Made by a program: the position numbers and the translations under genes
Shown: piece by piece, positions 1 to 64,000 of the stretch
How the letters are laid out: every line of letters begins with the position of its first letter
Position numbering within the stretch: the first letter of the stretch is position 1
Notes under the pieces: generated by a model
Seen by the model: the letters and a program-made list of their open reading frames with translations, nothing else
Told to the model about the DNA's origin: nothing
Databases searched by the model: none
Assembly (NCBI GenBank): GCA_963841915.1
Contig: CAWJEN010000006.1
Coordinates: 1,152,001 to 1,216,000 of the forward strand
Reading direction: 5' to 3'
DNA length: 64,000 bases
From: an uncultured Planctomycetota bacterium
Lineage (GTDB): Bacteria > Planctomycetota > Phycisphaerae > Tepidisphaerales > Tepidisphaeraceae

Positions 1-135
1 ACGAGCGGCGCGACACCTTTGCCCCTGGGCTTGCACCTCATCGGCCCGTCGTTCGGCGAGGAGAAGCTGCTGCAGATTGCCCGGCTTTTCGAGCATTCGA
101 CCGATTTCCATACCCGCCGGCCGACGCTTGAGTGA
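1..135 (+). CDS. gatA: Asp/Glu-tRNA amidotransferase subunit A (amidase family), 3' end only
   Basis: Frame 1, translated by hand: ...LPLGLHLIGPSFGEEKLLQIARLFEHSTDFHTRRPTLE*, a typical GatA C-terminus. Confidence 0.8.
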   Translation, partial: TSGATPLPLGLHLIGPSFGEEKLLQIARLFEHSTDFHTRRPTLE

Positions 136-142
136 GCTGCGT

Positions 143-1618
143 GTGACGCCCGAGAACACGACTGCGACGATGTGGTTCGTCGTCAGCCTGTTGCTCGTTG
201 CCGTCGCGTTGCTGTTCGTGCCGTTACCGCAGGGCGATCTGCAGGACGACGCGCCGTACTACGCGTTCGTGCCGTTGCGGATCGCGGCGACGGGCGACGT
301 GTTTCACCTCTGGCGGTCGTGGGGCGACGACGAGCCTTACTTCAACAAGCCGCCACTGCACTTCTGGCTGACGGCGACATTCTACAAAGCGTTTGGCGTT
401 CATCTGGCCACCGCCCGACTCGCGACCGCCCTGTCGTGGGTTGCCGTCGGAGCGACCTTGTTCGTGCTGCTTCGCAAGGTTGGCCGCTCCGCCCTCTTCG
501 CCGCAACGGCCGTGCTGCTCGTCTTGCTCCAACGCGAGGTGTTCAAAAACACGCTCCAGGCACGCATGGACGGCGGCCTCGTGCTCGGATTTGTCGTCGC
601 TTCGTTCGCCGCTCTACGGCTGACGGAACGCAACAAACTCGACCCGCTCGGCTGGCTTCTCCTGGGCGGCGGGATCGGCTTCGGCCTCGTCTATCGCGGC
701 GCACCGTCGCTGATGGGCCTGATCGTCCTGGCGACGTTCTTCGCCTGGAGTCGGCCATCGTTGCTGCTGGCGTGGCGTGGGTGGCTCTTGGCGATCGTTG
801 CGATCATGCTCGTCGGCGGGTGGTGGTTCGTCCTGCAGTGGGCGCTGTACGGCGACCTGTTTGCGGAGAAGATCGGCACCGACGCCGTCGGTCAGCACGT
901 CGCCGCGGCAGGTGAGGCTAGCTGGATAGAGTTCGTGACGTACTACATCCGCCGAGTCCCCGAGTCGTACGCGCTTGCCATCATCCCGGCGGTGCTGGGG
1001 CTGATTCATCTGTTACGTCGCGAGCGGGCCGACGGCGAGCCACTGCTGCCACCGATCGTGAAGATGGCAATCGTCTGGTGCGTGATGTGGATCGTGCTGC
1101 TGCACCTGTCGCCGCGGCAGAATGCTCGGTACGCCCTGCCGTTGACGCCGTGGCTGGCGATCGTGGGGGCGATCGGCCTGACCGCGTGGGTTCCGTTGGC
1201 AAACGCGTGGGCGAGAGTGCTGCCGTTCGTCGGCCCCGTCGTGTTGGCGGTCGCCTCGGCTTGACCGTTCTTCGGCGACGGACTGGCCGAGACACGCGAC
1301 GACGCCCTGCTCGCCGCTGCCCCGCAGGTTCGCCGAGCCGTCGGCGCAACGAACCGCCCCACGGTCCCGCCGCAGTCGCCGGTGGTGCATCTTTACGACG
1401 AGTCGCTCAGCGCCGCGTCCAGAAGATGGACGCCATCGCCGTCTACACCGGTGCCCGCGTCGTCCGCACGAAAGCCGATGCGTTGGAAACGCGCAGCCAG
1501 GCGACTTCTTTGCGGTCTTTGCCGACGACGACAAGCCGGCCGAGCTTCGGCACGCTGCACGGTCGAGCTGCTTGCCTCGGACAAGCGTTGGAGCGTCTAC
1601 GTCGTGACGAGCGAGTGA
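143..1618 (+). CDS. ArnT/PMT-family (GT-C) membrane glycosyltransferase; interrupted by an in-frame TGA at 1262-1264 and probable indels near 1420-1550
   Basis: Multi-TM protein with D-D-A-x-Y, YFNKPPLHFW and ARMD motifs; the reading frame resumes directly after the TGA. Confidence 0.75.
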
Positions 1619-1621
1619 AGC

Positions 1622-2697
1622 TCAGGCCCGCAGGATCACCGCGTCGCTCACATCGAACTCTGCCGCAACGGCGGCGTCGACTTCGAGATCGAATCGTGGC
1701 GGCGCGACGATGAGCTTGAGCGGTTCGGCCTTGTCGCCGCCGACCATGGTGTGCTCGCTGGCTTCGCCGAGGAAGGTCGTGTCGCGAATGATGCCCTCGA
1801 CGCGGTTGTCCCGACCGGATGCGGTGCCGTTGACGAGCCGCATCTGTTCCGGGCGGACGCTGACGATGACATCGCCGCCGCCTTCGATGGCTTCGACGGC
1901 CTTGCCGCGCAAGCGGCCGAAGCTGGTCGTCCACGGTCAGCGACGGCGTCATCCGAGGCTCACGATCTTGCCGCGGATAAGATTGGTCTGGCCGACGAAG
2001 TCGGCGACGAACGTCGACTTGGGCCGATGATACAGCTCGCCCGGGCTGCCGATCTGGGCGACGCGGCCGTCCTTCAGCACGGCTATGCGGTCGGCGACGC
2101 TCAGCGCCTCCTTCTGATCGTGCGTGACGTAGATCGTCGTCAAACCGCTGGCCTTGCAGATGCGGCGGATCTCGCTGCGCATTTCGTGGCGTAGCTTGGC
2201 ATCGAGGTTCGACAACGGCTCATCGAGCAACAAGCACGTCCGGCTCGACGGCAATCGCCCGCGCCAGGGCCACGCGTTGCTGCTGACCGCCGGAGAGCTG
2301 GTTGGGCTTGCGGTCGGCATAAGGCGTCATCTGGACGAGCTCGAGCACCTCATCGATCTTGGCCTTGCCTGCCGCCCCGCTGACGCCCTTGACGTCGAGG
2401 CCGAACTTGACGTTGTCCCGCACGGTCATGTGCGGCCACAGCGCGTAGCTCTGGAAGCACATGACGGCGTTGCGTTTGTCCGTGCCGAGATTGGTGACGT
2501 CCTTGCTCGCCGAACAGGATGCGGCCCTCACTCGGCTCGTGCAGCCCCGCGATGAGTCGCAGCAGTGTGCTCTTGCCGCAACCCGATGGCCCGAGCAGGA
2601 AGAACAGTTCGCCGGCGTTGATGGTCAGCGACGTGTCGTCGAGGGCAACGGTCTCGCCGAAGCGTTTGGTGACGTGATCGAGCGTGACGGGAGTCAT
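1622..2697 (-). CDS. ABC transporter ATP-binding protein (FbpC/PotA-like, TOBE tail), about 3 frameshifts
   Basis: Walker [11 protein letters not shown]-loop FQSYALWPH, signature LSGGQQQR, Walker [11 protein letters not shown] and H-loop YVTHDQ, spread over ORFs 2350-2904, 2220-2531, 1949-2320 and 1622-1912. Confidence 0.9.
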
Positions 2698-2748
2698 GGG
2701 CGGCGAAGTGTAACCGCGCTCCCGCGGCGACGCATTATGATCGGGACA

Positions 2749-2817
2749 GCGAGCCCAAGCGTGAGCGAGGGGTTCTGGACGAGTGATCAGAACCCCTCGC
2801 TCACGCTTGGGGCTCGC
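2749..2817. repeat. Palindromic REP/REPIN-like element, intergenic copy
   Basis: GCGAGCCCAAGCGTGAGCGAGGGGTTCTG (2749-2777) is inverted with CAGAACCCCTCGCTCACGCTTGGGGCTCGC (2788-2817); homologous copies at 26176 and 27240. Confidence 0.9.
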
Positions 2818-2837
2818 GACGGTTATGATGCTGCGCG

Positions 2838-3677
2838 ATGCCCGAGACGATCGAGTACGCCACGCCCGCCGAGCCGTTGCCGAAGGACCCGATTCCGTTG
2901 CCACGACGCCTCGCGGCGGAGGCGGTGGGGACGTTTCTGATGGTCTTCTTCGGCTGCGGCGCGATGGCCGTCGACGCGGCGTACGGCGGCGCGATCGGGC
3001 ACGTCGGCATCGGCATCGTCTGGGGCGTCGTGGTGATGGCCCTCATCTACGCCCTCGGCGACGTCGGCGGCGCCCACTTCAACCCGGCCGTCAGCTTCGC
3101 CTTCTGGCTCAGCGGCCGGTTCCCCGGCAAGGACGCGCTGGCGTACAGCGGCGTGCAGGTCGTCTGCGCGACGTTGGCGGCTTCTTCCTGCTGGCGTCGT
3201 TTCCTTGGTCCCAAGACCTCGGGCAGACGAATCCTGCACAAGCCGCAGTACGCGGAGTTGGTCGACGGGATTTCGGTCACTGACGGTGGACGTCGCCGCG
3301 CGGCTGGACGCCGGCGACTACCCGTTCGCGACAACATTGGGTTCCAGCCCATCTACACCGTCGGCCGCGCCTTCGCCTTCGAGATCGTCCTGACCTTCGC
3401 CCTCGTCTTCGTGATCCTCTGCGTCGCCGTCGGCAGCAAGGAGCGCGGCCTCATGGCCGGCATCGCGATCGGCGGGACGGTGGGCATCTGCGCCCTGGCC
3501 GCCGGGCCGGTCTGTCGGGCGAGCATGAACCCCGCCCGCTCCATCGGCCCGGCCATCGCGGCCCTCGACTTCCAGTACCTGTGGCTCTACTGCGTCGCCC
3601 CCATCATCGGCGCCGCCCTCGCGGTTGGGGCATGGACCTATATCTACCGCCACCCACGGCCGAGTCGGATGATCTGA
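2838..3677 (+). CDS. MIP/aquaporin family channel (NIP/AqpZ-like); the middle part probably has compensating frameshifts
   Basis: Two NPA motifs ([17 protein letters not shown]) and about 6 hydrophobic helices. Confidence 0.9.
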
Positions 3678-3678
3678 G

Positions 3679-3803
3679 TCAGAAGCGCGAAGTTGCAAAG
3701 AGGCGAAGCCGGAGCGAAGCAGACAGGAGGGTCAAAGGCCAAAGCCCAACCCCACTTCTGCACTTCGCTCCGGCTTCGCCTCTTCGCGACTTCGCGTTTC
3801 TGA
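3679..3803. repeat. Long inverted repeat between convergent genes (41-nt arms, 38/41 complementary, 43-nt spacer)
   Basis: 3679-3719 TCAGAAGCGCGAAGTTGCAAAGAGGCGAAGCCGGAGCGAAG versus 3763-3803. Confidence 0.85.
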
Positions 3804-3814
3804 TTCCGCCTTCT

Positions 3815-4779
3815 TCACCCGCCGAAGAAGCCGCTTTCCTTCATCTTCAAGACGACCGGGCCGGCCATGACGATGAAGCTGGCCGGGAAGATGAACAGCA
3901 CCAGCGGGAACGTCAGCTTGACGCTCGCCTTGGCGGCAGCCTCCTCGGCCTGGCTTTGGCGCTTTTGCCGCAAACCGTCCGCCTGGATCCGCAGGGCCTT
4001 GGCGATGCTCGTGCCGAACCGCTCGGCCTGGCAGAGCATCGCCGCGAGGCTTTGCAGCGGGACGAAGTCGGTCCGGTCGCCGAGGTTGCGCAGGGCCTGC
4101 TGGCGGTGGACGCCGACGCGGGTTTCCATGTGGCAGATGCTGAACTCGCGGCTGATGACCGGGTGGGCCAGCGCCAGTTCCTCGCCGACGCGTTGCATGG
4201 CCGAGTCGATGGTGAGGCCGGCCTCGACACAGACGACCATGAGGTCGAGCCCGTCGGGCAGGCCGACGGAGAGCTCGCGTTTGTTGCTTTTGATCTTCTT
4301 TTTCAGCCAGAGCATCGGGGCCATGTAGCCCACGCCGCCTGCCATGGCGGTGGTGAACATGGTGTCGTAGCCGAGGGCGGAGCCGATGAGGAAGCCGAAG
4401 CCTGCGCCACCGATGCCGAAGCCGACGCGGGCGGCCATGAGCAATCGGGCGGCGTCGGCTTGGTAGATGCCGGCCTGGATGAGCTTGCGTCGAAGGTCGA
4501 GGCGGCGTTGCTCGCTCTTGGCGTCGCCGTCTTTGCCTTTGAAGAACAGGTGGCTGAGCCGCTTGCCGAGCTGCCCGACAAAGCCGCTGAACCTTTCGGC
4601 AGCTCCGCTTCGCCGACGTTGTTGCCGAACTCGCGGCGGAGACGGTTGCGCAGGTGCGCTTCGTGTTTACCGGCTGACGCCAGTTGGGTCAGGCCGTAGC
4701 AACCGGCGGCGGTCGCCAGTCCTGCCGTGGCGGCAAAGGCACCGGCGAACAGCTCGGGCGTCATGGGGAAGTCGAACAT
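3815..4779 (-). CDS. tadC: Tad pilus inner-membrane protein TadC (T2SS F family), frameshifted near 4490-4600
   Basis: LPDGLDLMVVCVEAGL, QAERFGTSI and AEEAAAKASVKLTFPLVLFIFP; the N-terminus MFDFPMTPELF lies in another frame. Confidence 0.88.
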
Positions 4780-4801
4780 GGAGTCTCTTTCAAGGCGCGT
4801 C

Positions 4802-5782
4802 TCAGACGCGGACGGCGGTGATCTTGCGGATAACGAACAGGCCCATGCCCGACAACAGCAGCGTTGCACCCAGCATCAGTCGGCCCTCGAAGGTGTCGGT
4901 CAGCACGCTCGTGTTCTCCGGCGACATGACGTAGAGCATGACGAACATGACCAGCGGAAACGCTGCCAGAATCATGCCGGTGAAGCGACCTTCGGCCGTC
5001 TTGGCTTTCACCTGGTTTTCGAGCTGGATCCGCATGCGGAGCATGCCGGTGATGTTGTCCAGTACCTGCGCAAGGTCGCCACCCGTCTGACGCTGCACGA
5101 GCACGGCTGTGACGAAGAAGGCAAAGTCGGTCGACTCGATCCGCTCGGTCATGTCTTTGAGTGCGGCATCGGGGGCCGTGCCGAGGCTGATCTGGTCGTG
5201 GCACCGGCCGAACTCGTCGCGGAGCGGGACCGGCAACTCGTTGCCCATCATGCTCAAGCCGACCGGCAGGCTGTGACCGGCCCGTAGGCTTCGGCCCAGG
5301 AAGTCGAGGCCGTCGGGTAGCTGCTCGCTGATCATCCGCTGACGCTTGAGCCGACGACGGGCCAGGTACATGAACGGCAGGTAAGCTCCGAAGATCATGC
5401 CGATGCCCGCTGCCAGGAACGAGCCGCGGAACGTAAACAGGATCATGCCGACGACGAAGGCAACCGCGGCGACGACGCCAAGGAACTTCTCCGGCGACAG
5501 GTCGGGGAATGCCTGCTTGAGCGACGCCTGAAGCTCGCGCGTCAGGCTGAACTTCGAGAGGATCTTGCGAAGGGCCGACGTTTCGTCGACGACGAGCAGC
5601 GTTGCTTCACCGTCATCGTCACCGGCTTTAGTTTCTGTTGCCGGCTGACCGGTAAGCCGCTGGCGAAGACGGTGCCGGGCTTGGCCACTGCCGAACACGG
5701 TCCAGCCGCCCCACAGGGCAGTCGTGACCGCGCCGAATAAGGCAACGGCAAAGAGAATTCGAAGGATCAGGTCAACCCACAT
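4802..5782 (-). CDS. tadB: Tad pilus inner-membrane protein TadB
   Basis: QLPDGLDFLGRSLRAGHSL, VQRQTGGDLAQVL, AKTAEGR. Confidence 0.9.
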   Translation of the reverse strand: MWVDLILRILFAVALFGAVTTALWGGWTVFGSGQARHRLRQRLTGQPATETKAGDDDGEATLLVVDETSALRKILSKFSLTRELQASLKQAFPDLSPEKFLGVVAAVAFVVGMILFTFRGSFLAAGIGMIFGAYLPFMYLARRRLKRQRMISEQLPDGLDFLGRSLRAGHSLPVGLSMMGNELPVPLRDEFGRCHDQISLGTAPDAALKDMTERIESTDFAFFVTAVLVQRQTGGDLAQVLDNITGMLRMRIQLENQVKAKTAEGRFTGMILAAFPLVMFVMLYVMSPENTSVLTDTFEGRLMLGATLLLSGMGLFVIRKITAVRV

Positions 5783-5830
5783 GGCGGTGGTACTTTCTGG
5801 GGGCGTGGCGTGTGGCAGACGGCGTCGGGT

Positions 5831-7342
5831 TCAGAACGAGAGCTTGCGTGCCGCAAAGGTGTCGGAGGGCAGGCGGAGGCCGCGGTGCTGGATGCGCTCG
5901 AGCGCCATCGGACGAATGCCGTGGCACACGAAGTCACCCTCGGCGTTTCCGTCCGTATCCACGCCGGTCTGCTCGAAGGTGAACAGGTTCTGCATCTGAA
6001 TCGTGTCGCCTTCCATGCCGCCGATTTCACTGACATAGGTGACTTTTCGCTTGCCGCCGGCCAGGCGTGACGCCTGGACGACGATGTTGACCGCGCTGCA
6101 GATCTGCTGACGAAGCGCACGCGTCGGGATGTCGTAACCGGCCATCGCGACGAGCACTTCGAGGCGACTCAGTGCGTCACGCGGCGTGTTGGCGTGGACG
6201 GTGGTCATCGAACCGTCGTGGCCCGTGTTCATGGCCTGCAGCATGTCGATCGCCTCGCTGCCGCGAGTTTCACCGATGATGATGCGGTCGGGCCGCATAC
6301 GCAGCGAGTTCTTGACGAGGTCGCGTGCGGTGACTTCGCCCTTGCCTTCGATGTTGGCCGGGCGGGTCTCGAGTCGTACGACGTGCGGCTGTTGCAGCTG
6401 CAATTCGGCGGCGTCTTCACAGGTGATGACGCGCTCGCCCAGCGGGATGTAGCGGCTCAAGCAGTTGAGCAACGTCGTCTTACCCGAGCCGGTACCGCCG
6501 GAGATGATGACATTGCAGCGGGCTTGCACGGCGGCGGACAGGAAGTCCATCACGACGGGCGGGAACGCTTCAGCGCGAATGAGGTCTTCGAGCTGCAACG
6601 GCTTGGAGCCGAAGCGGCGAATGCTCATCGAGCTGCCGTCGAGCGCCAGCGGCGGAATGATCGCGTTGACGCGGCTGCCGTCGGGCAGGCGGGCGTCGAC
6701 CATCGGGCTCGTCTCGTCGACCCGGCGACCAATGCCGGCGACGATGCGGTCGATGATCTGGCGAAGGTGCGCTTCGTCGCGGAAGACGGTCTCGCTGACC
6801 GAGAGTCGGCCTTTGCGTTCGACGTAGATCTGGTCGTGGCGATTGACGAGAATGTCGCTGACGTCCTTATCTTTGAGGATTGCCTCCAGCGGGCCGAAGC
6901 CGAAAGTTTCGTCGAGCACCTCTTCGACGAGCTTTTCCTGTTCGCTACCGGTGATGAGGTTCTTCTCAGCTCCGGCCATTTCGCGGACGAGCTGACGCAC
7001 TTCCTTGCGGACGAGTTCCGACTTCATCTTGCGCATCGTCGCCATGTCGAGGCGGTCGATGAGCTGCTTGTGGATGCGGGTCTTGAGGTCCTCGAACTTG
7101 CTCTGCCGCTCGGAGTTGTTGTTGCGGACGAGCGACGCACGCGGCGCGGCCACGGCTGCAACGGCGGCAGGCTTAAATTCCGCTTCGCTCACCTCCGGCA
7201 CCGGGGCGGGAGCTTGCATGGGCGCGGCCTGCTGAACCGCAGGTGACCGGGCGTGATCGTCCGGATCGCTCGGAGCCTGCGGCAGACCGACGACCGAGTT
7301 GGGATCGAGCGTGGTCGGGGCGGATTTGGTGAAGAGTCCCAT
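5831..7342 (-). CDS. cpaF: Tad pilus assembly ATPase TadA/CpaF
   Basis: [43 protein letters not shown]. Confidence 0.95.
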
Positions 7343-7394
7343 AGTCTTTGGTTCAGGCGGAGGTGCGGATCAGGTTCTGGCCGGAGTCGATCAG

Positions 7395-8564
7395 TCAGGC
7401 GGCGCGGCGGAGCTTGGACTTCTTCTCACCCGCAGCAGCCGAAGCACGGCTTTTGACCAGGTCGTCGGAAATCTTCGTCAACGCGAGGCTCATCTCGGCT
7501 CGCGGCTGACGGATCACCGCCGGCTCGCCGTAGTTAATGGCGGCTATGGCCGTTTTGAAGTCGTTCGGTACCGTGTAGGCGATGTCGAGGCCAAGAGCCC
7601 GCTCGACTTCACCGGGCGCGATGTCCCAGCCACGCTTGACGAAGCGGTTGACGATGACCTTGATGCGGGTCGACTCGATGCCGCTGCGACGCAAGGCCGC
7701 GACGTATCGCTCGGCGTTCTTGGCCGACGGAACGTTGAGCTGCATCGTCAGGAGCGTCACGTCGCTGGCGGCGACGGCGGTCGAGTAGATCGGGTCCATG
7801 CTCATCACGCCGTCGATGACGACGTAGTCGTTCATACGGGCCAGCAGGCCGATGAGCTTTTGCACGCCGGTCTGGCTGACCCGCTGTGTTTCTTCGATCA
7901 TGTCGGGCCGACCGAGAATGCGTAGGCCGGTCTTGTCGTGGGTGATGAGCGCGTTCTCGACGATCTGCTGGTCGACGCGATCACTCGACTCCATCACGTC
8001 GGCAATCGTGTAGCTGGGCCGCACGTCAAAGGCACCGGCCACATCGCCGCGAACCAGGTCGAGGTCGATCAGGACCGTGCGATATCCCTGGGCCGCGAGG
8101 CTGGAGGCCACGTTGCATGCGATCGTGGTGCTGCCGCAACCGCCGGTCGAGGGAACGACCTGAATCACGCGGGCGCGGTGCCCTTCTCCATGGCTTGCGG
8201 CTAGACGCTCCAAGGCATCTTTGAGCACCTGCTCGGTCATCGGCAGCGGGATGAACTCCCGAACGCCAAGACTCATCGACCGCATCAACAGCTGCGGGTC
8301 GAGCACCTGACTCATCGCGAAGAACGCGACCTGCGGGTGCGACCGCGGAAGGTGCTGCATCGACAGCAGCATGTCAGCCGCGTCGGGGTCGAGGTTGACG
8401 AGCACGACCTGTGGCTTTTCACCGCCGTCAAGTGCCGCCTGCATGGTGGCGACGTCACTGGCCTGGCCCACCACGGTCAGCCCGAAACCGGCAAGTACCT
8501 GAGCAAGCTCCTCGCGATTCTGTTGATCCGAGTCGACAATGTAAGCTGAAAGTTGAATGAACAT
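7395..8564 (-). CDS. cpaE: Pilus assembly protein CpaE/TadZ (receiver-like plus MinD-like domains)
   Basis: N-terminal receiver-like domain, deviant P-loop STGGCGSTT, VLIDLDL and AINYGEP. Confidence 0.88.
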   Translation of the reverse strand: MFIQLSAYIVDSDQQNREELAQVLAGFGLTVVGQASDVATMQAALDGGEKPQVVLVNLDPDAADMLLSMQHLPRSHPQVAFFAMSQVLDPQLLMRSMSLGVREFIPLPMTEQVLKDALERLAASHGEGHRARVIQVVPSTGGCGSTTIACNVASSLAAQGYRTVLIDLDLVRGDVAGAFDVRPSYTIADVMESSDRVDQQIVENALITHDKTGLRILGRPDMIEETQRVSQTGVQKLIGLLARMNDYVVIDGVMSMDPIYSTAVAASDVTLLTMQLNVPSAKNAERYVAALRRSGIESTRIKVIVNRFVKRGWDIAPGEVERALGLDIAYTVPNDFKTAIAAINYGEPAVIRQPRAEMSLALTKISDDLVKSRASAAAGEKKSKLRRAA

Positions 8565-8790
8565 GGCGTGAGGTGGAGGTGGACAGGGAGATGTTGTGCC
8601 CCGGGACGCGTAGCGCCCTGTTGACGTAGTCGGCTGGTAGAGGCCGCAACTTTGCTTGAATGGCAAAGACAAGTGATATTTCTTCGACGGTCAGAACGGT
8701 TGGCAGCCCGTGCCTCCCTCAACGACAACCGCGGCCCGACCTCTGGGGTCGGGCCGCGGCCACGGGGACATCCTGTCCAATCTGCGTTGT

Positions 8791-10500
8791 CTACTGCTCG
8801 ATCGGCGTCGCCGGCTCGAAGGCGTAGCTGGCACGGAGACCGGGGGCGGTTCCGCGAGACTGATCGTCCGAGCCAACACGGTCGGCGTCGTCGGGAAGCG
8901 CCACACCCGCGTCACCACCGAGCTGGCCGAACACCATCAGCTCTATGTCGTTGGGGTGCTTCCAGGTCTGTCCTGGTGCAGGCGAGACGGAGTCGGGGTC
9001 GAGCGGCGCGACGAGTCGGGGCGTGATGAGCACGACGAGCTCCGTCTCCTGCCGCTGATACCGCGTGCTGCGGAACAAGGCACCCAAGACCGGCACGTCA
9101 CCGAGCAACGGAACAACCGACTTGCTGGCCACGGTGTTGCTGCGGAGCAGACCGCTGATGGCGAGTGTCTGTCCGTCACGCATCTCGACGGTGGTGGCGG
9201 TGTTGCGGGTGCGGAGTCCCGGCACGCGGACGCCGCCGATGGCCAAAGCGATGGTGTCATCAAGGTCGCTGACTTCGCTGACGAGTTTCATGCGGATGCG
9301 CCCGTCGCCGAGAACGATCGGCTCGTACGCCAGGCGGATGCCGAATTGGCGGTACTCGATGGCGATGCCCTCTTCCTGCGGCACCGGGATCGGGTACTCG
9401 CCACCGGCCAGGAACTCGCCCTGCTCGCCGCTCATGACGACGAGTTCGGGATCGGCCAGTACCCGGAGCAGGTTGCTCTCACGAAGGGCGTTGATGTAGT
9501 AGGCAAACGGATCACCGGCGAGGGTGCCGACACCGAAGAGTTGGGCACCAGTGTTGGGGTCGGGAATGCCAAGGCCTGTCACACCGCCGGTGTCAGGATC
9601 GGTGAAGAAGCCCAGAGGTGTAATTTGACCGATGTTGCTGCCGGCGATGGTGCCGCCGCCGTCGGTGAATCCGAAGTTGACGCCGAACTGCTTACCGGCA
9701 CTGCGGCTGACTTCGGCGAAGCGGATGCGAAGTGCGATCTGCTGACCACCTGGCATCTGGAGCATGTTCTCCGTGTCGCCGTACGCGCTGGAGATGCGGT
9801 CGGCCATGTCGGCCTCTTGCACATCGCGGGCAATGCCCATCAGGCCGATCTTGCCACCGATGTCGACGACGCGGATCTCACTGTCGGGCAGGAGCTCGTC
9901 GAGCTTGTCCTGCACCTGACGCAGGTCAGCCGCACTTTGCAGCACGAACGACTGGCTGCGACGTTGATCGTCCCAGAAGACTAGCTCGGTGGTGCCGGTC
10001 TGCTTGCCGGTGACGAGCAGCTCGGTCGGCCCCAGCGGGCGAACCTCTGCAAGGTCATCTCGGCCGATGGCTACGCGGCTGAACGGGCGACTTGTGCGAA
10101 TGATCTGCGAGTCGTTGACGACCACGGCGAAGCGGCCATCGACAATCTGATCGGGCGCGACCAGATCGGCGACGATCTCGGTCTCGTTGACACCGGCGAC
10201 TTGCGTCGACGCCTCAGGCGCTACGTCGACGGTCGACTCAGCCTCCGTGTCAGGAACGTAGCTGCGGAGCAGGTCGAAGAAGCCGGTGTTGGCCGGTGTC
10301 GGCTCAACGGCGTCGGTCGCGTCGGGACCCGCAAACGGGTTGCCGAGCGTGAACGAATGGGCGACGGTCGAGCTGTCGGCAGGACGCGTCGACGGAGTGG
10401 TCGTCGGCGAGCCGGCGGCGGGAACGTGGCTCAAGGCCACGAGCGCGGCGGCCACAATGGCGGCGCGGGCGGATCGGGGAAGCATGGCTGTACGGGTCAT
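8791..10500 (-). CDS. cpaC: Tad secretin CpaC/RcpA
   Basis: Signal peptide, IRFAEVSRS, FLAGGEYPIP and VPLLGDVPVLGALFRS...ETELVVLITP. Confidence 0.92.
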   Translation of the reverse strand: MTRTAMLPRSARAAIVAAALVALSHVPAAGSPTTTPSTRPADSSTVAHSFTLGNPFAGPDATDAVEPTPANTGFFDLLRSYVPDTEAESTVDVAPEASTQVAGVNETEIVADLVAPDQIVDGRFAVVVNDSQIIRTSRPFSRVAIGRDDLAEVRPLGPTELLVTGKQTGTTELVFWDDQRRSQSFVLQSAADLRQVQDKLDELLPDSEIRVVDIGGKIGLMGIARDVQEADMADRISSAYGDTENMLQMPGGQQIALRIRFAEVSRSAGKQFGVNFGFTDGGGTIAGSNIGQITPLGFFTDPDTGGVTGLGIPDPNTGAQLFGVGTLAGDPFAYYINALRESNLLRVLADPELVVMSGEQGEFLAGGEYPIPVPQEEGIAIEYRQFGIRLAYEPIVLGDGRIRMKLVSEVSDLDDTIALAIGGVRVPGLRTRNTATTVEMRDGQTLAISGLLRSNTVASKSVVPLLGDVPVLGALFRSTRYQRQETELVVLITPRLVAPLDPDSVSPAPGQTWKHPNDIELMVFGQLGGDAGVALPDDADRVGSDDQSRGTAPGLRASYAFEPATPIEQ

Positions 10501-10598
10501 CGGAAAAGCCCTCGAGGCGGGTGTTGGTGGTGATGCGCCTCGACGGCGCGAGGGTTCAGTGAGGCAAACGGATCGGCGACAGATGACGCCGGGGCGAT

Positions 10599-11759
10599 TC
10601 AGTCAAACGGGTCGGAGTCCTTCGAAGGCGCAGCGACCGGATGACCGGGCGTCGGAACCTGTTCCTGGGTGGCCGTGCCACCCCGAATGACTTCAACGAA
10701 CCGCGGAGGCGATACGGGCTCTGGCTTGGGTGACGCTGAACCGTCTTGCTCGGGACGACGTGTCGGCCGGCTGACTGGTGCGACTTGCGACGGAGCCGAA
10801 ATCTCACCGAAATCGAGACCGGCCGATCCATTGGCAGTTGCATTTTCGATGATGCTGCCCGAGCCGTTGTTGGTGCGGACAGGCATTTGCTCGAACGATG
10901 GGTAGTTTGGTTTCTCGAACTCCGACTGGGCATAGCCAAAGTCGCCGTCGCTGTGGCTCGTGCCGATCAGGTCGGCGAAGGTCAGGCCACTGAAGCGGGA
11001 CAAAGCCCGGTCACCGCCGCCCCGCATGACGAGTCGCGGGCTTCCGCTGGTGAAGGCAAGATCGATGCGACCGGCTTGCTCGGGCGTGACGACAAGCGTG
11101 ACGCTGCTGTTTCGCTCTTCGTGCTCGCGGACGCGATCGTCGGCCTTGGGTTCCTTGATGCCGGCAATCTTCGTACCAACCGCCAGGACATAAACGTCCT
11201 GGGCGATCGTGCGGACGACGGTCGCTTCATTGTCGGAGAGCGTGGCGACGACATCGACATGGCTACCGGGCTGAAGCAGACCGGTGAGCCCGGTGTCGCC
11301 GCGAACGTCGACGGAGATGGCGCGGTAGCCTTTGGGCAGCATCGCGCTGACACCGGCGGGTGTGTCTTGCGGGGCGAGGTGGCGGGCCATGAGCGGCTGA
11401 CCGGTGGCGACGTCGCTCGTGATGACGCGGCCGGAGCCAGCACCGTCATCGAGTTCTTCGTCGCTCTGCTTCTCCATCGCTTCGAGCAGATCACTGATCT
11501 TGCGGAAGGTGTCGTCCGGCACGTTGGCGGCCTCGACCTTGAGGTAGGTCAGGTCCTCGGCTGTCAGCTCGGTGCCGGCCGTCAAGTCGCGGGCGGCAAC
11601 GACGATCTTGGCAAGCTTGACATCGGGATGTGCGGCGTGCTGGACCTGTTGGGCCGGCGACATCACGACCCAACCCAGTCCTGCTGCGGCCAGTCCGAGG
11701 ACGCCGGCGGCACCGAGCGGTGCCCACTTCTTGAGTTGTTCTGAATTGATCTCTGGCAT
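10599..11759 (-). CDS. cpaB: Flp pilus assembly protein CpaB/RcpC
   Basis: N-terminal TM, SAF domain (IVVAARDL) and LPKGYRAISV...GLLQPGSHVDVV. Confidence 0.9.
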   Translation of the reverse strand: MPEINSEQLKKWAPLGAAGVLGLAAAGLGWVVMSPAQQVQHAAHPDVKLAKIVVAARDLTAGTELTAEDLTYLKVEAANVPDDTFRKISDLLEAMEKQSDEELDDGAGSGRVITSDVATGQPLMARHLAPQDTPAGVSAMLPKGYRAISVDVRGDTGLTGLLQPGSHVDVVATLSDNEATVVRTIAQDVYVLAVGTKIAGIKEPKADDRVREHEERNSSVTLVVTPEQAGRIDLAFTSGSPRLVMRGGGDRALSRFSGLTFADLIGTSHSDGDFGYAQSEFEKPNYPSFEQMPVRTNNGSGSIIENATANGSAGLDFGEISAPSQVAPVSRPTRRPEQDGSASPKPEPVSPPRFVEVIRGGTATQEQVPTPGHPVAAPSKDSDPFD

Positions 11760-11948
11760 AACGCGTGGCTGGCGGAAAGGAAGCGGGTTGTCGAGTCGGT
11801 GGTGCGGCGGAAGGCGGTGACACTGTGTCGGCCGCGACAACCCCGTCCGACGGTGCGTCGTCCTGATTCGCCCGCCGGTTAAGGCGATGCACAATGAAAT
11901 TGCTGTGATGCAAGCGGGTTTGTCTTCTCGGACCCCAGCGTCCGACGC

Positions 11949-11980
11949 AAAAAACGCCCGGCAGCAATGCTGCCGGGCGT
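11949..11980 (-). terminator. Rho-independent terminator after tadE
   Basis: Minus strand reads ACGCCCGGCAGC-ATT-GCTGCCGGGCGT followed by a T-run. Confidence 0.75.
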
Positions 11981-12012
11981 CTTCCGCATGAACAATCTGT
12001 TGCCTGGACCTT

Positions 12013-12456
12013 TTAACCCTCACGCCGCATCGTCGCTGACACTTTGATGTCGCTGACCCAGAAGCCGCTGACGCCGGTGTTGAGCGTGCTGAACTGGGAC
12101 CACGGTGCCGTGACCTCGAGGGTGACGGACGAGCCGGGCGCGACTGTCGACGGCGAGCTAATGGAGGAGGTGCCAGACTTGAGTTGCTGGCTAAAGGTGA
12201 TGTTCGGCAACCCGCCGCGTGCCATGGCGGCATCGACGGCGTCGGCTACATCGCTGCTCGACGCGTCGGGCACGATGGCCGCACGCACTCCTTCGCGGGC
12301 TGCATTGGAGACCGTGTGCCGAACGTAGAACATCCAGGCGAACTCGACGCTGGAGAAGAAGATCATCAGCAGGATCGGGAAGATCATCGCTGCCTCGAGC
12401 GTGATAGCTCCGCGGCGGCGACTCGAGCGTCTGGTGGGGTGGCGGTAAGGGTTCAT
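12013..12456 (-). CDS. tadE: TadE-like pseudopilin
   Basis: RRRGAITLEAAMIFPILL prepilin-type N-terminus and NAAREGVR. Confidence 0.9.
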   Translation of the reverse strand: MNPYRHPTRRSSRRRGAITLEAAMIFPILLMIFFSSVEFAWMFYVRHTVSNAAREGVRAAIVPDASSSDVADAVDAAMARGGLPNITFSQQLKSGTSSISSPSTVAPGSSVTLEVTAPWSQFSTLNTGVSGFWVSDIKVSATMRREG

Positions 12457-12520
12457 GGCGTTTCGTTGGTCTCAGATTCAGCCACCGCGGTGGCAAGTAA
12501 CGCAGATTTATCGGGTCGAC

Positions 12521-13183
12521 TCAAAGCCGTCCGAGGAAGATCGCCAGAACAGCAGCGATGAGGAACGGCACCGCGTGCGGCAGCGGTTTGGCGACGCTCG
12601 TGAAACGGCCTGGCAGCTGATCGTCGGGCACTTTGCCGTAGATCGTGAATCGCTCGGCGTTGGTGGTCGCCTGCTCCATGCCGATCCTGCGCAAGTGCAG
12701 GAACGTGGTCAGGAGCACCATCGTGTTCTTGAGGAGCATCTTGAGCCGCCCTGTCGCCGCGGCGGTGCCGACGACGACAAACAGGCCGACGATGGCTTCA
12801 AGTGCCGCCAAGACGATCACGCCCTGCCACCCGATCCAGGCACCTGCACTGATGTACAGTTTCGCATCGCCTGCGCCGCGGGCCTTGAGCATGAACAGCG
12901 GCACGCCGATGAGCATGGCCGCTCCAATGCCGGCAAAGGCGTCGATGGGCGTAAAGTCCGAACCGGTTGCCCAGGTGACGAACGATCGAACTACACCGCC
13001 TCCGAGTAAGGCAAAGGTCAGCCAGTTCGGTATTTTTCGCCTTTTCCAGTCGATGACCGCCGCGACAACGCACGCGATCAGCAGCGGGACGAGCGCAGCG
13101 ACGTGAACCGAGTAAGCCGGTTCCCAATGGGTCGGCCACATCCATGTCCATTCGAGACTGAGCGGTTGGCGGTCCACAGGCAC
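12521..13183 (-). CDS. cpaA: Prepilin peptidase CpaA/TadV (A24 family)
   Basis: IDWKRRKIPNWLT, GAGDAKL, PLPHAVP. Confidence 0.9.
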   Translation of the reverse strand: MPVDRQPLSLEWTWMWPTHWEPAYSVHVAALVPLLIACVVAAVIDWKRRKIPNWLTFALLGGGVVRSFVTWATGSDFTPIDAFAGIGAAMLIGVPLFMLKARGAGDAKLYISAGAWIGWQGVIVLAALEAIVGLFVVVGTAAATGRLKMLLKNTMVLLTTFLHLRRIGMEQATTNAERFTIYGKVPDDQLPGRFTSVAKPLPHAVPFLIAAVLAIFLGRL

Positions 13184-13228
13184 AACCTCAGCATCGGCAA
13201 AAATTGAAGGGGACTTGTGGCGGCGCGC

Positions 13229-13261
13229 AAAAACGACGCCGCCGAAAATCGGCGGCGTCGT
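13229..13261 (-). terminator. Rho-independent terminator after flp
   Basis: Minus strand reads ACGACGCCGCCGA-TTT-TCGGCGGCGTCGT followed by TTTT. Confidence 0.8.
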
Positions 13262-13286
13262 GGTTTGTGCAAGGACGAGCTAATGC

Positions 13287-13493
13287 TTAGCCGTCGAGGT
13301 CCGTGCCGCTGACGGTGGTGTTCATGCCCGTGAGCTTGCCCTTGATCGTGGCACCGAACGTGCGAACCGCAGCGATGGCTGCGATGACGATCAGGCCGGC
13401 GATGAGTGCGTACTCCAGGATTTCGCCGCCGTCTTCCTCTTTGTAGAGCTTGGCGAACGTGGACTTGGTGGTGTTGGTGATGCTGTTGAGCAT
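13287..13493 (-). CDS. flp: Flp/type IVb pilin
   Basis: 68 aa; EEDG/GEILEYALIAGLIVI Flp motif. Confidence 0.92.
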   Translation of the reverse strand: MLNSITNTTKSTFAKLYKEEDGGEILEYALIAGLIVIAAIAAVRTFGATIKGKLTGMNTTVSGTDLDG

Positions 13494-13736
13494 GGCGTGT
13501 AACTTTCTGGGCTAAATGCCCGATTCGGGTGCCTTCGAGGGCCCCGAGCTGCTGTCGCGACAACGCGTCTTTCCCCTCACGTTGTCGGCAAGTGCCCGGC
13601 GCTCCGACGTGTGTCGGTCGCCCCCGGGGCAAGCGGATCCGTCCGCCGCCAGTCGACCGACGCGGTCGTCTGACGCCCGTCCTGCCGATTTGGGGCAGAG
13701 TCGGGTTACAAGATGCACATCGGATGCAGATTGCCG

Positions 13737-14669
13737 CTACTCAAGGTGAGTCAATGATTTTTTCCAAATGCTGCCGAGTTGTCGGCACGCCACGCGTTCA
13801 TGTGATCCGCCCGCGACCTGCAGAAACCGCCGCATCGGCTCTGCCGTCGGTTCGTAGCTCAGGCGAAACGTCGCATGATGCATCGCCACCACAGACTCTG
13901 CCTCGGCCGCGACGGCCATCGCCCAGGCCTGCTCGGGTGTGGCATGAGATGCAACGTACGGGTCGTAAGCCCCGATGCCGACGCACATGAGGTCCGGGCG
14001 CAATCCGTCGAAGCTCTGCGTCATGGCCGTGTCGCCGCAAAACAAAACGTGCCCGCCCGACCGCTCGAAGCTGAAGCCACACGCGCCACGCCACGTGTCG
14101 TGAAAAACGCGAGCCGTCCAGTGATTTACAGGATGAGCACGTACGTCCACGCCGGCAACCGTCGCCCGCTCGTTCGGCGAGAGTTCGATCACGTGCTTGA
14201 ACTTCAGCAAGTCGCCGCACCCACGAGCGGTCACAACCGGCACATCAGGCTGACGACGCCGAAGCTCGCGAAGGCTCGGCAAGTCCAGATGATCGAAGTG
14301 CGCATGGCTGATCGCAATAAGATCGACAACCGGCAAATGACGCATTGGCACGGCCGGAGCGACCAGGCGACGCGGGCCGACCGTCATCGGCCCCAATGTG
14401 ATGCCGACGCGGTTTGAAAAGATCGGATCCGTCAGGATCGTGCGGCCGCGAATGCGCAACAGCGTCGTGGCGTGCCCGATCCAGCAGGCGGCAAGTCCCG
14501 AGGAAGTCGAGAACGCTTCGTTCAGTTCGCGGAGGTTTAACGGCGGTGATAACGGCGGATCGACCAGGGCATCGATCGGCCGCCAGCGGCCTTGGCTTCT
14601 CCCGAGCCGGTCGGCCAGACGCAACACGCGCTCGTCGTGCTTGAGCCGATCCACGACGCTTCGCCACAC
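13737..14669 (-). CDS. MBL-fold metallo-hydrolase (NAPE-PLD/RomA-like)
   Basis: WIGHAT, TDPIFS, SHAHFDHLD, FCGDT, MHHATF. Confidence 0.88.
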   Translation of the reverse strand: MWRSVVDRLKHDERVLRLADRLGRSQGRWRPIDALVDPPLSPPLNLRELNEAFSTSSGLAACWIGHATTLLRIRGRTILTDPIFSNRVGITLGPMTVGPRRLVAPAVPMRHLPVVDLIAISHAHFDHLDLPSLRELRRRQPDVPVVTARGCGDLLKFKHVIELSPNERATVAGVDVRAHPVNHWTARVFHDTWRGACGFSFERSGGHVLFCGDTAMTQSFDGLRPDLMCVGIGAYDPYVASHATPEQAWAMAVAAEAESVVAMHHATFRLSYEPTAEPMRRFLQVAGGSHERVACRQLGSIWKKSLTHLE

Positions 14670-14670
14670 C

Positions 14671-15411
14671 TCAGGCGACCTCAGCCGTCACGGGAAAGTG
14701 GTCACTCGCCGCCCGGGCGAGGCGGTCTGTCTCGACGCGGCACGACAACGCGTCGAGGCCGTGCGTGAAGATGTAGTCGAGTCGCAGGCCCGGATGCTGC
14801 GTCGTGAAGGTCGTCTGCGTCCGAGCTGCATCGCCGGTAAAGCTGTCGGCGTAGCCGGCGTCGAGGAGCTTACTGATCACCCGCCGCGGGATCGCATCGC
14901 CGTTGGCCTTGAAGTGCGGCAGCACCTTCGGTGGTACGTCGCCAAGCTCCTGTTGCGGCGATGTGCTGTTGAAGTCCCCGGCCAACAGGTGCGGGACGTG
15001 CGACTTCCGCCACGGCTGCGTCGCAGCGAGCAGTGTGTCGGCCTCGCGCTCGCGACGGGTTTCGCGGTCATCACTCGCCCTGCCGCTGAGATGCGCAACG
15101 GCCACGCCGATGTCTCGCTCGTCGATGAGCAGATCGCACAACAACAGCGAGCGTGGAGACGTCTTGTCGGCGAGGTTGATCGACGTGGTGATCGTGCCGC
15201 GTGTCATGAGGCAAGACGTGCGGCTTTCGCGGCCGACGGCGGCGACTTGATCAAAGCCGAGTCGCCAGGCAATGCGGTCGCGTACATCGGCGTCGTCGGC
15301 CTCAACAAGGCAGACGATGTCGGGCTTCTGTGCCAATAACACCTCGGCCAGCGGATCGGCCCGGCCGATTCCGCCGTTGAGGATGTTGTACGAAACCACA
15401 CGCAGCGTCAC
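14671..15411 (-). CDS. Endonuclease/exonuclease/phosphatase family protein
   Basis: SYNIL, DIVCLVE, AGDFNS, RLDYIF, SDHFPV. Confidence 0.9.
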   Translation of the reverse strand: MTLRVVSYNILNGGIGRADPLAEVLLAQKPDIVCLVEADDADVRDRIAWRLGFDQVAAVGRESRTSCLMTRGTITTSINLADKTSPRSLLLCDLLIDERDIGVAVAHLSGRASDDRETRREREADTLLAATQPWRKSHVPHLLAGDFNSTSPQQELGDVPPKVLPHFKANGDAIPRRVISKLLDAGYADSFTGDAARTQTTFTTQHPGLRLDYIFTHGLDALSCRVETDRLARAASDHFPVTAEVA

Positions 15412-15466
15412 GGGCTCACGCTACGGCTCTGGTTTTCTCTCGCGAAAGGCACAATTGCGTGTCAAT

Positions 15467-16270
15467 ATGAAACCAATGCCTGACAGCGACACGATGCATG
15501 TTCATGTGGTTCAGCCGGACATCGTCTGGCACGATGCTCAGACAAATCTCTTGCGGGTCCGGTCGATGCTCGATGCTCGCCCACCGACGCCGGGATCGCT
15601 GGTCGTCCTGCCCGAGATGTTCGCCACCGGGTTCACCAACGACGTCGATGGCCAACGTGACGACGGCACCCAGGCGGCATGGCTGGCTCAGATTGCCAGC
15701 GAGTACGACTGCCACGTGATCGGCGGGCTGATCGAACTCGACCCGCTCAGCGGACTGGGTCTTAACCAAGCCGTCGCCGTCGGACCTGACGGCGTGGAAC
15801 TCGGTCGCTACGCCAAGAACCACCGCTTCCCGATCGGTGGCGAAGTCGATCATTATGCGGCAGGCGAAGACGTCAATGCCCTGCGACTCGGCGAGACGAC
15901 CGTCTGCCCGCTCGTCTGCTTCGATCTGCGATGGCCCGAGACATGGCGGCGAGTTGTCGGGTGCGACGTCTACGTCCTCATCGCCAACTGGCCGGCTACT
16001 CGGCAGCACCATTGGAATGCCTTGCTTCGGGCGCGGGCGATCGAGAACCAGGCGTTCGTCATCGGCGTCAATCGCGTCGGCAGCGACCCCAGCGTTCAAT
16101 ATGCCGGTGGCAGCGTCGTCTACGACTTCGACGGCCACGCCCTGCTCGACCTGGACGAACGCCCCGGCAGTGCGGCCGCCACGCTTGACCTCAAGGCAAT
16201 GCGGGCGTTTCGGCGGAAGCTGCCGTTCCTGCCGGCATCGGTACGTCGACCGAGTCTGAGCCGCCGGTAG
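15467..16270 (+). CDS. Carbon-nitrogen hydrolase (nitrilase family, omega-amidase-like)
   Basis: E-K-C triad in VVLPEMF, YAKNHRF and VCFDLRWPE; ARAIENQ. Confidence 0.9.
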   Translation: MKPMPDSDTMHVHVVQPDIVWHDAQTNLLRVRSMLDARPPTPGSLVVLPEMFATGFTNDVDGQRDDGTQAAWLAQIASEYDCHVIGGLIELDPLSGLGLNQAVAVGPDGVELGRYAKNHRFPIGGEVDHYAAGEDVNALRLGETTVCPLVCFDLRWPETWRRVVGCDVYVLIANWPATRQHHWNALLRARAIENQAFVIGVNRVGSDPSVQYAGGSVVYDFDGHALLDLDERPGSAAATLDLKAMRAFRRKLPFLPASVRRPSLSRR

Positions 16271-17135
16271 CGGCCGTCTCGATCGATATTCGTACCTGGC
16301 GGCAGCCGATGAGCGTCACGACGTGGGCGATGAACCAGCCGAGAAGGCTGAAGATAAACAGGCTGGCGCCGACGCCTCCGCCGATGGCCTGCACCCAGTC
16401 CGACTGTGGCAATGGAAGGTCGTACGTCTCCGCGATCCCGAAAACGACGGCCACGAAGATCATGACCCCACCGAAAACAAGCCCGATCCAGACAATGTTC
16501 CAGACACGCCGCGACGCCTGCCAGACGGGCCAGAAAGCTTGGCGTCGGCGAACTTCGTACGTCATCGTCGGCGGGTAGGTAAGACCAGCCGCAAGGAGCG
16601 CAAGCGATATCGCTCTCAGGAGAATGACACCTGGGTCATCCGATCGGCCGTCGCTCACGAGCCACGCCAGCGGCCAAACAACGAGCAGCAAAGTCGGCAA
16701 CATCCACGCGCTGATGCCGAGGAGCCGTCGGTTCCACCGCCCTGCCGCCTCAACCGACCGCAACGGGCGGTGAGACAACAGGGCCAATGTCGCTGCGATC
16801 AGTGAGACACTGACCAGCATCGTGATGTAGATCCACTCGTCGAGGAACGGCGTGAAAACGATCAAGATACTTAGAAGCCCACCGTACATCGCCAGAACGA
16901 GGGCAAATGCCGCAACGGCAAGCAGTGACGCCTTCCGGATCGGCAGCGGATCGCCGAAGGTTTCAGCGAGATCCCACTTTTGAGCCGACTCCTCGATCGG
17001 CAGACCGCACTCTGCACAACGATCACCAGGCGTGCCTCGAAGGTCGTACTTGCAGCGGAAGCACTGTGTTGGACGAGCGGCTACGTGAGTCGCGTCAATC
17101 GAGTGGTCGGAAGACACCGTCTGATCGTGCGACAC
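16191..17135 (-). CDS. Multi-TM membrane protein with an N-terminal zinc ribbon
   Basis: CFRCKYDLRGTPGDRCAECG followed by about 6 TM segments; AGGAG RBS before the GTG start. Confidence 0.7.
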   Translation of the reverse strand: MSHDQTVSSDHSIDATHVAARPTQCFRCKYDLRGTPGDRCAECGLPIEESAQKWDLAETFGDPLPIRKASLLAVAAFALVLAMYGGLLSILIVFTPFLDEWIYITMLVSVSLIAATLALLSHRPLRSVEAAGRWNRRLLGISAWMLPTLLLVVWPLAWLVSDGRSDDPGVILLRAISLALLAAGLTYPPTMTYEVRRRQAFWPVWQASRRVWNIVWIGLVFGGVMIFVAVVFGIAETYDLPLPQSDWVQAIGGGVGASLFIFSLLGWFIAHVVTLIGCRQVRISIETAATGGSDSVDVPMPAGTAASAETPALP

Positions 17136-17175
17136 CACATTCTCCTGAACAAGCAGACAACGCGGCCCATTGTTT

Positions 17176-18366
17176 TCAGCCCTTGACCGCGCCGAGCTGG
17201 ATGCCCTTGACAAGCTGCTTTTGCAGCAGCACGAAGATGAGGATCATCGGGATCACGCTCAGCGTGACGGCGGCGAGCATGAGGTGCGTCTGCTGGCCGC
17301 GGCTCGAGTCGAAGAAGAGCAGGCCGACGGGCAGCGTGTATCGCTCCTGGCTCCGCAGCATGACCAGCGGCCAGAAGAAGCTGTTGTAGTTGCCCATGAA
17401 CGTGAAGATCGTCAGCGTCACCAGCCCTGGCTTGGCCAGCGGGAGGATGATGTCCCAGAAGAGCTGGAACTTTGTCGCCCCGTCGATCTCTGCCGCCTCG
17501 TCGAGACTTGCCGGGATGCTCAGCATGAACTGCCGCAAAAGGAACGTGCCGAACGCGCTGAACGCGGCCGGAATGATCAGGCCCGGCAGCGTGTCGACGA
17601 GCCCGAGCTGGATCATGATCTGGTAATTGGGGATCATCATCACCAGGCCCGGCAACATCATCGTCGCGAGGTAGAGCAGAAAGACCTTGTCACGGCCGGT
17701 CCACTTGAGACGGGCGAAGCTGAAGGCAGCCAAGGCGCTCGTCACGACCTGCAGGAACGTCACCCAGAAGGCGACGAAAATGCTGTTGCGGAAGTACATG
17801 TGCAGCGGAATGCCCTGGTCGTTGATCGACCGCACTTCGTTGTCGAAGTCGAAGACGTTCCAATAGTTCTCCGGAATCCGGAGCGTAAACGGCAGCCAGC
17901 TGAGGTTGACGACGCGCTCGGCGGCCGGGCCGGGGGCGGGCGCTTCTGCCTCGCCGCCGACTTCGGCCGCGTCGGCGGCTTCCATCGCAATGATCGTCTC
18001 CTGTGCCACCGCCGGATCGGTCTCGACGACGGGATGAATCGGATCGGTTCCCTCGGTGGGCGACAACGTGATGAACCGCGGGTCCTGTGGCAGCCAATTC
18101 GGGTTGCTCAATTCACCGAACGGCTTGAGACTCGTCGTGATGAGGAAGATGAACGGCAGGCACAAAAGGAACGCAATTGTGGCCAGCGCCAGGTGCAGCC
18201 CGAAGCGGCCGAGGAAGGTCCTGCGTTGTTCGCGGCGTGCCTGGCGATCCGCGGGATCGGGCCGCCCGGCAAAGTAGTCAGCCTGTTGTGTCAGGCCGGC
18301 GTCTTCGTAAAGCGCCCCGGGTTCGGTGGCCTGTCCGACGCGGGTTTGGTTGGTGCCGAGGGTCAT
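17176..18366 (-). CDS. Carbohydrate ABC transporter permease (MalG-like)
   Basis: EAA motif LDEAAEIDGAT; YNSFFWPL. Confidence 0.92.
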   Translation of the reverse strand: MTLGTNQTRVGQATEPGALYEDAGLTQQADYFAGRPDPADRQARREQRRTFLGRFGLHLALATIAFLLCLPFIFLITTSLKPFGELSNPNWLPQDPRFITLSPTEGTDPIHPVVETDPAVAQETIIAMEAADAAEVGGEAEAPAPGPAAERVVNLSWLPFTLRIPENYWNVFDFDNEVRSINDQGIPLHMYFRNSIFVAFWVTFLQVVTSALAAFSFARLKWTGRDKVFLLYLATMMLPGLVMMIPNYQIMIQLGLVDTLPGLIIPAAFSAFGTFLLRQFMLSIPASLDEAAEIDGATKFQLFWDIILPLAKPGLVTLTIFTFMGNYNSFFWPLVMLRSQERYTLPVGLLFFDSSRGQQTHLMLAAVTLSVIPMILIFVLLQKQLVKGIQLGAVKG

Positions 18367-18431
18367 GAGACGTGGAGGGAGAAGGCTGTGGAAGGAGGAA
18401 GGCAGACGCGGGCGAGCCTCGCCCTTCCGGC

Positions 18432-20171
18432 CTAGTCGTTGACGTACTTGTTACCGAAGGTCAGATTGAACAGCGTGACGACGAAGATGATGGCAAACAT
18501 CGCCCACGCGACGCCGCTGGCGTAGCCGATGCGGCCGATCTCGAAGCCTTTCTGGTAGACGTCGTACGCGAGCGTGGTGCTGGCCCCACCGGGGCCGCCC
18601 TGCGTCATCGTGCGGACCATCTCGAATCCACCCTGCAGCCCGCCGATGACAGCCATGACGACGACGAAGAATGTCGTCGGTGCCAGCTGCGGCCAGGTGA
18701 CGTTCCAGAACCGCTGGAACGGCGTGGCCCCGTCGATGTCTGCCGCTTCGTACAGCTCGCCCGGCACGTTGGTGAGTGCTGCGAGGTACAGCAGCATCGT
18801 GTTGCTGCCGACCGCACCCCAGAAGCCGACGAGCATCAGCGACGGCTTGACCCAACGGGGGTCGCTGAGCCACTTGGGTGCCTCGATGGTCGTGCCATCG
18901 GCAACGGCATCGGGTAGACCCGCAAAGGCCCCGCCGATGCCGAGAAAAATGAACTCGCACACCATGATTGCTGCCGCCAGCACGATCGCCGAGCCGAACC
19001 CTTCCATCGGTCGTGCCCGGACTTCCTGCGGCCACAGGAAGCTGCCGAGCGTGAACAGGGCCGCAATGGCGCCCGCAATGACAAGGAACCCGCCAAGGTT
19101 CTGAAGGAGCTCGCCACGCTGGCCGTCGGCAACCGGCTCGCCCACGTTGTACCAGAAGAACGTCAGCACGATCGGCAGGCAGACCACAGCGAACGGCAGC
19201 ACCGTCGCTACCGCTCCCAGGTCACCTTCGCGGAACAGGCGACGCATTCGATTGAGCCCGATCAGAAAGAAGAGCCCGCCGATCATGATGAGCAGCACTG
19301 CCACGCCACGGCTCAGCGCCGGCGGCAGGGATTGGCCGGCGTAACTCAGGCCGTCAAGGATCGGCTGCGCTCCGAGCGTCAGCGGGCCCTGCTCGGTGTT
19401 GAACAGCTTGATCCACAGGATGTAGGTCGCAACGCCGCTCGTGAAGTGCGGCAGGTAGAACAGCGTGCGGTAGACGTTTTGCCCGCCGAGCACACCCAGG
19501 AACAAGATCGCTGCGGCGACGCTGACGAACAAGGCAGGCATGCCCCACGAACCGCCGCCCTTAAACCAGGCCGTCAGGCTCAACGCCACTGCCACACCGA
19601 CGAGTACGACCGCGACGCCGAACATCTTGCCCTGCGTGCCCTTGGCGCTCTTGCCGGACAGGTCGCGGCTCAGCAGCAATGCGGCACAGAGGCTGGCTCC
19701 GATGCCGAACGGGATGCCGATCATGAAGAACAGCGTGTTGCCGAAATACCGGCGAAAGTCAGGCTCGGTGAAGAGCAGCTTGAAGTTATCAAAGCCGACC
19801 CACTCGCCGACCTGCGTTTCCTTGTACGGGTTGTGCTGGCGGAGATCCCAGTTGGTGAAGGCGAAGTAGAGGCTGGCGACGAGCGGAATCGCCGTGAAGG
19901 CCAGAAAGCCCAGGATGTTGGGCAGCAGGAAGGCCAGCCCCGTACCGACGCCGCTGCGGCGTGTGCCGGCGACGACGACGCGGGTGTCGCGAGCATCATC
20001 TTCGGAGGCTTCTTCGAGCTCGATGGTTTCGGCGCCGAAGAAGGTGGCCGTCTCGTCGGTCGAAGGCGGCGTGGGTTCGGCAGGAATATGCGCTGCCGTG
20101 ACGTTTGTCGCGGTTATGTCGTCATCGGGCCGGCCCGGGTCGTTGGAGTCAGGACGCATCGCTTGGTTCAC
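18432..20171 (-). CDS. Carbohydrate ABC transporter permease (MalF-like) with extra TM segments
   Basis: VGFDNF, LYEAADIDGAT, GYASGVAW. Confidence 0.9.
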   Translation of the reverse strand: MNQAMRPDSNDPGRPDDDITATNVTAAHIPAEPTPPSTDETATFFGAETIELEEASEDDARDTRVVVAGTRRSGVGTGLAFLLPNILGFLAFTAIPLVASLYFAFTNWDLRQHNPYKETQVGEWVGFDNFKLLFTEPDFRRYFGNTLFFMIGIPFGIGASLCAALLLSRDLSGKSAKGTQGKMFGVAVVLVGVAVALSLTAWFKGGGSWGMPALFVSVAAAILFLGVLGGQNVYRTLFYLPHFTSGVATYILWIKLFNTEQGPLTLGAQPILDGLSYAGQSLPPALSRGVAVLLIMIGGLFFLIGLNRMRRLFREGDLGAVATVLPFAVVCLPIVLTFFWYNVGEPVADGQRGELLQNLGGFLVIAGAIAALFTLGSFLWPQEVRARPMEGFGSAIVLAAAIMVCEFIFLGIGGAFAGLPDAVADGTTIEAPKWLSDPRWVKPSLMLVGFWGAVGSNTMLLYLAALTNVPGELYEAADIDGATPFQRFWNVTWPQLAPTTFFVVVMAVIGGLQGGFEMVRTMTQGGPGGASTTLAYDVYQKGFEIGRIGYASGVAWAMFAIIFVVTLFNLTFGNKYVND

Positions 20172-20216
20172 AAAAAGTTGGGATCAACGAAATCAGACGG
20201 CTGGCAAAATCGAACA

Positions 20217-22280
20217 TCAGGCGGCATTCCGAGTCGCCGCTCGCGTAGCAGGCTGCGTGGCGGGTCGCCGAAGCTCTGACTGCTCCTGCAATACAACTGG
20301 TCGCGTCGCCGGACTTGAAACCGGACCCCTTGCCGGTGCCGGTGCCGCCGCGGGAGCGACCGGCTTTGTCGTTGGCTGCTGTTCTACCGCCTCAGATTCA
20401 GCGGCATCGGGCACGACCGCCTCAGGCTCGACAGCCGACTTCGGCATGGTCGCAGGCTCGGGCTCGGCGGGTTGAACCGCGGAAATCCCTGGCGTCACGT
20501 CACTGTCCGACAGTTCCCGCTCGACCATCCGCTCGACAACATCAGCGTTGGCACCTTCGGCCATCAGGTCGCTTTCTTCCACCGGCTCGCCGTCGCTCAA
20601 CGGGACGGCAGCGACGATTCGAACGCCGGCGGCTTCAATGTTCGATTCGTCGAGCATGCCTTTCTGCCGGTAGTACCGCAGGTAAAACGGGTTGCGGATC
20701 AGCTCGGCCGGAATCTTCTGGCCGCTGGCCTTGAGCTGGTCAATCGTCTGCTGATCCTTCAGGCGACTTTCGTACTCGGCTCGGAGTTCGGGCTGCTCGG
20801 CGATCGTCTCTCGCATGCGCTGCATGATTCTGCGATCAGCGTCGGCCATCGCAACGGCTGCGTCTTCGTAACCCGGAATCGGCGGGTTGGCCAGGAACTT
20901 GTCGCGAGCATTGCCCTCTTCGCGAAGGGCTTCCTGATACAGGATGAACGGGCTGTAGCTCCTCGGGTCAGCAATGGTCGTTGCGGCTTCGAGGTACGGT
21001 CCGTGCACCTTGTGCTCCGTTTCGGGATACACGCCCATCGCCGGGTCTTTGGCCGGAAACAAATAAGCTTCGCTGTTGGTGTACTTCTCGTTCGGCGGCA
21101 GGCCGTCACTGTCGGCGATGATCTGGTCGTTGTATTGCTTGCTAGCGAGGAACGACTGAAAGAAGACCGCCCACGGCGTATCGGCCGGCACCTCGACCGA
21201 ATCGCCCTCGACCGATTTGAACGTCACCGGTTCTGTTGTCTTGCTGCCATCGCGATAAATGACGGCACCGCGGGTGCCGATGGTGACCGTCGGGTAGCCG
21301 CCGTTGGGCAATTGCACGACCGACAGTTCGAGAGGCTTGCCGCCTGCGGCGACGCGGGTCTGGTTCGTCTGGCGGAAGCGGATCATGTGCCACCGGCCGC
21401 CGTTGAAGGTGGCGTAGCGACCAATTTCAAAGCCTTCTGCACCACCGCCGCCGTACCCGCCGCTGCTGGACATGGCTAACTGATCGGCACCGCTGGGCAG
21501 GATGCGGTCTTCGTAGGTCCACTTGCGGATCAGTTCTTGTGCCCTCACCACCTCGGGCGACGTCAGGTTGGTTGCGGTGGCCGTTTCGTTGTAGGTGTCG
21601 ACGCCCATCGAGCGGTAAAGCTCCAGCGTGCCCAAGCCGTCGAGGAAAAATCGCCTGCCGCCGATGTTGTCCAGGTCGTACTCGCCGCTGTTGGCCCGGC
21701 TGACGAACTCTTTACCGACTTCCTCGAACTCTTCGATCGTCCACCCGTCGCTTGGCGGCGTCATGCCGACGTCGCGGAACGTCTGCTCGTTGATCATGAT
21801 CATCGTGAACGCGACGTTGCAGGGGTACATGTACTGCCTGCGATCGCCGTCGAAATCGACGAAGCTGAGCTCGTTGAGCATGCTGTCGTAGCTCGTGCTG
21901 ACGTCGAACCCGAGTGGTCCAGCCAGGTCGGTGACGTCTTCGAGCACCGCAAGCTCCTGGAAGAACCGCATGCCGTGCCCGTTACCGAGGTCCAGGACAT
22001 CTGCCGCAACGCCACTGACGCTTTGGATGATTTTCTTCGTCTCGTCGGAGTTGCCGACGTCGAGCCGTAGCTCGATGAGGGGAACGCCCTCGTCGTCGAT
22101 CAGGCCGCGCTCGACTTGCCATTCGTCGAATAGACGCACTTGCTCGACGCGGGCCGGATTGGCGTCCGTGGTCCAGTAGATCAGAGCCTTTCGATCGGTT
22201 GAGCCCTCGGGCATCTGGGTGCTGAGCCAAACGCTGGCACCGAGCAGAATGACGAAGACGAGCAGGAATAGATACTTCAT
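20217..22280 (-). CDS. ABC transporter extracellular solute-binding protein with a low-complexity C-terminal extension
   Basis: N-terminal anchor, SBP-like motifs (WTIEEF, ATFNGGRW), first gene of the permease operon. Confidence 0.8.
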   Translation of the reverse strand: MKYLFLLVFVILLGASVWLSTQMPEGSTDRKALIYWTTDANPARVEQVRLFDEWQVERGLIDDEGVPLIELRLDVGNSDETKKIIQSVSGVAADVLDLGNGHGMRFFQELAVLEDVTDLAGPLGFDVSTSYDSMLNELSFVDFDGDRRQYMYPCNVAFTMIMINEQTFRDVGMTPPSDGWTIEEFEEVGKEFVSRANSGEYDLDNIGGRRFFLDGLGTLELYRSMGVDTYNETATATNLTSPEVVRAQELIRKWTYEDRILPSGADQLAMSSSGGYGGGGAEGFEIGRYATFNGGRWHMIRFRQTNQTRVAAGGKPLELSVVQLPNGGYPTVTIGTRGAVIYRDGSKTTEPVTFKSVEGDSVEVPADTPWAVFFQSFLASKQYNDQIIADSDGLPPNEKYTNSEAYLFPAKDPAMGVYPETEHKVHGPYLEAATTIADPRSYSPFILYQEALREEGNARDKFLANPPIPGYEDAAVAMADADRRIMQRMRETIAEQPELRAEYESRLKDQQTIDQLKASGQKIPAELIRNPFYLRYYRQKGMLDESNIEAAGVRIVAAVPLSDGEPVEESDLMAEGANADVVERMVERELSDSDVTPGISAVQPAEPEPATMPKSAVEPEAVVPDAAESEAVEQQPTTKPVAPAAAPAPARGPVSSPATRPVVLQEQSELRRPATQPATRAATRNAA

Positions 22281-22340
22281 GAAGGTCCTCCAAGGCCTTT
22301 CCCGACAGCTGCCCGGCCGGAGCGCCGGGGCAGGTCGTGG

Positions 22341-24080
22341 TTGGGCGGGCCACTGACGCTACCGCATGGCCGAGTCCGTGGCAATTCGATCTCGCCGCTA
22401 GACTCGGCTCCCTTGCTCGGCCGCCCTGCATCATCCACAAGCGACGCACAGGCTCTGCGCGAGCTGGCCGGCGCGGTTGCCTCCATAGACGGTCCCGAAT
22501 CCAACGTCGCCGATCTCGCTCAGGCCGCTGCTTTCGTAGCCAACCCGCCCGCTGATGGCCCGCGACTCGTCGTGCTGCTCGGTGGCACCGGCGCCGGAAA
22601 AAGCACCCTCGTCAACCGCCTTATCGGTGTCACCGACCGCGGCGAGGGCGCCATCGTCGGGACGAGCTTCAGGCGAACCTTCACCAGCGGCCCGGTCGCC
22701 GTGACGCAGGCCGATGTGCCTAAAGGCTGGCTCGGCCTGCCGCACCGCATCGTCGAGGCGACCGACCTGCCCGCCCGCGGCGAGTCGGACGTGTTGCTCG
22801 TCGTCCGCCACGAGGGCACCCCCGGCGGGGTCGTGCTGATCGACACGCCTGACGTCGACGGCGACATCGTCGAGCACCACGCTCGCGCGGACCGTGCCTT
22901 CCGCTGGGCGACGGGCGTCGTTCTCGTGGCAACGCCTGAGAAGTATCAACTACCCGAGATCGCCCGTTATGCAGAGCTGGCAGCGCGGTGGGGACTTGGC
23001 CGCTTGTTCGTGTTGAACAAGGCCGACGACGTCAAGGCTGCAGATGATTGGGCCCAGCAACTCGACGGGCCAACGGTTTATGTGGTGCCGCGGGACGACG
23101 CGTCCCTGGTGGTGCCAACCGAGCGGTCGCTGGACGATCTCAAGGAAGCCATCGCCGCCTTGCCGCCACCGGACAAGGCCGGGCATTTGGTGCGAAGTCG
23201 CGACGTGGCCGGTCGGGCGACGGATGCCGTACTGGCACTGGCGCGGGATCAACGCCGTCGGTGTGATGCGGCATCTGCACGCCTGAAGACGCTCATCAGG
23301 CCCGAAGCCGGTGTCGACGTGCACCCGATGACACGTCACCTCCAACGCCGCCTGCGGCAGCAGAGCGTGCTCTACCTCATGGGCCCCGGCCGCATGATCG
23401 ACCGCGTCAAAGGCGTACCGGCCATGGTCGCCCGATTGCCACGCTCGACGTGGGACCTGATCACCAAGGGCACGACAGCCACCACGACGGATGACGAGCC
23501 GATGCCCGATGCCGCCCCCGACGTGGTGCGGGAGGCAGAAGATGCGTTTGCCGTCTTCGTCGCCCGGTGCGACGACGTGCTACGCGGCGAGGGTTTGTCA
23601 GGCGAGGCGACGTGGAAGCTGCCCAAGCAGCACGCCCGTCAAGCGGTGCAGGCACAGATCGACACGCTGCGGTCGTGGCTCGAGGCCCGTTGGGACAAAA
23701 AGCCGCGCGACACACGGGCGATCGAGTGGTTGTCAAAGCACGTGCCCGGCGGCCAGCACGTGGCCAAGCTGAGCGAGACCGCGCCGTACCTGCTCATTGC
23801 CGCCAGTGCTGCCAGCAACGCGGTGATGGGCCCGGTCGACCAAGTTGTGATCGGCGGCTACCTGCTGACAACGTGGCTGGGCGAGAAGCTCAGCAACGAA
23901 GTCGCCTCGAAGAGTCGCGAAACCAATAACGCGATCGGCCGGGCCTTTGCGGGCGTGTGCGACGAGCAGGTGAAGGCGGCGGTCGCGTGGGCCGGCTCGC
24001 GTGCCGCCGACGCCAAGGCCATCGCGCGACTCGAAGCCGCTATCGACGCCGTCTACCAGCGCGCGGAGGCAGCTTCGTGA
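22341..24080 (+). CDS. Dynamin-like/Era-like TRAFAC GTPase 1 (start uncertain)
   Basis: G1 GGTGAGKST, G2 RRTFT, G3-like DTPDVD, G4 NKAD; helical C-terminal half. Confidence 0.8.
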   Translation: MGGPLTLPHGRVRGNSISPLDSAPLLGRPASSTSDAQALRELAGAVASIDGPESNVADLAQAAAFVANPPADGPRLVVLLGGTGAGKSTLVNRLIGVTDRGEGAIVGTSFRRTFTSGPVAVTQADVPKGWLGLPHRIVEATDLPARGESDVLLVVRHEGTPGGVVLIDTPDVDGDIVEHHARADRAFRWATGVVLVATPEKYQLPEIARYAELAARWGLGRLFVLNKADDVKAADDWAQQLDGPTVYVVPRDDASLVVPTERSLDDLKEAIAALPPPDKAGHLVRSRDVAGRATDAVLALARDQRRRCDAASARLKTLIRPEAGVDVHPMTRHLQRRLRQQSVLYLMGPGRMIDRVKGVPAMVARLPRSTWDLITKGTTATTTDDEPMPDAAPDVVREAEDAFAVFVARCDDVLRGEGLSGEATWKLPKQHARQAVQAQIDTLRSWLEARWDKKPRDTRAIEWLSKHVPGGQHVAKLSETAPYLLIAASAASNAVMGPVDQVVIGGYLLTTWLGEKLSNEVASKSRETNNAIGRAFAGVCDEQVKAAVAWAGSRAADAKAIARLEAAIDAVYQRAEAAS

Positions 24081-25741
24081 AAGATGACCTGCAAACGCTC
24101 GCGGCCGAAGTCGCCGACCTGATCGGCGTCGACCTGCCGGGCGTCCTCGCCGACGACGCACCGGTGCCGGCCGACGTCGCCGTCACGCACTACCACGTCG
24201 GCCTCATCGGTGGGAAAGACGTCGGCAAGACCAGCCTCGCCAACGCCCTGGCCGGCACCACGCTCGCCGAACCGATCGGGCACGGCGAAGGCACCCGCAA
24301 TGTCACCGCCTTCTGCCACCGAGCCGTCGCTACGGCGGTGCGGCGTGAGCTGCCAGACGTTAACGTGGTTCCGCACGAGATCGACCGCCTGCAACGCCAG
24401 GTGCTGCTCGATCTGCCCGACATCGACAGCCGCTACGCCGACCACCTGTCGCTGACGCGTAAGACGCTTCGGCACATGCTCTACCCCGTGTGGGTGCAAA
24501 GCGTCGAGAAGTACGCCGACGCCCGGCCGCGGGATCTGCTCAAGCAGGTGGCAGCGGGCAACGATCCGCAGAACTTCGTCTTCGTCCTGAGCAAGGTCGA
24601 CCAGCTCGTCGACCGCGAAGGCGAAGCGGCAGCGCGAGAGCTAGCCGACGACTACGCCGGCCGCATCGCCGATGCCCTCGAATTACCGGCCAAGCCACGG
24701 GTGTACCTGGTCAGCGCGCATCGGCCGGACCAGTTCGATCTGCCTGAGCTTCGCCAGACGCTTGGCATCGACCGCAGCGAAGATCAAGTGACCGGCGATC
24801 ACGGCAGGGCCATGGCGAGGCGTCGGGCGAGCGTTGTGGCGTGGCTGGGCGAGCAACGCCTTGACGAGCGGGCGGCGGAAGCCAAGCGGCTGCTGGACGA
24901 AACCGCCGATCTTCTTGCGGAACGGGCGGGTGCACCCGTCCTGGAAACGGCATTGCCGCGGCTGGCCGAGGACGCGGGGCACCGGATGGCCGTCGCCGAG
25001 CCTGCGGCGGCGGCGCGGGTGCGGGCGTGGCCGCTCGTTGGGTGGATCGACCTGGCGGCGGCACCGCTGGTCGCACTCGTGCGTCGCAACCTCATGCCGG
25101 CCACGACCGAGGCGGCCAGCCTGGACGAACATCTCGCCCATGCCGGCGAATCGACGGCAGGCAACGTGCGGGCGACGTTCGCGTCGCTCCGGGCGAGTCA
25201 TCCGCAGGTCGCCGACCTCTACGCCGACCGGCATTTGTGGGAGTCACCGGCGGCCGAGGCAGCGGCGACGGATCTCAGGCGTCGGCTGACGCGGTCGCTC
25301 GACCGACAACGTGACCACATCGCGGACAAACTTCGGCCGACAATCTGGCTCGCGCCGATCCGCTGGCTGTTGACCGTTGGCGTCGTGCTGTGGTTTGCGA
25401 TCCTGCAGCCGTTGCTGGCGGTGGCTGTGCCCGAGGGTGATGCGTGGAGCTGGACGGAGGCGTTGCAGGACGCGGTGCTATTGCTCAACGCGACGACGAT
25501 TCTGTCGTCGCTGGGCTTTGCGCTCGTGTGGCTGTTGCTCGTCTGGATCGCGGTTCGGCTGCGGGCGTATCGGTTGGTGGCCAAGCACCGGACCAAGCTG
25601 CTCCGCGGCGACGCGGCAGACGTCGAGGCGTCACCGGCCGCGCAGGTGATCGCGTGGATGGACGACCTGCTGGGCCCGCTGCATCGCCGTCATGCCCTGC
25701 TTGCGAAGCTTGTGCTTGCGGTGCGTCAGAGCGGTCACTGA
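24077..25741 (+). CDS. Dynamin-like GTPase 2 with two C-terminal TM helices
   Basis: G1 GGKDVGKTS, DLPDIDS, SKVD; GTGA start/stop overlap with the upstream GTPase. Confidence 0.8.
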   Translation: MKDDLQTLAAEVADLIGVDLPGVLADDAPVPADVAVTHYHVGLIGGKDVGKTSLANALAGTTLAEPIGHGEGTRNVTAFCHRAVATAVRRELPDVNVVPHEIDRLQRQVLLDLPDIDSRYADHLSLTRKTLRHMLYPVWVQSVEKYADARPRDLLKQVAAGNDPQNFVFVLSKVDQLVDREGEAAARELADDYAGRIADALELPAKPRVYLVSAHRPDQFDLPELRQTLGIDRSEDQVTGDHGRAMARRRASVVAWLGEQRLDERAAEAKRLLDETADLLAERAGAPVLETALPRLAEDAGHRMAVAEPAAAARVRAWPLVGWIDLAAAPLVALVRRNLMPATTEAASLDEHLAHAGESTAGNVRATFASLRASHPQVADLYADRHLWESPAAEAAATDLRRRLTRSLDRQRDHIADKLRPTIWLAPIRWLLTVGVVLWFAILQPLLAVAVPEGDAWSWTEALQDAVLLLNATTILSSLGFALVWLLLVWIAVRLRAYRLVAKHRTKLLRGDAADVEASPAAQVIAWMDDLLGPLHRRHALLAKLVLAVRQSGH

Positions 25742-25863
25742 GGTGGCGAATCCCGAGCCGCGATCCCACGGACCGCGGCTCCGGGACCATCAGGCGCTCC
25801 GGGACCATGTGCAGCTTTCAGCAGCTTCGCCGACACGTCGCCCGTGTCGCTCTACCGTGGCCC

Positions 25864-27690
25864 GTGCCCAAATGCATTGTAATCGGCGGCGGTTTTGGTG
25901 GAATCGCAAGTGCCCTGCGTATGCGGGCCAAGGGGTACGACGTCACCCTCATCGACAAGCAGGACAAGCTCGGCGGCCGCGGGTATCAGTACAACAAGGA
26001 GACCGAGCACGGCACCTTCGTCCACGATGCCGGCCCGACCGTCATCACGGCCAAGTTCCTGTTCGACGAGCTGTTCGAGCTTTTCGGCAAGAAACGCGAG
26101 GATTACGTCGAGTTTCGCGACATCTACCCGTGGTACCGCATCGTCTTCGCCGGCGACGTGACGAATCCCTCCAAACGAGCCCCGAGCGTGAGCGAGGGGT
26201 CTGTCGACCAATTGAAGACCCCTCCCTCACGGTCGGGGCTCGCGTTGCCCCACTTCGACTACGGGGGGACACTCGAGGAGTTTGAAGCGGAAATCCGGAG
26301 GTTCGGAGGAGAAGCGGACGTCATCGGCTTCCGCAAGTACCTCGCGCACTCGAAGAAGATCTTCGACAAGGGCTTCACCGAGCTGGGCGATCAGCCGTTC
26401 GACAAGTTCACGACGATGCTGAAGTGTGCCCCGGACCTCGTGCGGCTCGGCTGCTACAAGACGGTCTGGCAGATGGGGGCCAAGTACATCAAGGACGACC
26501 GGCTGCGCCGCGTCTTCAGCTTCCAGCCGCTCTTGGTCGGCGGCAACCCGTTCAACACGACGTGCATCTACAGCCTGATCTTCTACCTCGAACGCCAGTG
26601 GGGCGTGCAGTTCGCCATGGGCGGCACGGGGGCGATCGTCGCGGGGCTGCAGAAGCTGATGGAGGAGGAGGGGATCGAAATACGACTCGGTGAGGAGGCC
26701 GACGTTCTCATCCATGCGAGTCACGTCAAGCCGTTGCCGGAGCCCGGTCGCGGGCTCCCACGCGGCGAGATTTCGCTCTACGGCGTTGAGGCGGATGCGA
26801 ACGAGCAGCTTCGAGCAGATGTGGTCATCTGCAACGGTGATCCGCCAAGCATCTACCGGAAGCACCTGAAGTTCGTGAGCCCACCCAATAAGGCCAACCC
26901 GCTGGCCCACAAGGCTGGACACCTCGACCTCGAACGACCCTTCTGGCCCAACGTCAAGATCGACAAGCTCAAGTACTCGATGGGCCTGTTCGTCCTCTAC
27001 TTCGGCACGACCCGCCAGTACCCCGACGTCGCCCACCACACGATCGTCCTCGGCGAAGCGTACAAGTCGCTCCTCAAAAAGCTCTTCGACGATAAAGAGG
27101 TCGAACGCGAAGACCTCAGCGTCTACCTCCACCGCCCCACCGCCACCGACCCGTCGATGGCACCGGACGGCATGGACAGCTTCTACGTCCTTGTTCCCGT
27201 CCCCAACCTCCAACCCATCAGCGGACGCACCAAGTCCATGCGAGCCCCAAGCGTGAGCGCGGGGTCTGCTCCAGAAGCAGAACCCGCTCCCTCACGGTCG
27301 GAGCTCGCGTCGGACGAGGTTCCCGTGAACGATGACGGGTCTGTCGACTGGTCCAAGTTTGGCGATACCTTCCGCGACGACGTCGTCCGCTACCTCGAGA
27401 AAACCGTCCTGCCAGGTCTCTCCGAGTGCATCACCGGTGACTTCTACGTCACGCCGAACCACTTCCGCGACAACCTCAACACCCACCACGGCACCGGCTT
27501 CAGCGTCCAGCCGATCTTCACCCAGTCGGCCTGGTTCCGCTTCCACAACAAGAGCGACATCGACGGCCTCTACTTCGTCGGGGCCGGCACCCACCCCGGG
27601 GCCGGCATGCCAGGCGTCCTGTGCAGCGCCAAACTCGTCGACAAGCTCATCCCGGCCGTCACGCCCGAATCACAAACGGCAACGCCGTAA
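25864..27690 (+). CDS. crtI: Phytoene desaturase (CrtI/CrtN family) with in-frame insertions
   Basis: IVIGGGFGG FAD motif, HDAGPTVIT, MGGTGAIV, YLHRPTATDPSMAP and YFVGAGTHPGAGMPGV; 608 aa, longer than the roughly 500 aa usual for this family. Confidence 0.92.
   Translation: MPKCIVIGGGFGGIASALRMRAKGYDVTLIDKQDKLGGRGYQYNKETEHGTFVHDAGPTVITAKFLFDELFELFGKKREDYVEFRDIYPWYRIVFAGDVTNPSKRAPSVSEGSVDQLKTPPSRSGLALPHFDYGGTLEEFEAEIRRFGGEADVIGFRKYLAHSKKIFDKGFTELGDQPFDKFTTMLKCAPDLVRLGCYKTVWQMGAKYIKDDRLRRVFSFQPLLVGGNPFNTTCIYSLIFYLERQWGVQFAMGGTGAIVAGLQKLMEEEGIEIRLGEEADVLIHASHVKPLPEPGRGLPRGEISLYGVEADANEQLRADVVICNGDPPSIYRKHLKFVSPPNKANPLAHKAGHLDLERPFWPNVKIDKLKYSMGLFVLYFGTTRQYPDVAHHTIVLGEAYKSLLKKLFDDKEVEREDLSVYLHRPTATDPSMAPDGMDSFYVLVPVPNLQPISGRTKSMRAPSVSAGSAPEAEPAPSRSELASDEVPVNDDGSVDWSKFGDTFRDDVVRYLEKTVLPGLSECITGDFYVTPNHFRDNLNTHHGTGFSVQPIFTQSAWFRFHNKSDIDGLYFVGAGTHPGAGMPGVLCSAKLVDKLIPAVTPESQTATP
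26176..26242. repeat. Palindromic element, in-frame copy 1 inside crtI
   Basis: 27-nt arms CGAGCCCCGAGCGTGAGCGAGGGGTCT / AGACCCCTCCCTCACGGTCGGGGCTCG (25/27 complementary); encodes RAPSVSEGS...PPSRSGLA. Confidence 0.9.
27240..27308. repeat. Palindromic element, in-frame copy 2 inside crtI
   Basis: GCGAGCCCCAAGCGTGAGCGCGGGGTCTGCT...AGCAGAACCCGCTCCCTCACGGTCGGAGCTCGC; encodes RAPSVSAGS...APSRSELA. Confidence 0.88.
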
Positions 27691-27862
27691 GCAGCCCGCA
27701 GCCGGCGCACGTCCAGCCGACCCCCGGGGAGACGTAAGGCACGACGATCAATCCCAAGCCTGCCGCCAATGCCACGAGGTTTCCCGCCTTCTTGCCGTAC
27801 GACAGCATGCCCATGCCGACGAGGCCGAAGAAGAATGAGGCCATCAGGGTGTTGCTGTCCAT
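27659..27862 (-). CDS. Small hydrophobic membrane protein
   Basis: 67 aa, FFFGLVGMGMLSYGKK...IVVPY pattern, host-like codons. Confidence 0.7.
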   Translation of the reverse strand: MDSNTLMASFFFGLVGMGMLSYGKKAGNLVALAAGLGLIVVPYVSPGVGWTCAGCGLLTALPFVIRA

Positions 27863-27920
27863 GAGATCACGTGCCGCACCACCGGCGGCTCCTGACAGAC
27901 AGATACGATCCCGTTGACCC

Positions 27921-28874
27921 TCAGGCCACTGGGCGGCGACGCAGCATCAGCAGCGTAACCGGCAACGCCAGCACCAGCGTGCCCGGCTCCGGAATCACGT
28001 CGAACGCCGCCTGCGCCAGCAAAGCGTGGCCGGCCTGTGTCGGGTGAAAATCATCCCAGAACAGGTACTGATCGACGTTCGAGACGATCATCGACGTGTC
28101 GTACGAGCTGTCGCCAGGGCTCAGGCCCGGGGCGGCTTCGTCGGTCGTGTTGACCAGGTCGTAGCCGAACGGGTCGTTGATGAGGTCGTTGAACAGCCCG
28201 AACACGTCGAGCCGGAACAGCTCGATCCCCGGCCGCGACAGCTCCAGGTCGTCCAAAGCCGCGTCCAGAGCACCGTTGAACGCGACCGTCAACGCCGACT
28301 TCGCCGACGGATTGTCGTTGTAGCGAGGCGTCAGGCCGATGTCGGGCAGGTTCGGCGTCAGGAACGAACGGCCGCCCGCGTCGTAGAGCCGGCCGATGTC
28401 GCTGGCAATGCTTTGTGCTGCCGCCATGACCTGACCCGACGTCGTCGACCCGGCGATGTCGTTGCCACCGGCGAAGACGACGAACAGCGTCTCTGCGTCG
28501 ATGGCAACGGTGCTGCCCAGGAAGTCGTCCACCTGATCGTCAATGTCGTCGACCACCAGGTTCGTCGGGAAGCCGGTTCCGCTAGACAGTGCCCCGCCGT
28601 ACGCCCAGACATCACCGCCTGAGAGGCTGTTGACCGCTGGTCCCAAGCCAAGCTGTGCCGAGAGGACGTCGACGTAGTTGGGCCCGTTGGAGAAGCGGCC
28701 GTCGGCGTAGAACGGCCCGGGCGTCGTCGGGACGAGCGGAATCGACGACGTCACCTGCTCGACGTTGCCGACGTCGCTGAGGCTGTCACCGAAGACGACG
28801 AGGCCGTCGAAGGCGGTCGCCGCGGCAGTGGTCAGGAGCAAGGCCGGCCAGGCGGCAAGGGATATTCGCATCAT
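27921..28874 (-). CDS. Secreted SGNH/GDSL hydrolase with a PEP-CTERM sorting signal
   Basis: Signal peptide, FGDSLSD, GRFSNG, GGND and FWDDFHPT; ends IPEPG-TM-RRR. Confidence 0.92.
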   Translation of the reverse strand: MMRISLAAWPALLLTTAAATAFDGLVVFGDSLSDVGNVEQVTSSIPLVPTTPGPFYADGRFSNGPNYVDVLSAQLGLGPAVNSLSGGDVWAYGGALSSGTGFPTNLVVDDIDDQVDDFLGSTVAIDAETLFVVFAGGNDIAGSTTSGQVMAAAQSIASDIGRLYDAGGRSFLTPNLPDIGLTPRYNDNPSAKSALTVAFNGALDAALDDLELSRPGIELFRLDVFGLFNDLINDPFGYDLVNTTDEAAPGLSPGDSSYDTSMIVSNVDQYLFWDDFHPTQAGHALLAQAAFDVIPEPGTLVLALPVTLLMLRRRPVA

Positions 28875-29028
28875 CTCAAGCGCAAGTGTGCCACGACCAC
28901 TGCCGCTTGTCACGAACCGTCGCGCATTTTCGCGTTGCGAGCCGCAGGCCGGATCCGGCTGGCAGGTGGTAGCGACTCGTACCCTTGCGGGCTTGCCCCG
29001 CTTCGGCGATGCTCCCGCCACCCCTGCC

Positions 29029-30835
29029 ATGACCGTTGCCGACGACCTGCCGACGATGCCTCTGACCCGGCCCCTGCTCCGCCAGCGGCTAGCCTCCAGC
29101 TTTGCCGGGGCCAGCACCTCGCACCTCGTCCTGGCCGGGGCCCTGCTGGTCTTTTTCGCCCTGTTCCTCGTCTGGCCGATCCTCAACGTCGTCACCGAGG
29201 GCTTCCGCCGACCCGGAGGCGGATTCACGCTCGAGTACCTCAAGCTCGTCCTGACCGACCCGGCGCTGGTCCGCGGGCTCGGCAATGCGGCCATGGTCGG
29301 CATCACGACCACCCTGCTCTGCCTCGTCATCGCCCTGCCCCTGGCGATCCTCAGCGTCAAGTTCGAGTTCCCCGGCCGGGCGTTGCTGGGCGGGCTGCTG
29401 CTGGTGCCGCTGGTGCTCCCGCCGTTCGTCGGGGCGGTCGGTTTGCGGACCGTCCTGGGCACCTTCGGGCCGCTCACCACCTTCGTCGGTTATCTCGGCT
29501 TCGACACCACCACGGGCATCGACTGGCTCGGCCAGTACCGCTTTGCAGGCGTCGTCGTCGTCGAGGCGATGCACCTCTACCCGATCCTGCTGCTCAACGT
29601 CCAGGCGGCCCTGGCCAACGTCGACCCGGCCATGGAGCAGGCGGCCCGGAACCTGGCGCAAGTCGTTGGACCGTCTTCCGTAAGGTCACGCTGCCCCTCA
29701 TCCGGCCGGGCATGTTCGCCGGGTGCACGCTCGTCCTCATCTGGAGCTTCACCGAGCTCGGCACGCCGCTCGTCTTCCAGTACCGCCAGGTCACGCCCGT
29801 CCAGATCTTCGAACGCATCGGTGAGGCCCAGGGCAACCCCGTCCCCTACGCACTCGTCGTCGTCATGCTGGCTGCCAGCGTGCTGCTCTACGCGATCGGT
29901 AAGCTCGTGCTGGGCCGTGGCTTTGACGCCGCCACCACCAAGGCCAGCACGCAGGCGACCACGATCAAGCTCACCGGTGGCCGGGCGCTGTTGGCCATGT
30001 CGCCCTTCGTCATCGTGTTCCTGCTGGCCGTCGTGCCGCACATCGCAGTCATCGTCACGAGCCTGACGTCGACGGGCACGTGGTACCAGTCGATCATCCC
30101 CCGCGAGCTGACGCTCTCGCACTACGACAGCGCCCTGGCCGACCCGCTGGTGATGGGCAGCGTCCGCAACAGCCTGCTGTATGCCTCTGCCGCCACAGCA
30201 GTTGCGATCGTTGTGGGCCTCAGCGTGGCCGTCGTCGTGGTCCGCAGCCGGGTGCCGGGTCGCGGGTTCATCGACGCCTTGGCCATGCTCCCGCTGGCGG
30301 TGCCGGGCCTGGTGCTGGCGTTCGGCTATCTCTCGATCAGCTACACGTTTGTGCGCTGGTTCCCTGAAGCCACCGCGCCCGGTGGGTCGCTCGTCTGGCT
30401 CAACGTGCTCGAGTTCCCGGTGATCCTACTGGTCATCGCCTACGCCGCCCGGAGGCTGCCCTACGTCGCCCGGGCTGCCGTCGCCGGGCTGCAGCAGACG
30501 CCCCGTGACCTGGAGCTGGCGGCCGCCAATCTGGCGCAAGTCGTTGGCGGGTACTGCGCCGCATCACGCTGCCGCTCATCCTGGCCAACCTCATCGCCGG
30601 TGGCCTGCTCGCCTTTGCCTTTGCCATGCTCGAGGTCAGCGACTCGCTCATCCTCGCCCAGCAGGGCGCGTACTACCCGATCACCAAGGCCATCTACGAG
30701 TTGACCACCCGCCTGGGCGACGGCATCTACGTCGCCAGCGCCCTGGGCGTCTGGACCATGCTCCTCCTGGCCCTGACCATCCTGTCGGCCAACGCGTTGC
30801 TGGCGAAGAAGATGGGCGCGATCTTCCGGATGTGA
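29029..30835 (+). CDS. Iron/thiamine-type ABC transporter permease (FbpB-like, two permease domains), 2 frameshifts
   Basis: LVLPPFVGA and two EAA motifs (MEQAARNL, LELAAANL), each followed by a frameshift. Confidence 0.88.
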
Positions 30836-30883
30836 TGCGCAGCCGCCTATCGACCGCCACGCAACGCGTGAATTAACAACGTC

Positions 30884-31753
30884 TTAGATCGTTGCCGCCG
30901 TCCAGTAACCGCCGATGCGGTCGATGAACGCACCGGGCTTCTCGGCATACGCCCGTTCGCCCAACTCTTTGGCCAGCATCTGCTTAGACGACCGCTGAGC
31001 CTCGGCAGCGACGGCGCTTGCCTCGTCGCCGTGCTCGCGAGCCTTTGTGGCCAGTTCAGAGAGGTCGTGGTCATCACCCAACGCGCCCGTCAGCGCTTTG
31101 CCGAGTGACGCAAGCCCGCCCAGCAGGTTCGGTGCCGCCAGCCGCAGCAGCTCGGCCACGTAGCGCAAGTCCTTAGCCCGCTTACGCCAATCGTGCCACG
31201 CCTCGGCATCGCCGTCGCTTTTGAGGGCCTCGCCGAACGCCCGGCGACCGTCGCGGTAGATCCTCTTGATCCCGCCCTCCATCGCCGACCACCCGTCAGC
31301 CGACAACTGCCACGAGCGAGCGGCGGTGCGAATCCCCGCCAAGCGGGTTGCCGCGTCCGTAGCCGCATCGGCCAGGTCGAGCCCGACAAGCCCCTTGTGC
31401 CGAGCCTTGAGCACGTCACGGAGCCCGCCAGCGTCCGCCAGGGAGAGACCGTCGAGCGTCTGCACCGCCACCGCCGCCTCGCGGGCGTCGCCGAGCGTGT
31501 GACCGATCGACCGCAGCTCATCATTGGCCTCTGCCCGCGTCGGCTGACCGTCGGCATCCCTCAGGCTGTACCGCACCATCCGCAGCAGCGAGCGGACTTC
31601 TTTCATCCGTTTTCTGCTTTCATGAACGGCTTTATCCAAACCATTCTCGCCAGGCAAACGCAGACGCATTTCCGCATCCGACAACAATACATCAACAGTC
31701 CGCCGAACCTCGTCTGCCAATGGCGATGTCGGGTCCAGCGGCGAGCTGATCAT
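30884..31753 (-). CDS. CHAD domain protein
   Basis: AVHESRKRMKEVRSLLRMV, WHDWRKRAKDLRY, LGDDHDL. Confidence 0.9.
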   Translation of the reverse strand: MISSPLDPTSPLADEVRRTVDVLLSDAEMRLRLPGENGLDKAVHESRKRMKEVRSLLRMVRYSLRDADGQPTRAEANDELRSIGHTLGDAREAAVAVQTLDGLSLADAGGLRDVLKARHKGLVGLDLADAATDAATRLAGIRTAARSWQLSADGWSAMEGGIKRIYRDGRRAFGEALKSDGDAEAWHDWRKRAKDLRYVAELLRLAAPNLLGGLASLGKALTGALGDDHDLSELATKAREHGDEASAVAAEAQRSSKQMLAKELGERAYAEKPGAFIDRIGGYWTAATI

Positions 31754-31785
31754 GGGGTTCTCCTACAAAGCTGCATCAGTCGCCG

Positions 31786-32601
31786 TTACATCGGCGGGTC
31801 GTACGCCTTGAAGTACTGCACAAGGTTATCGAGCAACCGCCTGCCGAGGCGTTCGTAGCGGGGGAAGTGCTTTTCGGTCTCGCTGCGTAATTTGTCGACG
31901 GCCCCACTGCCAAACGCTGCGCCGACGGCGCCGCCGTGCTTTTTGAGTAGCGCCTCGATGCCGTCGCGGGTGAACTCGGGGTGATACGCCAAACCGTAGA
32001 GCCGATTCTTGAACCGGAAGGCGGCGTTGCGGTCCCACGGGACGCTCGACATGAGCAGGTTGCCGCTAGGCGGAGGCGGACCGGGTTTGTCCGGGTCGTA
32101 CCCCTCAGGCGGCGGAAGTTTCGGCAGCGAGAAGCTGTCCTTTTGCCAGAAGAACATCGGCGTCCCGTCGCTGAGCCCGAAGAGCAGCGGGTCGGTCCCA
32201 CCCGGAAACGGCAGCCGAAGCTGGCCCCAGCCCAGGTGCGGATCGGCCTCGGCATCCTCGGCGTCGCCCTTACTTAAAGGTGTCACCTCCGCACCGGCGG
32301 CCTTGGCCAGGATCTGACTGCCGAGGCCGACACCCAGCGTCGGCCGATCTTCGTCCACAAACCGTTGCACGAGTTCGACTTCGCCGTCGAGCCACCCGGC
32401 CTTCTCGCCATACGCGTCGCCCGTCGTCAGCCGTTGTGGGCCACCGAGGATCACGAGCAGGCGGACCTCGTCGATGTCCTGCGGCACGCCATCGTGATCG
32501 ACACGGTGGACACGCGTCGGAATGCCAAAGTCGCGGAAGCTGGGCGTGATCTGCCCGGGGCCGAAGGCGTCGTCGTGCTGGAGGATCAGGCAGTAACTCA
32601 T
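31786..32601 (-). CDS. Type 1 glutamine amidotransferase-like protein (nucleophile Cys absent)
   Basis: ILQH, ILGGP, LGVGLGSQILA, GLAYHPE. Confidence 0.85.
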   Translation of the reverse strand: MSYCLILQHDDAFGPGQITPSFRDFGIPTRVHRVDHDGVPQDIDEVRLLVILGGPQRLTTGDAYGEKAGWLDGEVELVQRFVDEDRPTLGVGLGSQILAKAAGAEVTPLSKGDAEDAEADPHLGWGQLRLPFPGGTDPLLFGLSDGTPMFFWQKDSFSLPKLPPPEGYDPDKPGPPPPSGNLLMSSVPWDRNAAFRFKNRLYGLAYHPEFTRDGIEALLKKHGGAVGAAFGSGAVDKLRSETEKHFPRYERLGRRLLDNLVQYFKAYDPPM

Positions 32602-32690
32602 GGCGGCCCATGAACCTACGCGCGTTGTCGTCGCGGCACAACTGACGGGCTTGCTGCCCGTCAGGAATCCGGGCGAGGCGGCCACAAAAT

Positions 32691-32723
32691 ATGTTTGACA
32701 GATACCAAACATCACCCTACCAT
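32691..32723 (+). promoter_or_regulatory. Sigma-70-type promoter overlapped by a palindromic operator
   Basis: TTGACA (32695-32700)-N17-TACCAT (32718-32723); ATGTTTG-N8-CAAACAT (32691-32712) covers the -35 box. Confidence 0.7.
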
Positions 32724-32856
32724 GCTCGGGTGGGCAAGGCCGTTGTTCGGCCTCGTCCTGACCGTGCTGCCCCACTCGGGTGCGGCGTTTCGGACGCCAG
32801 GCGTCCCCGTTTTGCTTGCCCCCGCCGACGATCGGCGGGTGCCTTGTCACGTCCTC

Positions 32857-33348
32857 ATGGCCACACCGATCGACCCGAACGCGTTGTCCGCCCTTGGCGC
32901 CGCAGGCACTGCCACCCGCGATTTGGCGACCCGCAGAACCTGCCACGAGCAGGCACTGCTTCGCCGGGCGACGCATCTCGACGATGGCGAGCGGAGGCTC
33001 TTCGAGGCCCACATCATCCGCGGCCTGACGGTGCGGCAACTGGCGGGCCTGCTCGACATTCACGCCGGCTCCGTCGCCCGGCGGATCCGCTCGATCCAGC
33101 GGCGGTTGGTCGACCCCAACGTCGCCGCCGTCGTCGACGCCGGTGGGGCGTTGTCGCTGATTGATCGGCAGATCGCGATTGGTCACCTGCTGCGACGCCG
33201 GCCGGTGGCCAGCATTGCCGCCGACGTTCGCAAGACGCCGCCGATCGTTCGCCAGCGGCTGCAGTACATCCGCGGCTGGCTCAAGGGTCGCCGAGATGGC
33301 GCGTTCGCCATGCGGGTGGCCATGCAGCAGACCCGGGAAGCAGCGTGA
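32857..33348 (+). CDS. Tandem HTH (sigma-70 region-4-like) DNA-binding protein
   Basis: LDDGERRLFEAHIIRGLTVRQLAGLLDIHAGSVARRI and a second repeat LSLIDRQIAIGHLLRRRPVASIAADV. Confidence 0.65.
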   Translation: MATPIDPNALSALGAAGTATRDLATRRTCHEQALLRRATHLDDGERRLFEAHIIRGLTVRQLAGLLDIHAGSVARRIRSIQRRLVDPNVAAVVDAGGALSLIDRQIAIGHLLRRRPVASIAADVRKTPPIVRQRLQYIRGWLKGRRDGAFAMRVAMQQTREAA

Positions 33349-33415
33349 AGCGTCGCCCTTGTGTGCCTGGTCCCGAACCTTTGATCTTTCCCCTGTTTTC
33401 GCTCACCTGACGCCG

Positions 33416-34072
33416 ATGAACCTGTTCCCAACTCCGCTGATGCGACTGGCGGCCGACGTGTTCGGCGTCGACCCTGACGCGCCCGACGTGCTGCGCCCGC
33501 CGGACGTCGAACCGCCCGTCGCCGAGGCGGGCAAGATCGTGTTGTTCAACGGCCCGAGCGGTGGTGGCAAAACGACCGCCCTTCGTCGTCACGCCGACGC
33601 CGCTCGCGAGGCCGGTTGGCACGTCGTCGATGTCGGCCGACTGCGCCTTAAGCCGGTCGCCTGCGTCGAGCAGTTCGGCAAGAGCGGCGACGACGAACGC
33701 GACTTTGCCTTTGCCGCCAGCCGACTCAATCAAGTCGGCCTCGGTGAAGTTCGGGTCATGCTCCGCCCGCCCAGCCGGCTCAGCGACGGGCAGCGCTGGC
33801 GACTTCGCGTGGCTGTGGCCGTGTTTGGTGTCCTGCGTCGGCACGCCCTGGCCAAGAAGGCCAAGCGGCCAGGTGTGCCGGAACTGCTGGTGATCGACGA
33901 ATTCTGTGCCGTCCTCGATCGCGTAGCAGGCCCGGTGGTCGCACGGTCACTTCGCCAGACGATCGATCGCGTCAGCCGCGTCGGCGCGCCGCTTGCCGCC
34001 GCGGTGGCCACGAGTCACGACGACCTCCGCCCGGCCCTGCGACCGGATCACATCGTCTGGTGCGAAAGCTGA
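33416..34072 (+). CDS. Soluble ABC-type ATPase of the ATPase/acetyltransferase (COG2401-like) family
   Basis: GPSGGGKTT, signature variant LSDGQRWR, Walker B LLVIDEFCAVLDR and ATSHDDL..ALRPD; no TM partner nearby. Confidence 0.8.
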   Translation: MNLFPTPLMRLAADVFGVDPDAPDVLRPPDVEPPVAEAGKIVLFNGPSGGGKTTALRRHADAAREAGWHVVDVGRLRLKPVACVEQFGKSGDDERDFAFAASRLNQVGLGEVRVMLRPPSRLSDGQRWRLRVAVAVFGVLRRHALAKKAKRPGVPELLVIDEFCAVLDRVAGPVVARSLRQTIDRVSRVGAPLAAAVATSHDDLRPALRPDHIVWCES

Positions 34073-34077
34073 ACGCC

Positions 34078-34449
34078 TCAGCAGGCGACTTGCCGCAGGA
34101 GCACGAACAGCACCATGCCGACCATCACTGCCGAGAGGATGATCGCCCGCCGCTTGTCTTCCTTTTCGAAGTGCCGCGTGCTGACCTTGCGGTTGACGCG
34201 GGCCTTGGGATCACGTTCGTGGTCGACGAAGCACTTCTGGCAAATCGACGTCGGGCCCCAGGGTTTGAGGTTTTCCGGGACCGTCGGCTTGCCGCACTCG
34301 GCACAGGGGACGCGACGTTTCTTGTCGAGCCGGTGGCAGTCTTTGCACAAGTAACCGTCGCCGTCGCGATAGCGGCGGTGGCCGTCGAGGCTCGTGCCGC
34401 ACTGCTTGCAGACTTTGGGCTTCTGGGCCGTCGTGGTCGGGGTGCTCAT
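34078..34449 (-). CDS. Small protein with four CxxC pairs (two zinc fingers) and a C-terminal TM helix
   Basis: CKQC, CKDC, CAEC, CQKC; hydrophobic tail AIILSAVMVGMVLFVLL. Confidence 0.7.
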   Translation of the reverse strand: MSTPTTTAQKPKVCKQCGTSLDGHRRYRDGDGYLCKDCHRLDKKRRVPCAECGKPTVPENLKPWGPTSICQKCFVDHERDPKARVNRKVSTRHFEKEDKRRAIILSAVMVGMVLFVLLRQVAC

Positions 34450-34480
34450 CTGAAGAACGGGAACAGCAGGACTTTATGCC

Positions 34481-35026
34481 ATGTCGAGCACCTTGAATCA
34501 ACCCGCAGTCACTCGTTCGCCCTGGCGTGGCCCCGCGTGGATCGGCGGCCGCTGGCGGCTCACGACCGGCACACCCGCCGATTACAAGCTCCTGGCAAAG
34601 TGGCACTACCGCGCGGGCCAGCCTGCAACGTGGTGCCGCGTGGTCGTCGTTCGCCACGAACGCCCGGGCGTGCCGGCCCCGGTGGGTGACGTCGTCGCGG
34701 CCGTCGGTGTGCTGAGCTGGCCCACCATCTGCAGCCGCGGGCGGTTCGAAACCTTCGATCTCGACCGCCGCGACTACCGCCACCTCGCCCGCTGGGCCAA
34801 CGCCAACATCCGCACGATCAGCCGCGTCATCGTGCGGCCCAGCTACCGCGGCGCGGGTCTGGCCAAAGCCGTTATCAGCGAGCTCATCCACCGATGCCCG
34901 ACGCCCTACGTCGAAGCAACTGCCGCCATGGGAGCGTTTCACCCGATGTTCGAGCGCTGCGGCATGAAGCGTCTCGACCCCGCAGGTGGCAAACCCTACT
35001 TCTGGCGCGCGGTGCCGTCACCTTGA
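34481..35026 (+). CDS. GNAT-fold acetyltransferase (Mom-like/COG2401-type)
   Basis: LAKWHYR, ISRVIVRPSYRGAGLA acetyl-CoA motif, VEATAAMGAFHPMFERCGM. Confidence 0.8.
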   Translation: MSSTLNQPAVTRSPWRGPAWIGGRWRLTTGTPADYKLLAKWHYRAGQPATWCRVVVVRHERPGVPAPVGDVVAAVGVLSWPTICSRGRFETFDLDRRDYRHLARWANANIRTISRVIVRPSYRGAGLAKAVISELIHRCPTPYVEATAAMGAFHPMFERCGMKRLDPAGGKPYFWRAVPSP

Positions 35027-35180
35027 CCGCCGCGGAGCGAGTTGAAGAGAACTCACCTAAAATCGTGCAGATTCGCCCGAGGCCCTTCGGCTGCGCCCTG
35101 AAGGACGAACGGCGAACACGCTTACTCGCGGGTCAAAATCATATTGGCGGCCGCCGGGGCGCAGCGCGGCCAGAGCGTGC

Positions 35181-35699
35181 ATGTCCAAGACCATCACCGC
35201 CTCCCGGGCCGCCGAGCGGTTGCGCAACTTCGAAGCCACACGCAAAGTGCTGACGAGCCAGGAACGCAAACGGCAGTTCCCAAGCGCACAGCTATCCAAG
35301 AAGCACCGTGACGTGCTGGCGGCGGTCGCTGAGGGATCGTCGCTCGAAGAAGCTCGTCGTCGGCACAAGGTGGCCGATCGGACGCTGTTGAAGTGGATGA
35401 AACTACCAGAATTTGCCAAGCGTTTGCGGGAAAAGCAGGAAGTCGCCTCGCTGTGCAAAGGCGACGTCGGCCGTCTGCGGGTGATCCTGCTCGACGCCGC
35501 CACCGACGCCGCCCATGTGCTGGCCGCCAGCGTCCGTGGCGAAATCGAGCTCGACGCCAGCCGGGCCAAGTCGTGCCTCGAGGTGCTCAAACTCGTCCCA
35601 CTCGAAGCCGCGTCGGCAGACAACGAACCCTCACCTCTCGCCGCCAGCGTTACTGCGGCAGAAGCCAGCGACCTCGTCGACGCCCTGAAGAACCGGTAG
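35181..35699 (+). CDS. Probable terminase small subunit (N-terminal HTH)
   Basis: LSKKHRDVLAAVAEGSSLEEARRRHKVADRTLLKWMKLPEF HTH followed by helices, directly upstream of the large terminase. Confidence 0.65.
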   Translation: MSKTITASRAAERLRNFEATRKVLTSQERKRQFPSAQLSKKHRDVLAAVAEGSSLEEARRRHKVADRTLLKWMKLPEFAKRLREKQEVASLCKGDVGRLRVILLDAATDAAHVLAASVRGEIELDASRAKSCLEVLKLVPLEAASADNEPSPLAASVTAAEASDLVDALKNR

Positions 35700-35778
35700 G
35701 CCCCACGACCTCGCTCCCGCTTCCTCCGTCGTCCCAAGCGCAGTGGATCGACCCCATCTTCAGAAAACTTTCGCAAAA

Positions 35779-37173
35779 ATGCCCTTCAAGCCCTGCCGCA
35801 CGCCTGATCAACTCCACGCTTGGGTCCGCCTGTTCGTCGGCCTCGACGTGCCGCGCGTCGCACTGTGCGACGGGCACGATGCGCCGTTCGACTACCTCGT
35901 CAAAAGCTACTTCGAGCCGACGAACGACCTGGTCGTCTGGGCACCACGAGGCGGCGGCAAGACGCGGCTGGCGGCGGTCGCGACACTGCTCGATTTGCTG
36001 CACAAACCCGGCACGGCCGTCCGCGTCCTGGGCGGTTCGCTCGAACAATCGCTCAAACTCTGGGATTATCTGCTGCCCGACCTGTCGCGGATCGGCCGCC
36101 GGTTGTTCAAGGGCGGCAAGGCACCGCGGGAGACCAGCCGACGCGTGCGCCTGACCAACGGCAGCGACGGGGCCGTCCTGACGCAAAGCCAGAAGGCGGT
36201 GCGCGGCCTGCGCGTGCAGAAGCTGCGGTGCGACGAGGTCGAAGTCTTCGACGCCGACGTGTGGGAAGCGGCCCAGCTGGCGACGCGCAGCGGCCCGGTC
36301 GCCGCCGCCGCGGTCGAGGCCGCCAGCACGCACCACAAACCCGGCGGCCTGATGGGTCGCATCATCGACTCGGCCATACGTCGCAAGGTGCCGGTGTTGC
36401 GCTGGTGCCTGCTCGACGTGCTGGCCCGGTGCGAGCCCGAGCGGTCATGCGACGGCTGCACATTGTGGGACGAATGCGGCGGCAGAGCCAAGACGAAGTC
36501 GAGCGGCTTCATCAGCGTCGCCGACGCCATCGCCATGAAAGGCCGGGTGTCCAAAGAAACGTGGGAAGCCGAGATGTTGTGCCAACGGCCCAGCACGCGC
36601 GGGTGCGTGTTTCCGACGTTCGACGAGGCGGTTCATGTCAAACCGTTCGGCGGCAAGACGGGCGACTGGGCGATCGGCGTCGACTTCGGCTACGCGGCGC
36701 CGTTCGTCGCGCTCTGGATCGCGATCAACGGCGAGCAGGTTCACGTGGTCGACGAATACCTGCAACGCGGCCGCACCGTTCCCGAGCATGCGGCCGAGAT
36801 GAAGCGTCGCCAATGGCCGGCGCGGAAGGTGCTGTGCGACCCGGCCGGCGCGGCCATCGTCGGCCAGACCGGCGACAGCGACGTCGGCGTCCTGCGGGCA
36901 AGCGGCTTTGCGGTTCGGTTCCGCTCGAGCCGCATCACCGAGGGCCTGGAGCTCATCCGCCGCCGCCTCTGCCCCGCCGACGGCAGCGGCCCGACGCTCT
37001 TCATCGACCCGCGTTGCCGACAGCTCATCGTCGCCATGCGGTCTTACGCCTACGGCGAGAGAGTCGGCGAAAACCCGCACAAAGACGGCACCTACGACCA
37101 CCCGATCGACGCCCTGCGCTACGCGCTGGTCAACCTCGCCCGGGCTGAAAGAGTTCGATCGTCGACAGTGTGA
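35779..37173 (+). CDS. terL: Phage terminase large subunit
   Basis: Walker A APRGGGKT, VRG...LRCDEVE Walker B, AST coupling motif, RNase-H nuclease motifs IGVDFG, CDPAG and DHPIDALRY. Confidence 0.88.
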   Translation: MPFKPCRTPDQLHAWVRLFVGLDVPRVALCDGHDAPFDYLVKSYFEPTNDLVVWAPRGGGKTRLAAVATLLDLLHKPGTAVRVLGGSLEQSLKLWDYLLPDLSRIGRRLFKGGKAPRETSRRVRLTNGSDGAVLTQSQKAVRGLRVQKLRCDEVEVFDADVWEAAQLATRSGPVAAAAVEAASTHHKPGGLMGRIIDSAIRRKVPVLRWCLLDVLARCEPERSCDGCTLWDECGGRAKTKSSGFISVADAIAMKGRVSKETWEAEMLCQRPSTRGCVFPTFDEAVHVKPFGGKTGDWAIGVDFGYAAPFVALWIAINGEQVHVVDEYLQRGRTVPEHAAEMKRRQWPARKVLCDPAGAAIVGQTGDSDVGVLRASGFAVRFRSSRITEGLELIRRRLCPADGSGPTLFIDPRCRQLIVAMRSYAYGERVGENPHKDGTYDHPIDALRYALVNLARAERVRSSTV

Positions 37174-37290
37174 TCAAGTTGAGGGTCTGACGAAGTGGAC
37201 GCGACACGATGAGTATCGCGGTCGAACCGCGAGCGACAGTCGCCACGCGGACGCCGCATGATGAGGACTAGACTTGCAGCCCCACCGTCC

Positions 37291-37377
37291 GGAAGCGTGG
37301 CAGAGTGGTTGAATGTACCGGTCTTGAAAACCGGCAGGCACGCAAGTGTCTCGTGGGTTCGAATCCCACCGCTTCCG
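37291..37377 (+). tRNA. tRNA-Ser(TGA)
   Basis: GGAAGCG/CGCTTCC acceptor stem, CCGGT-CTTGAAA-ACCGG anticodon arm, long variable arm, GGTTCGAATCC; CCA not encoded. Confidence 0.95.
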
Positions 37378-37409
37378 CTACTTTAAGTCGAATGGTGAGA
37401 ACCGCCGCC

Positions 37410-37595
37410 TCCACCTCGTCAGGCGGCCGACGTCGTCGTAGGCGTAGCGGTGGACGAGCGTGTTCGTGGCGTCGCTGATGCGTTCTTCGATCAGGCGGCC
37501 CAGCGGGGCGGCCGGGGCGTCCCAATTCGGTTCGTCGCCCCAACCGTCGGCGGCGAGGGTCTAGTCGTCGTAGACCATCCCCGTGATGACGCCGG
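37410..37595 (-). pseudogene. Decayed Rhs/YD-repeat fragment
   Basis: Hand translation GVITGMVYDD*TLAADGWGDEPNWDAPAAPLGRLIEERISDATNTLVHRYAYDDVGRLTRW aligns with the Rhs segment GVVTEHVYDDETYV...LGRMVEERV...LVHRYAYDALGRRTAW. Confidence 0.8.
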
Positions 37596-37867
37596 TCCGC
37601 CGCCTACGTCGACGGGTCGTTCGGCCTGCGGATGTGGATCAGAAGAACGTCGGGACGCCGTATGTGGCCTCCGATCGCCAATACAAGCCGCTACCGACCG
37701 CTGCACGCTGCGACACGGCCACCGCCGCCGCGCAGGAGTGGGACGGCGGCTCCGGCTCACTCATCCTGTTGATCGGCCGCGGTAGCGAGAGAAGCGTTGG
37801 AAAAGGCTCGCGACCCCTTTTTCTCCCCGTCTAAATCTTCTCTGCAAAATAGGCTGCGGACTACAGG

Positions 37868-38419
37868 TTAAGTGTGTGACTCTGCGTCTTGGACGTCTTC
37901 CGGTAGGAGCTCGTCATTTGCCAGCGCGACTCTAGCTACAGCTTCCCCAACGGCAACGGGCTGAGGTGGCACATGTTCAATTCTGCTGTGATGCATCACA
38001 ACCACTCCACCTCTCGCAGGATGTGTCTGCTTTACGATAATCTCATTCTTTCGCTTCTGCACGATGATGTACTTCCAGACTGAACTAACAACGTCTTCTT
38101 CGTTAGAACCAAGTATTTGCCGGTGTTCTGCTTCAACTCGTTTACGAGTTTCGGCATCGGCAAAATGCGTTGAACTGCTTAGAGCCTTTAGTACGGAAGC
38201 ACCGATGCCTGCCGCATCACTGAGGCCCTGAAAATCCCATGAGGGCTCCCCGGAGCCCGTCCACATCCTACCCGCAAAGTGAACCGAGAGCACCTTCACC
38301 TCTGCTCGTGGACATCGCTTGACGTATACGGAGCATTCGTGAATGCCTGTGGTATCATAAGCCCAGTAATCTTCTTGCTCGGGCATGAGCTTCTGGAGAA
38401 TGTTGGTAAAATATCTCAC
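37868..38419 (-). CDS. Probable orphan immunity protein (CdiI-like)
   Basis: Visibly lower-GC 183-aa ORF; its start overlaps the stop of an upstream toxin-tip remnant; SDAAGIGASVLKALSSS resembles CdiI-type proteins. Confidence 0.55.
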   Translation of the reverse strand: MRYFTNILQKLMPEQEDYWAYDTTGIHECSVYVKRCPRAEVKVLSVHFAGRMWTGSGEPSWDFQGLSDAAGIGASVLKALSSSTHFADAETRKRVEAEHRQILGSNEEDVVSSVWKYIIVQKRKNEIIVKQTHPARGGVVVMHHSRIEHVPPQPVAVGEAVARVALANDELLPEDVQDAESHT

Positions 38420-38510
38420 GAGATAAATTGGACAACGACCTTAACATTCGGAAATTGCGAAGATGCGTTCTTGACCCATTGAGCAAGAGCTCCAGCTTGT
38501 GCCGCGGGAG
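38416..38510 (-). pseudogene. Possible remnant of a toxin C-terminal tip
   Basis: AAQAGALAQWVKNASSQFPNVKVVVQFIS* (helix plus terminal strand), truncated at the repeat and coupled to the next gene. Confidence 0.45.
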
Positions 38511-38739
38511 GTAAAGGGGTCGCGAGCCTTTTCGACACTGTGAGCACAGCATGATGTTCGCAGCCGTCGCACCCGCATGTTGTACCGCATCGGCCGAGGC
38601 GGCGACAAGGGTAGACCGGGCAATGAACCATCCGGAGGCAGAAAAGGCTCGCGACCCCGTTTTCTGCCCTCGCGACCCCTTTGTCTCCCCGGCAACAAAG
38701 GCTCGCGACCTTTATCTGCCGCCGTCACTGATGAAGCCA

Positions 38740-39549
38740 TCAGCGAGTTTCCACATGCTCGGCAGGAAAGCGGACGATGTGGTCCTTCAGCTTCTCAGGC
38801 ACCTCGATCTCGACGTCCGTGTACTCGGCGTAGTGCACGAGGAACGTCGCGTCCATTGCCACTTTCAACGTCACGTCCATCTTCGGGAACTCGGCCGTCT
38901 TGTAGTAGGTGGCGTAGTCGGCCAGCGAGCCCGACGCCTCCTCCTCGGCCCCCTCCAGAATATGTTCGAGGGTCCACAAGAGCAGCCGCTCGCGGCGACG
39001 CCGGCCTTCGAGGATCGTCGCGACATGTTCCTGAAGTTGCTCGCGGGGCCGGCCGCGGAGAACGCCGGCCAGGACCAGCAGCCAGGCCCTGTTCTCCTTC
39101 TTCTGGTCGATGTCGAGTTGGACGTCGTCCCGGGGGTACTCGGCGAAGCGGAGCAGGCGGTCCCACTCGCCGAGGGATGAGCACCAGACCAGGGCGTCTT
39201 GCCACGCCGAACTCCACGAGCATGTTCGATCCTGCCAAGCCCGGTCAGGTGGCTGATCGCCATAGTTCCCGGAAGGCTCCTCGTCCCGCCACGAGCCGAA
39301 GAAATACTCCTCCGTGGAGTTCAAGCAACGACGAGCCCATTCGGCGGAAATCCGATGCTCGTCCGCGAGATACGCCGTCAAGGCGATGAAGCCAAAACTG
39401 CTTTCGTCCGAAGAAAGCAACCCACCAAGCCCAACATTAGCAACCGCTGTAGCTTGCGGTACCTCCCTTCTGATCTCTTCATAGTCGTTTATTCTCTCTT
39501 GAAAAGCGTAATCATCTTTAGTTAGAGCCAATCGTGCTCGCAGGGTCAT
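38740..39549 (-). CDS. Cognate immunity protein of the Rhs toxin (helical, Imm49/PoNi-like)
   Basis: Starts 2 nt after the toxin stop codon; 269 aa, helical character. Confidence 0.7.
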   Translation of the reverse strand: MTLRARLALTKDDYAFQERINDYEEIRREVPQATAVANVGLGGLLSSDESSFGFIALTAYLADEHRISAEWARRCLNSTEEYFFGSWRDEEPSGNYGDQPPDRAWQDRTCSWSSAWQDALVWCSSLGEWDRLLRFAEYPRDDVQLDIDQKKENRAWLLVLAGVLRGRPREQLQEHVATILEGRRRRERLLLWTLEHILEGAEEEASGSLADYATYYKTAEFPKMDVTLKVAMDATFLVHYAEYTDVEIEVPEKLKDHIVRFPAEHVETR

Positions 39550-39551
39550 AT

Positions 39552-42500
39552 TTAGAAGTTGGATTGACCGATCTGGCCAATCGTCTTACGGGTAAAAGAA
39601 GGGTCGGCGACGACTCCTGTTGCTTTATCAATAGGCGTCTTGACAAGCAGCACGTCGAGCTTGCCAGACGTACGAGCTTTCTCTAGTTTCTTAGCCCATT
39701 GAAACGACTTCTTATCACGAAGGGTTTTAATCTGCTGCTCGATCCACTGCTTACTCAACTGCTGGTGCCCCGCCGCAAGCCGCGCCAGGTTCCCGGCACC
39801 GCCCTTGGCCTCGACAATCACCAGTCGGCCCGCCGCGTCCTCGAAGACGCCGTCGATGCCGTGGTACCGTGTCGGGAAGTCGTCGACCGACTTGAGTCCC
39901 AGCTTCCGGGCCGTTGTGATCGCCCCAAGTTCCCCGATCGTCGTCACCGCCCGGCGGCTCGCCGCCGCGCCGGAGTTCCGCAAGCCCTGGAAGGCGTCGC
40001 TGAGCACGCCGCCGGCCCCGTCGAGCTTGTTGCCCAACACCCGAGCTTTAGAGAAGAGCTCGCCGAACGGGATGACGTTGCTCAGCAGGCCGGCCAACAA
40101 CGCGGGACTGACGGTTCCGGTCGTGGCGAGTTGGCCCACGATCGTCACCGCATCCCGAATCGTCTCGGCCGCGTCGTAAGCCTTCAACGCCGCACCCACT
40201 TTCGGGCTGCGCATTGCCAGGCTGATCGACGTGCTTGCGCGACGAGTTCCGAATGTAAAGAACATCCCTGTCGGATCGTTCTTGTTGATCGCGTCGCCGC
40301 CGACGAAGCTGTAGAGGTTGGCGTCCCACAGCTCGCCCGGCCCCGGCAGGTAGCTGTCCTGGCTCAGCCAACGCCCGTCTAGGCCACGCAGGCGGCTGCG
40401 TTGGTCGTACGACTCGCTGATCGCGTCGTACCGCTCACCGTGGTGCAGGTGCATTGCCAGCGCGTCGCCGGGATCAAGAACCCCCAGCAGGTTGCCGTCG
40501 GCGTCGTAGGCGTAGACCTGGCCCGTGCCGAGCAGTGCCCGCGTGCCGCTGTGGCCGTCGGTCACGACGTGGCGCAGCACGTCCTGCGTCGCCTCGAATA
40601 GCACCCGGTCGGCGAAGACGCTGTGCCGCTCGAACGTGCCGTCCGCACCGGCGTCCTCGGCCAGCACCTGGCTGTAGCCGGTGAGGCTTTGGCCGTCGAC
40701 GATGTAGGCGGTTTCAGCGCCGGTCTCGGTCGTCGCCAGCACGCGGCGGCCGAGGCTGTTGTAGGCGAAGGTGTGCCCTCGGGGGTGCCGTCGTCGCCGC
40801 GGTCGATGCTCTGGGCTGGCCCAGCACGTTCCAAGCGTAAGCCACGTCGGCGTCGTCGGCCGTCAGGTCGTCCCTCAGCAGTGTGCTGCCGTTGTCGTCG
40901 TAGCTGTAGCTGGCGGTTTGGGTGCCGTCGGCCCATTCCTCGACCAGCCTGTCGTTGTCGTCCACCACGTAGGTCGTGGTGACGCCGTCCTTCAGCTGCT
41001 CGATGCGGTTGCTGGCGAGGTCGTAGCCCCACTCGCTGACCGTGCCGGCGATGTCCTCGCGGATCAGGCGGCCGATGGCGTCGTAGGTCCACGTCGTCGT
41101 GCCGTTCGTCGAGCCGGTGCCGCTTTCGCTGACGCTCCTACGCTGGCCGTTGCCGAAGTAGGCATAAGTCTGCCGCAGCGTGCCCGCTTCCTGCTCGAGC
41201 AGCCGGCCGGCCGTGTCGTAGGTGCGGGTGTAGTCCACATCATTTGGATGCTCCTCAAGCACACGGCGGCCCAGGGCGTCGTAGTGGTACCAACTGGTCC
41301 CCGCCGTCGTATCGATTCTCCTCAGGCGGCCGTGGTCGTCGTACGTGTAGCCGACATCGGCCTCTGTGCCCGGGGCGTCGAGCGACGTCAGGCGGCCGGT
41401 TGCCGGGTCGTAGCCGTAGGTGACGAGACCTTCGGGCTGGAGGTGCGAGGCGACGTTGCCGGTGACGGCGTCGTGCGTCCACGTCTCCAAACGATCAGGG
41501 ACTAGCTGCAGGTTGATTGGCGAACCGGCCGCGTCGTCAGTCTGCCAGCGACCCCAGGCCGTGCGGCGGCCCAGCGCGTCGTAGGCGTAACGGTGCACCA
41601 GCGAGGGTGACGATGCCGTGTCACTTTCGAAGACACGTTCCTCCACCATCCGGCCCAGCGTCGGCGAGGCAGGCCAGTCGAGGTCGGTGTCGTGCACGTC
41701 GGCGACGTATGTCTCGTCGTCATACACGTGCTCCGTCACAACGCCGTCGAAGGCGACCGTCGTCGCCACCCGGCCGCGGGCGTCGTAGGTAATCGAGTCC
41801 TGCTGACCCAGCGGCAGCGTCCGGCCGGACGGGCGGCCTTCGTCGTCGACGGCGAACAGTGTCTCGCGGTTCTGCGGGTCTTTCTGGCTCAGACGGTTGC
41901 CTGCCGCGTCGTAGACGTATTGGAACTTCGCACGGCCGAGCTGCGAGCCGGTCGAAGCGTCGGTGACCTCGGGTCGCCACGCCGCCACCAGACGGCCGGC
42001 GGCGTCATAAACCTCGTGCGTCACGCGGGCCGGCTCGGTGTCCGGGTTCCGCCGCTCGACACTCACCGAGTGCCGGCTCCCGGGGTTGACACTCATCGTG
42101 GCCCCAAGATCGGCAGGCGTGTTGAGGTTCAGCCCTGAGGTTGCTTGCGCCTGGTTTCCGGAGACGCCGCCGATGGCCAATGTCTCCGTGCCGTCGGGGT
42201 GCAGCGTTCGCACGGAGCCGGGCACCTCGTCGCGGATCGTCAGCGTCGGCCGGCCGAGTGCGTCTGTCCACAGCGTGCTGCGTCGGAACGCGCTGTCGTG
42301 AGACGTGGAGACACCGGTGAAGTTGCCGTTGGCGTCGAACTCGTTCTCGATGATCTCGCCGGTAGTGCCGATGATGCGAAGCGCCGGCCGATCTTGCTCG
42401 GCGGCACGCACCGTGCCGTTCTCGATGCCTCGACCGGTTAGGACGTAGCTGAGGGCACTTGGAGCCGCGGTGTCGATGGGCACGAGGCGAAGGACGGCCG

Positions 42501-45500
42501 AGTTGGGCTCGCGGATGGCCCGCACGTTGAACTTCGTCGCGGGCGTGATGCTGTTGATCCCGTCGGCGAGTTGCTGTGCCGCCGCCCGTTGCGTTTGAGC
42601 GTTGCCCGAGGTGAGCACGTTGGAGAGATCGACGGTGACGGTTTCGGAAGTCGTCGGATCGATCGGGTCCGTCAGCGTGAGCGTGAAGGAGTCGTCGAGA
42701 TCAAGCTGGCCGGTCACTTCCACGCGATTGGCGTTCCACCGGTCGGCGAGTGTGCCGGCCACGTCTCCTCGCCCGTCACCGGCGGAGGAGGTGTGCGACT
42801 CGCGGGCGTCGCGGAAGTGCAAGGCGGCGGCAGCGTTCACAGCCGCTGGGTCGACGTACGGGTCGTCGTACGCCGCTGCTACGTGCCAATCTGCCGGCGC
42901 GTCGGCCTTCAGCGGCCCGCTGAATCGGACGCTGCCGTCGAACCAATAGACCGTGCCGACGCGTAAACCATCGGCGTTGACTTGCTCGACCGCACGGCCG
43001 CGGCCGTCATAGACGGTGCGCGTCGTAGCGACCCGATCCGATGCGGAAACGACGGCCGGCAACGTGCGGTAGAGGCCGCCGACTTCTTCCAGCGGGATGC
43101 GTGCGTCGGCGTACTGCTCCGTACCGGCCGCACGACCCAGCGCGTCGTAGATCGTGCGGGTCACGACGTAGCGCGAGGCGTTGTCGAGGTTGCTCCACGA
43201 GATCTGCGGGTTCTGCTCGCTGTAGTTGAAGCTGGCTTGCGTCGTGCTGGCGAACTGCTCGGCCTGCCACTCGGCTCGACCGAGCGCGTCGTAGGCGGTC
43301 CGTGTTTCGGTGCCGTCGGGACGCTGGGTCGCGATGACACGACCTGCGGCGTCGTACAGCGTCAGCGTCGTCGGATCGGTCGCGTCAAGGTTCGGGCCAT
43401 ACTGCTCGACATTGGCGACGACGAGTCCACCGTCACCGTGGTAGGTGTGGGACACGGTGCCGACGGGATTGGCAAGCGTGATGTTGTCGATCGAGCGGAC
43501 GGCCCGGCCGGCGGCGTCGTATTCGGTGAGGCCGTTGGAGATGCTGACGAGCGTGCCGTTGTTGTCCCACTCGCGGAAGGTCTGCGCAACGGAGCCGTCA
43601 GGCTGATAGGTGTAACGCGTGACCAGGCCGGCCGCGTCAGTCGACGTGTCGAGGCGGCCGAGGTGCGTCCCACTGGTGACGTAGGTGTTGCTCGACAGCT
43701 CGGCCAGTTCGACACCGTTGGCATCAACCGTGAACGTTCGCAACAGCAGTCCCTTGTCCAGGTCGCCGATGCCGTCGGTGTACTCGTAGCGGGTCTCTTC
43801 ACCGAGATGGTTCCGACTCCACAGGAGGTTGCCCGCGTCGTCATATTCGTTGCGGGTGACTTGCCCGTAAGGATCGACGACACGCTGCACACCGCCGAGT
43901 TCGTGGTAGGCATGATCGGCTCCGTCCGCCGGATCGGCCTCGTACCAAGTGGTCAGCCACGAGACGCCGTCGGGCGCGAGGACGCGCTCGTAGACGGGCT
44001 TCCAAAGGTCTGTGTCGGAGCTGGCGGGCAGTGCGTCCGTGTAGTTCTTGAAGCTGACCTCTCGGACCTGGCGTGTCGGCGCGAGGTAGAGCCGCTTGCC
44101 ACTCAGGTCAGGGGCCGGCACGGAAAACGGCTCGAATTCTCGCAGCGTGTGGGGCCGATTCCATCCGATCTCGTCGCCGCCTTCTCGGGTGTTGATGATG
44201 GCGGCGTCGTTGTACTCGTACTCGCGGACGGTCACGAGGTAGCGGGTGACGAGCCCGGTGTTGGTGTCACGCTCGGCCCGAATCTCGCGGACGACTTGGC
44301 CGAGCCGGTCATAGACGAACTCGGTATCATTGCCCTCGGCATCCGTTGAGGCGGTGAGGCCGGTGGTCCCGGTGAAGAAGCCACTGTCTAGCAGCGACGC
44401 GTTACCGTCGGCATCGGAGACGGAGGCAAGTCGGCCGGCGGCGTCATAGTCCGCCGCCAGCACGTCGACGTCGCGGGCGTCCGTAATTGTCTCAAGGCGG
44501 TGGCCTGGGCCATATGCGAACGTGGTCACATCCTCCGCGACATCCTTGACAGAGACCAACTCGCCCTCTGACGGCGTCCCGGCGTCGCCGTAGGTGTAGA
44601 TGACACGGCGAAGAACGCCACCACCGGCATCGATAACTTGCGCCTCGCTGACTTGTGAGCCGTTGCGGAGCACGCGCAACGTCAGGCCGCCTGCCGAGGC
44701 GACATCGCCACCGCTGTTGTCAATGAAGGTTGTGGGGTTCCCGTTCGCGTCTGTGCGCGAGCGCACCCTACCGGAGTCGGCTTCGATTTCATACCGGGTT
44801 CCATCTGTAGTTGTGACGTAGTAGCGATTACCGAATTGTGCGTTGGCGGGATTGTATCCGTTGGCACCAACTTTAAAGAACGAGCCGTCGCGGATCAGGG
44901 TGTAGGAATTGACGTCGTCCCACGCTGGGTAATCCGAGTGATCTGGACCGACTAATTCACTTTGGCCGCCAGCTCTGGAGCATGACTTGCAGCGTGGCAC
45001 CGCTGCCGTCAGCTGCGACGAACTGCGGACGCCATGCGAAGCCCAGGCCACTGAAGGGGCTTTGAAAATTCCCCGTCGACCGGTCGGAAGACGAAGGTGC
45101 GTCTCCCGATGCCGGGTAGGTCGATGTAGCACCGGGTCGTTCTCGCGAAGGGCCGGCGGCTCGCTGCCGACGAGCGTGTCGCCGCGGGCATCCGTCTCGA
45201 CCTCCGCCTCGTCAAGCTCGAGACGCCAGCCGTACCCGAAAGCGAGCCGCTCGTGAGCACGGGACGAGTCGTACACGCGTCGGACCTCGATCGGCGCTTG
45301 GCCGGGTACGTCGAGCGTCAGGTCAACGAACGGCAGGACAAGGTTGCCGAGCTTGACGTCCGTCTTGATCTCGACCGATACGCGATCGACGGCATTGGGC
45401 GTGGCGGACTGACCGTCGTCTACGTGGAGAACGAGGTCGTAAACACCATTGGGCAACGACGCCGCGTGCAGCGTTGCCAGAATGCCGCCGTCGGCGGGAA

Positions 45501-48500
45501 TCGAGCCGACGCGGCCGACCGCGTCGTCGACGAGCACGATCGGCTCGCCACCGTCGCGTGGCTCGAGGCGCAACGAATGGGTGAGCGTGTCGTTGGCGTT
45601 GAGGTCCTGAACGACGCCGAATACATCAAAATCTCGAGAGATAATGAACGGCTCACCCGTCGATGGCGGCGAGAGAAGGCGGCCGATCGGAGCGACCTGA
45701 TCAATGACCTGCAGCGAGAATTGGACCTGCCCTGCGCCGACGACTTGGCCATCAGATGCACGAGTCGCCGTCACGCCAATGAAGTAGCCGCCTCGGTTCG
45801 CTGCAGTAAATGTTGCTACGGAGTCGTCAACCGCGTCGACCACCAGGCTGGCGGTGCTGAAGGTGTTGTCCCACGTGAACGAGCCGTCGAAATCAGTGAT
45901 CGGACCGCCATACTGGTCGAGCACCACCGCCCGCAGATCAATGGGATCATTCGGTGATGTGGCTGCTGGATAAGGAACGGATTCGACGCGTAACGACGTC
46001 GGCACCTGGACACTGTCGAACGTGACGGCGTAGGGATCCGAGAACAATGCCCCGTCGGACGCGACCACCGTGAACCCGTAGATGCCGGGGCCCGGAAGGT
46101 CGAGAACAACATTGCGGGCTTCGACCGACCCGTTCCAACTGGGCAGGTCGACATCGCTAATCGACAAGCCAGTGGGGACGGACGTGACGGCCCACGTGTA
46201 AGTCAGGAGGTTATTGTCACCATCGGAATCAGTGCCGGTGGCCGAGAGGGCCAGTCGATTGTCGTGCAACTGGCTGAGGACGCTGACGACTTCAGGAGCT
46301 TGATTAGTCTGATCGGACACTTCAACGACCAGCTCTCCTACCTGATTCCCCTGCTCAACACGTACCGTGTATGTCCCGGGTGTCGTTCCGGTGTTCAGCC
46401 ATGCCTGTCGACCAGCGATGGTCGGGGTCAAGCTCGCGTCAGTGTTGGCCGGATCGAGCGGCTGCCACTCGGCATCAGAGGGAACGAATGGATGGTTGAA
46501 CTGGTCAAAGTAGCTGGCATGAATCGCAAGCAGCCCGTTCTTTGGGCTGGTTACCGAAGGCACCGGGCTACCCGGCAGCGGTGGGAGCGAAATTGCTGTT
46601 GTCGCCGAAGGCGATCCGACTGGTGTCGTGAGCTACATCGAATGTCACGTTTACGTAGCGGCTTTCGATGTCCACATCAGGATGGTCGACCCGAACCTGA
46701 AATGCGTAAATGCCAGCAGCGTTGTACAAGAGCGACGTTGAAGCTTCGGTAGCCGGCTCCAGCCATGTCGGCGACGCGAGCGACGGCTTTTTCACCAAGG
46801 TCCAGCTGTACGACAGATCAGAAGCGTCACCATCGACGTGAGCGTCGATGCTCAGCTCCACGACCTGCGGGTTCATCGGGTCGGCGCTGTTTGCCGTGCT
46901 GCTCTCTACGGTTATGTACGTCGACGGATCAGGATCGACGATGACTTCGAAACTTGCCTCGCTAATTAGGCCCTCTTCATCCGTCACGCTGAATGAGACT
47001 GCATGTCGACCACCGCTGTAGAACTTGGTGTCCCAAGAAAGCATGCCCGGGATCTCGCTACTAAAGACAGGCTTACGCGACCCGAGAGGTCTGAGAACTT
47101 CAAATAGGAGCTTGCTCGAGTCGCCGTCGGGGTCGATTGCTTCGACATCTACGATGATGGTGTTGCCCCCGTAAATGTCGGCTACCGCGTATTGCGGCTC
47201 GATCGGCGTGATGCGGGGCGGCAGATTGATTGCCATGCCGACGGCAATGTTCGACCAGGCCGAGACGCCGAAGTCGCCCTCTGCCCGCACGCGGTAGTGG
47301 TAGCGGAAGTTCCAGTCTTCCGGCACATCTGCAAAGATTGCCGCGTCGCCGTCCGCCTGCCCGGCGAACTCGAACTGGTTGCCGTCGAGCGACCGCTCGA
47401 TCCGGAAGGAGGTCACCAGACCGGCTGAGCGTGTCGCCCAGGATAATTCGATGATCTTGCCGTCGCCCTGCGTCGCGACGAGCGTCGTCGGGCTGGCCGG
47501 AACGCCGCGGAAGACGTCTACGGCAAGCGTGCGATACCGCTCGTTCGTCGCACCCGGTTCGCCGGCAACAAGGTTGTCAGGGTAGTAATCGTCCCGATAC
47601 TCCAGTGCGATAAGCTGATCGGAATCGCCATGGTGCGTGAAGCTGATGCCGTAGGAGTGGTCAAGGTCGGTGCTGGGTGCTCCCCAATACGGGAACTTGT
47701 TCGACACGGAACCCGTGAAGACTGCCGGAGTGTTGACGTCCTCTGCAAGTCCGACGGCGATGCCGTAATCGAGGAAGGCACCCCGCCAGGAGCTTCCTTG
47801 CTGCCGTTCACCAGGGGCCCAGGGCCACTGGCCGTACTCAGCGTCGGCGTCAAAAGGCACGTCATCAGCACTGTCACCCAGACGGAACGAGCCGTCGACC
47901 AAACCATTGGCCGAACCATCTTCCGAAATTTCGTCGCGGAACGAAACGATACTGTCCTCGACATTGAAACCGACCCGGTTGCCGAAGGCGTCGAAGCCGA
48001 GGCTGTGGACGAGTTCCAGCGGCGAACCGTCACGCCCTCGATAGATGTCGAAGCCTTCGTAAGCGTGAAGGTTGCCGTATGCATCCCGCGGCTCGTTCCA
48101 CGTCAGTCGGATGCTGTCTGAAGATTGCGCCCGAGGGCCAACTCAGTCGGCCCTTCGGGTGGCTTCGGAAGATCACTGCCGAACCGTCCGCGAACGATAG
48201 CAAAGATCAAGGATAGAGACGACTCCGTCCCCGTTTGCATCGCCCGTTTCGAAAGTTCCCGCCTGGCCATGGTTCGCTCGCAGGATCGCCCAGTCTAGGA
48301 TGTTGACCTCTCGGTTGCGGTCAAAGTCTCCAGTGTAGAAGAAGTAGGCATCTTCATCGTTGAACCGCCGCTTCTCGGTGCCGATCGGCGTTGTCTCACC
48401 CGACCTGAAAATGCCGTCTTCGTGGACGGTCAGCTCGTAGTTGCCGTCCGGCGGGTAGGCAGTCTGCACATGATTAGGCGGAAGCGTTGCCGTCAGGCCG

Positions 48501-48853
48501 ATTCGTGTTGTGTCTCCGTCCGTGCGCAGCAAAACCCGACGATAATCATCGGCAGCAGCGAAATCGTCTCGCGCAGTCCAGCCGTCCGTGAGGTTCTCCA
48601 GCATGACGTCACGGATGTCGATGCTGTCAAACACATCAGCGTCAAAGTCCACGTAAAAGGCGACGCCGCCGAACCCGCCTTGCCCTACGTAATCGAGATC
48701 GATCCCAGCTTGATAGAAACCGCCTCCGCCAGACAAAAGCCGGCGGACCTCAAGCTTCTCGGCAACTGCGTTGACGGCGTGGCAAATTGCACGATCCCGT
48801 GCAGCGTCGTGGAATCTGGACGACTCGAGAGAGCGAGCGTGAACGATCAGCAT
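39552..48853 (-). CDS. Giant Rhs/YD-repeat polymorphic toxin (about 3100 aa, several frameshifts) with planctomycete export motif, dockerin-like, FN3, Ig/PKD-like domains, YD repeats and a PD-(D/E)XK nuclease tip
   Basis: EKLEVRRLLS; GDFDRNREVNILD/GDANGDGVVSILDL; FRIERSLDG..YHYRVRA; many YD..GR repeats; NLYSFVGGDAINKNDPTG; HGIDGVF..LVIVEAKGG..QLSKQWI. Pieces are ORFs 48173-48853, 46568-47902, 40714-46563 and 39552-40742. Confidence 0.85.
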
Positions 48854-49249
48854 CGTGCGGACACAGTTGTGCTGCTCTTTTATCAGACGTCACGTAGACT
48901 GCAAGCAAGACTCACCCGAATAAAAGTTCATAGTCAATCGGTCGGAGTTGGCACGTGATCGCCACGGACGAACTCCTTGTTCTAAAGACCTTTAGGAGCT
49001 ACACCTCCGAGAGGACATAGCACTTTGATGCGAGGAATGGGCGCCATTGCGCCGAGCCGTTCGCCTGCTCTCGGTCATCATCTGAGGGCTCGCATGAGTT
49101 GAAGCATTGAGCAGGGACTTGGAGTCCAGAGCTTGGTTGCTCATGTTGGCGACTCACCCTTAAAAGCGGTAGGTTTTGAACGCCTGACGAGTTCAAGTGC
49201 CACCGCTGCCGCAGCGCTTCGCGGCATCCTTGTTTCGCATGCACTTAGA

Positions 49250-49277
49250 TAAAGCAACGCGCTCCATCGGCCGATGC
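49250..49277 (+). promoter_or_regulatory. Sigma-28 (FliA/SigD)-type promoter
   Basis: TAAA-N16-GCCGATGC about 50 nt upstream of the flagellin gene; GGGGAGG RBS at 49317-49323. Confidence 0.7.
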
Positions 49278-49326
49278 TGGGCATGTTCCGCTGACGGGGG
49301 CGTCCGCCGAGCCTGAGGGGAGGTCC

Positions 49327-50819
49327 ATATCCGCATCGTTTCAAATATCCCCTCTCTCGTCGCATCGCGGGCCATCCGTACGCAGCAAACGGCTGCTGCC
49401 CGCACGCTGCGGCACCTGGCGACCGGGCAACGCATCAACAGCGGACGGGACGGGCCGGCCAAGCTCATTGCCGGTGAATCGTTCCGCCAGACGGTGACGA
49501 AGACCGCGACAGTGGTGAAGAACGCCGACCGGGCTTCTGCTCTGGTCGGAACGGCCGAGGGCGGACTCGTCGAAATCTCGGCGTCTTTGCTGGAGTTGAA
49601 GAGCCTCGTCGTGCGGGCGGCCAACGTCGGCGCGCAGGCCGAGGCAGAACGCGAGGCCGATCAGTTGCAGATCGATCGCGTCGTCGGCTCGATCAACCGC
49701 CTCTCTGCCGCCACGACGTTCAACGGCAAGCGCCTCCTCGACGGCAGCTTTGCCACCACCAAGTCTGCCGTCCGCGACATGACCAACACCAACCCAGCGA
49801 TGTTTGCCGGCATTGATCTCGGAGCCAGCGTCGCCGGCTCGCTGCAGATCGACGTGACGAGCGAGGCGACGAACTCCACGGGCGAACTCGATTTTTCCCG
49901 CAGCGTGTTGCCGCAGCGTGTGCGGTTCTGGTACCCGTCGGAGGGCGCTGCGACGGAGGTCACGAGCGATCTGACGTGGGGCCCGCTGGACGGACCGATC
50001 GAGACGACGGTGATGCCGCAGCTTCAGGCGGCACTGACGCCTTTGGATATCACAATCGAACAAGTGTCTGCGACGCGTTTGCGATTTGTAGCCAACGACC
50101 GAAGCCGCGGCGCGTTCGGTGCCGAGGTGCGGCCCGGAATCTCCTGGAACCCGCTCGCGCCGAACCCGGCCACAACCGTCGTTTATGGCGCACCGTCGAG
50201 TGCGGCCTCGGGAAGTGCCCCGCTGCCGGGACAGGCAACGGTCGAGGACAACAGCGGCAACGTCACCACCGTGTCGACCGAGACATTGACGATCAGCGTC
50301 CCCGTCGGCGGAGACACGGTGAATCTCGTGCTGAGCGACGCAGGCAAGGCGGCCGGCACGAGCGGCCTTGTCGCGTGGAAGCAGAACGAAGTGCTCGAAG
50401 GCGACCCGCTGTCGTTCGCACTCGATGCGGACGTGGCTAAGCGGACGACGCTTTCCATCGACCGCATCGATGCGACAACGCTCGGCACTCTCGGTGGCAG
50501 GAAGCTCAACGACCTGGGCGACCTGCTGAGCGACAGCGACTACGACACCGCCGCGGCGACGGTCGATGCGGCCATTAGAGACGTAGCCAAGCTGCGCGGA
50601 CAGCTCGGCGCCACGCTCCGCTACACGGTCGGCGCGGCCAGACGATCCAACGTGACGGCCAACGAGCAAGCGACGGCGACGCTGTCCTCCATCGTCGACC
50701 TCGACTACAGCCAGGCCGCCAACGACCGTGCACGCGAGACCATTCTGGCGGCGGCGGCGCAGCGCGTGATGCAGGTCACGCTCGATCGCCCGCGGCAGGC
50801 GCTGTCGTTGTTGGCGTGA
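49327..50819 (+). CDS. fliC: Divergent flagellin; no in-frame ATG at the expected start
   Basis: RIVSNIPSL..LATGQRINSGRDGPA, TAEGGLVEI, TTFNGKRLLDGS; C-terminal RGQLGA..SSIVDLDY..RQALSLL. Confidence 0.82.
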
Positions 50820-51948
50820 GGGCCTGACGGGCGGCACGTCTATACGCGAGCGACAGGCGAAGCAGCACGAGTCCGATGACGAGCATCACGCCCCCGGTAA
50901 GGACAAGAAGCGCTAATCGGTTGGCGGGACTACGCGGCACGTGGTCTTCAATAGCAAATCCGAGCTCCATCTCGGCTAGGCCTTGCTGCTCGTAGAACGC
51001 GTCATAGAAGCCGGCTTCTGTCGGATTGCCGCCTTGGCGAATGAGGTCATCTTCGTAAGACCGAAACGCCGTAACCCACGCATCGGCCTGCTGTCGTTCC
51101 TTTGCAAGGTCGGCGGCTACGTCGGCTTCGCTCGGCTCGCCGTGAATCTGCTCCAATAGCGCGTCGATGTCGCCAGCCTCGGCTTGGCCAAGCTCGCGTG
51201 CCCGCAGGTACGAGCGAACGGCAAGATGTTTATCTCCTCGGGCGGCCAGTAGATCGCCGAGTGCTTCGAACAGGTGCGGCGACGTGCCGGTGCCGAATCG
51301 GATCATGCCGACAATGCCCGCAACGGCTTGATCGATTTCGTCGCCGCTGACATTCCGGCCGCGAAGCACGCCTTCCATCACGCGAGCCAACTCTTCCGGC
51401 TCATTGAGGAGTTCGTCGTAACGCGGCCCCAGCAACATCGGCATGACAAAGCTGCCGGGCTTGCCGTCGCGGATGTGCTCGGCGAGCGCGAGCTGATACT
51501 TCTCGCGACCGAAGTGGGCGTCGGGGTTCACCTCGATCGCGCGTTCGATGAACGTGATGCCAATGTTCAAGTCGGCCGAACTGCCGTGCTTCAGGTAACG
51601 GTGCAGGTGAAACGTGCCGAGGTTCGCCAACGCGGTGTATCGCTCAGGATTGGCCTCGACGATCGGCGTCAGCAGGTCGATTGCGCGGTCGAAGTCGCCG
51701 AGCTTTTCGTGGGCGACGGCAAGGTTGTCAATCGCATCAAGATCGTCCGGCTGCTCGGCCAAATGCTCGCGCATCCGCTCGATACGTTGCTCGTAGAAGA
51801 AGTCGCTGTGCCGCTCGACCTTGCCGACCAGCACCGCCGCCACATCCGGCAGGCCACGCTGCTCGTCGCGAAGCGTGTCGTAGTCCCAGATGCACGCGGC
51901 AGCCGGTGCGGCCAGGAGCAGGAGCATTGCGATCAGTCGGACGCGCAT
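50776..51948 (-). CDS. Exported TPR-containing protein with a C-terminal TM
   Basis: Signal peptide ending AAA-CIWDYDT, TPR motifs (DNLAVAHEKLGDFDRAI, ANLGTFH) and NPDAHFGREKYQ. Confidence 0.75.
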   Translation of the reverse strand: MRVRLIAMLLLLAAPAAACIWDYDTLRDEQRGLPDVAAVLVGKVERHSDFFYEQRIERMREHLAEQPDDLDAIDNLAVAHEKLGDFDRAIDLLTPIVEANPERYTALANLGTFHLHRYLKHGSSADLNIGITFIERAIEVNPDAHFGREKYQLALAEHIRDGKPGSFVMPMLLGPRYDELLNEPEELARVMEGVLRGRNVSGDEIDQAVAGIVGMIRFGTGTSPHLFEALGDLLAARGDKHLAVRSYLRARELGQAEAGDIDALLEQIHGEPSEADVAADLAKERQQADAWVTAFRSYEDDLIRQGGNPTEAGFYDAFYEQQGLAEMELGFAIEDHVPRSPANRLALLVLTGGVMLVIGLVLLRLSLAYRRAARQALTPTTTAPAAGDRA

Positions 51949-52039
51949 GGGGTCATGGTACAAGAACTCCACGCGTTTTCTGTCTCGTTGTTGGCGTCGC
52001 CTTGATGCATTGCAGTTTGCATCAGCCATCTAGACTTTG

Positions 52040-52309
52040 ATGGCGAAACCAGTTTGGATCATCGTTGCTCTGCTCATCTGCATGACCGGCGGATATGTCG
52101 CCTATGTGAAACTATTTCCGCAGAACCACCTTGACCCGTTGTCCCCTGAGCAAGTGGCGGCGATGAGGGTCGGTCGCGATACCGAACGCAGCCCGCCCCC
52201 GCCGCCCAAGCCATGGATGACGTGGGCGGAAGCGGCCGATGAGTCGACTGACACGACGCTATCAGAAGCAGCAGCGGCGGCACGAGGTTCGCCGACAGGA
52301 CAATCGTGA
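52040..52309 (+). CDS. Small hypothetical membrane-anchored protein
   Basis: N-terminal TM and a Pro-rich segment. Confidence 0.45.
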   Translation: MAKPVWIIVALLICMTGGYVAYVKLFPQNHLDPLSPEQVAAMRVGRDTERSPPPPPKPWMTWAEAADESTDTTLSEAAAAARGSPTGQS

Positions 52310-52441
52310 AAAAGCTCGCGACTCTGCATTCTCCCTAATGCGGATTGCAGGTTATCCGAGGTGTTCGGACACACCCGCAAAAGAGTGCCGATAAGCCGAT
52401 CCGGCCTTCAGGCTGCAGCGCCATTGCCTGATCTTCTTCAA

Positions 52442-54135
52442 ATGAAGCCTCTCCACATCGTGTGGCTCCTCGTTTTCTGCAGCATCGGCTGCGCGTCGGG
52501 AGGCGCGACGATGCCTGGCTACGAAAAGCCGTACCTCTATGGCACGGTCAGCACCATGCCCGGACCGGGACAGCAGGCGACGCGTAACTCGTCGGAGGGC
52601 AGACTCTGGTACTTCTACAACCAGTCCAACCCCAAAGACCGCGGCAAAGGGCCGAAACTGCGGGGCTTTGCGGACAAGGAGACCAAGCGGCCTCTGACCG
52701 ATGTCCGCTACACCGAGCTTTACCTGATTCGTGGTGACCTGGCCATTGGAAAGGACGTCGAGTCGGGCAACTTCGAACGCATTTCACTCCCGAGCGGCCG
52801 ACGCAAGGTGCTGCCGGGCTCAAAGGTCTTTCTGGTGCGATCCGGTATGACCCAGAGCACCGGCATCAATTTCCCGGTGATGGCCGACAAGCAGGACGAT
52901 GGCCGGTGGAGCGTGACGCTTTTGAGCCCGGAGCTGGAGCCGACGACGGTCGTGCGTGACGTCATCGGCCGCTCGTTTGTCGAAGGTCGTCCGCCCGTGC
53001 AATACCTTCCAGCCGGGGGATTCGCTGTGAGCTTCGCCCCGGATGAAGGCGATCCGTACGACGTTATTTTCGACCAGGCCGGCGTGCCGATCAGTCCGCC
53101 GCTTAACGGACTTGTTCGCCACCTTGGCCTCAAGAGTGACTATGGCGGCGCGGTGCAGCTGGCGGTGGAGGTCGATGCGGAGCGTGAGCTTTCGTGGCCG
53201 CTACGCGACGACGGCAAGATCGTGCCGATGCCCGAAGATTGCCTCGGCATTCGGCCGCTGAAGCACGACTGGCGCAACTCCCTCGTCGCCGGTTACGCCG
53301 TTGGTTGGCGTACCGAAGCGGGCGAGCGCTGGGCGGTGTATCCCAAGGCGCGGGTCGATCTGCAGGAGCTGCTGGCGACGCGTGACGCGACGATGTTCGA
53401 GAGCGTCTCCATGGTTTCGGGTAGTCGACAGGTCAGCAATCACACGGTCGTGGAGGCCATCGTCATGGCCAGGCTCCCGGCCGACTCGGACACCGGCGGA
53501 TGGAGTGCGTGGACGCTTGTTGATGGTCAGAACCTGCTGGACGCCCCGCCACTTTTCGCAGGGCCGTTCGCGAGCGAGCAGTTGTTGAAGAATCACATCC
53601 GGGGATGGAGCCGGCAGAGCGAGCAGCAGGCGGCGGCGGTTCGTCAGGAAGAGCACGAGAAAGCCAAGGCTGCTTACGAGAAGCACCTGGCGCTCAAGGC
53701 GGCTCGCGAGGAGGCCAAGCGGGCCGCACACGCGGCGGCGTTGGCGAAGGTGCGTGATCTCATTCGCCAGGGCAAGTACGAAGAGGCTGATCGGGTGGCC
53801 AGCGAGGCTTACCACGCGGAGGCCATGTGCGAACTGGCGGTGGCTCGCGGAACGCGGGCCGCGTGAGCGAGCTGAGCGCACAGACGCTTTACACCGCGGC
53901 CCGCTGGTCGAAGACCGGCGGCGACTACTTCGAAGCAGAGGCAGACCGACGCCATCGCGCCCTCGCCCAAACCCACAGCGGCGGAGGTGGCGGACAGTGG
54001 TCATCGATGCCAATCCGCCAGGCCTCGCCCGTCGCCCCCAAGGCCTACGTGCCGCCGCGGAACTTCATTGCGGAGATGAAGTGGGAATCGAAGATCAATT
54101 ACCTGTCCGGCAAGCAGAACTGGTATTTCGACTAA
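52442..54135 (+). CDS. Hypothetical exported/lipoprotein with a C-terminal coiled coil; probable frameshift near 53850
   Basis: MKPLHIVWLLVFCSIGC lipobox-like start; ORF 52361-53866 appears to continue in ORF 53827-54135. Confidence 0.6.
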
Positions 54136-54304
54136 GCACTGCTGCGGCTCGGATCCGTTCGACGTTGGCCCGAGCCACGCGGGGAACGCCTCCTTGTCCA
54201 CCTCGCCGGCGGCCCGGAACAACGTGTGGTGCGGCAACGTGAGCCGTTGAACGAACAAGCTTCGCAAGACGAGCCTTCTGCGGTAGACATACCGTGCCAC
54301 CAGC

Positions 54305-55495
54305 ATGAAGGCCCACGAATACCAAGGACGCAAGATTCTCGCCGACTACGGCCTGCCCGTGCCGGACGGCGAGGTCGTGCGCAGTGCCGACGAAGCCGTT
54401 AAGGCTTACGAGAAGTTTGACGGCGAAGGCAAGGGCGACCTCGTCGTCGTCAAGGCGCAGGTGTACGCCGGCGGCCGGGGCAAGGCCGGCTTCGTCAAGC
54501 TCTGCAAGAGCGCCGACGAGGTCCGTGAGGCGGCAGAGTTCATGCTGAGCAACCGCATGACGAACAACCAGACCGGGCCCGAGGGCGTGCCGGTCAGCGT
54601 GCTACTCGTGGCGCCGGGCGTCGACATCGCCAAGGAGTACTACGTCGGCGTGACCGTCGACCGCGGCCGCGGGACGCCGGTGCTGATCGCCTCGGCCGAG
54701 GGTGGCGTGGAGATCGAAGAAGTCGCCGCCAAGAACCCGGACGCGATCATCAAGGAGCCCCTGCACCCGCTGATGGGTCTGCAGCCGTTCCAGGCCCGCG
54801 AAGTCGCTTTCAAGCTCGGCTTCGAAGGCAAGATGGTCAACCAGGCGGCCAAGCTGATGGTCCAGCTCAGCAAGGCCTTTCTCGAAACCGACGCGGAGCT
54901 GGCCGAGATCAACCCGCTCGTCATCACCAAGGAGGGCGAGCTGCTGGCCATCGACGCCAAGTTCACCTTCGACGGCAACGCCGGCTTCCGACAGAAGAAG
55001 ATCGTCGAGATGCAGGACGACTCGCAGGAGAAGGAGCTCGACGTCCGTGCCGCCAAGGCCGACCTGAACTACATCCAGCTCGACGGCAACATCGGCTGCC
55101 TCGTCAACGGTGCAGGCCTGGCTATGGCGACGATGGACGTCATCAAGCTCCACGGCGGCGAGCCGGCCAACTTCCTCGACGTTGGCGGCAGCGTCACCAG
55201 CGAAGGGGCGATCGAGGCGTTCAAGATCATCCTCGCCGACGACTCCGTGAAGGGCATCATGGTCAACATCTTCGGCGGCATCGCCCGGTGCGACCTCATC
55301 GCCGACGCCCTCGTCGAGGCTGGCAAGCAGATCGGCTTCCAGGTGCCGGTGGTTGTGCGGCTTGAGGGCACGAACGTCGACAAGGCCCGCGAAATTCTCG
55401 CCGGCGCGTCGGGCGATCTGCCGACGCTGCAGACCGCTACCGACCTGACCGACGCAGCCGAGAAGGTGACGAGCGCGGTGAAGAAGGCGGCCTAG
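54305..55495 (+). CDS. sucC: Succinate--CoA ligase subunit beta
   Basis: [50 protein letters not shown]. Confidence 0.97.
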
Positions 55496-55539
55496 GTGGT
55501 GGATTCGCAAACTCCGTCGGCTCGCACCGCGGCCCACCC

Positions 55540-55791
55540 CTAGGCGATGATGCTCGAGACACCGAAGCGGATGCGGGCCCAAGCTCGTTCGTGGAAGTAG
55601 TACAACAGCAATTTGCTCGGCACTTCGAACGCCCCGATGACGCCGCTGGCCTTGGCGATTTCGGCGGTGCCTTCGGGGCGCAGCGTCAGCATCACGCCGA
55701 AGCCGATGATGGCCGTCGTGATGGAGGCGATCGTCCGCCACGACACCGTCTTGGCAAGTGAACGCTTGGCAGACTCTTTAACAACGGTCAT
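55540..55791 (-). CDS. DUF2061-family small membrane protein
   Basis: RSLAKTVSWR...KLLLYYFHERAW. Confidence 0.85.
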   Translation of the reverse strand: MTVVKESAKRSLAKTVSWRTIASITTAIIGFGVMLTLRPEGTAEIAKASGVIGAFEVPSKLLLYYFHERAWARIRFGVSSIIA

Positions 55792-55797
55792 GGAAGC

Positions 55798-56631
55798 TCA
55801 GGCGAGTGGGTTGGGCGGGTTCAGCACCGCCGAATCGTGCAACTTGATCAAGTCCGCAGCGTCGCCGACGGCAACGGGGCCGTGGGATTCGACCAATTCG
55901 CACACTGCTTTATCACGAGAGGCGACGTCGTATCGCTCGAGCCACGCTGCAACTTCGGGAGCGTCCGGCCGCGAAGGGTCACGCAACTGCTTGGGCGGCG
56001 GCTTGAGCTTCAGTCGCCACGGCTTGGGCGTCAGACGGGCGCGGTAGCACTGCTGGTACGTGCACAGTCGCCGGTAGAGCACGTCGCTCTCCAGATCCGT
56101 CAGCAGCTTCGCCGCCTCATCGGACGTCGGCGACATGGGAACATCGGTGACAAACACGCGATATCCGGCCAACGTTCGATAGATCCGCGTCGAACGCCCT
56201 TCGGTGACGTGGCGAATGCGGTCGAGCGTCACCTGCCAGACATCAGTCGGTCGCAGCAAGCGGCGGATCGCTTGGCCGATGTGCAAAAGGCTCCACGGCC
56301 GCTGCCGATCAACGACATCGACGTCGGCGATGAACAGCTCGGCCGCATTGAGCACGACCGCCCCGTAGCCGTTGCGGGTCAACGCTGCGATGCGTCGCCC
56401 GCTCCGCTCGATGTCCTGAAGGATGGGCTCCCGGATCGGCCGATCGGCGTACCCGTACCACCGCTCCAACTCGTGCCCACCGCTGCGACGCAGATACTCG
56501 ACGATGCGTCCTGCGCGAACACGTGCCTGATCGGCTGCGTCGGCGGCTGACACATCCGACCAGCCGAGCGCCGTGCCGTCGTGGCCATCCCCCAGTTCAG
56601 CCCGCTGCCAGTATCGGTGGACACGCATCAT
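55798..56631 (-). CDS. Hypothetical protein, translationally coupled to cysNC
   Basis: ATGA overlap with the cysNC stop; motifs LTRNGYGA, FIADVD and RARLTPKPWR. Confidence 0.7.
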   Translation of the reverse strand: MMRVHRYWQRAELGDGHDGTALGWSDVSAADAADQARVRAGRIVEYLRRSGGHELERWYGYADRPIREPILQDIERSGRRIAALTRNGYGAVVLNAAELFIADVDVVDRQRPWSLLHIGQAIRRLLRPTDVWQVTLDRIRHVTEGRSTRIYRTLAGYRVFVTDVPMSPTSDEAAKLLTDLESDVLYRRLCTYQQCYRARLTPKPWRLKLKPPPKQLRDPSRPDAPEVAAWLERYDVASRDKAVCELVESHGPVAVGDAADLIKLHDSAVLNPPNPLA

Positions 56632-58598
56632 GCCCCTCCTGAGACCAGGCCTCGCTCTCGGAGCAACTCGATGATCTGCCGCACACACGCCTCGGCGGCA
56701 ACTTCATCCGTGCGCAGGTGCACATCGGGAGACTCAGGCCGTTCGTAGGGCGCGTCGACGCCGGTGAACGACTCAAATTCGCCGCCGTCGGCCTGCTCGT
56801 AGGTGCCGCCGGCTCGGCGGCGGCAGACTTCGATGGGCGCGTCGAGGAAGACCTCAATGACGCCGTCATCGCCGACCGCGTCGGCGAGTTGTCTGCGGGC
56901 GTTCTTGCGGTCATCGGCAAACGGGGCGATGAGGCTGACGACGCTGAACAAGCCCGCGTCGGCGAGCATGACAGCGGTCGCTGCCGCCCGGCGGCTGTGC
57001 TCACGTCGGTCGCGGCCGGCGTAGCCGAGGTCGCTGCCGAGTGTGCCCCGCAGGTTTCCGCCGTCGAGCACGGTACCGAACAGGCCCAGGTCGAAGAGTT
57101 CGCGCTCGAGCTGGTAGGCGACCGTGGTCTTGCCACTGCCTTTGAGGCCGGTGAGCCAGACGCAAAACGGCTTGTGCTGCAGCCGCGTGGCACGTTCTTG
57201 GGCCGTGATCAGGCTGCGATGGCGGTGGGTCGTCGCCTGCGGCGTTGCTGCCTTGTCGCTGGGCCTGCCGCCTTGCGATTCGATCGTCTCGCGGTCGAGG
57301 ATCATGCCCGCCGCGACGGTGCCGTGTGTCTGGCGGTCGATGACGACGAAGCCGCCGGTGCTCCTGTTCTTGGCGTAGGCGTCGTACGCGACAGGCCGGG
57401 CCAGCTCGACCTCGACGCGGCCGACCTCGTTGAGTTCAAGCTTGTCGGCCGGGTGCTGGCGGAGCGTGTTGACGTCGGTGCGGTAGCGCAGTGTCTTGAA
57501 CCGGGCCGGCACGTCGCGAGCAGTGTGCTTGATGATGTACTGCCCGCCCGGCTGCATGGGCTTGGCGTCCATCCAGACGAGCATCGCGTCGAACCGATTA
57601 CCGACCCTCGGCACGTTGTTGACCGGCGCGATCACATCGCCGCGAGAGGCGTCGACCTCTTGGGTCGTCGTGATGCAGACGGCCTGGCCCGCCGACGCTT
57701 CGGCGACTTCTTCGGCACCCGGGCCGAGCACGGTCTTGACGGTGGTTCGTGTGCCGGCCGGCAGGACGACAATCTCCTCGCCCGGCCGAATGACGCCGCC
57801 AGCCACGGTGCCCATGTACCCGCGGAACGTGCGGTCGGGCCGACTGACATATTGCACCGGCAGCCGCATATCGACGAGGTTTCGATCGCCGGCGACGTGC
57901 ACATTCTCCAGGTGACTCAGCAAAGGCAGGCCGCCGTACCACGGCATGTGCTTCGACGGCTCGACCACGTTGTCGCCCGCCAATGCGCTCATCGGGATGA
58001 ACGCCACATCCGAAAAGCCCAGCCGGGCCGAGAAGTCGGTAAAGTCACGGCGGACGCTACGAAAGGCCGCCTCGTCCCAGCCAGCCAGATCCATCTTGTT
58101 GACGGCAACGACAATGTGCTTGATGCCCAGGAGCGACGCGATGAACGCGTGTCTGCGGGTCTGGACGATCACGCCTTTCGTCGCATCGACAAGCAAGATG
58201 GCCAGGTTGGCCGTGCTCGCGCCGGTGGCCATGTTCCGCGTGTACTGCTCGTGACCGGGGCAGTCGGCGATGATGAACTTGCGCCTCGGCGTGCTGAAGT
58301 AGCGGTAGGCGACGTCGATCGTAATGCCCTGCTCGCGTTCTGCCTTGAGTCCGTCGGTCACGAGCGCCAGGTCGATGTCACCGCCGGTCGTGCCGACGGT
58401 TTTGCTGGCCTTCTCGACGGCGGCGAGCTGGTCTTCGTAGATGCCCTTGCTTTCGTAGAGCAGCCGGCCGATGAGCGTCGACTTGCCGTCGTCGACGCTG
58501 CCGCACGTGACGAACCGGAGCAGGTCCTTGCGCTCGGTCTCGTCGAGCAACTGCTGTGCGTAGCCGGCATCGGCTTCGGGGTAGGTAGTTTCAGACAT
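56628..58598 (-). CDS. cysNC: Sulfate adenylyltransferase subunit 1 fused to an APS-kinase domain
   Basis: CGSVDDGKST, EREQGITIDVAYRYF, DCPGHEQY and NKMD; C-terminal WLTGLKGSGKTT and FTGVDAPYE. Confidence 0.95.
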   Translation of the reverse strand: MSETTYPEADAGYAQQLLDETERKDLLRFVTCGSVDDGKSTLIGRLLYESKGIYEDQLAAVEKASKTVGTTGGDIDLALVTDGLKAEREQGITIDVAYRYFSTPRRKFIIADCPGHEQYTRNMATGASTANLAILLVDATKGVIVQTRRHAFIASLLGIKHIVVAVNKMDLAGWDEAAFRSVRRDFTDFSARLGFSDVAFIPMSALAGDNVVEPSKHMPWYGGLPLLSHLENVHVAGDRNLVDMRLPVQYVSRPDRTFRGYMGTVAGGVIRPGEEIVVLPAGTRTTVKTVLGPGAEEVAEASAGQAVCITTTQEVDASRGDVIAPVNNVPRVGNRFDAMLVWMDAKPMQPGGQYIIKHTARDVPARFKTLRYRTDVNTLRQHPADKLELNEVGRVEVELARPVAYDAYAKNRSTGGFVVIDRQTHGTVAAGMILDRETIESQGGRPSDKAATPQATTHRHRSLITAQERATRLQHKPFCVWLTGLKGSGKTTVAYQLERELFDLGLFGTVLDGGNLRGTLGSDLGYAGRDRREHSRRAAATAVMLADAGLFSVVSLIAPFADDRKNARRQLADAVGDDGVIEVFLDAPIEVCRRRAGGTYEQADGGEFESFTGVDAPYERPESPDVHLRTDEVAAEACVRQIIELLRERGLVSGGA

Positions 58599-58606
58599 CG
58601 CGTGGT

Positions 58607-59023
58607 TTATCCGTCGTAGAGCATCACCTGGGCTTCACCGGCGGCGCGGCGAAGAGACTTGTCGAGCGTGGCAAGCGGCAATGCGTGCCTCAGCGAGAGC
58701 TCGAGGTAGCAGGCATCATGAAACTTCAGCTTGTGATCCCTTGCGAGAGACATGGTCGACTCGACCCGAACCTCATCGAATTCGATGTCGAAACGGTCTA
58801 GGCGATTCAGAGCGTCATCGACTGCAGCGGGTGCGATCTGCTTATTGACCTCCGCCTTTCGCAGAGCATTGCGGAGTTCGTACCAGCACAAGGCCGGGGC
58901 AGCAGAGACGTGCGACGACAACTTGATCGCCACTGCATCAGCAATCAGCGTCGGGTCGTCACGCAAGACAATTGACGCCAAGAGCGAAGCATCGACGACG
59001 CAGAGAGTTGCCGTTCCAATCAC
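58607..59023 (-). CDS. vapC: PIN-domain toxin (VapC-like)
   Basis: VVDAS, APALCWYE, DACYLELS, LATLDKSL. Confidence 0.88.
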   Translation of the reverse strand: MIGTATLCVVDASLLASIVLRDDPTLIADAVAIKLSSHVSAAPALCWYELRNALRKAEVNKQIAPAAVDDALNRLDRFDIEFDEVRVESTMSLARDHKLKFHDACYLELSLRHALPLATLDKSLRRAAGEAQVMLYDG

Positions 59024-59322
59024 TCGTCCCGCTCCTCTCGAACGAGTGCCAGAACATCCTCCTCAGTCATCGAAGGTACCCCGTTCTGCGATCTCCACGC
59101 TCGGAGACCGCTGCGGTGGGCGTCGAGCCACTGCTTGAAACCGGCAGCGCGCTCGGCTTGATCATCGGCCGGCGAAATTGGTTCGCCATCCGCGGTCTCG
59201 TATCGATGCAAAATGGTGCCGTTGCGTGTGACCTGCATTGGCAGCCCACGCTCGAGACGGTCGGCCGCCTCTGCTGGGAGATCTTCCACGGCGACGGTGA
59301 GGATGTCGAGGGGAGCAGCCAT
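59020..59322 (-). CDS. Probable antitoxin of the VapC toxin
   Basis: 100 aa, QVTRNG Phd-like segment and DVLALVREER tail; GTGA overlap with vapC. Confidence 0.7.
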   Translation of the reverse strand: MAAPLDILTVAVEDLPAEAADRLERGLPMQVTRNGTILHRYETADGEPISPADDQAERAAGFKQWLDAHRSGLRAWRSQNGVPSMTEEDVLALVREERDE

Positions 59323-59339
59323 ACGGCGATCCTAACAAG

Positions 59340-60293
59340 TCAGAAGTACCCGTCCTTCTTCTTCTCTTCCATCCCGCCGTCCTTGTCTTTGTCGACGGCA
59401 CGATTCTGTCGCTCGCTGTTCCTCGCCGCCGCGACTTCGGCGACGACTTCGTCGAGCGTCGCAGCCGTGCTTTCCACTGCACCCGTGCAGATCTGGCAGC
59501 CGAGCGTTCGGAACCGCACGCACGCCGTTTCGACCTGTTCACCCGCCTGCGGCTCGATCTTGTCGCCGGCGTACACGTACATGCCGCTCCGCCGAATCAC
59601 CGGCCGCTCTGCCGCGAAGTACAACGGCACGATCTCGATCGCTTCCCGCGCGATGTACGCCCAGATGTCCAGCTCCGTCCAGTTGCTGATCGGGAAGCAC
59701 CGAAAGCTCTCACCCGGTGCGTGCCGCGTGTTGTACAGGTCCCACAGCTCCGGCCGCTGGTTCTTGGGGTCCCACTGCTGAAAGCTGTCGCGGAAGCTCA
59801 GCACGCGTTCCTTCGCCCGGCTGCGCTCTTCGTCACGCCTTGCCCCTCCGAAGGCGGCGTCGAAGCCGTGGTGCGTCAGCGCGTCGACCAACGCCTGACG
59901 CTTGAGCAGGTCGGCACACTCGCCGCACGACCAGCAGGCGGCGTCTTCGCTTTTCTGCTTCAAAGCCTCTTCGTTCCGCCAGACGATCAACTCCATTCCG
60001 GCGTCCTTGGCCATCTGGTCCCGGTAGTCGTACATCTCCGGAAACTTGAACGATGTGTCGACGTGCATCAGCGGAAAAGGCGGCCTGCCGGGTGCAAAGG
60101 CCTTCTTGGCCAGATGCAGCATCACGGCCGAGTCCTTGCCGACCGAAAACAACATGACCGGCTTCTCACAGCCGGCGACCGTCTCGCGGATGATGTGAAT
60201 GCTCTCGGACTCCAGTTGATCCAAATGTCCGCGACGGCGCACCACGCCATTAGCTGTATCTCCTACCGGCGAATCGGTAATGGCTCCGCTCAT
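59340..60293 (-). CDS. cysD: Sulfate adenylyltransferase subunit 2
   Basis: [54 protein letters not shown]. Confidence 0.97.
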
Positions 60294-60895
60294 ACTGACA
60301 GGATGCCCCTTTGCCGCAAAAAGTCCAGTACTGCCGCCACTTCTTCTGCGAGCGACATCTCATCCGTCTTCAATCGCAGCTCAGGCGACGTCGGCGGTTC
60401 GTACGGGTCGCTGATCCCGGTGAACGATGCGATCTCGCCCGCCCGCGCCTTCTGGTACAGCCCTTTCGGGTCCCGCTTCTCGGCCTCGGCCAGCGGGCAG
60501 TCGACGAACACCTCGGCAAACATCAGCCCGGCCGCTTCGTGTGTCTGACGGGCAACCTCGCGGTCGACGGCGTACGGGCTGATGAAGCAGACGAGGCAGA
60601 CCAGGCCGGCATCGGCCATGAGCTTGGCCACCTCGCCGACGCGGCGGATGTTTTCTTTTCTGTCGTCGGCGGAAAATGTCAGGCCTGCGTTGAGGCCGAG
60701 CCGAATGTTGTCGCCGTCGAGCCGATAGGTCGCCCGGCCGGCATCGAGCAGTGCCTTTTCGACGGCGACGGCCACCGTGCTCTTGCCGCTGCCGCTCAGG
60801 CCGGTCATCCACAAGGTGCATCCTGGGCCGCCGGTCGTCTTTGCGCGGTCGTCGACCGTTACCGCGCCGGCGTGGAAGGTCAGGTTCGTGCTCAC
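60290..60895 (-). CDS. cysC: Adenylyl-sulfate kinase
   Basis: [35 protein letters not shown]. Confidence 0.97.
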
Positions 60896-60930
60896 GCCGG
60901 CAGCCTAAGCCGATAGACTCCCCCTGCCGC

Positions 60931-61785
60931 ATGGATGCCGCCCTTGCCGAACCTCGCTTCCTGACCGACGTGCCACCCGACGCGTGGCACGCGCCGGCCG
61001 ACATTCTGGCGCTGCCACCCGCGAAGGTGCCGAACCACATTGCCGTCATCATGGATGGCAACGGTCGATGGGCGACCCGGCAAGGCAAGCCGCGGCACGA
61101 AGGCCACGCCGAAGGCGCCGCCGTCGTGCCCGACCTGGTCGGCGAATGCTGCCGCCTGCGTGACCGGCTCCAAGGCCCCAACTACCTGACGCTCTACAGC
61201 TTTTCCCTCGAAAACTGGAAAAGACCGCCTGAAGAAGTTGCGTTTCTGATGGAGATGTACGTCGCCTTTCTGCGGGAGCAAAGGCCGCGGATGATGCGGG
61301 AGAACGTTTGCTTCAACCAGATCGGCCGCCTTGAAAATCTGCCGCAACAAGTTCTCGACGAAGTGCACCAGACGCTCGACGAGACGGCCAGGAACGACGG
61401 GCTGACGGTGACGCTCGCCCTCAATTACGGCGGCCGGGCCGAGCTTGTCGACGCCGCCCGCCGGCTCGTCACCGACGGCATCGCAGCGGAGGATATCGAT
61501 GACGACGCCTTTGCCGCCCGCCTGACGACGGGCTTGATCGGCGGCTTTACGGGGCAAACGGTGCCGGACGTCGACCTGCTCATCCGCACCGCCGGCGAGT
61601 TCCGGATCAGCAACTACCTGTTGTGGCAGATCAGCTACGCCGAGATCTTTGTGACCGAGGCGACCTGGCCCGACTTCGGGCGCCGCGAGTTGTTCGAGGC
61701 GATGCGGTCGTACGCGGGCAGGACGCGGCGCTTCGGGGCGGTGGTGGAGGAGGCGTCAGACGAGCACTCGGTCAACCATCTTTGA
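60931..61785 (+). CDS. uppS: Undecaprenyl diphosphate synthase (cis-isoprenyl transferase)
   Basis: HIAVIMDGNGRWA, FSLENWKRP, LNYGGR, DLLIRTAGEFRISNYLLWQ. Confidence 0.96.
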   Translation: MDAALAEPRFLTDVPPDAWHAPADILALPPAKVPNHIAVIMDGNGRWATRQGKPRHEGHAEGAAVVPDLVGECCRLRDRLQGPNYLTLYSFSLENWKRPPEEVAFLMEMYVAFLREQRPRMMRENVCFNQIGRLENLPQQVLDEVHQTLDETARNDGLTVTLALNYGGRAELVDAARRLVTDGIAAEDIDDDAFAARLTTGLIGGFTGQTVPDVDLLIRTAGEFRISNYLLWQISYAEIFVTEATWPDFGRRELFEAMRSYAGRTRRFGAVVEEASDEHSVNHL

Positions 61786-62127
61786 TCAGGCGGCGGCCTC
61801 GATCTCGGCACGAAGATGCTCGACAATCCAGTCGTTCATGCTTTTACCGGCCATGGTGGCCGAGTCTTCGATTTGGCGGTGAAGGACGCTGTCCATGCGG
61901 AGCAGAACGCGTCCGCTCTTAGGCTTTTGCGGCTGAATGCCATCTCGCTCGCACCAGGCGAGGTAGTCGTCGATGACAGCCGTGAACGACTCGCGGGCCT
62001 CGGCGACGGAGGTACCTTCAAAGTGCAGCACGTCCCGCATGCCCGGCACGGTGCCGCTCATGAGGTTGAGATCTTCCTCGAAGCCGTCGATGACGCCCAC
62101 ATATCCCTTGTGCTTGAAGTGGATCAT
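61786..62127 (-). CDS. hicB: HicB antitoxin
   Basis: KGYVG..DVLHFEG..DDYLAWC..PQKPKSGRVLLRM (RHH tail). Confidence 0.92.
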   Translation of the reverse strand: MIHFKHKGYVGVIDGFEEDLNLMSGTVPGMRDVLHFEGTSVAEARESFTAVIDDYLAWCERDGIQPQKPKSGRVLLRMDSVLHRQIEDSATMAGKSMNDWIVEHLRAEIEAAA

Positions 62128-62378
62128 GGCTCGTGTCCTGTCTCTACGAGGAACTGTCGAATGCGCTTCACCAAGGTGCGGCCGCACTCCCGCCGCGGGT
62201 GCGGACGGTGGACAACGAGTCGCACGCCGCTCAACAGAAACCGGACGGACGACCCGCTGGCTTCATCGCTCGTCGCACCGAGAGAGGTAAGCAGGGCCTC
62301 GACCGCCGTCCAGTCGATGTTGCCGCTGACGGGTGTCGCAAAGACAGCTTGAAGCATTCGACAATGCTTGCTGTTCAT
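62124..62378 (-). CDS. hicA: HicA toxin
   Basis: NIDWTAVEALL..GSSVRF..HRPHP; ATGA overlap with hicB. Confidence 0.92.
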   Translation of the reverse strand: MNSKHCRMLQAVFATPVSGNIDWTAVEALLTSLGATSDEASGSSVRFLLSGVRLVVHRPHPRRECGRTLVKRIRQFLVETGHEP

Positions 62379-62447
62379 TCGACCTTGATATCGCCCCACG
62401 ATACTAGTAATAACAACGTCCGTCCAGTCCTGCAAAAACAACTGCGC

Positions 62448-62473
62448 AAAAAACGCCCGCTTTCGCGGGCGTT
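62448..62473 (-). terminator. Terminator after tRNA-Phe
   Basis: Minus strand reads AACGCCCGC-GAAA-GCGGGCGTT followed by TTTT. Confidence 0.8.
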
Positions 62474-62482
62474 GTCAGCCAG

Positions 62483-62555
62483 TGGCCAGGGCCGGGATCG
62501 AACCGGCGACAACACGATTTTCAATCGTGCGCTCTACCAACTGAGCTACCTGGCC
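62483..62555 (-). tRNA. tRNA-Phe(GAA)
   Basis: GGCCAGGTAGCTCAGTTGGTAGAGCGCACGATTGAAAATCGTGTTGTCGCCGGTTCGATCCCGGCCCTGGCCA. Confidence 0.95.
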
Positions 62556-62622
62556 AGGTGGGCCACCACGATAGCTCACCGACCCGTCGCCGGCAAGCCG
62601 CCGTCTTGAACTGAAGCACGTC

Positions 62623-63765
62623 TCATCTCGGAACAACGCCGAACAGCACCCGGAAACGCACGAGCAACCAAATCAGCCCCAGCAACGCGACGTCCACCGC
62701 CAGCGCCGACCAGCCGCCCGCCAGCTTCGGCCAAAGTTGTCCGTCGGCGAACTGGGTCAGCTTCGTCAGCGGAACGTGAACCAAAAACACGTACAGCGAC
62801 ACCTGGCCCAGAGGGAGCAGCAACCACCCCAAGCTCCCAGAGACGACACGCCACCACCGGTCGGTGCACCAGTAGATCAGCGGGAAGAAGACGATCGCGT
62901 TGGCCACCCACGCCGCCCCCAACGTGTCGCGGTTCGTCACCCGCCACGCCAGCGACGCGCTCATCGGCACCTCGACGACGCCAGCTCGCCAGATCGCCAG
63001 CGCAATCGATGCCGCCGCCAGCAGCGTGATCGGCAGCGGCCGCGCCACACGCCGCCACACGCCGCCAAGCGACTGGCGGTGCCAGCCCAGCGTCAGCCCC
63101 ACGAAAAACGGCAACTGCCACGCCGAAATGCGAAAGCCGGTGCGGCCGTGCTCGACGAGCCAAAGTCGCGTGTCGATGCCGGGCATCAGCGTCGCGAGCC
63201 AGACGATGACGGTCAGTGCGACAACGACGGCCCACCCCACACGCATCGGCAGCAGCCACAACGCCAGCGGCGTTACCGCCAGGTATACCACGTACCGCGG
63301 CAAGACCTGGAGCAGATACGGCTGGTCGAAGCTCAACAGGCTGTACCAGTGCCAGTTGCTGAAGAACGTCACCTTGTACGTCAGCCCCAGGTGTGGCACG
63401 TCGAACCGCCTGCCGAAGTAATCCCACGCGGCAAAGGCCAGCACCAGTACGAAGTTCGCAAGCCACAATGTTCCCGCCCGCCGCCACAACGCCTTGGAGG
63501 AAGCACCAAGCCCCTGTCGAGCGACCTTCTTTCGGTAGACGACGCCCAGGACGATGCCGCTGATGAAAAAGAACCCGACCGCCGCGTCGACAAAGCCGAT
63601 CGCGTTCATGAGCGGGTGCAGCGGCGACGGCAGCGCGTGGTTCACCACGATCTTCGCCAGGCACAGCCCTCGCAGCAGATCCAGCCGCAGGTCACGACCA
63701 CGCTCGTCCAACCGCGGCAATGGCTCGGCCACTTCAGGCGCAGCGGGCTGCAGAACGTCCGTCAC
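62623..63765 (-). CDS. opgC: OpgC-family membrane protein (acyltransferase-like)
   Basis: RDLRLDLLRGL, GFVDAAVGFFFISG, VLPRY, AWQLPF, LGQVSLYVFLVH. Confidence 0.8.
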   Translation of the reverse strand: MTDVLQPAAPEVAEPLPRLDERGRDLRLDLLRGLCLAKIVVNHALPSPLHPLMNAIGFVDAAVGFFFISGIVLGVVYRKKVARQGLGASSKALWRRAGTLWLANFVLVLAFAAWDYFGRRFDVPHLGLTYKVTFFSNWHWYSLLSFDQPYLLQVLPRYVVYLAVTPLALWLLPMRVGWAVVVALTVIVWLATLMPGIDTRLWLVEHGRTGFRISAWQLPFFVGLTLGWHRQSLGGVWRRVARPLPITLLAAASIALAIWRAGVVEVPMSASLAWRVTNRDTLGAAWVANAIVFFPLIYWCTDRWWRVVSGSLGWLLLPLGQVSLYVFLVHVPLTKLTQFADGQLWPKLAGGWSALAVDVALLGLIWLLVRFRVLFGVVPR

Positions 63766-63799
63766 ACATTCTTTATCGGCCACCGGCGTCCAGAGCTTC

Positions 63800-64000
63800 T
63801 CAAATGCCCCTTGCCTCATGACGCTCGGCCAACAGTCGCGCCACTTCCTGGCAGTCCTTGTCCCCGCGGCCGCTGTTGCAAACGAGCACGTCGTGGCCCT
63901 CGCCCAGCTCCCTGGCCAATCGCACAGCGCCGGCGAAAGCATGGGCCGTCTCGAGGGCGCACAGGATGCCTTCGGTACGGGCCAGCAGTTGGAATGCGTC
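63800..64000 (-). CDS. trpB: Tryptophan synthase beta subunit, 3' end only
   Basis: Hand translation DAFQLLARTEGILCALETAHA...VCNSGRGDKD. Confidence 0.92.
   Translation of the reverse strand, partial: DAFQLLARTEGILCALETAHAFAGAVRLARELGEGHDVLVCNSGRGDKDCQEVARLLAERHEARGI

Follow-up and report, generated by a model that had tools for sequence, protein, structure and literature searches.

A dispersed, tailed-phage-derived packaging and modification gene set in Phycisphaerae: a candidate gene-transfer-agent-like element

Introduction

Proven gene transfer agents (GTAs) trace back to a few independent domestication events, and their frequency is hard to judge because they resemble prophages. A five-gene module of a planctomycete of the class Phycisphaerae (genome G000) raises the question anew. 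It occupies positions 32857..37173 of the window, that is, of the whole 64,000-nucleotide stretch analysed here, and was characterized in a preliminary description as a capsid-less DNA-packaging and DNA-modification module that could be one part of a domesticated GTA-like system with dispersed genes, the alternatives being a phage-interference or satellite module and a prophage relic. What does a packaging motor do in a window that holds no capsid gene, and is it maintained or decaying?

The Packaging and Modification Module

The features in and around the module are as follows.

32691..32723, plus strand: sigma-70-type promoter (-35 at 32695-32700; -10 at 32718-32723)
32691-32712: operator-like motif over the promoter, a perfect 7-8-7 inverted repeat in this genome
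32857..33348, plus strand: tandem-HTH protein, sigma-70 region-4-like (weak family matches, below the Pfam cut-off)
33416..34072, plus strand: soluble ABC ATPase, the partner of the GNAT (phrog_293/11143)
34078..34449, minus strand: antisense double zinc-ribbon protein with a C-terminal membrane helix, between ATPase and GNAT
34481..35026, plus strand: GNAT acyltransferase of the ABC-ATPase-coupled clade (PF00583 over cut-off; phrog_886)
35181..35699, plus strand: small terminase-like (TerS-like) HTH protein, directly 5' of TerL (phrog_1482, E 7e-4)
35779..37173, plus strand: large terminase, TerL (PF17289 over cut-off; phrog_2, E 2e-18)
37291..37378, plus strand: tRNA-Ser(tga), a mere neighbour outside the system

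The five plus-strand reading frames are intact and uninterrupted, as had been described, but three features were overlooked: the antisense gene, the promoter/operator (32691-32723) and a set of four cysteines that are invariant in TerL. The antisense gene recurs in identical position and orientation at 5/23 relatives' loci and at three further loci of family f1; it is inserted in part of that family and is possibly a bystander. The tandem-HTH gene is present at 15/23 relatives' loci, and its product is, from its sequence, a candidate transcription activator.

The longest TerL reading frame opens at GTG 35743, but translation probably starts at ATG 35779 instead. The ATPase and nuclease motifs are kept, in agreement with the preliminary description: Walker A, Walker B, the coupling motif and the aspartates of the RNase-H-type nuclease are invariant in 18/18 aligned rows. 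The nearest solved structures include the TerL enzymes of SPP1, P22 and T4, which are headful packagers. TerL does not nest among recent temperate phages, the large terminases of cultured phages being only about 25% alike, with SSU5-like phages among the best matches. The TerS-like protein evolves fast and was recovered at 7/23 relatives' loci.

The ABC ATPase, present at 16/23 relatives' loci, has Walker A, signature and Walker B residues that are invariant in 15 rows, the H-loop region being less so; it is 33% identical to the ATPase that phage PhiR41_1 encodes upstream of its terminase. The GNAT yields a confident GNAT fold on structure prediction (pLDDT 91.6) and is 26% identical to the PhiR41_1 partner in a pairwise comparison, although a tblastn search of cultured phages with it gave no match. 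The earlier label "Mom-like" finds no clear support, as the fold is a generic one: the Mom structure 8bv8 ranks only 48 against the model (Z 10.8, rmsd 3.2, 146 aligned, 9% identity), many unrelated GNATs score higher (top Z 12.9), and family searches with the GNAT returned no Mom-named match. Membership of the ABC-ATPase-coupled GNAT clade, known under the COG2401 label, is indicated by a GNAT that adjoins or is fused with a soluble ABC ATPase and by homology to the phage pair. PMC7824862 sets this clade apart from Mom and predicts DNA-base acylation for it; the GNAT is a candidate DNA-base acylase with a predicted substrate.

Search of the window identified neither an integrase nor an att duplication, as stated in the preliminary description, and the tRNA-Ser reported downstream was mapped. 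This tRNA was considered as an attB site and rejected, its 3' end being single in the genome and the tRNA being absent from 25/25 relatives' loci. The host-like composition noted earlier is real but not discriminating and was dropped as evidence of domestication, since the genome's real prophage matches the host equally (median CAI 0.667 vs 0.660 for the genome). A cheap-amino-acid signature gave nothing clear, with the capsid protein at the 17th percentile, the portal at the 49th and TerL at the 66th.

Head Genes at a Separate Locus

The description "capsid-less" is true of the window only, because portal, mini-scaffold and capsid genes lie on another contig (C5) of the same genome, where a putative repressor gene occupies a further position.

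C5:843078-844694, minus strand: portal, SPP1-type, PF05133
C5:842633-842866, minus strand: mini-scaffold, 77 aa
C5:841427-842578, minus strand: major capsid, SU10-type, PF17236
C5:1299531-1300328, minus strand: CI-like repressor, outside the window, at a third place in G000

TerL, TerS, portal and major capsid all match caudoviricete/phage families, and the 77-aa mini-scaffold is a scaffold remnant that retains a conserved C-terminal motif. In G000 the system is therefore split between three loci, which lie on two contigs. The whole set forms a single cluster of ~10 kb between host genes in G097 and G032, the two halves being one operon in G097. Among 40 genomes picked for having both genes on one contig, the TerL-capsid gap has a median of 28 kb and is often far larger, exceeding 20 kb in 23/40. 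In several near-closed genomes the loci are 0.1-1 Mb apart and could not share one head, whereas the ~10 kb cluster of G097 might.

Neck and tail-like genes are retained in deep families. The largest tail-like protein, F10, gave a predicted fold of pLDDT 44 with no significant structural match, and an atlas search with the tail-like proteins yielded nothing firmer than pointers towards tail proteins of phages and Mu gp36-like adaptors. The tail-like gene families were not found in G000, the adaptor was not found in the five genomes of its genus, a holin-like gene was not found in the four genomes of the genus tested, and no endolysin was recognised in any cluster. By sequence comparison, the tail-like genes appear to have been lost in the family of G000 and the adaptor also in its genus. 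ParB-like genes occur in the modules of several relatives.

Distribution, Inheritance and Selection

Across 251 genomes of the class, TerL was identified in 155 and the capsid in 140; 136 have both, 19 TerL only, 4 the capsid only and 92 neither. Both genes are nearly always single-copy and follow family lines in an all-or-none manner, with conservation spanning at least 15 families; TerL occurs in 4/4 congeners and in 33/40 genomes of the family of G000, and the module is intact and syntenic in relatives. The genome's real prophage, recognised by its integrase and a 44-bp att repeat, provides a contrast: its TerL is found in 1/5 close kin vs 5/5 for the module TerL. The module has none of these prophage marks, lacking an integrase and att duplication, and its presence among close kin is not sporadic. 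The prophage integrase matched none of the fetched loci when used as a query, which is a weak test.

Inheritance was compared with that of host RpoB in trees without L029 and without L134, a row that duplicates the DNA of a host locus; one tree step left out 18/59 rows (long branches, near-duplicates). The trees of TerL and the other phage genes follow the host: the concatenated phage-gene tree shares 11/13 splits with RpoB without strong-branch conflict, and single-gene trees share 10/19, 8/18 and 9/15 splits vs a fraction of about 0.24 at random, with one strong portal conflict. The exact RpoB topology is rejected for the phage genes (AU test, p 0.003). Of the genes derived from phage, the capsid gene is conserved best: its mean identity is 58%, compared with 48% for TerL and portal. 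Its omega is 0.055-0.097, and these are the only values that can be used, since synonymous sites are saturated for most genes. Related clusters of prophage-like character are also present in the class, and the capsid gene of one phage-like IMG/VR contig is nested among family f2. Single-protein pattern scans, which are insensitive, gave 0 viral loci and three named genomes.

These results make it very probable that the module is domesticated rather than a relic. The genomic checks proposed with the preliminary description, namely structural genes elsewhere in the genome, presence and synteny in relatives and vertical inheritance, all came out in favour of a dispersed, domesticated GTA-like system, and none of the observations named as contradicting it (a module absent or decayed in relatives, TerL nested among recent temperate phages, no structural genes elsewhere) was made.

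A Candidate Operator and a CI-like Repressor

The promoter upstream of the tandem-HTH gene is the only promoter-like site in 32500-37500 (0.2 in shuffles). The motif over it scores 13.3 across 25 loci vs 9.2-9.3 in shuffles, and a matrix built without this genome's operator site ranks that site first genome-wide (30.0 vs 18.2 bits for the next). A genome-wide regulon search with the matrix identified no second convincing site in G000, and an activator motif upstream of the portal gene was not significant (9.3 vs 8.8-9.0 in shuffles). The CI-type repressor has, as judged from its sequence, an intact S24 dyad and cleavage site; it occurs in 159/251 class genomes with a family pattern resembling that of TerL/capsid. 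Its identification as LexA was rejected, since a distinct LexA-like gene can be read from the sequence at C5:25071-25679. The operator-like motif is a candidate site for this repressor.

Proposed Function and Alternatives

It appears somewhat probable that the gene set was domesticated independently and acts as a GTA-like element, probably inducible by damage, with heads that package host DNA. This reading is based on the head locus, the co-occurrence of the genes, the repressor, single copy number, host-like trees, the capsid omega and the contrast with the prophage. Counting against it are the adaptor, holin-like, endolysin and tail-like genes missed in the searches above, the modules of G030 and G228 and the fused ABC-GNAT of f4 and f18 (see below), the AU result, the capsid gene on the IMG/VR contig, the prophage-like clusters and the lack of a significant activator motif at the portal gene. 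Domestication of a tailed-phage gene set would date back to the ancestor from which much of Phycisphaerae descends, and the module would be the regulatory, DNA-modifying and packaging half of that set. The CI-type repressor would occupy the operator over the sigma-70 promoter until DNA damage led, through activated RecA, to its cleavage; the tandem-HTH protein would then switch on the head operon, a prohead would be built from portal, scaffold and SU10-type capsid, and TerS/TerL would fill it headful-wise with host DNA, as there is no phage genome for them to package. Acylation of bases by the ABC ATPase and GNAT may render the cargo restriction-resistant. Delivery would depend on neck and tail-like genes in the deep families; in the family and genus of G000 only DNA-filled heads would form, requiring borrowed tails or uptake by the recipient. 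The missing tail and adaptor genes argue against a textbook tailed GTA in that genus, where classic delivery is doubtful because the adaptor was not found in the genus and the tail-like families were not found in G000. A more specific version can be offered only tentatively: an ancient, independent viriform lineage of Planctomycetota that went from a tailed GTA to a tailless one in the family of G000, and whose damage-induced, terminase-filled heads, built with a mini-scaffold but lacking neck and tail, would contain chemically protected host DNA and would move genes via phage tails or whole uptake, or serve as DNA stores. Literature searches yielded no description of such a system.

The stepwise loss of tail-like and neck genes, with head and motor still under selection, would also suit a domesticated anti-phage interference system, in which the host's own heads and terminase, produced on infection or SOS, soak up phage tails or DNA, or cut or mis-package it, while the GNAT marks self DNA. 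Such a system would be like capsid-forming satellites, but chromosomally fixed; it would fit CI-type control, tails could come from a lambda-like prophage that G000 also carries, and elements of the cf-PICI type pair their own heads with helper tails, according to PMC13230959. PADLOC gave no meaningful match, just two weak ATPase hits, and with the adaptor lost, the genus lacks the site at which tails normally dock. A patchy distribution is typical of defence systems, whereas this set is single-copy and all-or-none by family, and interference is considered unlikely.

A DNA-filled compartment without a tail, for storage or protection or for the release of repair templates or nutrients without injection, would accord with a genus that retains only portal, 77-aa scaffold remnant and capsid, with the capsid as the most conserved phage-derived gene, and with a damage-type repressor suited to repair. 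The neck and tail-like genes of deep families imply that the ancestral role involved delivery and literature searches gave no precedent, which leaves this explanation quite unlikely.

Re-use of the motor and the ABC-GNAT pair for a capsid-independent cellular DNA job, the capsid locus being kept separately, is decidedly unlikely: the capsid accompanies TerL in 136/155 TerL-positive genomes and stands alone in just 4, and both halves form the one operon of G097. Such a job could be read from G030 (one contig, 99% complete) and G228, which carry an intact module without portal, capsid or adaptor genes of these types, and from the 19 TerL-only genomes, but several of the latter have another portal and capsid type (G029, G067) or fragmented assemblies. 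A fused ABC-GNAT also persists in families f4 and f18 without a TerL match, so the parts can be selected separately.

A decaying, functionless prophage relic is highly improbable: the genus has no tail, lysis or replication genes, a stop codon lies inside 3 of the TerL matches listed for class genomes and the class contains related prophage-like clusters, but catalytic motifs are intact, and the genes have been conserved in at least 15 families in single copy, with host-like trees and under purifying selection, even after dispersal.

Implications

Within an entire bacterial class, the candidate is present in over half of the genomes sampled, and it offers a natural series from the full cluster through head-only to motor-only states. 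The repressor, operator, activator candidate and base-modifying pair are direct handles for induction, and the system is a clean one for finding the chemistry of the ABC-coupled GNAT clade. It also carries a warning: contigs with an SU10-type capsid gene can be filed as viruses when they come from these bacteria.

Comparison with Known Systems

The ABC-GNAT pair shares the GNAT fold, an adjacent or fused ABC ATPase and a phage context with ABC-coupled GNAT systems (PMC7824862) and Mu Mom, but differs in being chromosomal and kept vertically. The same gene order of ParB-like, ABC ATPase, GNAT, small gene, TerS, TerL, portal, scaffold and capsid occurs in SSU5-like phage-plasmids (Escherichia phage PhiR41_1, Cyrano; Salmonella SSU5), which differ in TerL (~25% identity), have other portal and capsid families than the main type here and, unlike the present system, replicate autonomously (about 108 kb) and have full tails. 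The cf-PICI and cf-PISP (PMC13230959) likewise have their own head and terminase genes, a repressor and no tail, and family f1 has its own head and packaging genes without a tail; those elements are mobile and carry an HNH nuclease, an adaptor and either a recombinase or a replicon, whereas the present loci are dispersed, host-flanked, non-mobile and class-wide and do not form a contiguous mobile unit with integrase or replicon.

Known GTAs (RcGTA/Rhodogtaviriformidae, BaGTA, BhGTA; PMC7947584, PMC6363796) share phage-derived TerL, portal and capsid genes over several loci, and are likewise vertical, without integrase or replication genes and with some gene exchange with phages; the activator GafA also combines an HTH with a sigma-like region, comparable with the sigma-factor-like HTH protein here. 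When the viriform criteria for GTAs (bioRxiv 10.1101/2022.06.10.494566) are applied to the genes, the proteins are caudoviricete-derived, endogenisation is full and at several loci, and inheritance is mostly vertical. Differences from known GTAs are the other host phylum, the SU10-type capsid PF17236 and SPP1-type portal PF05133, the CI-type cleavable repressor combined with an ABC-ATPase/GNAT pair, and the loss of tail-like and then adaptor genes in the lineage of G000. The same capsid and portal families and the planctomycete host set it apart from Rhodogtaviriformidae, a separation drawn from family assignments. The head genes of RcGTA belong to the HK97 family (PF05065/PF04860). Taken together, the inherited single-copy packaging genes and the capsid genes kept elsewhere in the chromosome point to an undescribed GTA-like particle whose tail was lost in the lineage of G000.

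The packaging module and its head genes

The five plus-strand ORFs claimed in the preliminary description are all present and open, and an antisense gene absent from that description lies among them.

Genes of the module (window coordinates) and of the head locus
32857-33348, plus strand: HTH gene, open ORF
33416-34072, plus strand: ABC ATPase gene, open ORF
34078-34449, antisense to the module: zinc-ribbon/membrane gene
34481-35026, plus strand: GNAT gene, open ORF
35181-35699, plus strand: TerS-like gene, open ORF
end at 37173, plus strand: TerL gene, open ORF
841427-844694 of contig C5, source genome: portal (PF05133), 77-aa protein and SU10-type major capsid protein (PF17236, E 2e-79), flanked by host genes

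Retention of the TerL motifs was borne out: the ATPase residues (Walker A K73 and T74, Walker B D164 and E165) and the nuclease aspartates (D314, D366 and D456) are invariant in all 18 aligned rows, as are the coupling residues S195 and T196. Four further invariant cysteines in this alignment, within C230-C245 (window 36466-36513) between the ATPase and nuclease domains, are likely to form a metal site. Among the relatives' loci, the antisense gene recurs at the same place only in f1, the family of the source genome (G000). A tRNA-Ser gene starts at 37291, downstream of TerL; it adjoins the module in none of 25 relatives' loci, and no second copy of its 3′ end was found in G000. Elsewhere in the window, translations revealed a Tad/Flp pilus-like gene cluster (3815-13493), and an Rhs/YD-repeat island downstream of the tRNA (37406-46563) contains a repeat remnant, 28-bp repeats at 37800, 38506 and 38641, and lower-GC orphan ORFs that are possibly immunity genes (37868-38419 and 38740-39549).

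The search for structural genes elsewhere in the genome, proposed earlier, thus recovered portal and capsid genes on C5, a different contig from that of the window (C6:1152001-1216000), and the label "capsid-less" holds for the window only. Because its C-terminal motif matches that of the full-length scaffolds of deeper families, the 77-aa protein appears to be a scaffold remnant (mini-scaffold). The related genome G097 has every part together (HTH, ABC, the zinc gene, GNAT, TerS, TerL, portal, mini-scaffold and capsid, then the adaptor with three small genes) in a single cluster of ~10 kb with host genes on either side, and the G032 cluster additionally holds the repressor and more neck and tail-like genes; since both keep the set together, the window's module is half of a split cluster. 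In 40 genomes, chosen for having the two matches listed on the same contig, the TerL-capsid distance has a median of 28 kb (>20 kb in 23 and ≤6 kb in 3). A lipoprotein at G000:C3:216258-216764 (protein family F28) has homologs downstream of the head cluster in a number of relatives, and its gene is possibly a fourth dispersed part of the system.

Regulation

In 7 of 25 relatives' loci the HTH gene and that of an XRE/S24 repressor are divergent; the repressor, whose catalytic Ser and Lys and Ala/Cys-Gly site are all intact, is encoded apart from the module in G000, at C5:1299531, and a LexA-like gene is separate from it. The region has a single sigma-70-like promoter, at 32695-32723. Its −35 box is overlain by a motif that is conserved across families upstream of the HTH gene (13.3 versus 9.2-9.3 in shuffles; 25 loci), several loci lacking a good copy; when the window's site is withheld from the matrix, it still ranks first genome-wide. 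The motif is kept despite the relocation of the repressor gene, as would be expected of a putative operator read in trans.

Distribution and inheritance

The taxon follows from names carried by homologs (Tepidisphaeraceae, Phycisphaerales and Sedimentisphaerales). Among 251 genomes of the class that are at least 90% complete, nearly all matches were single-copy: TerL in 155, capsid in 140, GNAT in 180 and repressor in 159. TerL and capsid co-occur in 136, with TerL only in 19, capsid only in 4 and neither in 92; absence denotes no match with the queries used, and G006 counts solely as a weak or negative genome. The figure of 155 is too high, and 136 is the safe one, because some matches belong to a second, more prophage-like type (loci L042, L186, L187 and L184; TerL identity 33-37%) with another portal and capsid (phrog_145). 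Presence tracks families, and no TerL or capsid match was obtained in f4, f10, f14, f18 or f21.

TerL and capsid matches in four families
f13: TerL 23/23, capsid 21/23
f12: TerL 13/13, capsid 13/13
f1: TerL 33/40, capsid 34/40
f5: TerL 7/29, capsid 7/29

In a phylum sample of 301 genomes, nine outside the class carry the capsid at 44-46% identity (loci L164, L165, L166 and L167); at two f65 loci it lies in a compact head-plus-tail-like cluster adjoining an apparent arginyl-tRNA synthetase gene. These loci may represent either a sister domestication or an origin that is deeper.

Comparison of the TerL tree with the species tree, suggested earlier, was on the whole favourable. Single-gene trees share with RpoB 10/19 (TerL), 8/18 (capsid) and 9/15 (portal) splits, against ~0.24 for random trees; the one strong conflict is in the portal tree. 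In the TerL tree f1 forms a clade with 96/96 support and the IMG/VR relatives fall outside it, the wider host clade reaching just 78. The concatenated tree of the 16 genomes with all four genes matches RpoB in 11/13 splits, its strong branches being free of conflict and both differing splits falling within f1; identity with the RpoB topology is nevertheless rejected (AU test, p 0.003, with a replicate number below the program's recommendation). Synonymous sites being mostly saturated, the dN/dS check gave usable values for the capsid only, with omega 0.055-0.097 at dS 1.7-2.3. TerL dN is 0.19, versus 0.23-0.56 in two neighbouring host genes.

As a control, the lambda-like prophage of G000 (G000:C5:181640-216288) has an integrase, a 44-bp att repeat at tRNA-Lys and, by roles read from the sequence, terminase, portal and tape-measure-like genes; one of its proteins includes a segment resembling the insertion domain of the SU10-type capsid protein. 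Its TerL occurs in one of five close kin, versus all five for the module TerL. Because its codon use is equally host-like, the host-like composition invoked for the module proves nothing.

Phage relatives and gene loss

The best cultured-phage TerL matches (~25% identical) are mostly SSU5-like phage-plasmids. PhiR41_1 has the same gene order (ParB-like, ABC, GNAT, small gene, TerS-position gene, TerL, portal, scaffold, capsid), and because this includes a homologous pair (ATPase 33% and GNAT 26% identical to the window's proteins), the ABC-GNAT pair is inherited phage equipment. In G021 such a pair is part of another prophage-like region. PMC7824862 sets ABC-GNAT apart from Mom and describes it as a system predicted to acylate DNA bases, its chemistry uncharacterised; the structure model here is a confident GNAT (pLDDT 91.6) whose structural neighbours are GNATs of a generic kind, tRNA acetylases among them, with Mom at rank 48, which does not support "Mom-like". 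IMG/VR yielded 28 loci with a related TerL, one being host DNA and the rest 24-41% identical; on contigs L137-L159 the ORF often spans the ATPase half only, in non-head context. Of the IMG/VR capsid loci, 33 in all, just two are close (L195 and L196; 48-53%): one resembles a host cluster and the other, on a phage-like contig, groups within family f2, so gene exchange with phages occurs.

Downstream of the capsid, deep families have one gene that is adaptor-like, another with a weak tail-completion match and several large ones, for which leads to phage tail proteins exist at atlas level only and a fold attempt gave no result. Family f1 retains no more than the adaptor together with three small genes, among them one with a membrane helix and a lipoprotein (at a guess, holin-like and spanin-like), and the genus of G000 has a head set of portal, mini-scaffold and capsid only. 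There, the adaptor profile matched none of five genomes (positive control G039) and the holin-like profile none of four tested (control G019); tail-like profiles had no match in G000. G030 and G228 (L037 and L185) retain repressor, HTH, ABC, GNAT, TerS and TerL, with no portal, capsid or adaptor found. All that f4 and f18 retain is a fused ABC-GNAT (L180, L181 and L182), with no terminase nearby; an XRE-type gene precedes it at two of the three loci.

We lean slightly towards a system that works as a GTA, packaging host DNA for transfer. The losses of tail and adaptor, the head-less G030 and G228 and the lone ABC-GNAT limit that reading and feed its rivals: defence by interference is unlikely, a DNA compartment is more doubtful, and a capsid-independent motor is slightly less probable again. 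A mere relic is scarcely credible; the module is very probably domesticated and functional. Of the dispersed, domesticated GTA-like system proposed earlier, dispersal stands and domestication is very probable, with the head on C5, presence by family and RpoB-like trees; tail-like genes were not found here.

Comparison with known systems

In a search of mostly open-access literature, the entries listed showed no description of the system; the loci may still appear in subscription papers or supplements. Of the six GTA criteria in bioRxiv 10.1101/2022.06.10.494566, three apply, the evidence on a fourth, inability to package its whole genome, points both ways, and the other two concern particle cargo and delivery, so the system is a GTA candidate, not a member. 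Features of cf-PICIs, the capsid-forming phage satellites, were taken for comparison from PMC13230959. The system in G000 is not like RcGTA, for which exchange with phages is likewise reported in PMC7947584. According to PMC6363796, GafA of RcGTA combines an HTH with a sigma-like region, much as the window's HTH protein may.
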